From a virus (taxonomy: Duplodnaviria > Heunggongvirae > Uroviricota > Caudoviricetes): 64,000 nucleotides of DNA. The stretch is from IMG/VR virus record IMGVR_UViG_3300028805_000044. One strand, 5' to 3'. The position numbers were made by a program, and so were the translations under genes. A model generated the notes under the pieces. The model did not search any database. It was given only the letters and a program-made list of their open reading frames with translations, and was not told where the DNA came from. Positions 1 through 64,000 of the stretch are shown here, in pieces (positions within the stretch are counted from its first letter, which is position 1; every line of letters begins with the position of its first letter).

Positions 1-3000
1 TGCCTGCTGTAGCTCCTGGATCTGGAACAAGTCCACTTGCATGTGACGCGCCCGAGCCTCCCATCACTGAATAGGTGGTGTCAGTGAACTTTGGAGAAGA
101 GCCTATAGTTACACCATTCAACTGTGTCGCTTGAAGGTTTCCTGTAGAAGGATTGAACTTCAGATTGCTGTTCTTTCTTGCTCCCTCAGTTCTTGTTGTA
201 TTATCGGCAGTAGCGGAAAACAACACCTCATAGTTTGCAGATGTCTTTGTTGCAGTCTGTGCCACCTTTGAGTTACCATCGAGAACACCCATATTAAGCC
301 ACACCCAGTATGTGCCATCATACATATAATAAGTGACTCTGCTCGCATAACCACATATTACACTTGAACTGTCAGTGTATTCAGCATTATTGTACCAAAT
401 AGACTTCGCACCAGAGCCGTTTACATTTAATGTTACTTCGGATGCACTATTGGTATTGGTAAACTTAATACCCACTATTGTACCTGCCTTCAGTTCCCAT
501 CCAGCAGTATTAGAAATTGTTACAACCTTTGCCGCTGTAGAAGCAGCAGTATCACAAGTACCATAGAATGACCTACGATTATTAGTGTTTATTGGGGTTG
601 CCCAAGTGCCATCACCTTTCAAGAACTTGTCCTAATTTCCTGTAGTTGGAGCAAGTACAAGACCTGAAGTTCCATCTTCTGTAGCTGAGGCTCCAGTAAA
701 TACACTGTAAGTAGTATCTCTATCATCTATCCATTCAAGGGAACCATCATCAGCATTAGCGTGCAAATATTTACCTTTAACTGATTTAGGTACATATCCT
801 GCATTAGAATTATCAGCTGCAATCCACGTGTTGTCATTTTTAAATGCATTAGCTGGCAACAATTTCCATGAAGGTGTAATAGTGCCAGAACCTCCAGAAG
901 TAAAGGTTAGAACGTATTCTATACTTTGAGTGGCTATTGTCCCTCCACCTGTAGATAACTTTGGTACATACCCAGCTTGACTATTATTAACTGCATTCCA
1001 TGTATTAGGTGGAATTACCCATGCACCATCAGCCCTTAAATAATAACCGCTACTTCCAAGCTAATTAGCTGCAGGGCCAGGAACAAGTCCAGCAGTACCT
1101 GCAGCAGAAGCTGTTGCAGAAGTAAAGTTAGAATATCCTGAACTATTTATAGTTATTTTACCGTTAGAATCTGAGGTAACAGAAGCTCTACCTGAACCTA
1201 CAATATTATATCTAGAGTAGGAAGAACCTTCAGCAAAAATCAAATATACATTTCCGTTTGTAGATTGAGCAGAATTACCTGTACCATTAGATGCTCCTAC
1301 ATATAAAGCAGAGGTAACATTCTAATTAATAGTCTACCAAGTGTTATCACCTCTAAAGAACTTATTTTGAGCTCCTTTAGGTGCTTGTATATAACCTGCT
1401 GTTCCATCTGCATTAGCTGAAGCTGCGGTAAAGGCATTCCAAGTGTTAGTGTCCTTATAATATATAAAGTTATCTTTAATATGAACTTTTGTATATCCAG
1501 TGTCACTATCTAAAGTTGTTCCGACTTTAACACCTCCTAAAGAACTATTAGTTGCAACAGGAAGACTATAATTATTTAAACTTACCCAAGAACCATCGCC
1601 ACGTAAGAATTGCCCTCTCTAAGCTGAGGTTGGTGCTGGCATATAACCTGCAGTACCATTAGCATTTTCAGTAGCACCTTTCCAAGCAGTCCAAGTATTA
1701 GAGTCATTTTTCCAATATGGTTTTTTATTAGTAGCATCGTAAGCAAGTATTTGCCCATCTGAACCTCCTGATAGGAATGTTGTAGTTCCTGCAGCAGTCT
1801 AATAAGATATACTTCCTTGTGCTCCTCCAGATATATTAGTTGCAGATGTAGCATTTCCAGAAAGAGCTCCTACAAATGTTTTAGCTACGATTTTACTATT
1901 ATCTTTTATAGTAAGAAGATTAGACCAAGAACTTCCAGAATCACTACTCTACTAGAATGTAAATACAGCTGTATCTGCAGTAGAATCATCAGTAAGTAGA
2001 ATTCTTTGTCTGTAAGTTCCAGTACTCCACTGCAATGAACTTGAATTAGAAAAGCTTATCCATCCAGACATTGTACCTCCACTGAGAGGAAGGTATGAAG
2101 TAGAATCAAATGCTCTAGAACCTAAAGTCTTAAGAGTCCAACCGTTAGCAGTTCCATTAGAGACTATAGCTTGATTAGCAGTAGTAGAACTTCCAGTTAA
2201 ATCAGTATAAGCATGTTTATGTCCAGATAAAGATACAGCAGTATCATTAACAGTTAATGTAGTAAAATTAGCTGCACCACCAGTAGTTATATATGCATTT
2301 GCATTTCCATTTTTATCTCTAATTTCAAATCTTGGAGAGGCATCATCACCAAACTATAATACAAGTCTTAAATCATTATGAGCAGTTTCTTCTGCGAATA
2401 ACTTTATTGTATCAGAGGTACCAGCCCATTGTAAACCACCATTAGCTTTAGGATATGTTGGATTTTCGGCTCCCCATTGTCCCCAATCCTTCCATACTAT
2501 CATTGATCCAGAATTCAAAGTTCCTCCTGACAATGGTAAATAAGAGTGTGTATGATTATTGGCATTCTACCAACTAGGAGTACCATCACTTCCAGTCATC
2601 CATACTTTACCACTTACATTAGCACCAGGAGCTGTTACATATCCTTCTTGGGTAGCTGTGTTCTTTTTCCAAGTATCGACAGCAGCTATAGTTAAGTTAT
2701 TGTCACTTACAGTAAAAGTTATATTACTTCCTTTTATTATTTTCTTACTTGTAGAACCATCAGGATCATAAGTAAGTACATCGTTTGATCCATTATTAAA
2801 TACTAGATTATAAAATGTAGGAAGTGCTGTATAAGAAGGAGCTGCCCAAGTACCATCTTCTCTTAAGAACTTAGTAGACTAAGACTAAGATGATACTGCA
2901 CTAGAAAGCGTTGGTCCATCTGTTATTGTATTTGTTCCATTCCATTTAACAAGCTTACCGCTAGTACCAGAACCTGTAACATTATTAGATATAGAAGGAG

Positions 3001-4492
3001 TAATGGGAACTTCTATATAGTTTGTTCCATTTCCTATTTTTATAAGATTGGTTCCTCCTTGTATTATAAGACCATTATCAGAAGCTATAAGAGTATCATC
3101 ACTTTTCTTTGTTCCAGTTACAGATGCTTGTTTTATAGCTGTGGTATTAGAACCTTCAGACCAAGGAACTACAACACCTAATTTTTTATTCTTGTCTGTT
3201 ACAATTTGATAGAATCTATTCTGTACATATGTAGCAGCCGAAGAAGCATTTGTAGTATCTCTTGTTCCTACATTAAGACTAAGTGTAGTCCCAGAAAGAG
3301 AAATACCAGTAGTATCTGTAACTGAGTAAGTAGTATTCTTAAAAGCATTAGCTGGAAGTAATTTCCAAGTAGGAGTAATTGTTCCAGAACCAGAAGTGTA
3401 TGTAAGTACATACTCAGATGCTTGTGTAGAAATTGTGCCACTTCCATTTAGTTTTGGTACATATCCTTCTTGTAAACTATTTGCAGCTTTCCAAGTATCA
3501 GGTGCTGAATTAGTTATAACTATTTTATTCCCAGACCATGATACTGTGATACCCGTACCTTGTTTTATATATAAAGCTCCAGTACCTATTCCAGTACCAA
3601 GAGAATCTGATTCTTCATCATTAATTCTTATATTTCTCCAAGTATTACCAGAGTCTGCTCTCCAAGCAGGATTTCCTGAACCATCAGTCTTCCATACTTT
3701 ATTAACATCAGCTGAAGTTGGAGCAGCTACACTACCTGCTACATTTAAAGCATTAAGAGGTACTTCTATTTGGTTAAGATTAATCCATTCGGTAGAATCT
3801 TTACTTGTTCTAAACTAAACAAGTTGATCTGCTATATCCACTCTGAATTGTGCCCAGCTTGGATTAAGTATAGTACCGTCTGTATAGAGTGTTATAACTC
3901 CATATTGCCTATTATTTACTTGTGTAGTACCAGCAGATGTATAAGCAGCTAAAGCATCAAATGTAGAAGAAGTATTTACTCTTTTTACATAATCAAGTTG
4001 AAAAGAGCTACTTCCATATTTAAATACTGCTACATTCTAAAGAGTATATCCAGCTGCTGTGGTATTTCCTATAGAGAAATTACCTGTATCTAATACAGTA
4101 TATGTATTATTGTTTCTTACAGTGCTGAGGCTTGTTCCTAATATAATAGCCGGACTTGTTGTATTTCCAAGATAAGTATTTCCTCCACTGTAATATAAAA
4201 GATCTTTTTGTCCTGAAACTATTTTATAAGATCCAAGATCTATATTTGCATTTTTTTCTAAATAAGTTGAGTGTGTATGATTACTTAGGGACAGAGTCTT
4301 TTGGGTTCCAGCAATAGTTAGCTAAACAGCTCCGTTAGCTTCTGTCCCGTAAGCCACACTATTTAAGAAGATACCATGTGTATATAATTGTCCAGTATCA
4401 AGAATGAAGTTAAGGGAGCGGTCATTAACTTTATTCTGCTCCCATAACCTCTAAAATCTATCATATGTTTGTATCGCTGTAAACTTTCCCAT
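1..4492 (-). CDS. Long tail-fibre/adhesin-like virion protein (TAG=Gln), runs off the left edge of the window
   Basis: ATG at 4492 (MGKFTAIQTYDRF*RLW). Track ORFs 1061-1243 and 632-862 are in this frame and end at TAG. T/S/G-rich with repeated NTW..F.....AG(Y/L)(V/M)P.P....(F/Y)L(R/K)(G/A)DG.W units, and GGAQGSISY*TAAGTT fits a Gln at the TAG. The middle of the frame was only spot-checked for TAA/TGA. Confidence 0.7.
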
Positions 4493-4493
4493 G

Positions 4494-6542
4494 TTATTTT
4501 ACATATTGAACGTTACCATTATCGTCTATCTCTGTCCACATTATTCCTAATTCTGAATCTCCCCATAAGAAATCATCTCCAAAACTTAAAGGAGTATCTC
4601 CTATAGAAGATCTTGAAAGTAAGTTACTTTGGAATTTGTAGGCAAGTACATTTCTCCATGTGTCCTCAGCATTTATTCTAATAGTTCCATCTGGAAGATT
4701 TTCTCCAAGTGCATTTAGATTACTAATAGTAACATTTTCTCCTCCAACAAGTGTAAGGATTGTATTAACATTATTAGCAAGTAAAGGTGTTGCACTCTCA
4801 CTTGAAGGGCTAGCATAGAATTGTACTGCTCTATATCTATGAGTAATACTTGGTGTAATTACTGTTTCATTACTTACATTTGTAGATGTAGCAAAGCTTA
4901 TATCAGTTCCGTTAGCAAATACAAGAACTTTAGCAACACTACCAGAATATTCTAAGAAACTTGTACCGCTATTATCTTTAAATGTAAGGCTATATGGGTT
5001 AGCAAGAGTTGTTACGTCTGTAATTCCTGTAATATGACCATAAGCATCAGTAGTAATGCTACCAAACTTATTAGTAAACTAAGTACCTGTAGCATGAGAT
5101 AAAGTATACTGCTTGTTACTGACTGTAAGGCTGAGTAGATTTCCTATAGTAAGTGTAGCCTCAGCATTCGGTTTGTAACGGAATTTTACTTGTCCTTGTT
5201 TTATATTTAAATATGAAGAACTGGATATGATGTCAGCAGTGTTAGTACTTATTGATACCCTTCCATCTACAGCAGAAACTGTAACGTTAGTCCCAGAAAC
5301 TAAGTTAAGAATATTAGTTCCTATTGAAGTATCATTTACTTGTATGTCTCTCCAAGTAGTATTTGGATTAACAAATGCTAAAGTACTTCCGTCATATTTA
5401 AGTATACCATTACTTAGAGCTAGAGCATTTACTACTCTAGAGCCACTAGCATAAAGTAAACCATTTAAATTGGTTGTAGCTGTAAGTGCTCCGGATATAT
5501 TAGTCTGTATGATTGTCCAGTCATTTATAGAGAACTGAGCTCCCTTTTCTCTTACTGCGATAATCATATCACCAGCCTCCACATCCTCTCCTTGATAGGT
5601 TCCTGCACTCGTAAAACGTAAAGTCCAACCTACCTTATAGTCAAGTTCGTCTAGTGTGGTAGTATTATCAGTTACTCCAGGAACTACATCACTATTATGA
5701 GATGTAATAACACCTGTATGAGCAAGAGTGCCTATGAATACCATAGCATCTTGTGCTGCAAACAAATCTTCAGAATATTGATTTGCAGAAGTTATAGCAT
5801 CATATACGGCTTTTGGAGTAGCAGCATAATGAGAAGAAGCTGCTTTATTAACATCAGCACTATCAAATAAAAGTACATGACCATAATCTTGATCAGTAGC
5901 ACTTGCATTTACATGAGATAATGGAGCAAATATCTCTGATAACTATGTACCATTTAGATAGTAGTTATGTCCATATACATTTCCACTTCCATCAAAGTAG
6001 AAATTATTCTAGTATACAGGATTCTGAAGAGTATTGTCTGTAACGCCTACAGGATGGTATTGCCCAGTAGTTGTAGTTGCATCTCCTCGTATCTTAGATA
6101 TATCTATAGTGGTACTATTTTGAACAGCAGTAATGTGTCCACTTTTATTTATTGTAATAATTGGAATTTGTGTAGCACTTCCATAAGAACCGGCCTATTG
6201 TTCTGTTAGAAATTCTGTATGTCCTACACTTACGGCTCCATTAGAAGTTGATGCTGTTACTATTCCGTCCCCAGATACTGACTATACTACAGTTCCAGTA
6301 CCAATAGATACTCCGTCTGCATAAAGTCCAGCGAGCCCGTTAGTAATTGAGAAGGATAAACCTTCAATAGCATCATCAACTACGTTAAATAATCTAAATT
6401 TTCTACCATGTGTATATAAGAAGCCATCACCAGTAAAAGCAATAGCATAATACACAGGATTTACGGCCTAGTCTCTATTTTTTATACCATCGTAAGTCCC
6501 TTCCATCAGGGCCGAGGTTTGAGAATATATTAATTTACTCAT
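4494..6542 (-). CDS. Tail-associated structural protein (TAG=Gln), ~682 aa
   Basis: ATG 6542 overlaps the upstream TGA. Includes track ORF 5079-5765 in frame and ends at TAA 4494. N-terminus (FTGDGFLYTHG) resembles that of the downstream fibre gene (LDTGQLYTHG). Confidence 0.65.
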
Positions 6543-7591
6543 AATTCAGTCCAACCTATTGATACACGACTTCCCTATAACACAAAATCGTCTGTAAAAT
6601 CTATTCTATCTGTAACTTCAATAACAGTTTTATTTGCATTTATTCCTCCTACTTTAAAGCGGTTAGCTTGAACATAGTTATAAACTAAGTAAGGGGAAGC
6701 AGCTTCTGCAGTTATATTAGCGGCATTGCCATCCTAGTTATCACTAGAAGGAGAAGGTTCTCCATTTATAGTGTCTACTAGTTTAACATGACCATACAAA
6801 TTCTTCGAAGCGCCACCATACTCAGGTTTATCAGATAAGTGAATCTTAGGAGTAGCAGTACCAGCAACTTCACCCTGAAATTTACCTATAATTGTACCAT
6901 TCTATACGACAAGATCCCCATTCTTTATAACTACACTCTAGTCTTTAGTTCCTTCTACCTATATATTAGGAACTTTTAGTACTTGAGAATAGTTATTAAA
7001 GCTGATTCCACGTCCTTTTCTGGTAATATTAGTATTACTTGTACTTACTTCACTTTCGGCTAATAATAACTGTCTATCAGCATTAGTTTCATCCGCACCT
7101 CTCTACTCTACATAATCTCTAATAGTTAGAGATATATTTTCAGCACTTGTAGCATGACCATACTTATTAAAAGTAATTTTTGGAACAGTAAGAATATTTA
7201 CTCCAGTCTAACTATTTAGAGGGCCATATGTACCTAATGTTATGCCTGATTCTTTATGATAAAGCTTGTTTTCTTTCCATTCTAATTCATCGTCAGTGTC
7301 AATCTTGGTTAAAGCACTACTAGAAATCACAATAGCATTATCTTGTGCCTTTATTTGGATACTAGCAGAACCTGGAACCATTGTAAAAGATGATTCAGAT
7401 AAAGAGACAATTACTGTGTTATTCATTTCTTCTACTCTAAGACTTTCATGTCCAGCCTAGAAGAAATGTCCATTAAACCATATTTCATTACTGTCCTCTA
7501 TAAAGCATACAGGACTTAATTCCTCTGGAATAGAGTCGACCAATGCATCAAAGGTTCTTCTCTTCGTGAAATATAAAAATTTACTAGTCAT
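6539..7591 (-). CDS. Putative tail/structural protein (TAG=Gln), 350 aa
   Basis: ATG 7591 (MTSKFLYFTKRR). Includes track ORF 7208-7426 in frame and ends at TGA 6539, overlapping the next ATG. Confidence 0.65.
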
Positions 7592-7925
7592 ATACTTCAG
7601 TAGTAAGTAATGAATCTAATCTTAAAGCAGCTTCTTGGAGAGTATTATTTGCTTTTATATAGTGTCCGTCTTGTCCAACCTTTAAATCTGAGGCATCAAG
7701 TACAGGACTGTCCGTAATTGGATAACCATTAACGGATAGATTGTCTATTGAACGTATAAAGTCCGATATGACTTTTGTTATACTGCCACTATCAAGAAAT
7801 ACTACCCAATCTTTTTCTGCTTCATCATATCTTAATAATAACTCTTCATCTTTAAACCATATATGATAAAGAGTTGGTGGAGGATCTGTTCCTCTCCAAA
7901 TACTGACTTGCTTATTCTTTATCAT
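7581..7925 (-). CDS. Hypothetical virion-region protein
   Basis: Track ORF 7584-7925; its TAG is followed immediately by TAA at 7581. Confidence 0.65.
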
Positions 7926-8853
7926 GTATTCTTACAATTGTATCTCCTAAATTCGGATTAACACTTCTATAAACGTAGTATCTTATAGACTATATATAAA
8001 TAACTGCTTCTTGAATAAAACCTCCGATTATTCCATTAACTGAAAAATCAGACTAATTCTTAGTTATTACATATATGTATTCTCCTTCTCCTGCATCTAC
8101 TCTTACTTTATCTTGTGTAGTGTAATTGTCATCTTCCCAATTAGGACTCTTTCCATAGAAAGTTGGAAAACTAATTTCAAAACTGACATTTCTAGCTAGC
8201 CAGACTCCATTATAATAGTAAGAAAGTCTTACAGAGAAAGATTCTGTAACATTTTCGAATATATAGGTCCTTACTTCTGGATCTATAACTATTCTATTTA
8301 TGGTTTGCGCTTCTACAGGCTGATCATATTCCCATGTAACTAAGACATCAACAGGAAGTTGATTGCTTGTAGCATATCTAGGTATAACTTCGAGAGATAT
8401 AATATTGCTTGCTAAAGATTCAATCTTATTTTCAATATACTAAGTCCAATATTTTAGTTCTAGATTTACTTTATCAAGTATTCCCTATTCATCTCCCCTT
8501 AGAGTATCTGTGATGAATTTATACAAATCTTTTTGATTTGCCAAATTACCTTCTATTTTTCCCCAAAGTAAAGAACCATCACTTCCAATTCCAAGATTCT
8601 ATCTAATTATAGCTCTTTGATAATCGTCAGTAAGTTCAGAGAATAAGTTTTTAATAGAAAAGTATTCGTCAGAACATCCAACAGTAACTGGACATTCCTC
8701 TTTTATACATCCTTCTTTCTCCTCTGCATTTTCAGGAAGAGTTACTTCCACAGGAGTTATAATTATATCCCTAACAGGCTCTTGTTCAATCTGGATAGTA
8801 TTTAAATTAATAGAAGGAATATTATTATCCTCGTTTATGTTGATAAAGTTCAT
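7912..8853 (-). CDS. Hypothetical structural protein (TAG=Gln), 313 aa
   Basis: Track ORF 8599-8853 reads through TAG (IIR*NLGIG, compare VRQNLGIV in the upstream gene) to TAA at 7912. Confidence 0.65.
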
Positions 8854-9797
8854 ACTATAACTACCTGATAAGTATAAGTAATTGGGTCTAAGAATGATAC
8901 TATAGTAGCCTCATTAACCTTATGTATTGTCTTAGATATAGCTGTAGATAGGACTGTATCTCCGGTTTCAAACTCTTTATGATATATGGAACCAGTTAGA
9001 TAACAAACAGGTTCATTGAATCTATTGTTTACTGTATTCCATTTAATAATACAGTCGTGAGCTCCTTTAGCAAATATATTATTCTAACATTCAGGTTCAA
9101 GAATATTATAATAGGTATCTCCTATAAATATATTATTCTCACAATCTTTTCCGAGTACGTTGAATTTAGTATTCTCAAATTCTGAAGAATCAGTTACTTG
9201 TCCACTTTCTATGTTAGAGAATGTATATAAAGCTAAATCAGAAGGAACATTTATTCCAGCTTCAGCTAACTAAGTACGTGTCCAATTATATCTTATATTT
9301 TTAAAGTCATAGAAACCAATGTTTCCATTGTCATCTGCTAAAAATGTTATCTTTCCTTTTGTTGTTACTCCATCTGGAAGTACTTCACGGGTTGGATCGT
9401 ATTCAACTTCCCAAGTTTTTCCAGATATAGTTACTCTTCTATCTATTTCTCCTTTAGAAAGGGCTCTAACATATAACCCCCAAACTTGAGATGCATTAAT
9501 ATTTAGTCCCCAAGTTATTCTTTGTCCAACATTGTTTGTAGTGTTAGAAGAATATATAGTTTGAAAGTCTGTTATTAAATAAGAAGCACCCGTTATAAGT
9601 TGTTTAGTATTATACTTCTCCCAAAACTATGCATAGTTTAGAGAAATAGGTGCATCTTGTCCTCCCTCTCCAGTATAATCTACAATTCCTAGATTTTGTC
9701 GAACCTAAGCCTACTCAAGAGCAGTGAGACCTCCTAAAAGATCTTTCTTTTTAAAGTAATTACTAAGATCACTTATACAAGCATATCTATCTCTCAT
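8850..9797 (-). CDS. Hypothetical structural protein (TAG=Gln), 315 aa, absent from the ORF track
   Basis: MRDRYACISDLSNYFKKKDLLGGL... is open apart from TAG codons, and ends at TGA 8850 in an ATGA overlap with the next gene. Confidence 0.65.
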
Positions 9798-9959
9798 AGA
9801 CTTATAACTTTTTCGTACAATGAATTAACTTTTTCTATCTTACTTGCATTCTAAATAAAGGAAATACTTTGTAAGATTTTGCAATAATTTACATCTGTAT
9901 ATCCTCTATCTAGTTTGTCAAGTAATTTTTCAACGTCAGTTATGACTTTACTCTTTAAA

Positions 9960-10721
9960 TTAAGAATGGCATCCACAACCTTTATATTGAGTTGAATTTA
10001 CATTATCAAGATCTCTGCAGATTCCCCAACAAGTTTCTACTCTTTCTAAAATCTTCTATGCTCTATAGAATTGTTGCTGTTCTATACAATATTTAATTGC
10101 ATTAAGAGCCATCCATATTATGTCACGATTAAGAATCTCTCCAGCAAATCCTTTTGCCTTATCAGTAAAACAAGGATCTGTACAAGGCATATTCTCTAAG
10201 AGATACATGCATAACTTGAAGAAACATTCTTCTAAATGACATAATTCAAATGTATGTAGAGAAGTCTTTATGAGAGTAGTATTTTCTTGATTAATTTCTA
10301 ATATCTCTTCCAGAGGTACTTCATCAATAACTCCAAGGTGATATTTATAGAACTTGTCTTCAGAACCTATGAAATAGACTCCATTTGTATATTCATCAAG
10401 AGAAGCTTCATCCATATCTCTTATATAAAAGAGCCATTCCTAAGTTGGAATAAGAATATGTTCTACTCTCTTAAGTCCATCCTTTTCAAGAGTTATTTCA
10501 TCTATATCTATATCTGTGTGTGGAACTAGACTATATGATTCAAGAGCTTCTTCTTCATCAGAACCTATTGCTATTACTACATTAAGAGTAGCAGTATGTT
10601 CAAAAGTATAGTTTCTAAAACTAACCTGAGGAGAATCTAGATAGAAATCGGAATCTCTTTCAAGTCCACTTACTTGTATTCCACAAGTCCCTTTTTTACA
10701 TATATTAAATTTAGCTTCCAT
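9960..10721 (-). CDS. Conserved crAss-like hypothetical protein (TAG=Gln)
   Basis: Joins track ORFs 10440-10730 and 10056-10415 in frame; Cys-rich C-terminus KGCGCHS ends at TAA 9960. Confidence 0.65.
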
Positions 10722-11592
10722 TACTATCAAGTTTTATTTGACCAGATCCAGTTGTTGCTACTCCATTCTGTACTAGATAAGAACCGCTTTGTCCAAGAGC
10801 CTTACCTGATATAGAACAAGTAACATTTACTAAGCTTACAGTAGTTCCCTCTGGTAAGTTAGCGCTTGAAACAAGATCAACATCAAATGATTCTATGTGA
10901 TTATTTTCACCAAGTGTAACTCCTGATTTATCTATAGTACTAGCAGTGAATTCATAAGTTCCTGCAGAAGTGCTTATACTTCCAGTTACAACTACAGAAC
11001 CTATGGTTCCTCCAAGAAGTTGTATAGTACCCTGTTTATCACTTATAGTTATCGTAACTCTAGTAGTTACTTGACCATTAGCTGCCACAGTAGGTTCTCC
11101 AGGTCTTATAGTAGCATAGAAGTTTGGAAGAGAAACGTTTGTAGTATTGATCTCTATAGGATTTCCATATGTATATGGAGAAACTCCCATACCAGTAGAA
11201 AGTGCATACGTAACTGGAGTCTGTCCTGGAGCTATAAGTTTGATATAATGAGTAGGCCAGCTACCAGCAGCTTCAAGAGCGGTAACTCTGTCAGATACTG
11301 CTTGTATTCTATTAGAAAGAGTTGTTGTATCTTGACTTTGTCCAGAAGAACTGCCTCCTCCGCCTCCAAGACCTATTTCTCCATTATCTATTCTTCTCTA
11401 TATCTCCGTTGATACTGCTGTATTTATAGCGTTATAAAGACGTAGAAGCATTTCTCCTAAATCCACTCTACCATTCTTGGTATCAGGATCATTAGGCATA
11501 AGAGCAGGAATCCAATACTTACCAGCTACTATAGCTTCCTATAAAGTACCAGGAGTCTTTGTGGGCATCTCTGATATTTTCTTATTATCCAT
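10711..11592 (-). CDS. Putative structural protein downstream of portal (TAG=Gln)
   Basis: ATG 11592 overlaps the portal TAA (TAATG). MDNKKISEMPT... joins track ORF 10711-11190 in frame. Confidence 0.65.
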
Positions 11593-13781
11593 TATGATTT
11601 ACGTATTGTGTCATTATAAGGATTTCCATCCGATAGCTGCATAATTTCAAGTCTAGTTCTCTCGTCTTCAATACGATTCTTCTCAGTTTGATAATTATCA
11701 GTAGCCTCAGCTTGGAACTTCTTAACTTCATAGTCCTTATTAATCTTATCTTGTTCAATTTGTAGTTTACGCTCATTAAGTTGTTGAACTTGTCCTTGAG
11801 CTTTCTATAATTGTGATTGTAAGTCTTGTAGTTGTTTTTGTAACTCTTCGTTTTGTTGAGTAAGTTGTGCTACTTGACTATTTTCTTTCTTCTATTTAGC
11901 AAGTGCTTTACGTAATCTCTACTTTATTCCCGTAAGATCACGTGTAGTCATAATATCTACAGTAACTTCCGGATCAAGTAGTTGAGCTTTTACAAACTCA
12001 GGAACTAGAGCACGTAATTGTTCAGAATCTTTTATAATATCAGTAGATGTGGTTATATGAATATCATAATCAGACGTTGTAAAATGTTCTGGAAGTGCAG
12101 TAAATACTTTCTAAAGTCTGTCTCCAAGAATTATAACTCCTGTAAGTCCTTTCTTAAAGACTACTTTAGCTACATTTAGAATATCAAGCATCATTTCTTC
12201 TGTAAGAACATCCATCTACTAATAGTATTGTTTAGTAATAGTAAATGAATTATTTACAGAAGTCTATACGTTAGTAACAGCATCTCTTTGTTGTATACCA
12301 TTTAATCTTTCACGGAATACTCCAGTAATTGATGAGGCTGTTTGTTCTACAGAATCAATTGCTAACTATATTGCTTGTATAGCCTATGCTTTTATAGTAT
12401 CATCATATCCATTATATATGGTATTCATAGGAGTCTAAGATCCTAGATTACCTCCTTCTTGTTGCGTATCTATAAGAGCAAGTCCAGCTTTTTTGTATGC
12501 TATAAATTTCTATAGTCTTTCTGGTAAGTCTTTACCTAAGAATTTAGGAAGTACTGATAAATCTATCCAATCTCCTACGTTACCAGAAGAAGCAATAAGG
12601 TTATCTCTATAGAAATGTAGAAGGTCATATTTATCTTGTAAAGAAGCACAAGCAAGAACAAGAGAATATGGTTCTGTACCTCTATTATTAAAATATATAC
12701 CATTTATAGAGAGTGTACAGTGAGAAGGATTATCATGAGTTCTTACTACAGTATCATCCTTTCCTATTATTATATAGATATTCTCACCTATACGTACAGT
12801 TTTATATCTCTACATCACAAAGTTCTTGTCTGCTTCAAGCCATTCCACTTCATAAACTGGAATAAGTTCAAAGTGATGTGAATGAAATGTATCAACTGGA
12901 TATCCAGGAATTATTTCCTTTCCAGCTCTTATACCATCAGTAGAAGGACGTCCATCACAATAAGCGAATGAACGTACATAATAAGAGTCAGAGTCAAAAG
13001 TATCTCTCCAAGCTTCTCTAAGAGTAGCAATATCTTCCTTACTAAGTTGTTCTCCATATTGATTAAGAACCTGTTGTCTAGTAAGCCATTTACGAACAAC
13101 TGCTCTATGAGAATCTTTTACATAAGGACTTTCTGGATTTGGATCAATGAATGTATTTAAAGGGTTAAGTACCTCCACACATACATTTTGTCCAGATGGA
13201 GTTTGTTTTGCTCTATAGAATGTCCATCCAGTTATAAGTAAATCGAGAAGAAGCATTTTATGTTTTGTAATAATATCTGCTTCACGACTCTACATTATAA
13301 ACTATATAACATTCTATGCTGCTACTTCATATTCAGATACAAAATTAGCATCTAAGTCATCAATAAGATCTTGCATATCCTTCTCTATGCTCTTATCAAT
13401 GATTTGTTGATTTCCCTATAAAGAGGATAATATCTTATTCTTATATCTTCTCTTTAGAAAATCATACACTTCTGCTTTTATTTTAAGTTCTTTTTCTCTT
13501 GTTATACGCGTAATAGTTCTAGAATCCTTGCAAGTAGCTCTTGGTTGTATTGGAACTCCTAAGTATTCTCCAACTAAAGCATCAACATGTTTACGAATAA
13601 GAGGAATAAACTCAACAGAAGTTGGATTTCCTATACCATAGTTTTCTTCTAGATAGCGGAACTGTTCAGCATCTCTCTTACCATTATAGTAGTTATATGC
13701 TTTTTGTAGTTCCCACTTTGGTTTGACCAGTTCTGCTATGGTTTTATTTGTAATTTCAATAAACTCTTTATCTGTTTTCAT
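11592..13781 (-). CDS. Portal protein, crAss-like (TAG=Gln), 729 aa
   Basis: AYNYYNGKRD...ENYGIGNPTSVEFIPLIRKHVDALVGEYL N-terminus, position downstream of terminase, coiled-coil C-terminus. Track fragments 13416-13781 and 12810-13256 are in frame. Confidence 0.8.
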
Positions 13782-14080
13782 TTCTTACATGCACAGCTAG
13801 TATCAAAACACTAATCATCGGGTGGGACCCTATAACCAGTGTAATAGTGAACGTCATTTAAATGTCTATCTCTTAATTCTTGAACAAAGAACTTTAAGAA
13901 CTTGTCTAGAGGAAGTTCAGCCATAATAACTATAGGACGTTCACAGTTTTGAATTCCGAGACGTACTCTATAACCTACGGGTTTGAGTTCTTCTACATCA
14001 AGAGTTCCTGTATAATCCACACAATAAGTATTACGAATACTTTCGAGGATCACTTGTTCGGTTTCTGTTAACTATTTCAT
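13778..14080 (-). CDS. Small conserved protein between terminase and portal (TAG=Gln)
   Basis: MK*LTETEQVILESIRN...; read-through of TAG 13811 ends at TGA 13778 in an ATGA overlap with the portal start. Confidence 0.65.
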
Positions 14081-16355
14081 TTGTAAATTCTTGTAATACC
14101 CTTACTTTGGGTTGTTCTTGTTTAGGAATAATTCCAAAATGTCTTACTCCTTTGTCGTCTTTGTAATAGCCTATATCTTGGAATTTTTGACTATCATCAG
14201 GTTCTACATCAGTTGCTACAACTCCTCCAAGTTCTTCATCAGCGAGTTCAGCCATACCCATAGCTGCTATAATATCAAACTTTCCTTTCTTCTCGTCTGT
14301 ATATCTATTTAACTAGTCAAGAAATTCAGGAAACCATATATTTTGACAATAGTCCTCTACGTAAGCAGCAATAAGATCTGTCTGATGAGCAATGATAGTT
14401 GGAGTAGCCGGAGTACCAATTGCATTACCTATTTTCTTTGTAGCTTCAGGATATGTGGCACGAGGTCTTCTTATAAAGTAATCTCCCCAACCTCTACCTT
14501 TAGCCCAGTTTAAGAAAGAAAGACGAGTAGCCTCTATATTACACCTACAGTTATAATAAAGCATAAGTTTCATAGCGGTCTAAAATGCCTGTCTTTCATC
14601 ATCTGGACGAAACATATAATATGCAACATATTTAGGTTCCTACATACCAAAAGCTCTTTTCTTTATAACTATACAGAATTTAGATGGATCTTTAGTTTCT
14701 TCTGAAGTTTGTTCCATACCAATGTCGATACCGTCGACTCCAGCCACATAAAGATTACGTTTTTGTCCATACTAGATAGAATTTCCTTCATCATCTTCCT
14801 GTATTCCAAGCCATAATGGATGCTCAATAATGTGAACAAGTCCTGTATTTCCAGGAATCCATCTAACTCCTGTCACATTTTTCATATTTGTTCGGTCACT
14901 ACCCTATTTAAATAAGAACTGAAAGTCTCCATGTTCAATAGTTGGACCTTCTTTAAGTACTTTAATCTTTGTAAGCTGTTCAGCTATAAGTACTTTATTA
15001 AATTTGTTAGTTCCTTCAAGAGCAAAGGCTTCCTCAGCATTGAAACAATACTCAGCAGAGTATTCTATCAGAGCCTTAGGACTTCCTGCTCTAAGCCTTC
15101 TTTCGTTTTCATAGTATTCTTTTCCTCGTTGTGCATCACAAAAACCTCTTTCATCCATAAAATCTCCTCTATAAAGAGCAATGAAAGCAGGTATAAAGTA
15201 ACATGTCTTTACCCAATCACCATCCTATGTATAGTTGTGTAGGAATGGAAGAACGTTATGTCCCTCTGGATCATAATACATATCTGAAAGTCCTTCCAAA
15301 TTTGGACCAGAGTCACCACCAGTACCACCGGCAAGTATAATTCCAATCTTATTACCACCAAGTTGAACAAGAGCTTCTCCTTTAATGAAGGACTTACGGA
15401 AATTTGGATTAGAACCAGCCTCTTCAAGTACTAGGAGTTCCACACGATCACCTCTTATCTTAGCATCACTATCAGCTACAATACCTTCAATTTGAGATTT
15501 CCATCCATCCTCAATTTTCTGTCCTTGAACTATTTTATAGTAAGATGCTCTCTTCTTATAAGCAGTATCTACAGCCTATCTAAGTTTAAAGAATCCTCCT
15601 TCTGTATTATCATTCAAGAAGTTTAGTTCTTCCCATATTTTTTCAAGTGTTTTATCAACATAGTTCTTAGAAGCTGCAGTCATTAGAGTTTTAGAGTTTC
15701 TAAAAACGCTGTATCTTGCTGTACATAAACATGCATTAATTTCTGAGAAACCGCAACCTCTGGACTTCATAAGTCCACAATTCTTACGTAGAATCATACA
15801 GAGTTCGTAATAATGAAAGAACTCATATTGATATACATAGAAATTAGGATAGATAATTCCTCTAGAAGTTCCTGCTTTATCAGCATTTGGGTTTGGAACT
15901 TGATAGTAATTAAGAAAGAAATAATGTGAACCTGTAATTGTATATCCATTCACAGTCATCCCTTCTCGACATCTAACATATTCCTAATGCCAGAAGTCTG
16001 CATATGCTTTAGAACCAGGAACGAACTAACAATATTTTCCTGTTCTAAGTTTATTATCTCTTGCTTCTGTAAACCATTCAGGTCTAAAGTCAAGACTGTG
16101 CGTTTCATCTATTGGTTTATATCCTGTAAGTTCGTAGGATAATCTTTTATCGAAAAAAGAAATAGCAGCGTCCTTGGGAACATCCCATTCAGAACGCTGC
16201 TACTTTAACTCGGCAACGTACTGTTGCACTTCTTCATGAACTTCCTCTTCTTCTTTCTTTACCACTTCCTATATAATAGCTTGCACCTCTTCTGGTACTT
16301 CAGGAAGTAATGCAGATTTCTTACGAGGTCGTCCGCGTTTCTTCTATTCAGCCAT
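14031..16355 (-). CDS. terL: Terminase large subunit (TAG=Gln), 774 aa
   Basis: Five track fragments (15576-15959, 15225-15443, 14904-15158, 14313-14573, 14031-14261) share one frame. Walker A-like KSRGCGFSE, Walker B LLVLEEAG, coupling GGTGG, nuclease YVAGVDGID. Confidence 0.9.
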
Positions 16356-16942
16356 TACATATCACTTGGTAAATATCCTTCTACAGCACCAGCTCGTAAT
16401 TGAGAAGCCTCTTCCATTTCTTTTTTGACAGCAGCTTCCAGTGTTTTGAGTTCTTCATGTACTTTAGAAAGATTAGAGATTTCAGCCATTATATCTTTAA
16501 CTTTAAATATAGGCTTTCCTGTTTGAGCATCTCTCTCTTCAGGATCAATATTATTAAAATAGTCTATAAACTTATCTACTGTAAGTTGAGCGGCATGTAG
16601 CATTCTTATAGTTCTATTACTTTCTTGTAAAGCTCTATATTTTCTACAAGCAGCTCTAAATAAAGGATCATTAAATTCTTCTTCTGTAAGTCCAGAATCT
16701 TTGAGAGCTTCTTCATGTCTCTCTTGTTCTGTATATCCAGCATATAAGGATTGCCAGTCAAGGGCAAGCCATATATATGTAAATTCTTTAAATGCCCTTA
16801 TACATTTCTCTCCAGTTTTATCAGCATCACATACATTTCTACTCTTCTGTACTAGTGCCTTAAACTCACTTATCAGTAGAATTTCAGGTTTCTCTAGTTC
16901 AACCTTGCCATTAACATTATTATACTGGAAAATATGTAACAT
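16355..16942 (-). CDS. Conserved protein immediately upstream of terL (possible small terminase)
   Basis: 195 aa ORF whose stop overlaps the terL start; helical composition. The function is a positional inference only. Confidence 0.55.
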   Translation of the reverse strand: MLHIFQYNNVNGKVELEKPEILLISEFKALVQKSRNVCDADKTGEKCIRAFKEFTYIWLALDWQSLYAGYTEQERHEEALKDSGLTEEEFNDPLFRAACRKYRALQESNRTIRMLHAAQLTVDKFIDYFNNIDPEERDAQTGKPIFKVKDIMAEISNLSKVHEELKTLEAAVKKEMEEASQLRAGAVEGYLPSDM

Positions 16943-16944
16943 AA

Positions 16945-18294
16945 TTATTTCTAATAAGCAGAATATTTAAATGGAGCTTCAAATGGAACTCTTAATGATT
17001 GAATCATAGGTTGCATAGCCACATTATAGTAATCTACATTAGGGACGCTTTTAGTGATATAAGTTGGACTAATTCCTGTAGTTTTTGTAGCTCCTCTTAG
17101 AAACGCAGTATTTTCAGAAGGTGTAAAAGAAGCAGAAGCTCTCTAAACAGGCTTTATAAACTTTGTAGGCTCTGGTCCAACTTGCCTAAACCCGGCAGTT
17201 TTTAGAGCTTTGTAAATTCTATTAGCTTTTCCTGCAGCTTTAATGACAGATCCTATCATTCCTGCACCTAATAAATCCATAACTCCACTTATCCCAGCAT
17301 CAACTAAATCACCTGGATGTCCATTATGGTCATATCTTTTAGCTGCTCTCATAGTTCCTAATATAGGTACAAAGTCTAAAGCCCAATTCTCATCTTCTGG
17401 ATTTTTATATATTGCTTCTCCATTATTAGGAATTTTGCTTACTCTAGTATTGTCAGATGGTTCTATATTTCCTCCCTACTATTGTTTAGCTACTCCCCAA
17501 GCAGTATTAAATCTTCGTTTTAAAATTTCATATTCTTTAGGATTGGATACAAAAGAATTTCCTTTCCATTCTCCATTTCTTACTGCAATTCTTTTCTATC
17601 TTTTCACTGGAAGTAATGTTGGAGGAGTTTCAGTATAAGTAGTATCCATACTTTTATGCATAGGAGTATACCTAATAGTTTGAGTAATCCATCCAGGATT
17701 TAAATCATTAGTCCTAACAGATTTTTCATTATACATACCTTCTGGACCTATCCATAAATCATATCTTTTACCACCTTTATACCTATCTTCAGCTTTAGGA
17801 GCTGTAGGAAGAACTATACCTCCAGATTGGTGATATTTCATAGCATATTTAAGATTACTACGCTATAACTAGGCTCTCTTACTATTCTAGAAATCCTAAG
17901 CTTCCTTATCATTAAGATATCTTTTTCTAAAGGCATGATTATCCTTTACTACAGTCCAAGTAACTCCTTTTATATTTGGATTATAAGTAGTTTCTATAGA
18001 TTCATAAGGCTTTCCCTTACTATCTGTAAAAATATTATCCAAGAAAAATGAATTATATGGCGTATATATGGATTTAGGAATAGGTGTAATGTTTTGTTTA
18101 TTTAAATTAAGAGCATCAGGTTTTACAGAATTGTCTATATTTGGTATAGGCATATCAAGAACTTTCTTTATATCAGGTTCGAGAGGGCCCATTCTTTTAT
18201 AATTACCAATTGGAGGCACTCTATTATTTTTTAAAGAATATTTTTGTAATGATTCAAAGAGTCCTCCAAATTGATGTTTCTTGATTAGTTTCAT
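16945..18294 (-). CDS. Modular virion/cargo-like protein (TAG=Gln), 449 aa
   Basis: Joins track ORFs 17896-18294, 17596-17841 and 17143-17352 in one frame; three modules each open with a K...GG motif. Confidence 0.7.
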
Positions 18295-18806
18295 AGTCCT
18301 AAAGATTTTCTAAGTTGCTCTAAAGTTCCTCCAATTTGGTGTTTCTTCATCTTAGCACCACCACAATCTTTATTTATTTTCTTTTTCATTTTACCTCCAC
18401 ATTTTTCTTTGTAAAGGTCAAGTGCACTTTTCTTTGTTTCTACTGCGCCTCCATCTTGATTTTTCTTTACACAGTTGCATCCAATTTGACCTCCAGCTTT
18501 AAAGAAAACAAGTTCTTCGTCTGGACCACATTGATGCTTCAAATTTCTAATATATTGAAGCTTAGCTCCATGCTTAGCGGCTTGTGTTTGCTGTGTTTGC
18601 ATTTCCTGCATAAATTGTCCAAGGGCTTGTTCGAGTGCTTGAGGATTTTGCTGTAATTGTTGAATATCAACACCTTTCTGTTGTGCCCACTGAGCGAAAG
18701 CTTGCATCAATTGCTATTGTTGTTCCTGAGGTAATTGTTGAATCTACTCTAAGATACCTCCACCCTACTGTGGAGCAGCACCACCTTGTTGAAATTTATT
18801 AATCAT
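18291..18806 (-). CDS. Q-rich protein with repeated K...GG motifs (TAG=Gln)
   Basis: MINKFQQGGAAPQ*GGGILE*IQQLPQEQQ*QLMQ; the TAGs fall inside Gln runs. Confidence 0.7.
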
Positions 18807-19017
18807 TTTCTAATTTAATTAAGTCTTTAGTATTCCAAATTTCTTCTTGAAGCATACCGTCTTTAGTAAACCATCTACAACGAATACCCTTCAAAGATTG
18901 ATCTTCTTTTTTATATATATATGTTTCTTTTTTAACTACTATCATTATAGGCTTATTAGGCAGGTTCTATTTAATTGTAACCAAATCGCCAGGCATAAAA
19001 TAAGTTTTCTCATCCAT
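18799..19017 (-). CDS. Small DUF2158/YodC-like protein (TAG=Gln)
   Basis: MDEKTYFMPGDLVTIK*NLPNKPIMIV...IRCRWFTKDG; PGD.V and C.WF pattern. Confidence 0.5.
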
Positions 19018-19621
19018 TGTTCTTTATATCATTAAAACGAGCAGTAAGGCCTTGATTTACATCTACCATAATGCTCTGTTCATTTACAAGCACTAGACCT
19101 TGCTTATAGAAAGGTACAGGAGTTTCAGAAACTTTTCTCCACATAACTATATCTCCTTCACGTACCCATTTGCAAGCAGGTCCATTATCTATTACAGTTC
19201 CTACATGTATAAATTGTTCTTCTTCTTCCCACTCACCTGTCTCACGACTTTTGTAAGTAGGTTTCATACCTCCAAGATCAGTAATGATTGCCCCTTCTCT
19301 CTTGATTGTTTGGAAAGGATTCTCATCAAATGATTTAATTAGAAGTCCAGCTCCTATTGCTTTTATTTCTAGTTTTTCTAGGTCATCACAAAGAGATTCT
19401 TGATATTGTTTCAAAAGCTCTGCATGATCGTCTAGTTTCTTTACATATTCTTCAACTTGGTCGTTGAACTTAGCTTTAGCTTGGTCTTCAACTAATTCAT
19501 CTACGCTTTGTTTATTTGCATAAAATAATTGTCCATCTGATACCGTTCTTGCAAGGCGTTCTTTCTCAGTAGGAACGCTATTAAAATCATGTCCATTAAT
19601 CGTTTCCATATACATTACCAT
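19010..19621 (-). CDS. GroES/Cpn10-like co-chaperonin domain protein
   Basis: C-terminal IKAIGAGLLIK...GTVIDNGP.CKWVREGDIV...LVNEQSIM resembles the GroES fold. Confidence 0.6.
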   Translation of the reverse strand: MVMYMETINGHDFNSVPTEKERLARTVSDGQLFYANKQSVDELVEDQAKAKFNDQVEEYVKKLDDHAELLKQYQESLCDDLEKLEIKAIGAGLLIKSFDENPFQTIKREGAIITDLGGMKPTYKSRETGEWEEEEQFIHVGTVIDNGPACKWVREGDIVMWRKVSETPVPFYKQGLVLVNEQSIMVDVNQGLTARFNDIKNNG

Positions 19622-19881
19622 TTATTAGCTGGGCAGGTGGCAGTTGCTAATGTTGTTTTTGCCTATAACCTGCATCCACATCCTCTATAATAACCATCTT
19701 CTTGTTCTGTGCTAACATCGCCTGTTCTCGGATTTAGCCATAACTTACTATTACATATTCCTCCAAGTGTATCTTTATATAAAGGACACTTTAGACATAT
19801 CTTCATTCTTTTTTCTTTAATGTCTTCATTAAGTCCTAAGACCTCATTAACATGACCATGTACAATTTGTCCTATATCCAT
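19615..19881 (-). CDS. Small Cys-rich (Zn-binding) protein (TAG=Gln)
   Basis: Read-through of TAG 19663 completes the motif GCGCRL*AKT......CPANKW. Confidence 0.65.
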
Positions 19882-20783
19882 CAGTACTCAATTCTTTTAT
19901 GTTTAGCTTTTTGAAGTTCTTTCTGTACTTCCTTCTTATAATGCTTAAACATTTTTTCTACTTCGTCCTTTAAATAGTCTAGGTGATAAACCGTTTGTTT
20001 TCCGTTATGATCCCAGTGAACCATTATAAGTTCTTGTAGACTGAGTTCAGGACGTATTTGTTGAATCATCCAGGCGTAAGTAGAGAGTTGTAACGTGTAA
20101 TGATAAAAATTACAATCATCTAAGTTATTTAAAGGATAAAGCATCTTAGCACTACTTTTAGTTTGAGTATTAAATCCAGATTTAGTTTTGATTTCTTTAT
20201 TAGTCTTCCAGTCTAATATATAAAATGTATTACCTGAAATAACTAGCAAATCAATCTGTCCTGCCAATCTTAGTAGTTTATCATCGGACGAATAAGAAAT
20301 TAAATATTCTGGGTATACTCCGTTTTCTAGGTCTAAAGTGGTACGTCCCTTATCACATACGAACTTACCTCCTACTCCAAATTTTTTTAAGGATACATTG
20401 GCTCCCATATCATACATACTTTGTTCAAGCTTTGCATGAATTTTTGTGCCTCGTTCACATGATTCTCTGTTTGTTTTATCCCATTCATCTAAAATACTTT
20501 GTTGTGCTTTATTAAAGTCAAGCTCGGATATATTATAAGTATCCAGAAGCTCTTTATCAAATTTGTGAGTAGCAAGCAACGATTTCTTTTCAATTCCCCA
20601 AGCATTTGCAGGTAACAACTGTTCTAGTGCTTTATAAGCAGACCAGAAGTCTTTATCAAATGGTTGGGCATATCTTTCTATCAGTGTAGTCACTGAGATG
20701 TACTTTGCATTGTCATGTTCATTCCAGTACACATGTGAATCTTCATTAAAACACACGTCACCGTTCCTCTTATCAATTTTCAT
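19881..20783 (-). CDS. PD-(D/E)xK (Cas4/RecB-like) exonuclease
   Basis: F.ED.H.Y, SVTT, RGT.IH, AGQIDLL, ILDWKTN and Y.LQLS.YA motifs. Confidence 0.8.
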   Translation of the reverse strand: MKIDKRNGDVCFNEDSHVYWNEHDNAKYISVTTLIERYAQPFDKDFWSAYKALEQLLPANAWGIEKKSLLATHKFDKELLDTYNISELDFNKAQQSILDEWDKTNRESCERGTKIHAKLEQSMYDMGANVSLKKFGVGGKFVCDKGRTTLDLENGVYPEYLISYSSDDKLLRLAGQIDLLVISGNTFYILDWKTNKEIKTKSGFNTQTKSSAKMLYPLNNLDDCNFYHYTLQLSTYAWMIQQIRPELSLQELIMVHWDHNGKQTVYHLDYLKDEVEKMFKHYKKEVQKELQKAKHKRIEY

Positions 20784-20785
20784 AA

Positions 20786-21058
20786 TTATTCAAAGTTTGT
20801 ATGTCTACCTATCTAATCTCTTACTTCTTCACGTATTCTCTGATTTACTCTACTTGTGGCTTCTCCTAATTTAGATTTGATATAAATACTTACACCAAAA
20901 ATACCACCGGCATAAGCTAAAGCTTGAGCTACGTACCATAATATACTAGCCTCAATTGCCTATATAGCAAAGAATGATAGAAAGGCTAAAACAATGGCAC
21001 TAAGGATCATAGCTATAGCTGAACCATACTGAATCCAATCCTTTGTATTACTTTGCAT
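20786..21058 (-). CDS. Putative holin, two transmembrane segments (TAG=Gln)
   Basis: MQSNTKDWIQYGSAIAMILSAIVLAFLSFFAI*AIEASILWYVAQALAYAGGIFGVSIYIKSK with a charged tail; 90 aa. Confidence 0.6.
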
Positions 21059-21550
21059 TCTGTTTCTATTATTTAGTAAGAAGTCCAAGATATATACTAC
21101 TAAGATATAGCATATTTATCTATTATGTTTATATATTTTACTTTCTGAATTTTGAACTATTCAAACTTAACATTATTTTTAGAATAACCAAAGTAATTTA
21201 TATTTTTATTTAAATTGTTAAGAATATGAAAATTTATGGATTAAAATTTGGAGGAAAACCTGCTGGAGCTTTTGACTTCAGACCTAATAGAACTGTTGAT
21301 AGTAATCCCCGTCTTTCTAATATGAAAAGTGATTACAAAGATAAAAAGAAAAAGTTAATAAAAAGAAAGAAGAAATGACATTCGAAGAGGTAATACCATA
21401 CATCAAAAACGGAAATTGGGGATTATTGCCTCATTATAAAGGATATTTTAAATGGGATCCTTTTAGATAGTGTGTCTATATGCAAAATAAAGATTATACA
21501 AACTATAATTTAGATGATGTTAAACATAGAACTGATTTTTACTATATAAC

Positions 21551-21769
21551 ATGATACTATATTTAAAAGACGGTAATAAAATTCATATTAAAAAGAAGAA
21601 TAGAGGTAAGTTTACTGCATATTGTGGAGGAAATGTAACTAGTGCTTGTATAGCTAAGGCTAAAGCTAGTGGTAATCCTACTCTTATTAAAAGGGCAACG
21701 TTTGCTTAGAATAGTAAAAAATGGAAACATGAGGAAGGAGGAAAGTTATGCCTAATCCCAAGAAATTAA
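21551..21769 (+). CDS. Small basic crAss-like virion-associated protein (TAG=Gln)
   Basis: IHIKKKNRGKFTAYCGG...KRATFA*NSKKWKHEEGG; ATGA overlap with the upstream ORF. Confidence 0.6.
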
Positions 21770-23034
21770 CAGATACTTAGAGAAATTGGAATATAGCTAA
21801 GTTCTATTTAAAAGAAGGTCCTAGTCTTCCTAATATTTTGAAGGCTTTGAAATATCTTCTTGATGGACCAAGTTCTAAGTAGACGGGATCTCCTCCAATT
21901 CTTCCTGGGTTCCATTTAAAGGGATTATAGCAAGGAAGCGTTCTTGAACAATAGCTTTCTAAACTTGGAACTATTAGTACAAAAGCAGTAAAATAGCTTG
22001 CAAATAATAGTTCTAAGTTTGAAGGCTAGCTTCTTAATAAAGTTGTTGATACTAAATTTCCTAATTAGAGATCTATAGACTATAATAACTTAAGAAAAGC
22101 AGCATAGAATGAACTTATTTCATATCAAACTGTTCCAACTACTTAGTATCAAGAATATGGTTTAGATAGATTAGGTCTTGGAGATTTTTATTTTAAAAAT
22201 GGAGAATTTGTAAGAGATACACCAGTGGCTTTTACGTTTGAAAGCCCAAGTATTCCTATGGGCAGTAACTTACATTATGGGCCACATACTCTTGGACATA
22301 CAAGAGGTCTTTCTCAAGGTAATACTTTTACAGTTCTTGAATCTTAGAGCGATTGGGCTTAGCATCCTTGGGGAATGGTATCCTATAATAAGATGAGTAA
22401 AGCAGCTCCTCATAGATTAAGTCAACTAAGAAAAATGATATAGCAATAGAAAGAAAGGGGTATTGCTACAGAAAGTACAGAAGCTAGAGTTCCTTATTAG
22501 ACTTAGTATAGAGATATATCTGCTGAACATATAAAACATTTGTAGGATACATATCCTTCTAGATAGCTACAAGAGAATATGTTATATGCTTCTAAAAATG
22601 GATACAAGAAAATGAGATATCCAACAAGAAGTACAGCAATAAAAGTACAGGGATACGAACCTATTTTATAGTTTAAAGGAAATCCTTAGTTAGAATAGGA
22701 AGCTAAAAATATACAAGACTAGATATTTTAGATCGAACTTTAGTTACAACAAGGAACTAATATAAGAAATTACAGGAATCTATCTAAATAGCTTGATAAT
22801 TTGAAACAATAGTACAATACCCTTAAACAGTAGAGTACAGGACAAATATACTCTCCTTAGGAAGAAACTATTCTAAAAAGGTATGACCAATTTCCTAAAA
22901 TGTTTGGGAAAGTATTTAAAGACTAGAAACCTTAGATTGTTCAAGATACGAAAGGTAATAGCTGGTTTGAATTTAATATTCCAAAGAATATGTAGTAGAT
23001 GGAACTTATGTATAAGAATGGTGGAAATTTATGA
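21748..23034 (+). CDS. Internal-virion/polyvalent-protein-like domain protein (TAG=Gln), 428 aa
   Basis: Open apart from about 31 TAG codons; motif HYG...LGHTR...VLES*SDWA* (E.QSD..Q); ends YKNGGNL-TGA. Confidence 0.65.
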
Positions 23035-23282
23035 GAAAAAATAAATTTTATAAAGAGAATAAGCGTATTCTCTAGGAACATAAGACTAAATGTTGTATAT
23101 GTGGAGAAGAAGCTAAATGTTGTTTAGAATTTCACCATTTAAGAGATAAATTATATAATATATCAGAAGCAGCTAGTCATATACCTACAGACCTATTTAT
23201 AAAGGAACTAGAAAAATGTATATGTATATGTTCTAACTGTCATAAAAAATTACACAATGGATTACTCACAATACCAAGTTAA
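23031..23282 (+). CDS. Small HNH endonuclease (one TAG)
   Basis: CCICGE....LEFHH...CICSNCHKKLH. Confidence 0.75.
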
Positions 23283-23973
23283 GTATATTGATAATGTAAT
23301 TCCAGATTCAAAACCTTTAGATATTCCAACTGGAGAATTTCAAGACGTTCCTAATTATGGAAATATATCCTATTTAAATGGAGAGGCTTAGCCAGCTACT
23401 GCTCTTATATAGGAAGAGGTTCAAGAAGTAAAAAAGAAAAATCCTGTAAAAAGAGTTATAAACACTGCTCCAACTTTTAAAGCATCTAAAGGTCTTAACC
23501 AGTTCAACTTCAACTATAATGAAGCTCTGAAAGTAGGAGGTAATGAAGCTGCTCAATTATAGAGTAGAAGAGCATTGTTTACACATCTGGCTTAGATGGA
23601 ATCTGGATTTAATTCCGCTATATAGAATAGAGGAGGAGCTCCTGCATATGGATATTTCCAATTTATGTAGGGAAATTACAGAGGAAAGAACTACAATAAT
23701 GTAGGATTATTTAGTGGAGTAGATCTTAATACTTTTAGAAACTCCCCAGTACTTTAGATAAGAGCAGCTAATAAACTTGCTAATTCTTTTATGTCTAGTT
23801 TTAGTAAGACAGAACTTAATAGATTACATAGTATGGGATGGACAGATAATGCTATTATAGCAGGTTGTTGGTTAGGAGGACCTGGAGGTGTTAGAGCTTT
23901 TGCTTTTAATAATTAGAATAGAAGTGATGGTGCTACTAGTGTAGGTGCTCGTATGAAATTATTTAATTACTGA
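23257..23973 (+). CDS. Lytic transglycosylase (SLT-like) protein (TAG=Gln)
   Basis: LA*MESGFNSAI*N..GAPAYGYFQFM: catalytic ES and G.FQF motifs. Confidence 0.75.
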
Positions 23974-24290
23974 TGGTTATTTATAATAAAATTATCCCAT
24001 TTAAAGGGTATAAAGCAATAAATTTGTTTGAACTTATATTTGTTCGAGAAGGTTGTAACTTTACTGCTATTGACCTTAATCATGAAAAAATACATAGTGC
24101 ACAGATGAGAGAACTTTTTTACTTAGGTTTCTATTTATGGTATTTAATTGAATGGTTAATATTACTATGTAAGTATGGAAGCTCTCATAAAGCCTATAGA
24201 AATATAAGATTTGAAAAAGAAGCATATGGGCATGAAGATAATGAACATTATTTAGAAAATAGATCTCATTTTGCATTTTTAAAATTTTAA
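23973..24290 (+). CDS. HExxH-containing membrane-associated protein
   Basis: LNHEKIHSAQ...FE.EAY with a hydrophobic segment. Confidence 0.65.
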   Translation: MVIYNKIIPFKGYKAINLFELIFVREGCNFTAIDLNHEKIHSAQMRELFYLGFYLWYLIEWLILLCKYGSSHKAYRNIRFEKEAYGHEDNEHYLENRSHFAFLKF

Positions 24291-24303
24291 CTATATAAGT
24301 GCT

Positions 24304-24336
24304 AGGCTCTCCAAGTAAAGGAGGGCCTTTATTTTT
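24304..24336 (+). terminator. Intrinsic terminator
   Basis: AGGCTCTCC/GGAGGGCCT stem followed by a T-rich tract. Confidence 0.55.
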
Positions 24337-24480
24337 ATCTGTAGTTTTCAAAATAAAAATGTAAAAAATTTTTTTGTAAACATTTTTTACTTTCAATTTT
24401 AGGTTTTAATATTGTTTTACAATAACTATTGTAACGCGTTACTAGATAAGTTTTTATCTTTTTTATTATTTTTACACACT

Positions 24481-25356
24481 ATGGACGAAAAGATCGTAAC
24501 TGTACCTACAAATTAGGGATTAGATGCTGCTTCTTTAATGGCTATGCAGCAAAATCAAATGTTTAACAACCCTTGGGCTTATCTTATTCTTCTTTCCATA
24601 TTCCAGAACGGAGGTTTTGGAAATAGATTTGGAGGAGGAAATCCAGCAGGGGCTGTTGTAGCAACAGACATAGATGCTAAGCTAAACTCTTTAGCTACAC
24701 AAATTCAAGATAATCAAAGTACTAACAGTATTCTAAGCGCTGTTCAAGGTAATGCATTTGCACAATCTCAACTTGCTCAAAACTTGAATGTAGATTTTAA
24801 TGCAGTACAACAAGGTGTAAACAGCTTGAATATGGCTATCGCACAAGTTGGAACCCAAACTGGTCTTGGAATAATGGGAGTGCAATAGGCAATTTCTAAT
24901 GGTAATCTGAATATTATTCAGAACCTGAAGGATTGTTGCTGTGGTATTAAAACAGAAGTATTACAGCAAGGCTTTAATAGTCAGTTACAGACTGTAGAAC
25001 AGACAAATACTCTGAATAGTAACATTACAAATCAAGGGTTTGAAAATAGACTTTCTACTTTAAACCAGACAAATGCATTGGGAAGTGCTATAACTAATCA
25101 GGGTTATGAGAATCAAATAAGAACAATTAATTAGACTCAGGATATTCTTCTTGGAGTAAGAGCTGAAAATACTTTAACAAGAGCTTCTATTGATGCCTTT
25201 AGAAATGCTTGGGAACAAGGAAGATATGCTGACTTACTAGAGGAAAAGAATAATCTACAAAATAGATTAAATCTTCTAGAGTTACAGAATAATGAAACTG
25301 CCGCTATAAATGCAGCAATTGCTCCTTTAATTAATAAATCATCTGCTGGCGCATGA
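24481..25356 (+). CDS. Q/N-rich coiled-coil protein (TAG=Gln)
   Basis: Contains track ORF 24538-24888; NNPWAYLI and KDCCC motifs; TGA overlaps the next ATG. Confidence 0.65.
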
Positions 25357-25826
25357 TCTTTAAGGAACTTAAAAAAGGCCTTCCTGTTTATATTCTAAAT
25401 AAAAGTACTCTAGAATATAATCAAGGTAAGGTTATTTAGGACGCTACTCCGCAAAGAATGAATCCTACCTTTGGACAAGGACTTCTTACCGATGTTAGTA
25501 TTGAAGCAGGAGGAGTTACAAAGATATGGACTTTACCAGCAGATTAGAAAGTAGCAGAAATGTAGAGTGATAGTGACACTATAATAGCCATAGATAAAAG
25601 TACTATTCTAGCAATGATTAAGTCTATACATGAGGAGTGTGAGTCCTATTTAAATGGAGTTCCTCATTACGAAGAAAAACTGGAAAAAGCAAAACAACTT
25701 ATTAGTGAGCTTGACTAGAATTATAAACAGCAATAGCAGACAGAAGAACGCTTTACCAAAATAGAGCAATCTATAGATGGAATACAAAGTGCTCTATCTG
25801 AAATATTAAAGGCAGTAAAGAAATGA
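25353..25826 (+). CDS. Hypothetical protein (TAG=Gln)
   Basis: MIFKELKKGLPVYILNK...; ATGA overlaps at both ends. Confidence 0.6.
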
Positions 25827-26272
25827 TAAAACATGTGCTAGAAAAGTATGGTAGTTCGGATGCTACTCTAGATTTATTAGTATCAGTCCTTGAGCAACAT
25901 TTATCCGAAAAAGAATGTGAAGAACTATCTAAAGAGATATATGAAAGCACACAAGGATAGCATTTTGATGAATGTTTTGCTAGGAAACAAATATCTAAAA
26001 TGTATTATACTGATACTGATGGTAGACATTATGCTCCTTATTGGGAAGATATTACTCCTATTTATAATGTAAATAAAAGAAGTCTTAATAAAGATTATAA
26101 TAAGTGGGACTTTGAAGTTACTATGAATATGATAAAGAGCGATTATTTTCCTTTATTAAGGGAATGGTTTCCAGATGAAAAAGATCTTAGAGATAAAATA
26201 ATAGAACTTACAATCAATTGGTTAAATGACGAAGACTATCCAGATCATAAGATTTGGAATTACTTCAAATAA
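25823..26272 (+). CDS. Hypothetical protein (one TAG)
   Basis: Extends track ORF 26000-26272 upstream through G*HFDE. Confidence 0.6.
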
Positions 26273-26277
26273 CAAGA

Positions 26278-26301
26278 AAGGCGGCTCATAAGAGTCGCCT
26301 T
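26278..26301. terminator. Hairpin between convergent transcription units
   Basis: AAGGCGGCTC-ATAA-GAGTCGCCTT. Confidence 0.55.
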
Positions 26302-26620
26302 AATTGTTTTAACCAGTTAGCTAATTGTTTATGATCTTCTGCACATCCTCTATTTGGACACCTTTGGTATACCTCTTCACAATGTTTAATAGCTTCATCT
26401 AAAGTCATATCAATACTTTGAATGTTCTGTTAGGGCACCTCTTTTATAGGGATTCCAATTCTTTCCAAAGTAGTACTCATGCCATCTTTTAGCTCTTTCA
26501 TATTCAGCGTCTGTCATAATGATAAATTTTTAAGTTAGTATATGTCTTATCTATACGAAAAAAGGCATACCTCCTCTATTTAAAGAAGAAGTATGCCTGA
26601 TTGTCGCATTTAAGCCGGCT

Positions 26621-27049
26621 TCAACAAATTTCTAGTGCAATTACTGACCTTATTGTATTTAAGTCAAAATGATAAAGTGGTATCTCGTATTTTTCACAAG
26701 TTAATCTTACATTATCCCATCTATAGAAAGCAGGATTACAGAACACTATAATCTTTTTAGATTGAGCATATAATCCAAGCTCTAAAAGAGAAATAGGTGA
26801 CTTAGAATTATCAAGCAAACACATAATAATAAGGTCTGCCATATCTAAGTGCTGTTGTTCCCATTTAATTTGGTATTCTATCTCTTCCGGAGTTGGATTC
26901 TGCATCCATTCTATTCTGCGTGGGTTAAAAAAGGTTATATTTAAATCTTGGCAATTTTCTATAAGTTCTTCTTGCCAGTTAGAACTATCTCCATTATCAA
27001 TAGTTCCAGCTAAGAAGACAGTTTTATTTCTTGGATAAATTACATTCAT
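26621..27049 (-). CDS. Nucleoside 2-deoxyribosyltransferase-like protein
   Basis: VFLAGTID, FFNPRR, QI.WE and SPISLLELGL motifs. Confidence 0.75.
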   Translation of the reverse strand: MNVIYPRNKTVFLAGTIDNGDSSNWQEELIENCQDLNITFFNPRRIEWMQNPTPEEIEYQIKWEQQHLDMADLIIMCLLDNSKSPISLLELGLYAQSKKIIVFCNPAFYRWDNVRLTCEKYEIPLYHFDLNTIRSVIALEIC

Positions 27050-27240
27050 ACTTTAGTATATATTCCACAATGACAGGTTGTGCCTGTAGGTGATTCCCTA
27101 AATTCTTTACATATACATATATGATCTTCATCATTTATAAATGAGCAAGGACAATATCTTTTTCCATACTTTTCTTTCTTTTTAGATAATCCTTGTTGTA
27201 TAAGTTCCCAGAGTTCCTTGTCATTAGTTTTCCTTATCAT
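27046..27240 (-). CDS. Ferredoxin-thioredoxin reductase catalytic-subunit-like protein
   Basis: YG..YCPC...C.C.EF.......CHCG.Y. Confidence 0.65.
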   Translation of the reverse strand: MIRKTNDKELWELIQQGLSKKKEKYGKRYCPCSFINDEDHICICKEFRESPTGTTCHCGIYTKV

Positions 27241-27408
27241 ATCTTACTGATATTTCATTAAGTTTGTCTTGCCAATCTAAGCATTCTTGTGAATCTAACA
27301 TATCATATTCTTGGACTAGTCTAAATATTGCTTCAGCTTCATCAATATGAGCTTTAAATAATTGCTTCCATAATTCATTATACATAATCATTCTTATTTA
27401 AAGGTTTG

Positions 27409-27497
27409 TTAGGGTGGTAGGAATCGAACCCACTCCGTCGCCCTCAGAAGGCAATCTAGATTTAGAGTCTAGCCGTGCAACCATACACCACACCCCA
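27409..27497 (-). tRNA. Amber suppressor tRNA, anticodon CUA, Gln-type acceptor, long variable arm
   Basis: Acceptor TGGGGTG/CACCCTA, anticodon arm CTAGA-CTCTAAA-TCTAG, T arm GTGGG-TTCGATT-CCTAC. Confidence 0.85.
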
Positions 27498-27768
27498 ATA
27501 AAAAGGAAAAGGAGTCCATCACCTTCCTTTTCCATAACTTCAAACGTGAAGTTTATAAAAGATGTACATCTTAATAAATTTTCGGACTTAGGATTTGATT
27601 TTCATTCCAATTAGAAGTATATGTTATTCCAACTGGATATTCTGCGATACACTCAAGTATAGCAAATAAATCATCAAGATTCATATCAGGAAATCTTTGA
27701 TGCAAGTTTTGTAGAGTTACTTTAGTATCTATCATAAAAACTAAATTTTTATCTGGCTTCGCCAAGTA

Positions 27769-28113
27769 TCATAAGTATTTCTCTCTTATAGCCTCAATTT
27801 TACTTTGTGCAACAAGACGTACAATACTCTTGAAGTTATTGATAATTTGAGGAGTAATAGTTTTGATTTTGGAGAGGTCTTGTCCAGTTTTCTTAGCATA
27901 CTGAGCACAGGCTTCTACAAAAATATCATCATCTAATGTTTTTAAATAGTCTTCAAAATCTTTAGAATAGTCTTGTTCTTCTATGGTTATAATAAGTTTA
28001 TTATTTTCCTAAGAAGCAGTAACTGTGTACTATCCAAAACCAAGTAAAGAAGGACTAAAGTCCTTTAGAGCTTCATTTAACTCAAATAATTCTTGTTTAG
28101 TAAGTTGTTTCAT
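27769..28113 (-). CDS. Hypothetical protein (two in-frame TAG)
   Basis: MKQLTKQELFEL... 114 aa, open only with TAG read-through. Confidence 0.55.
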
Positions 28114-28465
28114 ATTTATTGTTCTTTAGTAATGCTAATATAATACCCCTCCCTCTATATAAAAAGAAATTAACTTATATTAATATATAAATATAATAAT
28201 TAAAAAATAATATTAATTTTTATAAAAACAAGTAATTGAGTATAAATTTTTTAATGGATAGAATAGAAAATTTTGGAATTAGTATTACCGCCCCCAGGGT
28301 TTTGAAGTAAAAGTGATCATATTATTAGTTTTTGTTTTCATAGAAATTTTTCAATTATAAAAATTTTTAAGAATTATTTAAGCAGGACCTCACTACCCCC
28401 TTAGCCCCTCCACCATATTTGAGTTGCAAAACAAAACATTTATTCACTTAAAAACATCAAACATT

Positions 28466-28906
28466 ATGGAAAAAGTACAAGCATTAGCAATCGTGACCGA
28501 GGTAATGAACGAGAATTTCACAGCTGACCAGAAGGAAGCTTGGAAGCGTGACGCTCAGGGCATGCCTCTGCTGGTAAACGACACTCTGCATTTCAAGGAG
28601 ATTACAAAGGAGAATATCCACGTAGGAACCATTGGTGCTGGTGCCGCTAACGCAGGTCAAAAGTTCTTGCAGATTGAGTCTGTCGAGGGCACCATGTTGG
28701 GTATTTCTCAGATTGCTCGTAAGGGCAACGGTCTGAACCTCGAAGGCTCGACTCGTGAGGAACTCGTCGGCGACTTTGTCGCTAAGGTCAACACCTACAA
28801 CGAGGAGCATCCCGATTCTGCTGGTTTCGCTATCAAGGTCAAAGACCTCAAGACGCGTCCAGGTCAGAACGGACAGATGGTTATCCCGACCTTCGCACTC
28901 GCATAA
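28466..28906 (+). CDS. First rightward (early) gene, GC-rich, hypothetical
   Basis: ATG 28466 (MEKVQALAIV); visibly higher GC and more C-ending codons than its neighbours. Confidence 0.7.
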   Translation: MEKVQALAIVTEVMNENFTADQKEAWKRDAQGMPLLVNDTLHFKEITKENIHVGTIGAGAANAGQKFLQIESVEGTMLGISQIARKGNGLNLEGSTREELVGDFVAKVNTYNEEHPDSAGFAIKVKDLKTRPGQNGQMVIPTFALA

Positions 28907-29884
28907 TGGTGATAGGGGTAATACCCCTACACCTGCGGTGTATGTAGGGCTACACATGTCTAGGTGCTGAGGAGAAGGAGAAGTTAGAGCAACTCAGCTC
29001 TTCTTCTCCTCTTTCTTTTAAAAATGTTTGTATTCTATTTTGTTATGTGTTTGAAATCTCAGTAGTAGAAAATCCAATGGAACTGATAACCTGCAAAGCT
29101 CGATTTGATCGAGAAGATGTAGTTCAACTTCCTGTAGGTAGGGAGTTCTTATCCAAGAAAGTAGCATATAGAGGTGATTATTTCATTACCTTCTACTGGA
29201 ATGGGTATCATGATGTAGAACTAGTTAAAGCAATCAAGATAGATGATTTGAGAGATTTTATGGATGATTGAGATGCACTGTAGGGGCAAAAGAACCGGGC
29301 CAGGACCACACACACCCTTTCACAGGCATTTCAAATTTTTCATCCTTCTCGCTTTTATCGCAGTACATAGATTGTGCAATTGAGATAGTGAACAAATGAA
29401 AAAAAGACTATGTATAAGCATAGAAATTTTTGAAGAAGGAATAGTATAAGTAAAAATATAGGAGCACGGGTTTGGAACAATATGGATTGCTGGTTCAGGT
29501 CACTCTTAGAGCGGACGTAAAGTAGACATACCAAAAGGGCGACTCCTTCTAAAACCTTATGGTGTATAGGCAACCGTATTGGGGAATGGAAAGACAATGG
29601 ACCATTACACGTGTTTCTGTCAACAATAATGATGGAAATATAGAATCTTACCTTGAAGCTATTGTAGATACAGAAAGGGCAGCAAAAGAGCTGTTACAAT
29701 CTGTATTTAATGATGCTTCACGAAAATTTGAGACCAAGCATGGTGCAGTTTATTCAAATCCAGAATGGAAAGAAGAAGACAAGCTACAAGTAACTTGCAC
29801 TCTTCGTACAGGCTGTATCACTCTCTCTTACACCGAAACCTTTTCTATCGGTTGGATTTGGAAAGAAAAGACGTACAATCCTAA

Positions 29885-30217
29885 ATGGATACTGGAATGA
29901 ACGCAGAAAAACTTCTCATTCTCGCTGTTGCTGAAGATGCTCCTTCAGTGATAGCCGAGATAATGAACTCTTGGTTGGGAGAGTATATTGAAGGTTATAT
30001 GGACAAGAGTGGTGAACTCTTTAACAAATACTTTCATACTCTTCCGAGGAATGCACAGGAAAAGACAATCAATACCTGTCTCTTTGAATCTTTTGCTAAT
30101 AAGCTCGCTCGTAAGTATAATTTCCCTGAGCCTTGGAAACTAGTAGGAAAATACGAGTGTGGAAAATATAAGTGGGAATGGATAGGACAAGGAAAAAATC
30201 CATACGAATTAAGATAA
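29885..30217 (+). CDS. Small early hypothetical protein
   Basis: Track ORF in a tightly overlapping run of small + strand ORFs (29.0-31.1 kb). Confidence 0.55.
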   Translation: MDTGMNAEKLLILAVAEDAPSVIAEIMNSWLGEYIEGYMDKSGELFNKYFHTLPRNAQEKTINTCLFESFANKLARKYNFPEPWKLVGKYECGKYKWEWIGQGKNPYELR

Positions 30218-30552
30218 TGCAAATAGATTGGAATCCCGATGCTTTTGTTGTCGAAGAGTTTTACAAGTATCCTACTTGTGTGGTACATCGTATCGTTGAG
30301 TATGACGAGGGTTTTCATAAGAATGATCCAAGAAAGCAAGACGACAAGGTTAAAGAACTCTTTGATAATCTTCTTAAGTGTGTTGAACAGCAACTTGGAC
30401 AAGTACGAGATAATAAGATAGCAATGAAAGTCCTTTACAAGCCTACAAATACAACACTTTATGTAGGCTATAAGGACTGGAATTGGTGTATTGGTTTTGG
30501 ACTTAACCCTCATATGACTGGAAAGTGTATAAAATTAACAGCTCTAAGATGA
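30217..30552 (+). CDS. Small early hypothetical protein
   Basis: ATG 30217 overlaps the upstream TAA (MQIDWNPD). Confidence 0.55.
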   Translation: MQIDWNPDAFVVEEFYKYPTCVVHRIVEYDEGFHKNDPRKQDDKVKELFDNLLKCVEQQLGQVRDNKIAMKVLYKPTNTTLYVGYKDWNWCIGFGLNPHMTGKCIKLTALR

Positions 30553-31071
30553 AATGTTCAGAACTAACCCCAGAGAAAACTCCAATGAATCCAGAAGGAA
30601 GAGTTTTCAAGTTTGTCATTCGTAATGCAAAGCCTAGCTTTATTAAGTACATAAGATATGCTTGGAGATATTTCTTCTTTAAAGATCAAAAAGATTGTAA
30701 GGTTATTATCCGTAAGAGTAATGTCTTCATTTATATAGGAGCTTGGTATTGTGTCATTATGAACGATCTGAAATTTATCAGAAACTGTAAGGATTATCAG
30801 TTGGAAGCAACTAAGAATGATTTTAAATGGCTTGATTCACATGATTGAGTTTGTCCAGCAAGCACCTCAATTTGAAAGTGCACTTGAGAAAAAAGAGTAT
30901 GAGCAAATGCTGATTGATCTTCATCATTGTCCAAACAGGAAAGATTTTATTCATAGTAAAGCAGGAGTATCTAAAGTCCTTCTTTATATGAAGGTAAGAC
31001 AAGTTGGACCTGCACAAGCAATGAGAGAACTTATCACGGACGAGGCATATACCTTGTTCGTTTGTCCGTAG

Positions 31072-32130
31072 CATACGGGTATCATAAGCCAAGACGAGTG
31101 AAAGTAGAGGAACCAACCAGCCTTGAGGATAACTATGAGGTGGAGCCGCTGTAGGTCCTAATGAGCCCTTCTCATCAGGAAGATTGCTGTAAAATGTCGT
31201 TAATGTTATACTTGTGGTGGGTAGCAGACACAGCGAACTTCTTGTTGAGGTATGCAATATATAGCGCGAGTCCCGTTTGGCCGCCGACTTGAATAAAGTC
31301 TCGCCGCCTTTTCCGCGCTTCTAGGGTAGAGAAATTATACTCTGCCCTTTCAACGTTTTCTTCCGACGTCCTGTCTAGGTTAAGGTGGAGTTGTGTGTAT
31401 ACTGGTGAGACACGTGTAAAATTTTAAAGAGCGACCAAGTACCTGAGTCGTGTATTTGGCGAAGCCAAACACACTTAAACCTTCAGGGAGTACTGTAAAA
31501 TACTCTAAAATGAGATAGATGTTGGGGATTCTGAGCGCCGCCATTTTGCCGCGAGACTTAAGTGTCGGTCGCGACGTCGAGGCCTTCGCAAGTATTCCGG
31601 ACAAATACAGTACGCTGGATTGACTCTGATTACGGAGGATCCAGGGATGAGAGAAGTGCACAAGATTAGTACCAATTCTTGAGGAGTAGTAGTATGGTAC
31701 TCTCTGCTCCGGCACTTTCTCAAATCCGAAATAAGGGAATTGAAAAAATCAGTACTACTTTCAAATTCCTGGGAAGAGAGACAGTAGGTGTCTATCTTGC
31801 TTTAATGAAGACGTATTGGAGGATGTACATAAGTAACTTGTACTTAGTAAGATACTATTAGCTTCAAAGAAGAATTAGATATAAAAGGGTTCAAATCCCA
31901 CTCTTCCACAACAGTCCAAGTAACCATTTGTGCATAACGCGGACAGGCCAGTTGAATAACGGGAGCATAGACTGGCACAGGTAAATAAATTGCGGTATAA
32001 TAAAGAAACCGAGTGCCCAACTTTTCCCTTGAGAACTGTAGGAGGAGTACCAAATGTGTTACAGTTTCTCTTTCGGTCGCATTAACTAACACTGACTTAA
32101 AATCTCCTCCATTTTTAAAGATTTTCCCCA
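31072..32130 (+). ncRNA. Large (~1 kb) structured non-coding RNA candidate
   Basis: GC-richer gap with no credible ORF, many hairpins and long-range complementarities (see findings). Strand inferred from context; boundaries approximate. Confidence 0.55.
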
Positions 32131-32170
32131 AATGTCTGTTATAGACTTATTATTATTTATCAGCCTTTAA

Positions 32171-32210
32171 GAGAAAGATTGCTTGCGAAAGTAGTCTTTC
32201 TTGCTTTTTT
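32171..32210 (+). terminator. Intrinsic terminator with GCGA tetraloop
   Basis: GAGAAAGATTGCTT-GCGA-AAGTAGTCTTTCTT followed by a T tract. Confidence 0.6.
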
Positions 32211-32257
32211 CTATTTAAATAGATATATTTATAGTTGAAATTAATCAATTAAATATT

Positions 32258-33769
32258 ATGCCATTTACATAGAGAAATGATAATACAAGAGTTTAGAAAC
32301 CTCTGATAGTTCAACCTATTAAAAAGAAATTGGTTAGACGAGTAAAAAATGAAGAAGTAAAGCAAGATAATAGACCATAGATAATAAGACAACAAGCGCA
32401 GTCCAAATCAGATGCTCAATATAAATAGGACAAAATGTAGAAAGCTTAGGATTTTACTATCTAGGCTATGCTACGTCCACTTATGGTAACAGATCTATCT
32501 CATATGTTTGGAGTTATTACATCTGATAAGCCATTTATAGAGACCTTTGGTAATCCGGAAGTACAAGCTACTAATAATGATGTTTTAAACTTTATTATTG
32601 GTTCAGCGAGTCCTTGGGGTATAACTAAAGCTGGACTTATCCCACTTATGATGTTTAGAAAGGGAGCATTTAAGAAACAATTTATTGGCGCATTCAAGGC
32701 TTAGAAAGATAGAGATTTCTTAAACAAATAGATTCTGTCTAGAACAGGAAAGAAAATGTCTGTATATGATGCATATGCTGCTAATGAACTTCCAGACCAG
32801 TATCAAAGAACATTTGAAGCCCTTATAAGAAGATTTAATGGAGAACTAAAAGCACAGGATGTTAGTCAAATTGCTAAATCTGAAAGAGCTATAACTAACA
32901 ATGCTAAACTTGATGCCAATAAAGTAAAGGCAATTAGATAGACCGTTATAGACAATAAGGGAACTACTTATGAAAGTGCAGTCGCAGATAACTTCAAAAA
33001 GACAGGTATAAATTGGAGTGATTTGGATAATCAAGGAATGATGTTTGGAATGGATGATAATTTACGTTTAACAAAAGTTGGAAGTGCTAATTAGCCTTTT
33101 TTATAGAGATATTATCACAATGTTGTAACTCATATGTTGGATAATAATGGTAAAGAAGGTTTTCAAACTAAGATTCTTAAATCTGGAGATTTACGTAAGA
33201 ATACATCTACCAAACAATGGGAAGGACGATATCCAGATGGTAACTATTATCCAGTTAGACGTCCAGAGGAATATATAAAAGTTAGATGGGCAAAAGAAAA
33301 AGGAATGTAGATAGAATTACCTATACCAGATGGAACTTACCATAACTTTCCAGTTCATGGAACTATTACAAAAAATAAGGGATATTTAGTAAAGCCTAGT
33401 TCTAGCCCAGGAAAAAATGGTTACTGGACCATAAGAATGGACAGTAAAGGATAGGGTTCAGACGCTGCAGGATATTACCAGAAAAATGGATATGCAGTTC
33501 CATTCTATGAATCTCCTAATTTAGAAACTGACCCATTTAAAGCTGGAACTAGTTATAATTTAATGAAGACTTTATAGGAAAACTATTCTGGAAGGGTTAT
33601 GTAGCCTTTAAATGTTAAGGATGCTAATGCTCCAGCTTAGAGAGTGAATGAATATATATTTAGTCCAACAGCTCCAAACCCAAAATCTGCTTGGAATACT
33701 CTAGACTTTGAACCTGGACAAGGCCCATTAGCTTATAATAAAATTTAGAATAATAATAATTTAGCATGA
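32258..33769 (+). CDS. Recoded (TAG=Gln) 503 aa protein with a C-terminal ADP-ribosyltransferase-like (PolyVal-type) domain
   Basis: Single frame with no TAA/TGA, joining track ORFs 32468-32704 and 32756-32941. Motifs PVHGT, KNGYW, NEYIFSP..P.PKSAWNT.DF. ATGA overlap with the next gene. Confidence 0.6.
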
Positions 33770-34113
33770 TAAAATGTGATTATATTAGTGCTCTAATTAC
33801 TAATGCCATTTATTTATTTTGTGGTAAATTAAGTTATGAACCAGGTAACTTAGTAAATTTACTTTTCCCACGTCTTAAAGAAGATGGAGGAGAGCTAGAT
33901 AATATAGAAGAAGTTGAAGAGCTATTTAAAGAAAAGCCTGACTCTCTTCATAATATTGCAATAGCTGCTTCCAAACATAACTTTAAGAAGGAAGGAAAAC
34001 TCTCTGATGCAGATATAGAGATAATACGTAAAGCTATTCTTACCTATGTTAAAGTATCTAATGATCCAATTTATAAGGAAATAATAAAACAAAACGGATG
34101 GGACATAGAATAG
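33766..34113 (+). CDS. Hypothetical protein
   Basis: Track ORF, 115 aa. Confidence 0.5.
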   Translation: MIKCDYISALITNAIYLFCGKLSYEPGNLVNLLFPRLKEDGGELDNIEEVEELFKEKPDSLHNIAIAASKHNFKKEGKLSDADIEIIRKAILTYVKVSNDPIYKEIIKQNGWDIE

Positions 34114-34472
34114 ATCATTTTAAAAGAGCCCAAGAGCATGTAATTGAACAAGCTATCAAGGAAATCAGAAGTGGGAAGAAAATAGGTCATTGGATTTGGT
34201 ACATATTTCCACAAATGAAAGGTCTTGGTAAAAGTGGTATGTCCCAGACTTATGCTATCGAGGATAGAGAGCATGCATATATTTACATGAATAATCCAAT
34301 TTTGTGTAACAATTATATATGCTGTTGTCAAGCCATCCTTGATTCGGGTAAGTCTGCATATGAGATCTTTGGAGATGATGTAGTTAAAGTACGTTCATCT
34401 TTACTCTTAATGAATTCCGTTTGGAAGGATGATACTATTAGAAAGGTTTTAGTTGAACATCATTGGTTATAA
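34098..34472 (+). CDS. DUF1810 family protein
   Basis: A..EI.SG.K..HWIWYIFPQ..GLG.S.MS..YAI. Confidence 0.8.
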   Translation: MGHRIDHFKRAQEHVIEQAIKEIRSGKKIGHWIWYIFPQMKGLGKSGMSQTYAIEDREHAYIYMNNPILCNNYICCCQAILDSGKSAYEIFGDDVVKVRSSLLLMNSVWKDDTIRKVLVEHHWL

Positions 34473-34621
34473 TAGAGTCCGTCTAGTGCGGGCTCTTTTT
34501 GTATAGACAAGTATCATATCTTTTATATATGTTTACTGCTCCAAGAGGTATTAGCATGGAGCATGGTCAGATGCAGATGACCTTGGATACCTCAGCCTGG
34601 CTTCAACGTAAAGCTAGGCAG

Positions 34622-34740
34622 AACGGGTTAGCTCAATGGCTAGTAGGACCGACTATAGTCGGTCCTGCGAATGACAGCTGCACATCTGTAGAGCAACACT
34701 TATAAAGTGGAAGATGCTGGTTCGATTCCAGTGCCCGTTA
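34622..34740 (+). ncRNA. tRNA-like RNA with a large D-loop insertion
   Basis: Acceptor AACGGGT/GCCCGTT, GCTC/GAGC D stem around a palindromic insert, T arm GCTGG-TTCGATT-CCAGT. Confidence 0.55.
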
Positions 34741-34744
34741 CAAA

Positions 34745-34870
34745 AGGGAAATAGTTTAAGTGTTAGAACATTGATGGCCTTGAGTTGATGCCTAGCAAGC
34801 AGGATTAGCTGATCCAATCATCTCCAGGATTATACTATCAATTACGTGCAGGTACAAACTGCTTTCCCTT
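34745..34870 (+). ncRNA. tRNA-scaffold RNA with the anticodon loop replaced by an insert
   Basis: AGGGAAA/TTTCCCT acceptor, D arm, and TTGAT/ATCAA stem enclosing ~60 nt. Confidence 0.45.
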
Positions 34871-34875
34871 TAAAT

Positions 34876-34994
34876 GGATAAGTTTAGTTGTGTTGGTAAC
34901 GACTTAGATTAATTTCTTTTAGAGATTAGGGATAATTCGTAGGAAGACGTCTTAGTACGGGTTATTCATTAGGGTTCGAATCCCTACTTATCCA
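34876..34994 (+). ncRNA. tRNA-like RNA with a very long variable arm (possible TTT loop)
   Basis: GGATAAG/CTTATCC-A acceptor; T arm TAGGG-TTCGAAT-CCCTA. Confidence 0.5.
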
Positions 34995-35383
34995 CTCAAT
35001 CATTGGACCGGTATGTCCGGATAGCGCGTTGCTCATTTTAGCGCAGATTCTCTTACAATATCCATAAGCTTGCATGTGGTAGTATGTAGAAATAGAAGAT
35101 CTCTTCACTGAGTAGCTCCAATAAACTTTTTATTAACTTAAAACCTCACAACGTATAGGTAAGTTGTATTTTATTATGTGTTGGACAGCTTATGGGATTC
35201 CTTCAGAATTAACTGCTGAAGTAGATATTCCTATTTTAAAAGTAGGCCTACTTCTCCAGGAAGCATGCCCCATTGGAATATTACTGTAGAAGAAAATGGT
35301 AATGGTTATTGGGCTAATGAACTTGCTGGAATCTTTGTTCGCGTTATTCCATCGTATGAACTTGAAGCATTTATAAAAGGATT

Positions 35384-35719
35384 ATGAAAACCAGTATTGA
35401 AGAACAGTTAGACCTTTTGAATCAAGGAATTGCAAATATTCCGGAATTAAAAAAGGTTCTATTAATTTGTCTACAACGTATTGGTTCTGCCATGCTTATG
35501 AAAGATCTATTCCCACCGGAAAAAATAGGGACGGATAATACAATAACCAGACTAGCAAATTATTTTAGTTATAAAGGTTATTTGTCCATATCTATCTGGG
35601 AATTCACTCAAAAGATTAGCATAGAAGAACTTAAGAATGATCCTCGTAATAATATAGGACCTAAATGTATTAAGAAATTGCAAGAACTCTTAAAAGAAAA
35701 AGGTTATGAATGGAAATAA
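35384..35719 (+). CDS. Hypothetical protein with an RNAP alpha-CTD/HhH-like C-terminus
   Basis: EELK....NIGPKCIKKLQELLKEKG. Confidence 0.45.
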   Translation: MKTSIEEQLDLLNQGIANIPELKKVLLICLQRIGSAMLMKDLFPPEKIGTDNTITRLANYFSYKGYLSISIWEFTQKISIEELKNDPRNNIGPKCIKKLQELLKEKGYEWK

Positions 35720-36865
35720 AGAATATTTTGTTCCAGTTCCGGACAATAATGAAGCCTTCTATGCATTTGTAAATCTTGTCATTAATAACAAGAATAATGC
35801 AAGACGTCCTAACTATTCTACAGAACGTCCAAATAAAATTGGACCAGTAAAAGTAGAATATGTAAAAAATGAGGTAAACGAATCCTTAATAAGGGTGGAG
35901 AACAATAAAGAAAAGGTCTTTGTCCAAATGATTATAGACCAATTCTGTCTTCTACATACATATTGGAGTGAAATAGAAAACTTTATAAAGTATAGTTCAA
36001 GCGATAAGTTTTTGTAATTCATGACTTCTCACAACGTGAGGACTTTTACGGTTTTCAGTCTTCCGTAAAGACTGTGTTGTAAAGAAAGTTTGTTTGGGAA
36101 GTAAGAGGTGAACAATAGTATCCTCTTCTTCCTTTTTAAACAATCTTACATTTAGCCTATGAAACTTTACACAACAATAAATTCAAACAAACCTTTACTA
36201 CAAACAGATGCCGGATTAATAAATCTAAATTCTTTACAGATTGAATTTGAAACCAATATTGTCCCAGTAAAAGCTGGGGAGGATCCAAAGATTTCGCATC
36301 ACAAGAATAAAGACTTTCTAAGTAAGGCTGCGAAGTTCTTTAAAATCTCTAAAGTCTCCAAGTTTTATGGTAATGGATGGTACAAGTTAGAAAATGACAT
36401 TGTATTATTCTGCATTATAAAAGGAGATCATGTACAGCTTGTAGGACATTATCCATTGTTCTATTTAAAGCTTATATACAGATACATTATTAATTTTTAA
36501 ATCTACTTTGGCTGGCCTGGTAGTGTAGGTTAACTACCTTTTAAAAATAACTATTTTAAACAGTGTTATGTACAGATGAGTATGAACATTAAGAAGCTTA
36601 TTGGCGTAAATGCTTTCGAAACTGCTGAAAATGTATATACAGTAGTGGAATTACGCGAAAGCACCAAAGTGGACATTGACATTCTTGTGGCTTGTAATAA
36701 TAGCATCTTAGGAATTGCAGATGTTCCTTTTGCCCAGACTTTGTTTCAATACCTGACTAATCATCAGGATAAGCAAGAAAGTTTGGTGGATCTTTTCTTT
36801 AAGAACTACTTGACAGGTATGTCACCTATGCGTTCTCTTTCAGAATCAGTAAAAGCACTAAACAT

Positions 36866-37342
36866 ATGAGTAATTACAAATATTCTTTTGAAATAAATTT
36901 AGAGCTTTACTCTAAATATGAGGAGAATCGCAAAAAGTACCAGCACTATGATATGAATAAAGCTGATGTTATTGAAATATTTCAAGACATTGGAATTCCT
37001 ATTCATAGTCCTGTTATGTGGCAACTCTGTAGAAAATATCATCTGCTCGAAAAGAAAGGCAAAGCACGTTATACTTCTTACTATTTTCCTAAAGAGTCTC
37101 CAGCTTATTCTCGTTTTGAAGAACTAGAGAAGGAATATTACAATGGTAAGCCTGTTTCTAAGAAGAAAGAGGTAAAGGAAAAAGAAAGTGGACGTGTTCC
37201 TCTTACTGAGGAGTATATGATTGAAGCTCTCAAGAAGACAGGTAAATATCTGATATTTCAGGTTAATCCTAACTTCGAGAAGCTGAAAAGTATATTGAAC
37301 TTACATTTGCTTATTGATAATAGCGAGGTAATAATTCGATAA
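36866..37342 (+). CDS. Hypothetical protein
   Basis: Track ORF, 158 aa, overlapping the upstream stop. Confidence 0.55.
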   Translation: MSNYKYSFEINLELYSKYEENRKKYQHYDMNKADVIEIFQDIGIPIHSPVMWQLCRKYHLLEKKGKARYTSYYFPKESPAYSRFEELEKEYYNGKPVSKKKEVKEKESGRVPLTEEYMIEALKKTGKYLIFQVNPNFEKLKSILNLHLLIDNSEVIIR

Positions 37343-37407
37343 TCTCTCGTAACTGGGCCTAGACATTAGTCGAAGCCCTTTATTTTTAATAATTAAATTT
37401 TGTTTTT

Positions 37408-38010
37408 ATGTTAACATTAACAAAAGGTGGGAAGGTTAATCTCACAAAAGAAGGCATTACTGTTTTTAGAATGGGACTTGCCTGGGATGCTAACACAGGA
37501 ACTGGAGCACCATTCGATCTAGATGCTGCTGCCATACCTCTAAAAGAAGATGGTAAGGCAGTTGCAGATGATGCTTTGTGTTTCTATGGACAGCTCAACT
37601 GGAAGGATGCTATTAAGCATTCTGGTGACGAACGTACAGGTGCTGCGGAAGGTGATGATGAGACAATCACCATTAATACTTCCAAATTACCAGCTGATGT
37701 TCAGAAGGTTGTAGTTATTGTGAACATTCACGATGCTAAGAACCGCCAACAGAACTTTGGTATGGTAAAGAACTCTAAGGTTACTCTTTACAAAGGGGCT
37801 GAAGGAGTTGCAGAATCTGATATCCTAGCTAAGTATGATCTTGAGGAAGATGCAAGTATGTCTAGATGCTTGGTATTCTGTGAGATCTATAAGAAAGATG
37901 GAGAGTGGAGATTCAATGCTGTGAATGAGAGTAAGGGCTCTTACAATGATACAACGTATCATCAAGTGCTCACTAGTTATGGTATTCAGTCTGAACCATC
38001 TGACTTATGA
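37408..38010 (+). CDS. terD: TerD family protein
   Basis: L.KGG.VNL, MGLAWD, FDLDA, HSGDERTGAAEGDDE, QNFG.V, E.YK..GEWRF.A. Confidence 0.92.
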   Translation: MLTLTKGGKVNLTKEGITVFRMGLAWDANTGTGAPFDLDAAAIPLKEDGKAVADDALCFYGQLNWKDAIKHSGDERTGAAEGDDETITINTSKLPADVQKVVVIVNIHDAKNRQQNFGMVKNSKVTLYKGAEGVAESDILAKYDLEEDASMSRCLVFCEIYKKDGEWRFNAVNESKGSYNDTTYHQVLTSYGIQSEPSDL

Positions 38011-38624
38011 TAAACTTATCTAAAGGTGGGCGCATTAACCTCTCTAAGGACGAGAACGGTAACAGTTTAGACAAAATTTTCTTTGGCTCTAACTGGGGAA
38101 TGATTAAGAAGGCTTTTGGTCTTGCTAAAGAAGCAGTAGACCTTGACTCTTCTGTAGTTCTTCTTGATGCTAACGGAAATAAAGTCGATATTGTTTACTT
38201 TGGTCATAAGAATGCTCCCGGTATTCATCATTATGGGGATGATCTTACAGGCGATGCTGATGGTGACGATGGTATGGATAATGAGACAGTAGAAATTACT
38301 CTATCTAAACTGGAATCCAGAGTAGAGCATGTTTTCTTTGTACTCAATTCTTATTGTCATCATAAGTTTGATAAGATTCCTTATATAGGAATTCGAATCT
38401 ATACTTCTCCAAACAATAAGCCAAAGGAACATATTTCCGATCCTGTAACTGTACTTGCTCAGTATTCTTTAAAGGATATGGCAGCAGAGTTTGCAGGTAA
38501 AGAGTCTGTAGTTCTTGGTGAAGCATATCGTCGTAATGGAGAGTGGAAATTTAAGGCAATAGGACAATTTGGTAACATACAGAGTGTTTCAGATTTTCCT
38601 GCTATTTGTAAACAACTTATTTAA
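38007..38624 (+). CDS. TerD/TerZ family protein
   Basis: INLSKGGRINL, VDLDSS, H.GDDLTGD..GDDG.DNE, YRRNGEWKFKAIG. Confidence 0.88.
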   Translation: MINLSKGGRINLSKDENGNSLDKIFFGSNWGMIKKAFGLAKEAVDLDSSVVLLDANGNKVDIVYFGHKNAPGIHHYGDDLTGDADGDDGMDNETVEITLSKLESRVEHVFFVLNSYCHHKFDKIPYIGIRIYTSPNNKPKEHISDPVTVLAQYSLKDMAAEFAGKESVVLGEAYRRNGEWKFKAIGQFGNIQSVSDFPAICKQLI

Positions 38625-38636
38625 TACAAAGTAGAA

Positions 38637-38987
38637 ATGAAAGAATTGATAAAGAGTATCTTAGCTGATGGTACTATCGATAAAGCTGAAGTCGAACAGC
38701 TGGAAAAAGCCTTATATGAGGATGGTAAAATCGACAAAAAGGAAGCGGAAGCACTGTTCAAGCTTAACAATGAGGCTACTGCACAGTGTCCTGAATTTAA
38801 GGACTTGTTCGTAAAGGGAGTTAAAGATTATATCTTAGCCGACGGGAAGATCGATGACGAGGAAACTGAGTTCCTTTGTCAGCAGATCTCTGCAGATGGT
38901 GAGATAGACGACAACGAACGTGCTCTTCTCGAGGCTCTTGCCGCTGAAGTTGAACTTCCCGCCGAACTTGCTGAAATGTTGGATTAA
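38637..38987 (+). CDS. TerB-like acidic metal-binding repeat protein
   Basis: Four (A/E)DG.ID..E repeats. Confidence 0.7.
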   Translation: MKELIKSILADGTIDKAEVEQLEKALYEDGKIDKKEAEALFKLNNEATAQCPEFKDLFVKGVKDYILADGKIDDEETEFLCQQISADGEIDDNERALLEALAAEVELPAELAEMLD

Positions 38988-39045
38988 AACTCACAAGTGG
39001 GAGTTGTTTAGGCAGCTCTCACTTTTATTAACAAATAACAGTCAA

Positions 39046-41505
39046 ATGAAAGGTTTATATTCTAATGAAGCGGACAAAATTCTACTTTTAGAAGGTGAAA
39101 ATGTCCTAACGCCCGCAAAGCGTGATCCTTGGTATATAATGCTTTTAGATGGATTTAAAGATCCTCTAATCATTATTCTAAGTGTAGCTGCGATTCTATC
39201 GTTAGCTATAGGTATTATGAAAGCTGAATTTATGGAACCTATAGGTATTATAGCTGCTATTATGTTAGCAGTTGGTGTAGGTTTCTGGAACACTTACAGC
39301 GCAAGTAAGAAATTTGATCTCCTGCTTACTTATGCTGATGATACTTTAGTTAAAGTTTTTCGTGATGGAGAGTTAACTGAAGTTCCTAGGAGATGTCTCG
39401 TAAGAGAAGATGTAATTGTATTGGAAAGTGGAGAAGAAGTTCCCGCAGACGTCACCATTTTATCGGGAACTTGTGCTTGTGATGAATCTTCATTTACTGG
39501 AGAATCTAAACCAGTAAGTAAAGGCCCTCTTAATGCTGAAAAAGAAGGACTCTTTGTCCAACAGAACAAATTATTGAGAGGTTCTGTTATTATAGAAGGA
39601 CGCGTAGAAGCTTTAGTTGAAAAGACTGGAGATAATACAATTCTTGGAGGAATGGCTAGACAAGCTTCTGAAATTACTGATGTTGAAACTCCACTCAATA
39701 AGCAGTTAGATCGTTTGGCTAATCTTATTAATAAAATAGCCTTTTGTTCTGCTGCTATTCTTATTCTTGCATTGTGTGTTAAGTATATATTTATTGATCA
39801 AGCTTACATAGGAAAAGAAACTTTAGGAATAATAAATGATTTGCTGCAATTCTTAATGATAGCAGTTGCACTTATTGTTGTTGCTGTTCCTGAGGGACTT
39901 CCAATGGCTGTTACACTTGCACTTGCCTATTCTATGAAGAAAATGGCTAATGAGAACAATCTGATCAAGAAAATGCATGCTTGTGAAACACTTGGTGCTA
40001 CAACTCTTATCCTTACCGATAAGACTGGCACTCTTACGGAGAATAAAATGACTGTAGTATTTAAGTCTGTTAATATTGGATACAATGATATAGTATTAAA
40101 TTCTACTGCATTTAATCATGTAGGTAATCCAACAGAACAAGCACTTATCCGTAGTCTTGGCACTACTGATGAAGCAATTCAAAGAACAAGAGACATGTAT
40201 CCCATCGTATATCGTGAAGAATTTAATTCTGATCGTAAGTACATGAAGTCTGTTTATAAGGCTGAAGATGGTAGATATATAGTTCTTGTTAAAGGAGCTC
40301 CAGAGATTGTGATTGGTTTCTGTGTTGAGGACAAGAATGATTCTTATAAAGTAGAACAGTCGAGGGGACGTCGAGTTATTGGTTTTGCAATTCGTGTTGA
40401 TGAGACAACGGATGCTTTAGAGCTGAATGAAAACTTCGATTACTTGGGACATGTATCTATTGAAGATCCAATTCGTTCTGCTGTACCTGAGGCTATTAAG
40501 CAAGCACGTGAAGCTGGAATCAAAGTTAAGATTGTAACTGGTGATAATGCTGATACTGCTGCTGAAATAGCAAGACAAGCTAAGATTTCTGATTATCCAG
40601 TCGTTACTCTTGGTAAAGATGTAGAAAAATCTAATCTTGGTACATTATCTACAACTGATGTGTTTGCTAGAAGTCGTCCAGAAGACAAACAAACTCTTGT
40701 GAAAAAGTTTCAGTCTATGGGTGAAGTAGTAGCAGTTTCTGGAGATGGAACTAATGATGCTCCAGCGCTTAATCATGCAGAAGTAGGAATAGCAATGAAT
40801 AGTGGTACTGATGTAGCTAAAGAAGCTGCTGATGTTGTCCTTCTTGATAATTCATTCCCTTCTATCATTACAGGTATTAAATGGGGAAGAAGTCTATATA
40901 AGAATATACAACACTTCATACTCTTCCAGCTTACTATCAATGTAGTAGCAATACTTACTGCAATAGTTGGTCCATTTATAGGTGTAAATCTCCCCTTCAC
41001 TGTAACGCAAATGTTGTGGGTAAACCTTATAATGGATACATTCGCTGCTCTTGCTCTTGCTACTGAACCAGCTAATGATTCAGTTATGCTAGAGCGTCCT
41101 CGTAATCCAAAGGACTTTATAATAACTACAGATATGTGGTTAAACATAGGCACTGTAGGTATACTATTCTTTACAGTTATGATTGTACTATTAGTAACTA
41201 AATGGGTTAATCTTACTCAGTTCTTTACTATCTTTGTAATGTTACAATGGTGGAATCTATTTAATGCTAGAGTATTTGGACAAGACCGTTCTATATTTAG
41301 TGGACTTGGACAGAACTGGGCATTTACTGGTATTGCACTTGTAATTTTAGTAGGACAGTTCTTAATTGTACAATTTGGAGGCGAAATGTTTAGAACTGAG
41401 CCTCTTACTGCTATGGAATGGTTATGTATTATAGGTACGACCTCCATTGTAGCTGTGTCACGCGAGACACTTCATATTATAAAAGGTTTTATTAAAAAAT
41501 GTTAA
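39046..41505 (+). CDS. P-type (PMCA-like) calcium-translocating ATPase
   Basis: TGES, VPEGLP, DKTGTLT phosphorylation site, KGAPE, TGDN, GDGTNDAPAL, QMLWVNLIMDT. Start placed at ATG 39046. Confidence 0.92.
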   Translation: MKGLYSNEADKILLLEGENVLTPAKRDPWYIMLLDGFKDPLIIILSVAAILSLAIGIMKAEFMEPIGIIAAIMLAVGVGFWNTYSASKKFDLLLTYADDTLVKVFRDGELTEVPRRCLVREDVIVLESGEEVPADVTILSGTCACDESSFTGESKPVSKGPLNAEKEGLFVQQNKLLRGSVIIEGRVEALVEKTGDNTILGGMARQASEITDVETPLNKQLDRLANLINKIAFCSAAILILALCVKYIFIDQAYIGKETLGIINDLLQFLMIAVALIVVAVPEGLPMAVTLALAYSMKKMANENNLIKKMHACETLGATTLILTDKTGTLTENKMTVVFKSVNIGYNDIVLNSTAFNHVGNPTEQALIRSLGTTDEAIQRTRDMYPIVYREEFNSDRKYMKSVYKAEDGRYIVLVKGAPEIVIGFCVEDKNDSYKVEQSRGRRVIGFAIRVDETTDALELNENFDYLGHVSIEDPIRSAVPEAIKQAREAGIKVKIVTGDNADTAAEIARQAKISDYPVVTLGKDVEKSNLGTLSTTDVFARSRPEDKQTLVKKFQSMGEVVAVSGDGTNDAPALNHAEVGIAMNSGTDVAKEAADVVLLDNSFPSIITGIKWGRSLYKNIQHFILFQLTINVVAILTAIVGPFIGVNLPFTVTQMLWVNLIMDTFAALALATEPANDSVMLERPRNPKDFIITTDMWLNIGTVGILFFTVMIVLLVTKWVNLTQFFTIFVMLQWWNLFNARVFGQDRSIFSGLGQNWAFTGIALVILVGQFLIVQFGGEMFRTEPLTAMEWLCIIGTTSIVAVSRETLHIIKGFIKKC

Positions 41506-41568
41506 TTGGTTTTATTCGTAGTGATTTACGAGTATTTCTACAGAGAAGTTAGCCTTTAACTTCTCTAA

Positions 41569-42135
41569 GCCTCCATGGGGGAATTGGTAGACCCGAGGGA
41601 CTTGGTACAATTCGAGTGCTATGGCGAGAAATCCCATAGTAGAATCTCCCTAAAACGGTGAAAATCCTTGGCGGTAGTTTGTGAAAACACTTCGAGTGAA
41701 ACACTATACGCAACGACAGAGAATGCACACTAACCCATAATGTGTAAGGATAATACCGTGCTAAATTGAATATTATTACTTGCGAGTTGGAGTACAAGCA
41801 TAGCTGAAGGCTCTAGCCGTAGACACAGTAGATATTTCATAAATGTGTAGAGAGTATAGAGGAGATATGAGGGAAACCCTCACATTCTATTCAGATGTAT
41901 CTGATAAGAATGCCTAAGTTGAAATTGTGTAGACTGTCAAATGAGTAGACGTTTATGGGCTACTATCACTGAAACAGACACTGCTTGTACAAGAATTTCA
42001 ATATGGTAATAATGTATTCCAGACTACAACAACTTAATTAGTCGCCAAGCGTCTGAAAAAGTTGGCTATGGTAACATAGAGTAGCAGGAAAATCCCTTGC
42101 CGTAAAGCGTCCCGGTTCGAGTCCGGGTGGAGGTA
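41569..42135 (+). tRNA. trnL: tRNA-Leu(UAA) interrupted by a group I intron (exons 41569-41603 and 42089-42135)
   Basis: Spliced anticodon arm AGGGA-CTT|AAAA-TCCCT; acceptor GCCTCCA/TGGAGGT-A; Leu-type D loop GGAATTGGTAGAC. Confidence 0.85.
41604..42088 (+). mobile_element. Group I self-splicing intron, 485 nt, no homing ORF seen
   Basis: P1 ACTT|G...CGAGT with U.G at the splice site; P/Q-like AAAACGGTGAAA and AATACCGTGCTAAA; R/S-like GTGTAGAGAGTATA and AATGTATTCC; terminal G. Confidence 0.8.
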
Positions 42136-42160
42136 CATATAAAATAATATTTTAACAGTT

Positions 42161-42610
42161 ATGCATACACAAGAAGAAATTAGAGAAGACATGGATAGAC
42201 TTCATGCCTTTATTGATTCGTTGAAAGTAAAGTATGGTCCAGAATTTGCTTGTGCTGTTGCAGCAGGAACTGGAATCAATACTGAGATCACAAGTGAAGA
42301 TGATCCAGATGCTTTCGCGGGTGGAGCTTATATGGTAGGAGAACCGGCTATGTTTCATCAAGCCTGTCATTGCCTGCTTAAATCTTGCAAATTTATCGAT
42401 GGAATTATTGATGCTATGGAGTGTGTAATAATGCAAGAACACAAGGAAAGTGGTAAGCCAAAATTCCTAGATATGATGATGGTTACTTCTCTTGAATCTC
42501 TGAAGAAACTTCTTATAATGAGTACTGATGAATTCAAGGAAGAAAAAGAAAAACAAGAACTTGATGAGGCCGTTGATCAACTTCTGAGAGATTCAGGTCT
42601 CAAAAACTAA
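42161..42610 (+). CDS. Hypothetical protein
   Basis: Track ORF, 149 aa. Confidence 0.6.
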   Translation: MHTQEEIREDMDRLHAFIDSLKVKYGPEFACAVAAGTGINTEITSEDDPDAFAGGAYMVGEPAMFHQACHCLLKSCKFIDGIIDAMECVIMQEHKESGKPKFLDMMMVTSLESLKKLLIMSTDEFKEEKEKQELDEAVDQLLRDSGLKN

Positions 42611-42902
42611 ATAAATTGGTGTGACTGAACAACTCTTTGCCAAGAGGGTAAGGTACACGTGCAGGTGCTGAAAAGTCTTGTACGCGGTTAGGATACAGCA
42701 AACATAAGGTATACAAGAGAGATTGGGTGGGCCAACTTGATCTTGAGTAGTACACGAAGTTAGTATCTGATTGGATGCAGTGTTGAAGGTAATCAATCCT
42801 TCCTTCTATTTAAATAGTAACATGATCGACTACTATGGAAGTGACTGAAAAGTGTTCTGCTGTATAGAATTTGGAGGTAATCAGTAGACCTCTCACCAAT
42901 AC

Positions 42903-42984
42903 GGGGATGTGCTGGAATTGGTAGACAGTCCTGACTTAGGATCAGGTGCCTTCGGGCGTGGGGGTTCGAGTCCCTTCATTCCTA
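42903..42984 (+). tRNA. trnL: tRNA-Leu(UAG)
   Basis: CCTGA-CTTAGGA-TCAGG anticodon arm, long variable arm. Confidence 0.88.
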
Positions 42985-43005
42985 CTAAACTAAAACCACG
43001 AGATA

Positions 43006-43776
43006 ATGAGAAACGACTTACTTTTTCAAGTATTAGAGAAAGCGCCTACAACAATGGGAGCTTTTGACTATCTGAAGGATCCTCTAGAAAGAAATAATAT
43101 GAGGGCTCTTTTGCGTATGTATGACTTGATTCCTATTATTGCACAAACTATCCTTGATGAAATGATAGATAGATTGCAAGAACCTCAGGCAAGTCTATAT
43201 ATTAATACTCTCAAGAAGGATTATCCTAGAATATCTAAATGGTTACAAGAGGCTTCTCGTAGAACTATAGATAGATATAAAGAGGATGAAACTGAACATG
43301 ATTGTGCTACAGTAGTTGGAGAATATCATTTACAAATGAAAATGTTGGATGATTTATCTAGAAAGGTATTGCCTCATATATCTAAAGACACAAGAAAAAT
43401 CTGGACAAATAATCCAGAATTTTATGATTTAATGTCTAAAGGAAGAGTTAAGAAGTTTGTAAAAAGATTTATATCTATACTTTCTCTTATAGAGGATGTA
43501 ACTGATACAGAGGACTTAATCTCTTATAAAAAGGCAGTAATTGACAGATGTATTCCTATGGGACAGCTCGAAGAAGGACAAGAATTTATGTTCCCATATG
43601 CTGAACATGCAATGGATGATGGTGGACAGATGTTTACTTATCTAGGTTTATCTGAAGAAGATATTCCAGAGCAGCCTGGAGATAAGAATGTAGTTTGTCA
43701 TTATCGTAAAATAAATGATTCAATACATATTGTTTATGTAGAAAATAACTGCTTGCGGGCGGTTATACCTTTCTAA
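43006..43776 (+). CDS. Hypothetical protein
   Basis: Track ORF, 256 aa. Confidence 0.6.
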   Translation: MRNDLLFQVLEKAPTTMGAFDYLKDPLERNNMRALLRMYDLIPIIAQTILDEMIDRLQEPQASLYINTLKKDYPRISKWLQEASRRTIDRYKEDETEHDCATVVGEYHLQMKMLDDLSRKVLPHISKDTRKIWTNNPEFYDLMSKGRVKKFVKRFISILSLIEDVTDTEDLISYKKAVIDRCIPMGQLEEGQEFMFPYAEHAMDDGGQMFTYLGLSEEDIPEQPGDKNVVCHYRKINDSIHIVYVENNCLRAVIPF

Positions 43777-43786
43777 TTGCTGGAAT

Positions 43787-43857
43787 TCTCAGATAGCTCA
43801 AATGGTTAGAGCCCTGGATTTTACTAGGAGGTAGTGGTTCGAATCCACTTCTGAGTG
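43787..43857 (+). tRNA. tRNA-like gene, 6-nt anticodon loop, identity undetermined
   Basis: D and T arms canonical; CCTGG-ATTTTA-CTAGG. Confidence 0.5.
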
Positions 43858-43874
43858 CTAAAAATTTTCTTATT

Positions 43875-45674
43875 ATGAAAAAAGTAACAACTTTATTCGG
43901 CAAGGAGGACACTAGGGATGTCCTCAACAAAGATGCTAATATCTTTGAAAAGGAGAAGTTCGCTCGTGAACATCAAACACTCTCCGAAAATGGTAGTGAT
44001 AAATATACTACCACAGGTAATGTATTCTTAGATGACTTTGCTATGTTATCTAAATACAAAGAGCAAAGAGATTTAGATAATATCTTCGCAACTATGGAGA
44101 AACTGTGGAATCATGATCCTCTTCGTACATTACAACTTACAGTATTCTTAAGAATGATTACTCGTAAGACTGTCTTATTTAGTGGAGAAAAACTTTCAAC
44201 ACAAAGAGGACAGGGTCTTAAGCATGAGTTCTTAGGAAGATTACTTTGGTTAGCTTGTGAACATCCAGATACATTTGAAAAGAATATGCAATACTTCGTT
44301 GTTGCAGGTTCTTGGAAAGATGCGTTTGATCTTATGAGATATGACTTATCTTATAATGGTAAGAATCATCCAATGTTAAATTGGAATTTTATGATTCGCT
44401 TTATAGCTGGAGGATTAGTAGATGAAAGTCAAACTAATTTAGTTAAGAAGTATCTTCCTCAAATACATAGTGCTAAGCATTGTAACACTTTACAAAAGCA
44501 GTGTAATGCTGTAATTGGAAGACGTATTGCTAGATATATGTTTGGAAATCCAGAAGATGTACAGGATAAAATTCATAATACAATTGAGTATAGAAAGCTT
44601 AAAACATCTGGTAATGCCCATGATTGGCAAAAGAAAATTGCTCAGCAAGATTATTTCAATATTAATTGGGATACCGTTGCGGGACGCGCTTTACAGAAAA
44701 TGGTGAACTCCAAGTTCTTAGAGAACCATAATCTTGAGGAAATATTCAGTAATTGGATGCTACATCAAGATGTTGCTAAGTATACAGGTTATCCTTACGA
44801 ACTATTTAAAGATGGGTGTTATGGAATATCTAGGTATGCTTATCCCAGAAAAAATTCAGTCGAAGAATTGATTGAATCTTTATATCCCAAGAAGTATCAA
44901 AGAGAACTTGTTAACAAACAATTTTTACAACTTATCGAAATTGCTAAGCAGGACATAAACAGACAAACTGGATTCATTGTAGCTATGGATGTATCTGGTT
45001 CTATGACATCTAAGTGTAAAGGTTCAACTACAATGTCTGCTTATTCTGTAGCCAGAGCAATGGCTTTGTATTTCTCTTACTTATTAAAAGGTAAGTTTGC
45101 AAATACTTTGCTTGCTTTTAGCAATAGAGTAGTAATAGATAAGTTTGAAGGAAAGAGTCCGATTGAGAAGTATTATAATGGATACTATAAGTATTCTGCT
45201 TGTAATACTAACTTCTTCCAGATTGCTCAATTATTTGGACAGTTAAAGGCGAAGGGTTATCCAGAGTCGGACTTCCCGACTGGTGTAGTATGTCTTTCAG
45301 ATGGAGAGTTTGATAGACCAATGGGAGATTGGAATGTCAGTGGGGATACTGACTGGAGTTCAAGAAGCAGTACTTCAAGAGAAACAGTCTTTGAAGCTTT
45401 CAAGAGTCATCTTAGAAAGTGTGGATTCTCTGCTGAGTATGTTGATAACTTCAAGTTAGTTCTATGGGATATTCCCAATGACTATTATGAAATATCTACT
45501 CCTAAGTTTGAAGCTCTTGCAGATACTCCTAACATATTCCATATGTCTGGATTTGATCCTGCTGGAATTGCCTTCTTAACAGGAACTAAACAAGTAACTT
45601 CTATTCCCCGCACTCCAGAAGAATTGTTTGAAGCTGCTATGAATCAAGAGTTAATCCAACTTTTGAAGTGTTAA
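43875..45674 (+). CDS. DUF2828-like TROVE/VWA (Ro60-related) protein, 599 aa
   Basis: TLSENG..KY.TTG, LR.I.R...G.G, GSWKD, KYLP, I.W..VAGRA, P.EL, MIDAS-type DVSGSM, TNF, LSDGEFD, MSGF. Confidence 0.75.
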   Translation: MKKVTTLFGKEDTRDVLNKDANIFEKEKFAREHQTLSENGSDKYTTTGNVFLDDFAMLSKYKEQRDLDNIFATMEKLWNHDPLRTLQLTVFLRMITRKTVLFSGEKLSTQRGQGLKHEFLGRLLWLACEHPDTFEKNMQYFVVAGSWKDAFDLMRYDLSYNGKNHPMLNWNFMIRFIAGGLVDESQTNLVKKYLPQIHSAKHCNTLQKQCNAVIGRRIARYMFGNPEDVQDKIHNTIEYRKLKTSGNAHDWQKKIAQQDYFNINWDTVAGRALQKMVNSKFLENHNLEEIFSNWMLHQDVAKYTGYPYELFKDGCYGISRYAYPRKNSVEELIESLYPKKYQRELVNKQFLQLIEIAKQDINRQTGFIVAMDVSGSMTSKCKGSTTMSAYSVARAMALYFSYLLKGKFANTLLAFSNRVVIDKFEGKSPIEKYYNGYYKYSACNTNFFQIAQLFGQLKAKGYPESDFPTGVVCLSDGEFDRPMGDWNVSGDTDWSSRSSTSRETVFEAFKSHLRKCGFSAEYVDNFKLVLWDIPNDYYEISTPKFEALADTPNIFHMSGFDPAGIAFLTGTKQVTSIPRTPEELFEAAMNQELIQLLKC

Positions 45675-46444
45675 TATCCGCATAGAGAGCCTGCTGTGAA
45701 GCCCGCTCTCTATTTAAATAGAGATATGCCAGAAAAAATTCCTATAATCTTCTTGTTGAAAAAGAGTAGACAAGAAGTTGGAGAATTAAAATCAGATATT
45801 GACGAACTAAAGTATTTTCTAAATCAGAAAGATAAAGAGATTGCCAAACTGAATAGAAAGATAAAAACTCTACAAGACCAAACAAAGTGGTTAAAGCCCC
45901 ATCTAGCAGTAAATCGTACTTTATCTCATATACTGAGTGATGTCAACTATATTAAGGATCCTCACAAGGCTAAGAGAGAAGGAAAAAGATTACGAACTTA
46001 CCAAAGATGTGCTAAATACTATAATGCTTGGTATGATGGATGTAAAATTTTATTTTCAATTCTCCAAGAACTTCGCACTCTGCACATCGATGCTTCCACT
46101 TGACTGGGGAGTGCGAACTAGTACAAATATTTGTAAGCTTATGATGATTTTTGTAACCCCCAGCGAAGCGGACAATAGGTTCGTTATCTATTTAAAGACT
46201 ACTACTTGTAAGGTTCAGTATTGTGGAGGTGTCCTTCAGTTTGAAGCTGCACTTTCTCGTATTCATGTTATGAAGGATTTCTTTCTTAACTATGGACTTA
46301 ACAGGTTAGAAGTGAGAGAGAATGGAAAAGATGGTCAGTTGCTTGTCCATGATGATTCCGTAGCAATGCAGATAGAAGATTTAGATAATATAGCAGGTAT
46401 AAGGGTTCCAATTTTAACGGTAATCTAAAAATTTGTTAATTTAC

Positions 46445-46473
46445 TTGTATATCTAAAAAATAAGATATATAAT
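46445..46473 (+). promoter_or_regulatory. Sigma70-like promoter upstream of the main tRNA/ncRNA cluster
   Basis: TTGTAT-N17-TATAAT; similar TTGCTT-N17-TATATT at 32201 and TTGTTA-N17-TATATT at 58820. Confidence 0.4.
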
Positions 46474-46611
46474 TGAAATCCAACCTGGCAAGGAAATGCA
46501 GAGCCTTGGATTTTACCAAGAGGTAGCTCTCTAAAGAAGTCTTACAGCAAAGAACAACTTATAATCGCTTTAAATAAAGAAAGGAGTAGTTTATTTAAGA
46601 CTTCTTACTTA

Positions 46612-46683
46612 GGCTCTTTAGCTCAGTGGTAGAGCAATTGGCTGTTAACCAATAGGTCGTGAGTTCGAACCTCACAGGGGCCT
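46612..46683 (+). tRNA. trnN: tRNA-Asn(GUU)
   Basis: ATTGG-CTGTTAA-CCAAT. Confidence 0.9.
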
Positions 46684-46856
46684 CTCAAAGATGTGGTTAC
46701 TCTTCGGAGTACAACAGCAAAAGCATATTAAGCAATTTTTAAATGAAATTTTTACTCAAGTTTTATCAACCGAGGATTGCTGAGTGGAGGAGGCTGAGAG
46801 CCACATCTTCTCATAAAATTCAGTAGTACAAAGCAAGGTAGTCCTCATTTTTAAAT

Positions 46857-46941
46857 GGAGGGAGGGCAGGATGGATAATGCACCAGTCTTCTAAACTGGC
46901 GGGGTGGAAGCTCCATCTGGGTTCGAGTCCCAGTCCCTTCA
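46857..46941 (+). tRNA. trnR: tRNA-Arg(UCU) with long variable arm
   Basis: CCAGT-CTTCTAA-ACTGG; GGAGGGA/TCCCTTC-A. Confidence 0.75.
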
Positions 46942-47152
46942 CAATTATGAAAGAAAAACTAAGAGAATGGTTTTACCAAATCAATCATGCTAAGTATAAG
47001 CATTATTTTGAGGAATGGTATTCAAATCTAACACCTCAACAATTAAGATGGTATGAGAAAATATTCTAGATTAAATTAATAGTTTCGCTACAATAAAACT
47101 TGGGTGCATACCGACGAACTTCCCTGCTGGAGATGTGCGGAATGGCCCATCT

Positions 47153-47225
47153 GGGGTTACATGTTCCAAGGCTGGCGAGGAACCCTTGCAAGGTTTCTGG
47201 GAGGGTTCAATTCCCTTTAGCTCCA
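47153..47225 (+). tRNA. trnA: tRNA-Ala(UGC)
   Basis: Loop CTTGCAA; G3.U70 pair. Confidence 0.75.
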
Positions 47226-47524
47226 CACTGGAGGAAGTCCATAACCATATAGCACTATGGCTGATAGATGAACGAAAAGTCTGTCTTGGACGTGCTTTCC
47301 TCCAAACTATACTCCTCGTCGAGGAGTTGCCATGAATCTCCTATGAATTCACTAAAAATACCAAACTAAAGAGGTCATACAGCAAAATTTTTTATGCATT
47401 ACTATCACAAAAATTTTTATTAAAATTTCCTGGTTCCCCTGGGTTTGACTCCCAGTATTATGAGTTATGGTATTCTCATAGTAGCAGCGATGTTGAAGGG
47501 CTGCTTAGCATAGACCTCTTAAAT

Positions 47525-47601
47525 GGTACATTAAGCCCCGTTGGCTGGGGAACTAGACTGTCACTCTAGTAAAACTAAGGGTTCGAACCCCTTATGTACC
47601 G
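47525..47601 (+). tRNA. trnD: tRNA-Asp(GUC)
   Basis: CTAGA-CTGTCAC-TCTAG; G73. Confidence 0.8.
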
Positions 47602-47927
47602 CTAGTTCAAAACAACAAACAGCCAAAGTGTTACAAGTTTTGTTTATGGAAGAAGTTAAATTCAAAATGGACCAAGAGATTATAAATAAATATTCTCAAG
47701 GTTCCTCTGTAAAACAAACCTTTACAACACCTTTAAAAAATGTGAGAGCTTATCTAACAGAAGATAATAAAGCAATCTTTATAGGCACTTCTAAACAGAA
47801 AGCTAAGTTATCTAATTTACTCTCATTGGTAGCTGCAGCTAAATCATATAGCCTTAGTATTAATACTGAAGGTTCACATTTAGTTTGCTTACTCTCTCTT
47901 TAATGAACTTTTTAAGTTCATTAATAC

Positions 47928-47998
47928 TGGTCCTTAGTTTAGTGGTAGAACGGCGGTCTCCAAAATCGCTAGCATCAGTTCGATTCTGGTAGGATCTG
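47928..47998 (+). tRNA. trnW: tRNA-Trp(CCA)
   Basis: GCGGT-CTCCAAA-ATCGC. Confidence 0.82.
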
Positions 47999-48063
47999 CT
48001 GTCATTCATTTTTATAAAATACGAGTTTTTCAGTATCCAGTCTGTGAAGATAGGATACTTTAT

Positions 48064-48134
48064 GGGCAATTGTCCGAGCGACTAGGTAGCGGACTGCAAA
48101 TCCGTTTAGACAGGTTTGACTCCTGTATTGCCTT
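48064..48134 (+). tRNA. trnC: tRNA-Cys(GCA)
   Basis: GCGGA-CTGCAAA-TCCGT; U73. Confidence 0.82.
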
Positions 48135-48210
48135 CTTTTCTTTGTGTCTTCGGCTTAATAGAGCTGAAGAATTAGTACTTTGTTTGTAAAAATAGAGTAC
48201 TTTTTAATAT

Positions 48211-48292
48211 CGTGGTCGAGTGAAACTGGATATTTATAAATCACATCTGTCCCATAAGCAGATAATAGTGGGTTCGACTCCCACGACCACAA
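48211..48292 (+). tRNA. tRNA-Met(CAU), initiator-like C1.A72, atypical
   Basis: TCTGT-CCCATAA-GCAGA; enlarged D loop, C33. Confidence 0.65.
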
Positions 48293-48641
48293 CAAACGAT
48301 AAGATTCGTAGCAGTCGAACTGGGAGTACAGTGCGATGGTTGGCAACTAGTGAAGTTACTCTAATCCTAAAGATAAGTCCAACTGAACCCTGCATCGTAA
48401 AGAGAACAAACAGTACTTATTATTTGACTAATAATGGCCCTAAGGTAGGTAAAATACCGAAGACAGCGTCCAGCCACCTGGAGCCCACTGCCAACAACCT
48501 ATTATAGAGTCTGGTAAGATGTGATTCCTATATAACAAGGACACAATGGCGGCCACCTAAATCAAAGTTCTCTTTAAATAAGATTCCTCTGTAGTATGGA
48601 AAGTAGGAGTGGATGAAGTTCAGAATAAGAGGAATCTTTTG

Positions 48642-48726
48642 GGGTAGATATGCAAGTGGTCAAAGCAGGCAAACTGTAAATTTGCCGCCTTTATGGCTTC
48701 GGTGAGTTCAAATCTCTCTCTACCCA
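48642..48726 (+). tRNA. trnY: tRNA-Tyr(GUA)
   Basis: GCAAA-CTGTAAA-TTTGC, long variable arm. Confidence 0.88.
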
Positions 48727-48735
48727 CATTTACAA

Positions 48736-48819
48736 GGACCAGTCGCAAGTTGGTGCGTGACCCACACCCGTCATAGCGTGAAACACGGGATATGCAGCGG
48801 TTCGAATCCGTCTGGCCCA
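48736..48819 (+). ncRNA. Atypical tRNA-like RNA with an enlarged anticodon loop
   Basis: GGACCAG/CTGGCCC-A acceptor, CCCGT...ACGGG stem, T loop TTCGAAT. Confidence 0.45.
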
Positions 48820-48840
48820 CAAACCTTAATCTTTAGATAT

Positions 48841-49869
48841 ATGAAGAAATTACTATTTTTATTTTTCTTTGCTTTACTGCTATTAGGATGCAGTCATGAA
48901 TCTATAAACACACAGGATTATGTAAGTAACAAATTTAAGATTGAGTTTGTAGATTCCTTCGGTACTCCAGATGCTAACCATTATTGGGGATTTGCAGAAG
49001 TTTCTACAAGAGCAATTGATCCAAATTCTAATATGTGGACATGGAGACCTGAAGATGTAACAGATGATGAAATCAGAGATGTAGATAATTGGTTTAGGAA
49101 AAATCCTAATCCATTGTCAATTTCTATAGATTGGTCTAACTTCTTTGTACAACATGTAATTGGACATCACAGTAATATGGATCAGTTGTGGAGTACAGAA
49201 CATATTTATAACTTTAATGCTAATAAAGGTAGTATTCAGAAGGTTGTAAATGGTTCTACATCACATTGGCAATACCATAACTCTTTAGATAGTAAGTTCC
49301 ACGATGAATATGTAATAGTGTGCATTAATGGAAACTACTATGTAGGTTTTGACTTCTTAGCTAATGGACAAAATCCAAATCAGCAAGAAGCAAGAGATGG
49401 TATTTATAATGACTGGATTGTTAAAGTTACCCCTGCTTATAATAAAATGATTATAGCAGAAGACCTTGGAGTATCTAGTGGAAGTGATTTTGATTATAAT
49501 GATGTTGTATTTGGAGTTGATGGAAATGTAATTACTTTGCTTGCTGCAGGTGGAACTCTTCCTCTTTATATAGATGGAGTAGAAGTACACAATGCTTTTG
49601 GTGTTCCAACATCAACTATGGTAAACACTACAAACTTCTATGAGTATCCTCCAGTTCAATTCACAATAGGAAATTATACATTACAAAACATTCCTATTAA
49701 AGTGGTTGGAAAAGCTGGCGAATACTTAATTCAATGGTTTAAGGGAGAGCCTTCTGCTAAGATTTGTGTAGACCATGGATTTATATGGAGTAAAGAGAGA
49801 GTTCCTATTCAAAATACTTATCCTTTATTTAAAGAATATGTAAAAGACCAGACTGTTAAGTTCTGGTAA
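48841..49869 (+). CDS. Putative lipoprotein with a DUF4842/LruC-like C-terminal motif
   Basis: MKKLLFLFFFALLLLGC lipobox; AEDLG.....DFDYNDVVF. Confidence 0.7.
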   Translation: MKKLLFLFFFALLLLGCSHESINTQDYVSNKFKIEFVDSFGTPDANHYWGFAEVSTRAIDPNSNMWTWRPEDVTDDEIRDVDNWFRKNPNPLSISIDWSNFFVQHVIGHHSNMDQLWSTEHIYNFNANKGSIQKVVNGSTSHWQYHNSLDSKFHDEYVIVCINGNYYVGFDFLANGQNPNQQEARDGIYNDWIVKVTPAYNKMIIAEDLGVSSGSDFDYNDVVFGVDGNVITLLAAGGTLPLYIDGVEVHNAFGVPTSTMVNTTNFYEYPPVQFTIGNYTLQNIPIKVVGKAGEYLIQWFKGEPSAKICVDHGFIWSKERVPIQNTYPLFKEYVKDQTVKFW

Positions 49870-49909
49870 TTAAATATAAAGAGCACAGACAGCAACTTAT
49901 CCTTCTGCA

Positions 49910-49995
49910 TTTGATTGTTAATCAAAGGGTCATCGGTTCGAGTCCGATCTCTCCCGCACTGATTCATTTCTGGGAGAGTAGCTCAGTTGGTAGAG
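49910..49995 (+). tRNA. Circularly permuted tRNA-Asn(GUU)-like module
   Basis: The 3' part (anticodon arm, T arm, CTCTCCC-G) precedes the 5' part (GGGAGAG-TAGCTCAGTTGGTAGAG). Confidence 0.8.
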
Positions 49996-50017
49996 TTTAT
50001 GGAAAGTGCTCTTTTCT

Positions 50018-50091
50018 GCCCCTATAACTTTAATTGGTAGAGTGCCTGACTTGTAATCAGGAAGTTGGCAGTTCGAGTCTGTCTGGGGGCC
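50018..50091 (+). tRNA. trnT: tRNA-Thr(UGU)
   Basis: CCTGA-CTTGTAA-TCAGG. Confidence 0.88.
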
Positions 50092-50522
50092 AAATTATGC
50101 TAATGATTATGACTAGAGAATTTAAACTTAAGGTACTTAACAGATGGTTTAATAAGAACAAACAATATTATGAAGATTTTGGATATGAAGGAGTTCTTAT
50201 TTATAATGGGCCATTAAGAAAGATGCTCCTAATTAAATGGGAGTTTGATACATATCAGATTCTAACTAAGAGTCATATGTATAGTAAATTATTAACAAAA
50301 ACATTTTATAAGAATGATGAATCACAAATCAATAATTTAATATGCACCGTATCGTGCTGAATTTCAGTAGGATCGTTGCGTTACGCTGTTCCACGGTGAC
50401 ATACTATATGTATGGGAACAGAAAAAGAGTACTTACAGCAATTACTCTCAGTCTTAAGTTATGTCGAAACAAAGTTGTTGGTACTCTTTATGAGCGGACT
50501 TCGAGTCCGCTCTTTTCATCTT

Positions 50523-50607
50523 GGGCCGAGAGCAGAGCTGGCTACTGCACCGGACTTTTAATCCGGAGAAATTCGTTTCACGCAGGGTTCGAGTCCCTGT
50601 CGGCTCA
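50523..50607 (+). tRNA. trnK: tRNA-Lys(UUU) with long variable arm
   Basis: CCGGA-CTTTTAA-TCCGG; variable hairpin GAAA-TTCG-TTTC. Confidence 0.8.
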
Positions 50608-51323
50608 CAATATGAAAATAAAAATAGCAGAAGTAGGCTGTTCCTTAATGAATTTTGGAACTTTAGTGGATTGTTATCCACAAGTATGTTTCCTATGTAA
50701 ACATTATGGCTATGGATATTTTGAAGAAAGAGATGTAGCTCCTAAAGAATTAGTAGATTTAATAAGGGATTTTCGTTATGTAATAAAGGGAGATGATGGT
50801 CAGGTTTCGACGTAATCCATCTTTGACAAATTCTAGAGTTGTTAAATGGTCTAAGTAAGGTGCCCTTCTTATAAAGTATGTGTAAAATAAAATATAAAAA
50901 TAGAGATAATAAATGAAATTAGTAGTATTATTTTTTGGATGCTATATATTCCTAACTATAATTGTGTGTGGAATTGCATCAATGGTTAACAGTAAGTTTG
51001 TACATAACTTTGCTATGGCACTATGGTGTAGCTTTCCATTCATTTGTGTATTAACTGTATTAGTTATGATTATTCTCTTATAAAGGACACTCATAGCAAT
51101 TACTAAACAATTAAAATTGTGTTTTGCATTTCTGGAAGTGTCCTTCTCTTATAAAGAGAACATACAGCAAAATTGTTGGTTCAAGGTTTTAAATATGAAA
51201 ATTTCAAACTGAATGGGTTCAAATCCCTATGTTCTCTTTTAAATAGTCTTAATTTCATTTTATCATATAAAAAAGAAGTCGTCAGCAAATACTTTTACAA
51301 ATCTAGGTCCACCAAAATCGCCG

Positions 51324-51394
51324 GGACTCATCGTCTAGTGGTAGGACACCCAACTCTAAATTGGGAAACGACAGTTCGAATCTGTATTGGCACA
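51324..51394 (+). tRNA. Second CUA-anticodon tRNA-like sequence with a non-pairing acceptor stem
   Basis: CCCAA-CTCTAAA-TTGGG; D arm TCGTCTAGTGGTAGGAC; T loop TTCGAAT. Confidence 0.6.
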
Positions 51395-51439
51395 AACGAC
51401 TTCTTACTTACGGATGTATCTCCTCTGCCTGATAAGGAG

Positions 51440-51511
51440 CTCTGCGTAGCTCAATGGTTGAGCACCATCCTGATAAGATGGAGGATGCTGGTTCAAGTCC
51501 AGCCGCAGAGA
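51440..51511 (+). tRNA. trnI: tRNA-Ile(GAU), nested in an outer tRNA-like RNA (51410-51593)
   Basis: CCATC-CTGATAA-GATGG; CTCTGCG/CGCAGAG-A. Confidence 0.85.
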
Positions 51512-52067
51512 CTTATTAAAAATTTATTACTTACGGAAATAATTATTAGGCAGTTGAAAGAGTAACAGGTGGGTTCAACTCCCACCTTCCGTACTACTCG
51601 ATTTTTGTAGATAAGTGTTCCATTTAGAGACAGTCTGTGAAGATAGTCTCTTTACATAGATAGTTCATTACTCTCCTTAGGGAGAGTTGTTCTATATAAA
51701 GAGTTCAAATCAAAACATTCAAAACAAACCAAACCAATTCAATTCAAACATTTTCACAACTAAGAATGTTTCTGCTTAGGCAGGAATGTTTTTTGTGAAT
51801 GCCTCCTGATTACGTGTAGTTAGGAGGTAAAATGTTTTGGACTCACTCGGAGCTTGAGGTTGCAAACTCAGGCTCCATTCTTTTGAAAATTTTTAATTAT
51901 GTATATAGCAAGAGATTATAATGGAACATTGTGGCTTCATATGAGTAAGCCATCTAGAAATGGTTGGACATGGCAATCTAAAAGATTTATTCAATTAGAT
52001 GAAAAATTATTCCCAGAGTTAAAATGGGAAAGTAATCCAATCAAAGTAGATTTTAAGAAAATCTAAA

Positions 52068-52140
52068 GGGGCAGAAGCTAACTCGGTAGAAGCGCCAGAC
52101 TGAAAATCTGGAGGAGGTCGTTCGACTCGACCCTGCCCCA
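52068..52140 (+). tRNA. trnF: tRNA-Phe(GAA)
   Basis: CCAGA-CTGAAAA-TCTGG. Confidence 0.85.
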
Positions 52141-52609
52141 CTAAAGAGTGCATACAGCAAAATCTTATTTTAGGTCCGAACTTGTAATTCGATAATCTGT
52201 AATAGCACTCTTTTTAAATAGGAAGTTAATACCAATTGTAAATACGTTTAAAGGGCTTATACAGCAAATCTTGAATACAATAGCAGACGCAGTATTGATT
52301 TCAGAGCCCTTCCTCTAGGAACACAAACAGCAACTATTTATGTACATATGATTGTCATTCATAGAGGTAGTAAGTGTTCCTTTTAAATTGTAATTATCGT
52401 TATTATGAATAATCCATTTAAAGAAGACAAAATTGGAAAAGCAAGAGAAGAAGCCAGGGAATTCTGGCAACTTAAAGAGAAAGATGGAGAAATCTGGATT
52501 ACTTATAATGGTGCTCCAGTTATTCCTGAATCTATGTTGAAGAAACCTGCTCTCGAAACTATCTTAGAAGTTAGAGAGCTTTATGTTAAATCCAAAAACG
52601 TGTTACAAA

Positions 52610-53395
52610 ATGCAGAAACTTAATGTATTATTAGCATTACGTCAGAAGCTTGCTAATCGTTACAATCAGATGGTTGGAGATTATACAAGTTTCTTTAAAA
52701 ACAAACAGGGTGCTTTTAGAGGTACCTTAAAGACTCATTCACCATTAGAAGGTTATCCAGTTGACTTTACTAAGGTTGCTAATGAGCGTGTCGTCACTAC
52801 TGTAAAGGAGAAGATGGACTGGTTTATCAAAGAAGCCCTAGAGTATTACAATACTGCTCTGGCTATTGAAGCTTCTAATGGTGAAGGTGCAGCCACTGTT
52901 CCCCTTGAGTTTGATGGAAAGACTTACGGTCCTTATCCAGCTACTGTCTTACTAAGAATGAGAGGTATCTTTGAGAGTGATAAACTTTCTCAGATGCTGA
53001 ACATTATTCCTGTTAGAGAAGCTACAAGAGTCTGGGTTGAAGCTGATGAGGATGAAGACTACAAGAAGCGCGGTATTGTCCAGACTGAACGTCAAAGTGG
53101 AGAAACCAAGACAACTGAGACACACCAGGAAATTCTGAAGGATCCAAATATCAATCCTGAGAACGTTCCATCTAACTATCGCGCTACAGTTACAAATGTA
53201 GCAACTACTGTAAAGACAGGTGATTATACTGCTCAGTTCTTTAGTGGTGAATGGACACATGAGAAGAGAGCTGCCCTCTTAAAGAGACGCAGTGAACTTC
53301 TTGATGCTATCGATACTGCACTTCAAAAGGTTAATGACCGAGATGCTAAGGAGTGTAAGATCGATGATCTCTTGAAACATCTTATTTATGGATGA
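52610..53395 (+). CDS. Hypothetical phage protein preceding the Y-RNA-like element
   Basis: ATG 52610 (MQKLNVLLAL), 261 aa. Confidence 0.7.
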   Translation: MQKLNVLLALRQKLANRYNQMVGDYTSFFKNKQGAFRGTLKTHSPLEGYPVDFTKVANERVVTTVKEKMDWFIKEALEYYNTALAIEASNGEGAATVPLEFDGKTYGPYPATVLLRMRGIFESDKLSQMLNIIPVREATRVWVEADEDEDYKKRGIVQTERQSGETKTTETHQEILKDPNINPENVPSNYRATVTNVATTVKTGDYTAQFFSGEWTHEKRAALLKRRSELLDAIDTALQKVNDRDAKECKIDDLLKHLIYG

Positions 53396-53506
53396 TATAT
53401 AAATTTTTTTTATTTTTGACCTTAGCTTTAGCTTTACACATTAGCATTACACAATCCTAGATGATTAGCATTAATGTTGTGGTCAGAGCTTTAGCATTAA
53501 GGTTAC

Positions 53507-53709
53507 TGTGTATTACGTATCCTGGTGACTATTACAGTTTCCGATAATCGCGGGTTCAAATCCCGTCTCCCCCTCAATAACCATATTGTTTACAATTTTG
53601 TGTGTTTTAGAAATGGTCTGAAGCGTCAGACCTAAATGGGGGAGTCGTCTAGTGGTTAGGACTTCGGAGTTTTATAGCTTCAGCTTAAAGGGATATAAAG
53701 TAATATACA
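53507..53709 (+). ncRNA. Permuted tRNA-like (YrlA-topology) RNA
   Basis: Long outer helix, then T arm, acceptor stem closed by a linker, D arm, and back to the outer helix. Confidence 0.7.
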
Positions 53710-53750
53710 AATGTTTATGGACTAGTAAGACGGAGTTGTCGCTAGTCCTA

Positions 53751-53822
53751 GGGGGAGTAGTTCAGTGGTTAGAGCAATAGTCGCCAAACTGTGTGTCGGT
53801 GGTTCGAATCCATCCTCCCCTG
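53751..53822 (+). tRNA. tRNA-like gene, 6-nt anticodon loop (CGCCAA), undetermined
   Basis: GGGGGAG/CTCCCCT-G with canonical D and T arms. Confidence 0.55.
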
Positions 53823-53906
53823 CTTCTTATATTAATTTTTTTTTGATCTTTTTTGATATTGAAAATTCTTGCACTGTTTGCTTGTGAAAGTGAACAGTGT
53901 TTTATT

Positions 53907-54002
53907 GGCGCAGTGCTGGAATGGTAGACAGGTCTAGATATTTAATCTAGAGGTACAAGTATTCTAGGTATGTACATGGGAGTTCGAGTCTCTCCTGCAC
54001 CA
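53907..54002 (+). tRNA. Leu-type tRNA body with an aberrant anticodon loop
   Basis: GCTGGAATGGTAGACAG D arm, TCTAGA-TATTTAA-TCTAGA, long variable arm. Confidence 0.6.
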
Positions 54003-54537
54003 CTAAAAAGTTTATTTATTATGGATATAACAATTATATTAACAGTTATTTCAATATGCTTTTTAGCTATTATGGGTTCTCATGTTTATGAACATAAAGA
54101 TATCTATGAAAAACTTGAAGAAATAGAAAAGAAAATTGAAGAACTAAAGAGAACAAACAGCAATTCATAACAAGGAATTTGGTTCCGTTAGTGGTGGTTG
54201 AAATCCATCTCCCTCCGCTTATTCTTAGCTGTTAAATGGAGGGATAGTATAATGCCTAGTGTGCTTGCTCCGCAAGTACACGTTAGCACGACGATGTTTA
54301 GTTCTCTTTTAAATCTTATACCTTATTTCACTCAAACGACTTGCTGGGAATCCAGCTTATGAAGAGATATCTTACGTCGTCTTATCCTCTGCAGTGGGAA
54401 AGAAACTGGATAAAACCTTATAAGTGCTCGAAATAAGCTAGCATAAATGAGCATGAAATTGGTTGTGTTCTCGAGTGAGGAAGGTTGGAAAGCTCTGTGT
54501 TCGCTCATGGAGAGCGTTAAGGAGCTTTCCTTTTAAC

Positions 54538-54629
54538 GGAAGAATAAGCCTAATTGCTAAGGCAGCACTCTTGAAAAGTGCTAGTAGTCGTATAACAGCG
54601 GCGTGTGGGTTGGAGTCCCACTTCTTCCT
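54538..54629 (+). tRNA. trnS: tRNA-Ser(UGA)
   Basis: GCACT-CTTGAAA-AGTGC, long variable arm. Confidence 0.8.
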
Positions 54630-54642
54630 CTAATAAAATTTA

Positions 54643-55053
54643 TTGAATATGGGTAATATTTATAATTTAGTAAATGGAGTCAATCCTGCAACATTTTTCT
54701 TTATTCCTATGCTAGGTAAACATCCTGATTCTTATCCAAGATTTAGGGATTGCTTTGTAGGAAAAAATAAAACTATACACATCCTTACAAGACTTGGTCA
54801 TGAAGATTATGAAGAAGAGCAAGAAGAAATGAGAGCTCTTCCAAATTATCTGAATGATTATGTAATGGAAGATGAACCAACTTATCGTATGTTTGTGTAT
54901 AAGTGCCCATCTGAATGGGAATCTGATTGGGATCTTCTAATTAACGGAAAGAAGCCATCAAACATATATATAGATCGTATGTGTGAAGTTTATCCTAAGT
55001 TAGAAGAAAATTTTAGAAAAATGTATGAAGAAATGTCTCCTACACAAATGTAG
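54643..55053 (+). CDS. Hypothetical protein
   Basis: Track ORF; YPRFRDCF motif. Confidence 0.6.
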   Translation: MNMGNIYNLVNGVNPATFFFIPMLGKHPDSYPRFRDCFVGKNKTIHILTRLGHEDYEEEQEEMRALPNYLNDYVMEDEPTYRMFVYKCPSEWESDWDLLINGKKPSNIYIDRMCEVYPKLEENFRKMYEEMSPTQM

Positions 55054-55315
55054 TGCTCATTGCTGTTATAATATAGCTTTTGGGCATAACGAGCTAGAAA
55101 GATTTGCAAGTCAAATTGTAAATCCAGTTCTTGGCTTTACTCCCTTTGGTGGAGTTAAAATAGCTATGACCTCTTGGGACATTGAATATAATAAATGTCC
55201 CTTTCTTCGGAAGGATTTGAAATGCAATATTTATGAAAATCGTCCCGTTGTATGTAGAAAATTCGGAGAAATTCCGGAATTACCATGTAAGTATCTAAAG
55301 GACACATCTAAGTAA
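55025..55315 (+). CDS. YkgJ-like Cys-cluster (Zn/Fe-chelating) protein
   Basis: C....CSAHCC...CPFL..D.KC.IYENRP.VCR.F. Confidence 0.75.
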   Translation: MKKCLLHKCSAHCCYNIAFGHNELERFASQIVNPVLGFTPFGGVKIAMTSWDIEYNKCPFLRKDLKCNIYENRPVVCRKFGEIPELPCKYLKDTSK

Positions 55316-55375
55316 AAATTAGATACCGTAGACATAGAGAGTTGTACGGGGTAGTGAAATGTAAGGACTTACAAC

Positions 55376-55462
55376 AGAGAGTTGGGTGAGCGGTTTAAAC
55401 CAACGCATTGCTAATGCGTCGCTCGTGAGAACGGGCCACTGGTTCGAATCCAGTACTCTCTT
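55376..55462 (+). tRNA. trnS: tRNA-Ser(GCU)
   Basis: ACGCA-TTGCTAA-TGCGT, long variable arm. Confidence 0.85.
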
Positions 55463-55988
55463 CTAATAAATTATTTTTTTTAAACAGCTAAAGTATGGAC
55501 ATTAAAGAAAAGGAACATGAATATCGTAGGCCCGATGATATTCATCCATTTAGGGCACAAAGACAACCAGTTAGACATCCTAAACAGCAGGGAGGTAATG
55601 AAACATGGTATCAGTAAAAAGTAAGGTGTTTTATTCACCTATAGAAGTATGTAAGTTTATTAATGACAATAGGTTGTGTCAATCCCAAATATTGGCCATT
55701 ACACATTCTAATGCTTTTTACACTGTGTTCTATTATGATTGAATTTACACAACAATTAGGACAAGATTTCTTAACTAGAAAACAAGCCCAAAAACTTCTT
55801 GATGTCGGTATTAACATGTCTGATGCTAAATATTTCCTATTTAAAAGAATAGGTAAAGAATACATTGGATTAAAAAATGAATGTACCTTTGGTAATAATG
55901 CTATTCCAACTTATTCTGTAGCAGAATTAGCTAGGAAAATGAATATGTCTGATTTAGATAGTGATCTTATGATAAAAACTTGGATAAA

Positions 55989-56216
55989 ATGGAACAAAAA
56001 GTAAAAAATATTATTCTAGACAAACTAGGTATTTCTGAGAGTGATTATAACCTTACTTCTGACTTTAAAGAAGACTGGGGATGTGATTCTCTTGATATAA
56101 TGGAACTCGTTATGGAATGTGAGAAGGAATTTAATATCATCATTCCAGACGATGCTGCTGAACATATCAAAACTGTTCAGGATTTACTAAATTACATTAA
56201 GGAACACACTAAATAA
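55989..56216 (+). CDS. acpP: Acyl carrier protein
   Basis: KVK.II.DKLG...F.EDWGCDSLDIMELVMECEKEFNI.IPDD.AE.I.TV; phosphopantetheine Ser in DSL. Confidence 0.88.
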   Translation: MEQKVKNIILDKLGISESDYNLTSDFKEDWGCDSLDIMELVMECEKEFNIIIPDDAAEHIKTVQDLLNYIKEHTK

Positions 56217-56226
56217 GTGTTCTTTA

Positions 56227-56300
56227 GGGCCCGTAGCTCAGTTGGTTAGAGCAGCAGACTCATAATCTGAAGGTCGTCGGTTCAACCCCGGCCGGGCCCA
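56227..56300 (+). tRNA. tRNA with CAU anticodon (Ile2-type body)
   Basis: CAGA-CTCATAA-TCTG; GGGCCCG/CGGGCCC-A. Confidence 0.85.
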
Positions 56301-56327
56301 CAAATTATTAACTAAAACTCTTGACAA

Positions 56328-57113
56328 ATGAAATTAACTTACAAAAATGGACTTTCTGCTACAGAAATAGAGAAAGAAAAAGTAGATTTGGACAGAGTTC
56401 AGAAAATTATTGATCAGCTCTATGGAAGAGATGATAAGATTTATCCTATTCCATATTCTTTTATAAAGAGTGATAATGATGATACTTTGAATTTTGTTAT
56501 GCAAGCGTGTGCTCTTTACACTTTTCCAACTTATGAATTGTGTGAATGGTTAAACTCTCAAATTGATGACGATCCTGAATATGAACCTCATTCTGCAATT
56601 GAAATTTGTGCTGGAACAGGATGGATAGGAAGACAATTAGGTATTCCTATTACTGACTTAAAAGCACAAGAAGATCCAGTAATGGCTGGGCTTATGATGC
56701 AGATGATTACTAAACCTGTTACATATACAGATGATATAGAAAAGTTAGAAGCCCAAGAAGCTGTTAACAAATATCAACCTGACATAGTAATAGGAAGTTT
56801 TGTGAGTTCAAAAAAGAACATTTTACAGAAGAATAAAAGAAAGACTCAGATTCTCAAAGAGGTAACTCCTATGGGTATTACTATAGAGCATAACCTTATG
56901 GAACTTGCTGAGAAAGAGCTTCCCTTTTTTGGAGTAAATGTTGAAAAGATAATAAGAAGTTGTTGGAAAACTATTCTTGTTTGTAATATGAGAACTCACA
57001 GGAGTCAATCTTATTTGCAGCTTCCACATCAATCTCTCTCATTTCCTTGGTTAGTAACTAGAGGAGATAATACTCAAGCTAGAATATTAGTATTTGAAAA
57101 TAAATTATGGTAA
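56328..57113 (+). CDS. Hypothetical protein with a SAM-binding-like motif
   Basis: AIEICAGTGW resembles methyltransferase motif I. Confidence 0.5.
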   Translation: MKLTYKNGLSATEIEKEKVDLDRVQKIIDQLYGRDDKIYPIPYSFIKSDNDDTLNFVMQACALYTFPTYELCEWLNSQIDDDPEYEPHSAIEICAGTGWIGRQLGIPITDLKAQEDPVMAGLMMQMITKPVTYTDDIEKLEAQEAVNKYQPDIVIGSFVSSKKNILQKNKRKTQILKEVTPMGITIEHNLMELAEKELPFFGVNVEKIIRSCWKTILVCNMRTHRSQSYLQLPHQSLSFPWLVTRGDNTQARILVFENKLW

Positions 57114-57549
57114 GATTTTATGACAATTTAAAAATAGCCTTTTTATTGATTAGACTCTTGTGGAGGTTTACAGATATAAGGTTTACACAACTTCTATTTA
57201 ATTTGGATATAGACCCAAATCGAGATTATAATGAAGAACCCGACAGAACTCTCACTAGGATTAAGAATACAGCTTCCAGATGGATTAACGATAGACTTTA
57301 AAACTTTTTATTATAAAGTCAAAATTCATAATAGAGACTTTTTAAAGATTAAAATTGATTCATCTGAATCTACAGCTATGAAAAACTTTATATCTAAAAT
57401 AAGTAGATGTAGATGTTCATTAGGATGGTTGTATTTACCTTTAGATGGTATAAAGATTAAGGAAGGTATCAGCACTGGATATTTATGGTTGTTTACATTC
57501 CTTCTAGTATAGGGATAGAGTCTTAGGACTCTTCCCTTTTGTTTCACTT

Positions 57550-58350
57550 ATGATAGAATTTGGTTTAAAACACAAACATTCTTCTGGTTGGAAGAAGAAG
57601 TATCCTAGAAAGGAATTTGGTAAAGAAGATTTTAAGCATCAAAGTATGCATGATCGTTTTAAGTTTGGATACGATAGAAACTATCATAATGGTTGGTTAT
57701 CTTGGAAAGACTTAGATAAATTCTTTAAGGCTAATCTTGGAAAGAATGTGGATAAAGTCTTTTCTGAATATGTGAAGAGAGCCAAGAGATTTAATCATGA
57801 TGTTAGCCTTAGAGACACTTTTTATGATGCTCTTAATCCAAGATATCGAAAGCAAACTTATTGTGTAGATTCTCAAAATAGAATTGCTAAGTTTAAAGAA
57901 AGTAATGAAAAAAGTATAACACATAAAGAAGCATATACTTACAACGAATCTCATTACCCAAAAGACGTAAGGTCATATTTAAAAGAGAATCAAATTGTTC
58001 CGTTTGGAGAGTTTTATCTAAGAGAGCATTGGTATAATAATTGGACTAAGAAACTTATTTATATATGTAGTAAGGATTGGTATAATACAGTTCTTACTAT
58101 AGGTACAGGTAAGCAGTTTGTAAGAATGAATAATATGAAAAGGGTATATATTCCATTTAGTAAGATTAATGTACAAGGAATACCTAAAAACGGATTTGAA
58201 ACAGTTCATGTTCCAACTGGAAAATATATGCACTCTAATACTATTCCAAATCTTAGTTGGCAAATATATAGAACTGAACATATTCCTTATAGTAAGAGTT
58301 CTAGTCCAGACTTTATGTTTTTTGTAAAAGGTGAATTTAATCAATATTAA
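57550..58350 (+). CDS. Hypothetical basic protein
   Basis: Track ORF, 266 aa. Confidence 0.6.
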   Translation: MIEFGLKHKHSSGWKKKYPRKEFGKEDFKHQSMHDRFKFGYDRNYHNGWLSWKDLDKFFKANLGKNVDKVFSEYVKRAKRFNHDVSLRDTFYDALNPRYRKQTYCVDSQNRIAKFKESNEKSITHKEAYTYNESHYPKDVRSYLKENQIVPFGEFYLREHWYNNWTKKLIYICSKDWYNTVLTIGTGKQFVRMNNMKRVYIPFSKINVQGIPKNGFETVHVPTGKYMHSNTIPNLSWQIYRTEHIPYSKSSSPDFMFFVKGEFNQY

Positions 58351-58358
58351 ATAGATCA

Positions 58359-58754
58359 GGGGAAGTACTGGTTTTGACGGCATTGGAAGGTAAATTACTC
58401 ACTCACGCGCTATACTTGGATTCGCCAAGCATCGCAGACAGATGGAAAGACATCAAAACAATTAAATGGAGAAATTGACTTTACTCCACGTGCTAAAGTA
58501 GTAAGCATGAGCTTTGCTTATAGAGCTGCTGCGTAAGCACCTGGCAAGTACGTAGCCAGGGAACATAATACGTACATGTTTTCTTTTTTAAAGCCATAAA
58601 TATTCTGTGTCTATCGGAGATATAACTAAATAGACTGGTGGATGGGTTATCTAGTTAACCCCCAGAGAAGGAAACTCTCACAAAACCTATGAGTGTAAGT
58701 TATGGTAATTAAGAATAAGATGTTCGGACCGCGGTTCGACTCCGCGCTTCTCCA
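58359..58754 (+). ncRNA. ssrA: tmRNA; tag ORF 58468-58536 encodes GEIDFTPRAKVVSMSFAYRAAA*
   Basis: 5' GGGGAAGTACTGGTTTTGAC, 3' GGTTCGACTCCGCGCTTCTCCA, G3.U70, resume codon after TTAAAT, tag ends in AA. Confidence 0.9.
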
Positions 58755-59074
58755 CAAAGAATTTAAATAATGTAAAAATAACTAAATTTATATTATTGAT
58801 ATATATCAAGTAAATTCAGTTGTTAGATTTCAAAAAACTAAATATATTAGATATACAAAATGTTCCAGCACCTCACGGCTATATACTGAGGCGGCTAGTT
58901 CTCGATAAGAGAGCAGGAATACTATCACAGCTCTTCCTTAAAGGGTAGTGAAGATTCTAAATACTTAGGATCGAACTGGAGGTAATTCTAGTCCGGAACA
59001 ATCTAGTCTTACCTCCTTTTATAAGCATAGTGTGTAAAAATTCTTCTTGTACGTGAGGTATAGGGAGAATCCAT

Positions 59075-59149
59075 AGGGGTATAGACTAATAGGTTAAGTC
59101 ACTACTTCTGGGAAGTAGCTTGTTGTCGGTTCGAGTCCGGTTGCCCCTA
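59075..59149 (+). tRNA. trnP: tRNA-Pro(UGG), C33
   Basis: CTACT-TCTGGGA-AGTAG. Confidence 0.7.
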
Positions 59150-59330
59150 CTTTATAATCTCTTTCGGGTTCAAAGACATTAATGTCTGGAGGAAAGCCTC
59201 ATCCTGCGTAAGTGTAATACGTCTATTCAACGAATAGTATGTTTCAATCAAAGCACCATGTTTAAAACTTTAGAGGACGTGATAGGTTGGAGAAGCCTAT
59301 CTAGTGTGCTTGTTCTACAAGTACACGAAT

Positions 59331-59402
59331 GAAGGTATAGCACAATGGTTAGTGCTCTAGTCTGCCAGTCTAGAGATGTGAGTTCGATTCTCATTACCTT
59401 CT
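59331..59402 (+). tRNA. trnG: tRNA-Gly(GCC)
   Basis: Loop CTGCCAG; U73. Confidence 0.78.
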
Positions 59403-59573
59403 CTTCCACACCAAAATGACTGAGGTTGATAAAAGTCATACTGATTGGCCCTTACAACGCAACAAGGGTACGTGTTCATAAGTGTTTTAACGTGTGGACC
59501 TTCACAACGTAGAAGGCACAAAGTAAGCTTATTGAAAGAGCCCTAGCATCGGTGGAAGATAACTAGGGACATT

Positions 59574-59651
59574 CAGGGAATGGTGTAGCTGGAGGCGCAC
59601 ATCGGACTTCCACTCCGAAGGCATGCGAGGGTTCGATTCCCTTTTCCCTGA
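59574..59651 (+). tRNA. tRNA with UCC anticodon (nominally Gly)
   Basis: TCGGA-CTTCCAC-TCCGA; CAGGGAA/TTCCCTG-A. Confidence 0.75.
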
Positions 59652-59706
59652 CGACCTAAACAAACAGTTCATCAATGGAGAGGGACGCTCCAAGGTCTTT
59701 TTAAAT

Positions 59707-59772
59707 GGGACAATTGGCCGAGAGGTAAGGCGGTGGTACCTGTATACGTTGATTCGAGTTCAACATTGCCCC
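59707..59772 (+). pseudogene. Degenerate tRNA with a collapsed anticodon arm
   Basis: Acceptor, D arm (TGGCCGAGAGGTAAGGC) and T arm present; anticodon arm truncated. Confidence 0.45.
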
Positions 59773-60461
59773 CAAATTAATATTTAAAGATTATGATAGT
59801 AGAAGTAAATTATCCAGATTATGGCAAAACTGAGCTTAATATAGACAGAATAGTTGCCATTTGTCCACAAAAAAGATGTATATTGTTTGACAGTGTTTAT
59901 TGGCCTTTAAGTCAAGATGATTTTGATAAGGTTGCAAAAGCTTGGAGAGCAATGTTTAGTAAAGAGCTTAATTATGACAGAAGAACAGATTAAAAAGGAG
60001 ATTCATTATCACGAAAGGATAATTGAAAATCATCAAAAAGTATTATTAAAGTTAAAACAAAAGCTAAATGAAAAAGAAAATCATTAATTTAATGAAGAAA
60101 GCAGTAAAATGTTACTGTAAAGCTGCAGTTATGATGTATCCTACTGGTACAATGCCTGTATAGCGATTTTAATTTATTAGATTAAATGATGCCGAGAAGA
60201 GCAATATGGCTCTTCCCGTTTGGTTATGAAAAAGCTTTTATTTTTATTTATCACGTTATTTGCATTAGGATGCAATCCTAAAGGTCCTTATAAACCACAA
60301 CAATGGTGGGAAGAAGAGGATACTATCTATTTGAATGATTACGAACGTTCTGTTATAGAAAGATTAGATACAGCAACAACTATAGATGAAATATTTCCAC
60401 CAGAGTGGTATGAAGATCCAGGATGTTATGATCCTGAATATGATTCTATACAATAATTGAT

Positions 60462-60551
60462 TGGGCGGTGGTCGAGTGGCTGAAGACGTCAGACTTTGAC
60501 TCTGATAGAGGCTTATAAAGCTTCTCGCAGGTTCGAATCCTGCCCGCCTAA
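60462..60551 (+). tRNA. trnQ: tRNA-Gln(UUG) with long variable arm
   Basis: TCAGA-CTTTGAC-TCTGA; TGGGCGG/CCGCCTA-A. Confidence 0.85.
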
Positions 60552-60616
60552 CGAGATCTTTACAATTCGGGTTAATAATGTAATTGAGTCTGTCTGGGAA
60601 GATAGGCTCTTTTTAT

Positions 60617-60703
60617 GGCGCGTTCGACTAGTGGCTTAGGTCACAAGGCTTTCAACCTTGTAGGAAGGTTGCTTCCTCAGGGGTTCGAATCCCCTACGCG
60701 TTA
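60617..60703 (+). tRNA. trnE: tRNA-Glu(UUC) with long variable arm
   Basis: CAAGG-CTTTCAA-CCTTG; variable hairpin AGGAAG-GTTG-CTTCCT. Confidence 0.82.
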
Positions 60704-60839
60704 CATATTCCGAACTGATTGTAAATTGACGAAACCTTAGACTCCCACGATTCTGCAGAAAGTTGGAGGGAATAGTGCATAGAAACAAGGGTACTTTTTA
60801 TCTATATATTTACAATTAATGCGCATAGTTCGGAATTAC

Positions 60840-60914
60840 GGAAGCTTAGTTCAGCTGGTTCAGAACGCTAGTCCTACAAACTAGAGGTCCTTGGTTCGAG
60901 TCCAAGAGTTTCCA
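60840..60914 (+). tRNA. trnV: tRNA-Val(UAC), C33
   Basis: CTAGT-CCTACAA-ACTAG. Confidence 0.8.
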
Positions 60915-60948
60915 CAACAACTTTGTAAATAAATCATAGCTGAAGAAA

Positions 60949-60984
60949 GGCCGAGCAGAACGTATGAGTCTGTTCGGCTTTTTT
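60949..60984 (+). terminator. Intrinsic terminator closing the tRNA cluster
   Basis: GGCCGAGCAGA/TCTGTTCGGCT stem followed by a T tract. Confidence 0.65.
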
Positions 60985-61114
60985 ATGTTTGTATGTTTAT
61001 TATTTTAACCATACTTATTTTATTAGGATTAGCCTATTTAGATTTGAATTTAGATTATCCCTTTCTATGGTTTACATGGATGGGTAAAAGAAAATATATT
61101 AGATTATTTTAAAT

Positions 61115-61534
61115 ATGTTAGATTATGTAATTTACACCGATGGAGCTTATAGTAGCTCTCGTGATCAAGGTGGAATTGGCATTGTAGTTCTTCGAGATGG
61201 AGAAAAAGTATTTCACTATTCGAAGGGATTTCGAAGTACTACAAACAATCAAATGGAACTTATTGCTGTAATGATTGCATTACAAGCAATTAAGAATCCA
61301 ATTAACTCTCTTACTATTTATACGGATTCAATGTATGTAAAGGGTTGTGCAACTCTTGGATGGAAACGTAAAAAGAATGTAGAGTTATGGATAAAGTTTG
61401 ATGGAGTGTTTAATAAGGTAAAAGCCTTAGTAAAGAAGCCAATTCAGATTGAACATGTAAAAGGTCATGCTGACAATGTTTATAATAATCTCTGTGATGA
61501 GCTAGCTGTACAAGCTAGTCAGGAATTATTATAA
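61115..61534 (+). CDS. rnhA: Ribonuclease HI
   Basis: YTDGA, TTNNQMEL.A, TDS.YV, HVKGH...N..CD.LA. Confidence 0.92.
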   Translation: MLDYVIYTDGAYSSSRDQGGIGIVVLRDGEKVFHYSKGFRSTTNNQMELIAVMIALQAIKNPINSLTIYTDSMYVKGCATLGWKRKKNVELWIKFDGVFNKVKALVKKPIQIEHVKGHADNVYNNLCDELAVQASQELL

Positions 61535-62010
61535 AACGGGGATCGAAGGTTTAAATACCTCCGGTCCCCGTCGCTTTTTTGCTATATGTGAGAAATAATA
61601 ATTAAAATTCTCTAGAATAGGTAATAAAAATAACTTTAAAGTATTATTTAAAACAAGCAATAAAAGATGAGTAAGGCAGAAGAAAGAGCACTGAAGAAAT
61701 ATCCTCTTATGGCAGATAATGATAAAGAAGGATTAGAAGCACTAAAATACATCGGAATGGAATGTGACTGTGCTTCTGTGTTTAATGAAGCACAAGAAAC
61801 GAAACAAGCATATTTCATCGAAGGCTACCATCAAGCAGAGAAAGACTTGGAACTCACTTTGGAAGATATTAAGATTATTCTTGATATAGAAAATAATATT
61901 CTTCGTGAGTGCAATAGCCAGAAAGAATTAGTTATAGAGACCTACCCAAAAGGAGAAGATTATTATGGCGAAATACTGAAACGCTTTAAAGAAGAGAAAG
62001 AAAATAAACT

Positions 62011-62418
62011 ATGACACAAAAAGATAAAAAATTACTGCTTAAAGACCTTAGTGCAAGGTTGCCTTATGGGGTCATTGTTAGTCCAATTGATTGTGGTAAA
62101 GCAAAGTTGATTGGTTTTAAGGATGGTTATCCTATATTGTTTGATTTAGTGTTACAAAAAGAATATGACAAACCTTGGGAAATTGAATATATCAAGCCAT
62201 ATCTCCGTCCAATGTCTAGTATGACTAAGGAGGAAAGGTGTGAACTATGCAATATTAGGCCATGCTATATTAATTCGGATGATATTGTTAATGGTACACA
62301 ATGTAATACTTTTATACAAGCATCTGAGTGTCAAGATTGGCTTAATGCCCATCATTTTGACTATCGTGGACTAATTGAAAAAGGGCTTGCTCTTGAAGCC
62401 CCTGAAGGTATGTATTAA
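62011..62418 (+). CDS. Hypothetical protein, paralog of 62644-63108
   Basis: Shared LLLKDL.ARLPYG, IKPYLRPMSSMT.EER and DWLNAH.FDYRGLIEKGLALEAPEGMY. Confidence 0.75.
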   Translation: MTQKDKKLLLKDLSARLPYGVIVSPIDCGKAKLIGFKDGYPILFDLVLQKEYDKPWEIEYIKPYLRPMSSMTKEERCELCNIRPCYINSDDIVNGTQCNTFIQASECQDWLNAHHFDYRGLIEKGLALEAPEGMY

Positions 62419-62643
62419 TTTTTATTAATTATGGAGATTACAATAAATAATTTGAATCAAGCTATTACAGCTTTACGACAATGTGCAAAAGAAAATAAAG
62501 GCCGAACCACTGATACAGGTAATATTCGTGTGTCTGACCTATGTAATGATGTTGCAACATATCTTGAGAAAGAATGGAAAAGCATAAAACAAGCGTCAGA
62601 AGAGTTAGAAAAATATGGCAAAAGGTATAAAACAGAATAAAGT

Positions 62644-63108
62644 ATGACACAAGAAGATAAAAAACTCCTGTTGAAGGATTTATGCGCAAGATTGCCTTAT
62701 GGTATTGTTATAAACACAGGCGATAAAGATTTAAAATTAGACAGACAATATCAGTGTATTGGCGTATTATATCCAGAAGATTGCTCTAATGAATTCAATG
62801 AAAGAAACAATAATGCTAGTTTTTACATAGTAATTAGTGGTTGTTATTATGGAGAGAACATTAAACCTTATCTCCGTCCAATGTCAAGTATGACTGAGGA
62901 AGAGAGAAACGAATGGGCTTCAGGTTCTGCAAAATTAACGCTTGATATTTTTAAGAAAAAAGTATCTGATGAAATGGATATTCCAGATGCATGTGACTCT
63001 GCTTTCTCTATTGATTGGCTTAATGCGCATTATTTTGATTACCGAGGTTTGATTGAGAAGGGTTTAGCATTGGAAGCTCCAGAAGGAATGTATAATATAA
63101 CAAAATAG
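62644..63108 (+). CDS. Hypothetical protein, paralog of 62011-62418
   Basis: Same three conserved blocks. Confidence 0.75.
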   Translation: MTQEDKKLLLKDLCARLPYGIVINTGDKDLKLDRQYQCIGVLYPEDCSNEFNERNNNASFYIVISGCYYGENIKPYLRPMSSMTEEERNEWASGSAKLTLDIFKKKVSDEMDIPDACDSAFSIDWLNAHYFDYRGLIEKGLALEAPEGMYNITK

Positions 63109-63270
63109 AAATTTATGAAATGTATTAAGTGTGGAAAGGAAATTCCATCATATTGGTATTATAAAAATGACGAAAGAAAATGTGGTAACTATACTTACAT
63201 AGGCTATTGTGATATATGTGAAGATTTTGCAAGATACACTGGAAACTTATAAATAGAAATAGATTAGAAT

Positions 63271-63675
63271 ATGATTACAGAAGATTACGTTTCTTTTGAA
63301 GTGGCAAAACTTCTGAAAGAGAAGGGGTTTTATGTACCTTGTAAAGTATGGTATGCTGAATATACATCAATGTGGGGTGGAGATCCTTCAGGAGATAGAA
63401 AATACATCGAAATTCAATTTGATAATAAAAACAGATTTGAAGAATCTTATAAGTTTTTATGTTATGCCCCAACTCTCCAAATGGCAATGAAGTGGCTGAG
63501 AGAAGTACATAATATTGATATATTTCCTTGGAAGATTGGTAAAGGTATTTACTCTTGTGCTATATTTAATTCAAATACTGGTCAAGATTTATCTTCAGAT
63601 AAAGATTTTCCTTCAGAAAAATATGAAAAAACCGCTGAAGCAGCAATAAAGTATTGTCTTGAAAATTTAATTTGA
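63271..63675 (+). CDS. Hypothetical phage protein
   Basis: EDYVSFEVAKLLKEKGF...APTLQMAMKWLREVHNI. Confidence 0.7.
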   Translation: MITEDYVSFEVAKLLKEKGFYVPCKVWYAEYTSMWGGDPSGDRKYIEIQFDNKNRFEESYKFLCYAPTLQMAMKWLREVHNIDIFPWKIGKGIYSCAIFNSNTGQDLSSDKDFPSEKYEKTAEAAIKYCLENLI

Positions 63676-64000
63676 ATAACTATGGATTATTATGAGTTTA
63701 TGTATAGAATTGAGCACGATGATGATTCTGTACTAAATCTCCCAGAAAGTGGTATTGGAGACGTTCTAGATCCTTTGGATGAAGAATCTTGTGACGATTT
63801 CTTTTTAGGCACAGACCCATATATCCCATTATATTAAAATTTAATTTAAAGAACTATGGCAGATATAAATAGAGATAAATTTATTTGTCGTCAATGTGAT
63901 AATAATAAATGTAGGCATTACGATTGGTATGCAAAGAAATGTGTTCAATATGATGATTAAATAAAATCAAATACTATGACAATTAAATCATACACAGACT

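Follow-up and report, generated by a model that had tools for sequence, protein, structure and literature searches.

The 64,000-nt stretch of DNA analyzed here, hereafter the window, is, on the basis of its sequence, part of a crAss-like phage of the rumen in which TAG is read as glutamine. When TAG is translated in this way, in fact, the terminase (14031-16355) and portal (11592-13781) genes match crAss-type families of the PHROGs collection; a tRNA with a CUA anticodon is present at 27408, and ARAGORN called 23 tRNAs and one tmRNA over the window. The terminase large subunit (TerL) shares 44-50% identity with that of two phages from human faeces that lack annotation, but only about 27% with that of classified 100-kb crAss phages, and the longest contig that encodes a window protein measures 192,637 bases. 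Passages of PMC7886860 describe the zeta group of crAss phages as 145-192 kb in size, recoded, and carrying many tRNAs, and we infer, without a tree, that the window phage fits this group. Several features of the window lie away from the locus discussed below. A GC-rich gene of no known family at 28466-28906, conserved at 73% in the relative L001 and at 43% in phage G003, showed a high RNA depth (1,750 in run X3 and 365 in run X4). The interval 37408-41505 carries two phrog_5698 genes, which we take to be TerD-like, along with a tellurite-resistance-like gene and a P-type ATPase, and is syntenic in G003, while 43875-45674 encodes a DUF2828/vWA_Ro60-like protein. Weak RNA matches were seen to manA just 5' of the tRNA region (42591-42812, 23.2 bits, E 0.077) and to the Y-RNA-like YrlA (49926-49998, 28.6 bits, E 0.048). 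A second cluster of atypical tRNA-like RNAs occupies 34500-35100 (34622-34741 and 34876-34995, called by ARAGORN only at a lowered threshold), and the first of these has a homolog in loci L102 and L107, where it lies within the same non-coding run as the cassette described here.

This cassette (Table 1) begins at the stop of a small ORF and spans 31072-32130. A sequence-only reading had described the interval as a GC-richer gap holding one ornate non-coding RNA of about 1 kb, with a number of named pairings. The gap is indeed richer in GC (42-53% over 31001-31800 vs 33-39% in the flanking kilobases), and all 18 quoted motifs are present, those given with coordinates lying where placed. A single 1-kb fold is instead rejected: the reading had lumped four modules that, as judged from sequence comparison, have been gained, lost, or swapped independently in relatives, and because these modules vary separately across homologs the locus is best described as a cassette with a conserved unit of about 470 nt.

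Table 1. Features of the cassette and its surroundings, in window coordinates
Feature	Position	Strand	Remarks
Upstream small ORF	30817..31071	+	Encodes 84 aa under translation table 11 and 94 aa with TAG read as Gln; matches no known family
Optional 190-nt module	31072..31260	+	In 4/16 sequences
Core ornate non-coding RNA	31261..31730	+	433-521 nt in relatives; 15 homolog loci
P8b loop CTTAAG	31557..31562	+	Candidate symmetric kissing loop; palindrome of at least 4 nt in 12/13 sequences
P10a apical loop AGTACC (palindrome GTAC)	31668..31673	+	Candidate symmetric kissing loop; palindromic in 12/12 complete sequences
Variable spacer hairpin	31735..31769	+	Hairpin of differing sequence in 9/9 sequences folded
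tRNA-like module	31772..31909	+	Covaries in 7 sequences
Swappable 3' motif	31913..32014	+	In 7/12 sequences reaching that far
Intrinsic-terminator-like hairpin closing the cassette	32171..32212	+	1 found vs 1.3 in shuffles

Homologs were gathered with an 18-base motif from the shared part of the core, which returned 25 metagenome loci, 15 of them homologous (66-87% identical to the window core) and 10 unrelated. Because the motif lies inside the core, the invariance of that stretch reflects the way in which the homologs were selected, as does the presence of the core in all sequences. Alignment A2 holds 13 sequences, following exclusion of L112 (100% identical to L089), L113 (99% identical to L090), and the truncated L103; L108 is the same contig as L001, a 163-kb relative found through the gene at 28466, which matches 31261-31390, 31489-31731, and 31909-32020 at 66-88%. 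Searches beyond this collection yielded little: blastn of 50,697 phage records returned no match to the RNA, and pattern scans of viral sequences gave no loci in two cases, 60 loci with one homolog in a third, four loci with one homolog in a fourth, six loci (four related and two chance promoters) in another, and none homologous among at least 120 loci in a further one, while a scan of GTDB returned a single, non-homologous locus.

All 73 candidate clusters scored for the upstream ORF were 57-100% identical to it, and neither Pfam nor Atlas contained a match. The 3' end of this ORF precedes the core in 10 of 16 sequences only, which argues against its being an obligatory partner of the RNA, an idea that we consider weak. 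Where relatives lack the 190-nt module, their RNA contigs join 31072 to 31329 or 31352. The possibility that this module is a shrunken paralog of the central junction of the core appears weak as well: model R1 scored 31181-31242 at 11.3 bits (E 0.49), model R2 and nhmmer did not match the module to the core, the local alignment between the two was equalled by 17 of 1000 shuffles, and the module fold had a z of -0.9. Downstream, the spacer region at 31737-31797 is left uncovered by the RNA contigs of relatives, and the order of core, tRNA-like module, and 3' module is kept among homologs.

We regard it as nearly certain that the core is a genuine RNA, non-coding and structured. To this extent the sequence-only reading holds: the existence of homologs, covariation, indels that break the frame, and contigs from metatranscriptomes all speak for a large, expressed RNA of this type. 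Folding of the 474-nt core is better than that of its shuffles (z -4.2, and -3.7 to -6.2 in four homologs), and our model of 101 pairs in 18 helices has 96.1% of 1,266 cells paired over the 13 sequences of A2, compared to 37-49% in slid controls. Changes on both sides were found in 21 pairs, distributed over 9 of the 18 helices, vs 10.2 in shuffles, a count that none of 500 shuffles reached; the 13 sequences are related mosaics, so that allele swaps inflate such counts, and pair counts overstate the number of independent events. Four of the five structure measures were matched by none of the 500 shuffles, and the remaining one, further pair types, was not above them (84/500). No conserved coding frame was seen in the core: of 140 indels relative to the window in 10 homologs, 24 were multiples of 3. 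The plus strand is favored, with 116 G-U cells vs 10 A-C cells on a structure that was itself derived on that strand. The model consists of several multi-way junctions with many invariant unpaired positions, plus two candidate pseudoknots (31365-69/31574-78 and 31403-06/31434-37), in which no both-side changes were seen, as one is invariant and the other varies mostly toward G-U.

Several of the pairings proposed earlier are part of this model. The AGCGCG/CGCGCT helix is paired in 97% of cells, the AGGGTAGAG/CTCTGCCCT helix carries 25 both-side changes, GAGAA/TTCTC is invariant and paired in 100%, and the long-range GACGT/ACGTC pairing reaches 95%, with changes on one side only. The TTTGGC/GCCAAA hairpin does form but is limited to 2 of 13 sequences. 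Four of the named long-range helices are instead unsupported. The AAGTCTCGC/GCGAGACTT and GCCGAC/GTCGGT helices are jointly paired in 79.8% of cells, a value equalled by 258 of 500 shuffles, and their arms fit better in local hairpins; the 3' arm of AGATAGATG/TGTCTATCT is part of the tRNA-like module and was not found in 4 of the 11 sequences inspected, and that of GGAGTAGTA/TACTACTTT occurs in just 2 of 11. The pseudoknot suggested for AGCGCG/CGCGCT vanishes with the first helix that it was thought to cross, as the latter is not supported.

The T-arm-like element noted near 31887 is genuine, although it belongs to a separate tRNA-like module. This module has a 7-bp acceptor (31772-78/31901-07), a D-like arm with an invariant GG, an extended anticodon arm of about 90 nt, and a short T arm; its 38 pairs are 98.1% paired over seven sequences, with both-side changes in eight pairs (5/500 shuffles) and a covariation score matched by none of 500. 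Neither ARAGORN nor Rfam called the 31772-31909 region, and a canonical tRNA is ruled out by the roughly 90 additional nt of the anticodon arm and by a T stem of 3 bp vs the usual 5-bp one. The module lies directly behind the core in all 14 sequences reaching that far, in three interchangeable types, with relatives carrying as substitutes a minimal acceptor-plus-T module or a module with another T-loop. Because it is always present and freely exchanged, it behaves like a processing signal, and we predict that it acts as such or as a linker.

The 3' motif that follows has a 5' half resembling a pseudoknot, then a hairpin that covaries, and finally a terminal hairpin, and folded alone gives a z of +0.7. 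Three phage contigs that lack the core (L064, L065, and L067) contain the 3' half of this motif as well. Like the theta (HDV-like) ribozyme, the motif is found in a gut phage with recoded TAG, shortly after a tRNA-like end (by a few bases), and a nested pseudoknot can be drawn for both; according to PMC10879173, that ribozyme is defined by a catalytic C as the first base of J4/2. In the 3' motif, J4/2 is a single base, which by eye is a C in only one of six sequences and is otherwise T or absent, so that the catalytic C is not conserved and the assignment is rejected. Two of the core-less contigs have features of their own. L065 (G022:C1, ~147,700-150,200) is a stretch of about 2.5 kb with few credible ORFs that contains the same 3' motif and a RAGATH-1 hammerhead (56.1 bits), and by eye its 5' part looks similar to the sequence preceding the GOLLD-like domain of phage G016. 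In L064, positions 1626-2230 correspond to a tRNA gene with an insertion of about 530 nt (ARAGORN, introns allowed). This insertion, which went unnoticed by Rfam at E<=1, is probably a self-splicing intron that has diverged.

As for the terminator proposed after the region, a terminator-like hairpin is present on the plus strand (32171-32202, within the tabulated feature), even though a single such hairpin against the 1.3 expected in shuffles is weak when taken alone. In run X4, the contig of depth 505 stops at 32127 with an adapter end, and the depth past 32272 is about 11. Just past the hairpin lies an AT-rich motif (32212-32230) that occurs once in the window; visual inspection of several relatives showed it in the equivalent position ahead of different genes, and it is possibly a phage promoter.

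All RNA data available to us are assembled contigs, which carry no information on strand, ends, or true level, from runs that were found using this same stretch; 75-92% of the sampled words were found in two runs from a single sample of sheep gut, and the comparison omits the small-share runs X8-X13 and X16-X24. Within these terms, the core appears to be over-represented about 20-150 fold in RNA contigs relative to its flanks in two of four data sets. In sheep run X3, summed contig depth was 10,598 at 31201-31600 vs 76-143 in neighboring genes, with 2-8 in the poorly transcribed 26401-28400 and a background value (134) in the 31601-32000 bin. Run X4, from the same sample, had 318-505 over 31201-32000 vs 4-12 over most flanks. 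For the cattle runs, contigs were placed at 80% likeness. Of these, X6 and X7, which share many identical depths and are probably one data set, reached 4,500-11,600 at 31371-31614 vs 50-66 in upstream genes, X15 showed 36-205 vs mostly less than 10, and X14 236-291 vs 125 in the upstream ORF, a difference of about 2-fold only. DNA run X1 had a flat depth of 15-19. As none of the listed contig joints skips the core, there is no sign of splicing.

The core matches no catalogued RNA family, and its best reading is that of a new family of GOLLD/ROOL-type RNA. Rfam found nothing at the locus at the gathering level, four unrelated matches below 24 bits at E<=10 over 30600-32600, and two tRNAs only at E<=3 over 11 homolog loci; GOLLD, ROOL, introns, and RNase P are all among the families that gave no match to the core. 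This null is not exhaustive, since Rfam also missed the probable tRNA intron of L064. The comparison to GOLLD and ROOL made in the sequence-only reading is apt as an analogy, and covariance-model tests assign the core to neither. The GOLLD model (RF02032), whose 416 positions appear to cover only the 3' part of that RNA, found nothing over 30600-32600 or in phage G002 at E<=10, nor anywhere in the window at E<=1, and rang in the positive control, where it detected sub-threshold GOLLD in G003 and G016. R1, R2, nhmmer, and blastn showed no homology to the core at or upstream of the two GOLLD-like loci compared, those of these same phages. The ROOL model (RF03087) matched neither the locus nor the homolog loci, in a search that had no ringing positive control. 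YrlA did not match over the core, either.

Features of the GOLLD/ROOL kind are nonetheless apparent, as the core is phage-borne, near tRNAs, and folded into a large multi-junction structure. PMC12286853 and its companion preprint describe GOLLD as a large, ornate, abundant phage RNA near tRNAs, sometimes with a tRNA in its linker, that forms RNA-only cages through symmetric kissing loops whose palindromes switch, a sequence signature that the core shows as well. The core is shorter (about 470 nt vs more than 800 for many GOLLDs) and, unlike GOLLD, is known only from one rumen phage clade. Similarly, ROOL is described in PMC5737381 as rumen-derived and ornate, with multistem junctions and pseudoknots, near tRNAs, and with an average length of 581 nt, not far from that of the core; it is also very abundant and assembles as an octameric cage. 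Its model has six junctions and three pseudoknots as opposed to the two candidate pseudoknots of the core, and it spans three phyla as opposed to the narrow distribution seen here. Abundant, persistent non-coding transcripts were also reported, in 10.1101/2020.03.07.982082, from the rightward early region (g004-g005 and g005-g006) of the crAss-like phage phi14:2; our blastn search of 50,697 phage records, a set that may not include phi14:2, returned no match to the core. The literature that we searched, mostly open-access, contained no description of the core RNA: neither GOLLD nor ncRNA occurs as a term in PMC12386605, a paper on zeta phages, and six motifs were absent from six supplementary files of PMC10690425, whose further files 1, 2, and 4 may list fragments of this RNA among 10,000 candidates.

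Related phage records, identified by TerL, provided additional clues on the genomic position of this RNA. R1 over 20 records and R2 over 17 found the core only in G002; weak matches were obtained by R1 in an apparently coding stretch of G003 and by R2 in G003 and G006. The closest record by TerL, G001, is uninformative, as it probably ends before the slot. Phage G003, which is complete and whose TerL is 74% identical, lacks the core, and its interval between the same flanking genes matches GOLLD at 56.6 bits (E 1.1e-13), a score below the cut-off of 150 bits. This sister phage thus puts a GOLLD-like RNA where the clade studied here has its own, and the notion of a shared slot rests on this one genome. 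Of the 17 related crAss-like records, 2 gave GOLLD-like matches, and in one of these the match is at the same slot as the core; G002 has the core and lacks GOLLD, and four of six near-complete related records have neither. More generally, the interval is a hot spot for small RNAs. Of the two diverged GOLLD-like RNAs themselves, that of G003 (L261:5570-6740; G003:C1:181075-181541) has a CUA-anticodon tRNA in its linker, and that of G016 (L264:1501-1902; G016:C1:16280-16681; 86.6 bits) ends a non-coding stretch of about 1.7 kb.

The sequence of the core makes it likely that this RNA pairs with copies of itself through palindromic loops. The P10a loop contains a palindrome of at least 4 nt in all 12 complete sequences, namely GTAC in five, CTAG (as TCTAGA) in five, and GCTAGC in two; the truncated L093 has GCTAGC at the P10a position and is folded otherwise. 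Between alleles, GUAC is replaced by CUAG and the flanking U-A by G-C, with self-complementarity across the axis being kept. The test was made after the pattern had been seen and rests on three alleles, which differ enough that positional homology depends on the position of the hairpin. By chance, a palindrome of 4 nt is expected with a probability of 0.28 in a random 8-nt loop, and one of 6 nt with a probability of 0.09-0.12 in an 11-13-nt loop; six other loops of the core were palindromic in 0/12, 5/13, 5/13, 0/13, 1/13, and 3/13 sequences. The P8b loop, being nearly invariant, shows no covariation. Palindrome switching of this sort is presented in passages of PMC12286853 as support for symmetric kissing loops (bridges) in OLE and GOLLD.

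Taken as a whole, we would give about even chances to an explanation in which a processed core of about 470 nt, over-represented in RNA assemblies, oligomerizes by kissing loops into a particle similar to those of GOLLD and ROOL. The core would be transcribed within a rightward operon of small ORFs, and host RNase P would likely cut at the 5' side of the tRNA mimic, a step drawn from the general knowledge of this enzyme, to generate the core 3' end. The trimmed RNA would be stable, and its copies would likely kiss via the palindromic loops and form an oligomer. More speculatively, within infected Bacteroidota this particle could act on tRNAs, on ribosomes, or on a defence factor of the host by scaffolding or sequestering them, a role also proposed for GOLLD. 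A different arrangement, which we regard as unlikely, is that of one three-part RNA of about 750-800 nt, where the core is the 5' domain, the tRNA mimic an unprocessed linker, and the 3' motif the 3' domain, as in GOLLD. The X4 contig spanning 31385-32127 is in fact continuous at a depth of 505, the order of the modules is kept, the GOLLD-like RNA of G003 has the same three-part layout, and GOLLD linkers sometimes hold tRNAs (PMC12286853). However, the 3' motif is missing in 5 of 12 sequences, lies about 320 nt away in L111, and is found in phages without a core; among the helices tested none links the core to the downstream modules, and the RNA contigs of relatives, thousands deep over the core, reach only 20-230 beyond 31800, a drop to which divergence may contribute.

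A monomeric decoy or ribonucleoprotein that binds a host or phage protein, such as a defence nuclease, a translation factor, or the phage Ro60-like protein, through invariant single-stranded segments would leave the palindrome switch as an unexplained, incidental trait, and no partner gene is fixed beside the core, given that the end of the upstream ORF is found in 10 of 16 sequences and the downstream genes vary; nor does YrlA match over the core. The many invariant unpaired positions, the apparently high abundance, and the presence of the DUF2828/vWA_Ro60-like protein (43875-45674), 23 ARAGORN tRNAs, and a tmRNA in this phage would fit such a role, which we consider rather improbable all the same. 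Catalytic RNAs resemble the core in size, variable peripheral helices, and an invariant center, and the oversight by Rfam of the L064 intron shows that an unrecognized ribozyme (a diverged RNase P RNA, an intron, or a self-cleaving RNA) processing the many phage tRNAs could be missed. Such a reading is nevertheless very unlikely in light of the lack of Rfam matches at the thresholds given above and of hallmark motifs that are absent or sporadic. For RNase P, CR-V was found in 0/15 sequences and CR-I only with two mismatches in five, and the 5' and 3' ends of the core are not paired with each other, the 5' end pairing locally. For group I introns, the R and S motifs were found in 0/15, and no gene is interrupted and no listed RNA contig joint crosses the core; for group II introns, the 5' GUGYG motif was found in 0/15 and a loose D5 pattern sporadically, in 5/15. 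A cis-acting element, either a riboswitch-like leader or a structured 3' UTR regulating adjacent genes, would fit the start of the cassette at an ORF stop, and the motif order of the core has some likeness to that of the FMN aptamer; this likeness and one to cobalamin are weak or rejected. We regard this as highly improbable: the FMN riboswitch model (RF00050) gave 0 candidates in G002 although half of the controls (7 of 14 genomes) rang, the next gene is reached only after some 500 nt of further modules and a terminator, the flanking genes vary, and the core is far deeper than the adjacent mRNA.

A bolder and still doubtful possibility is that a third, independently evolved family of cage-forming RNAs replaced GOLLD at one slot in the genomes of zeta-like crAss phages, assembling without protein via two palindromic kissing loops and freed by interchangeable tRNA mimics. 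Should that be true, RNA particles with no common ancestry would be exchanged among phages to fill a single role. The finding of a different RNA at the GOLLD slot of a sister phage offers a direct comparison for the open question of GOLLD and ROOL function, and a partner or quaternary form shared with GOLLD would indicate what RNAs of this kind do in general. The natural palindrome switch names the bases to test, and the core adds a target of 450-500 nt for cryo-EM. The cassette itself, within its narrow clade, illustrates how a phage RNA cassette can employ tRNA mimics as exchangeable modules.
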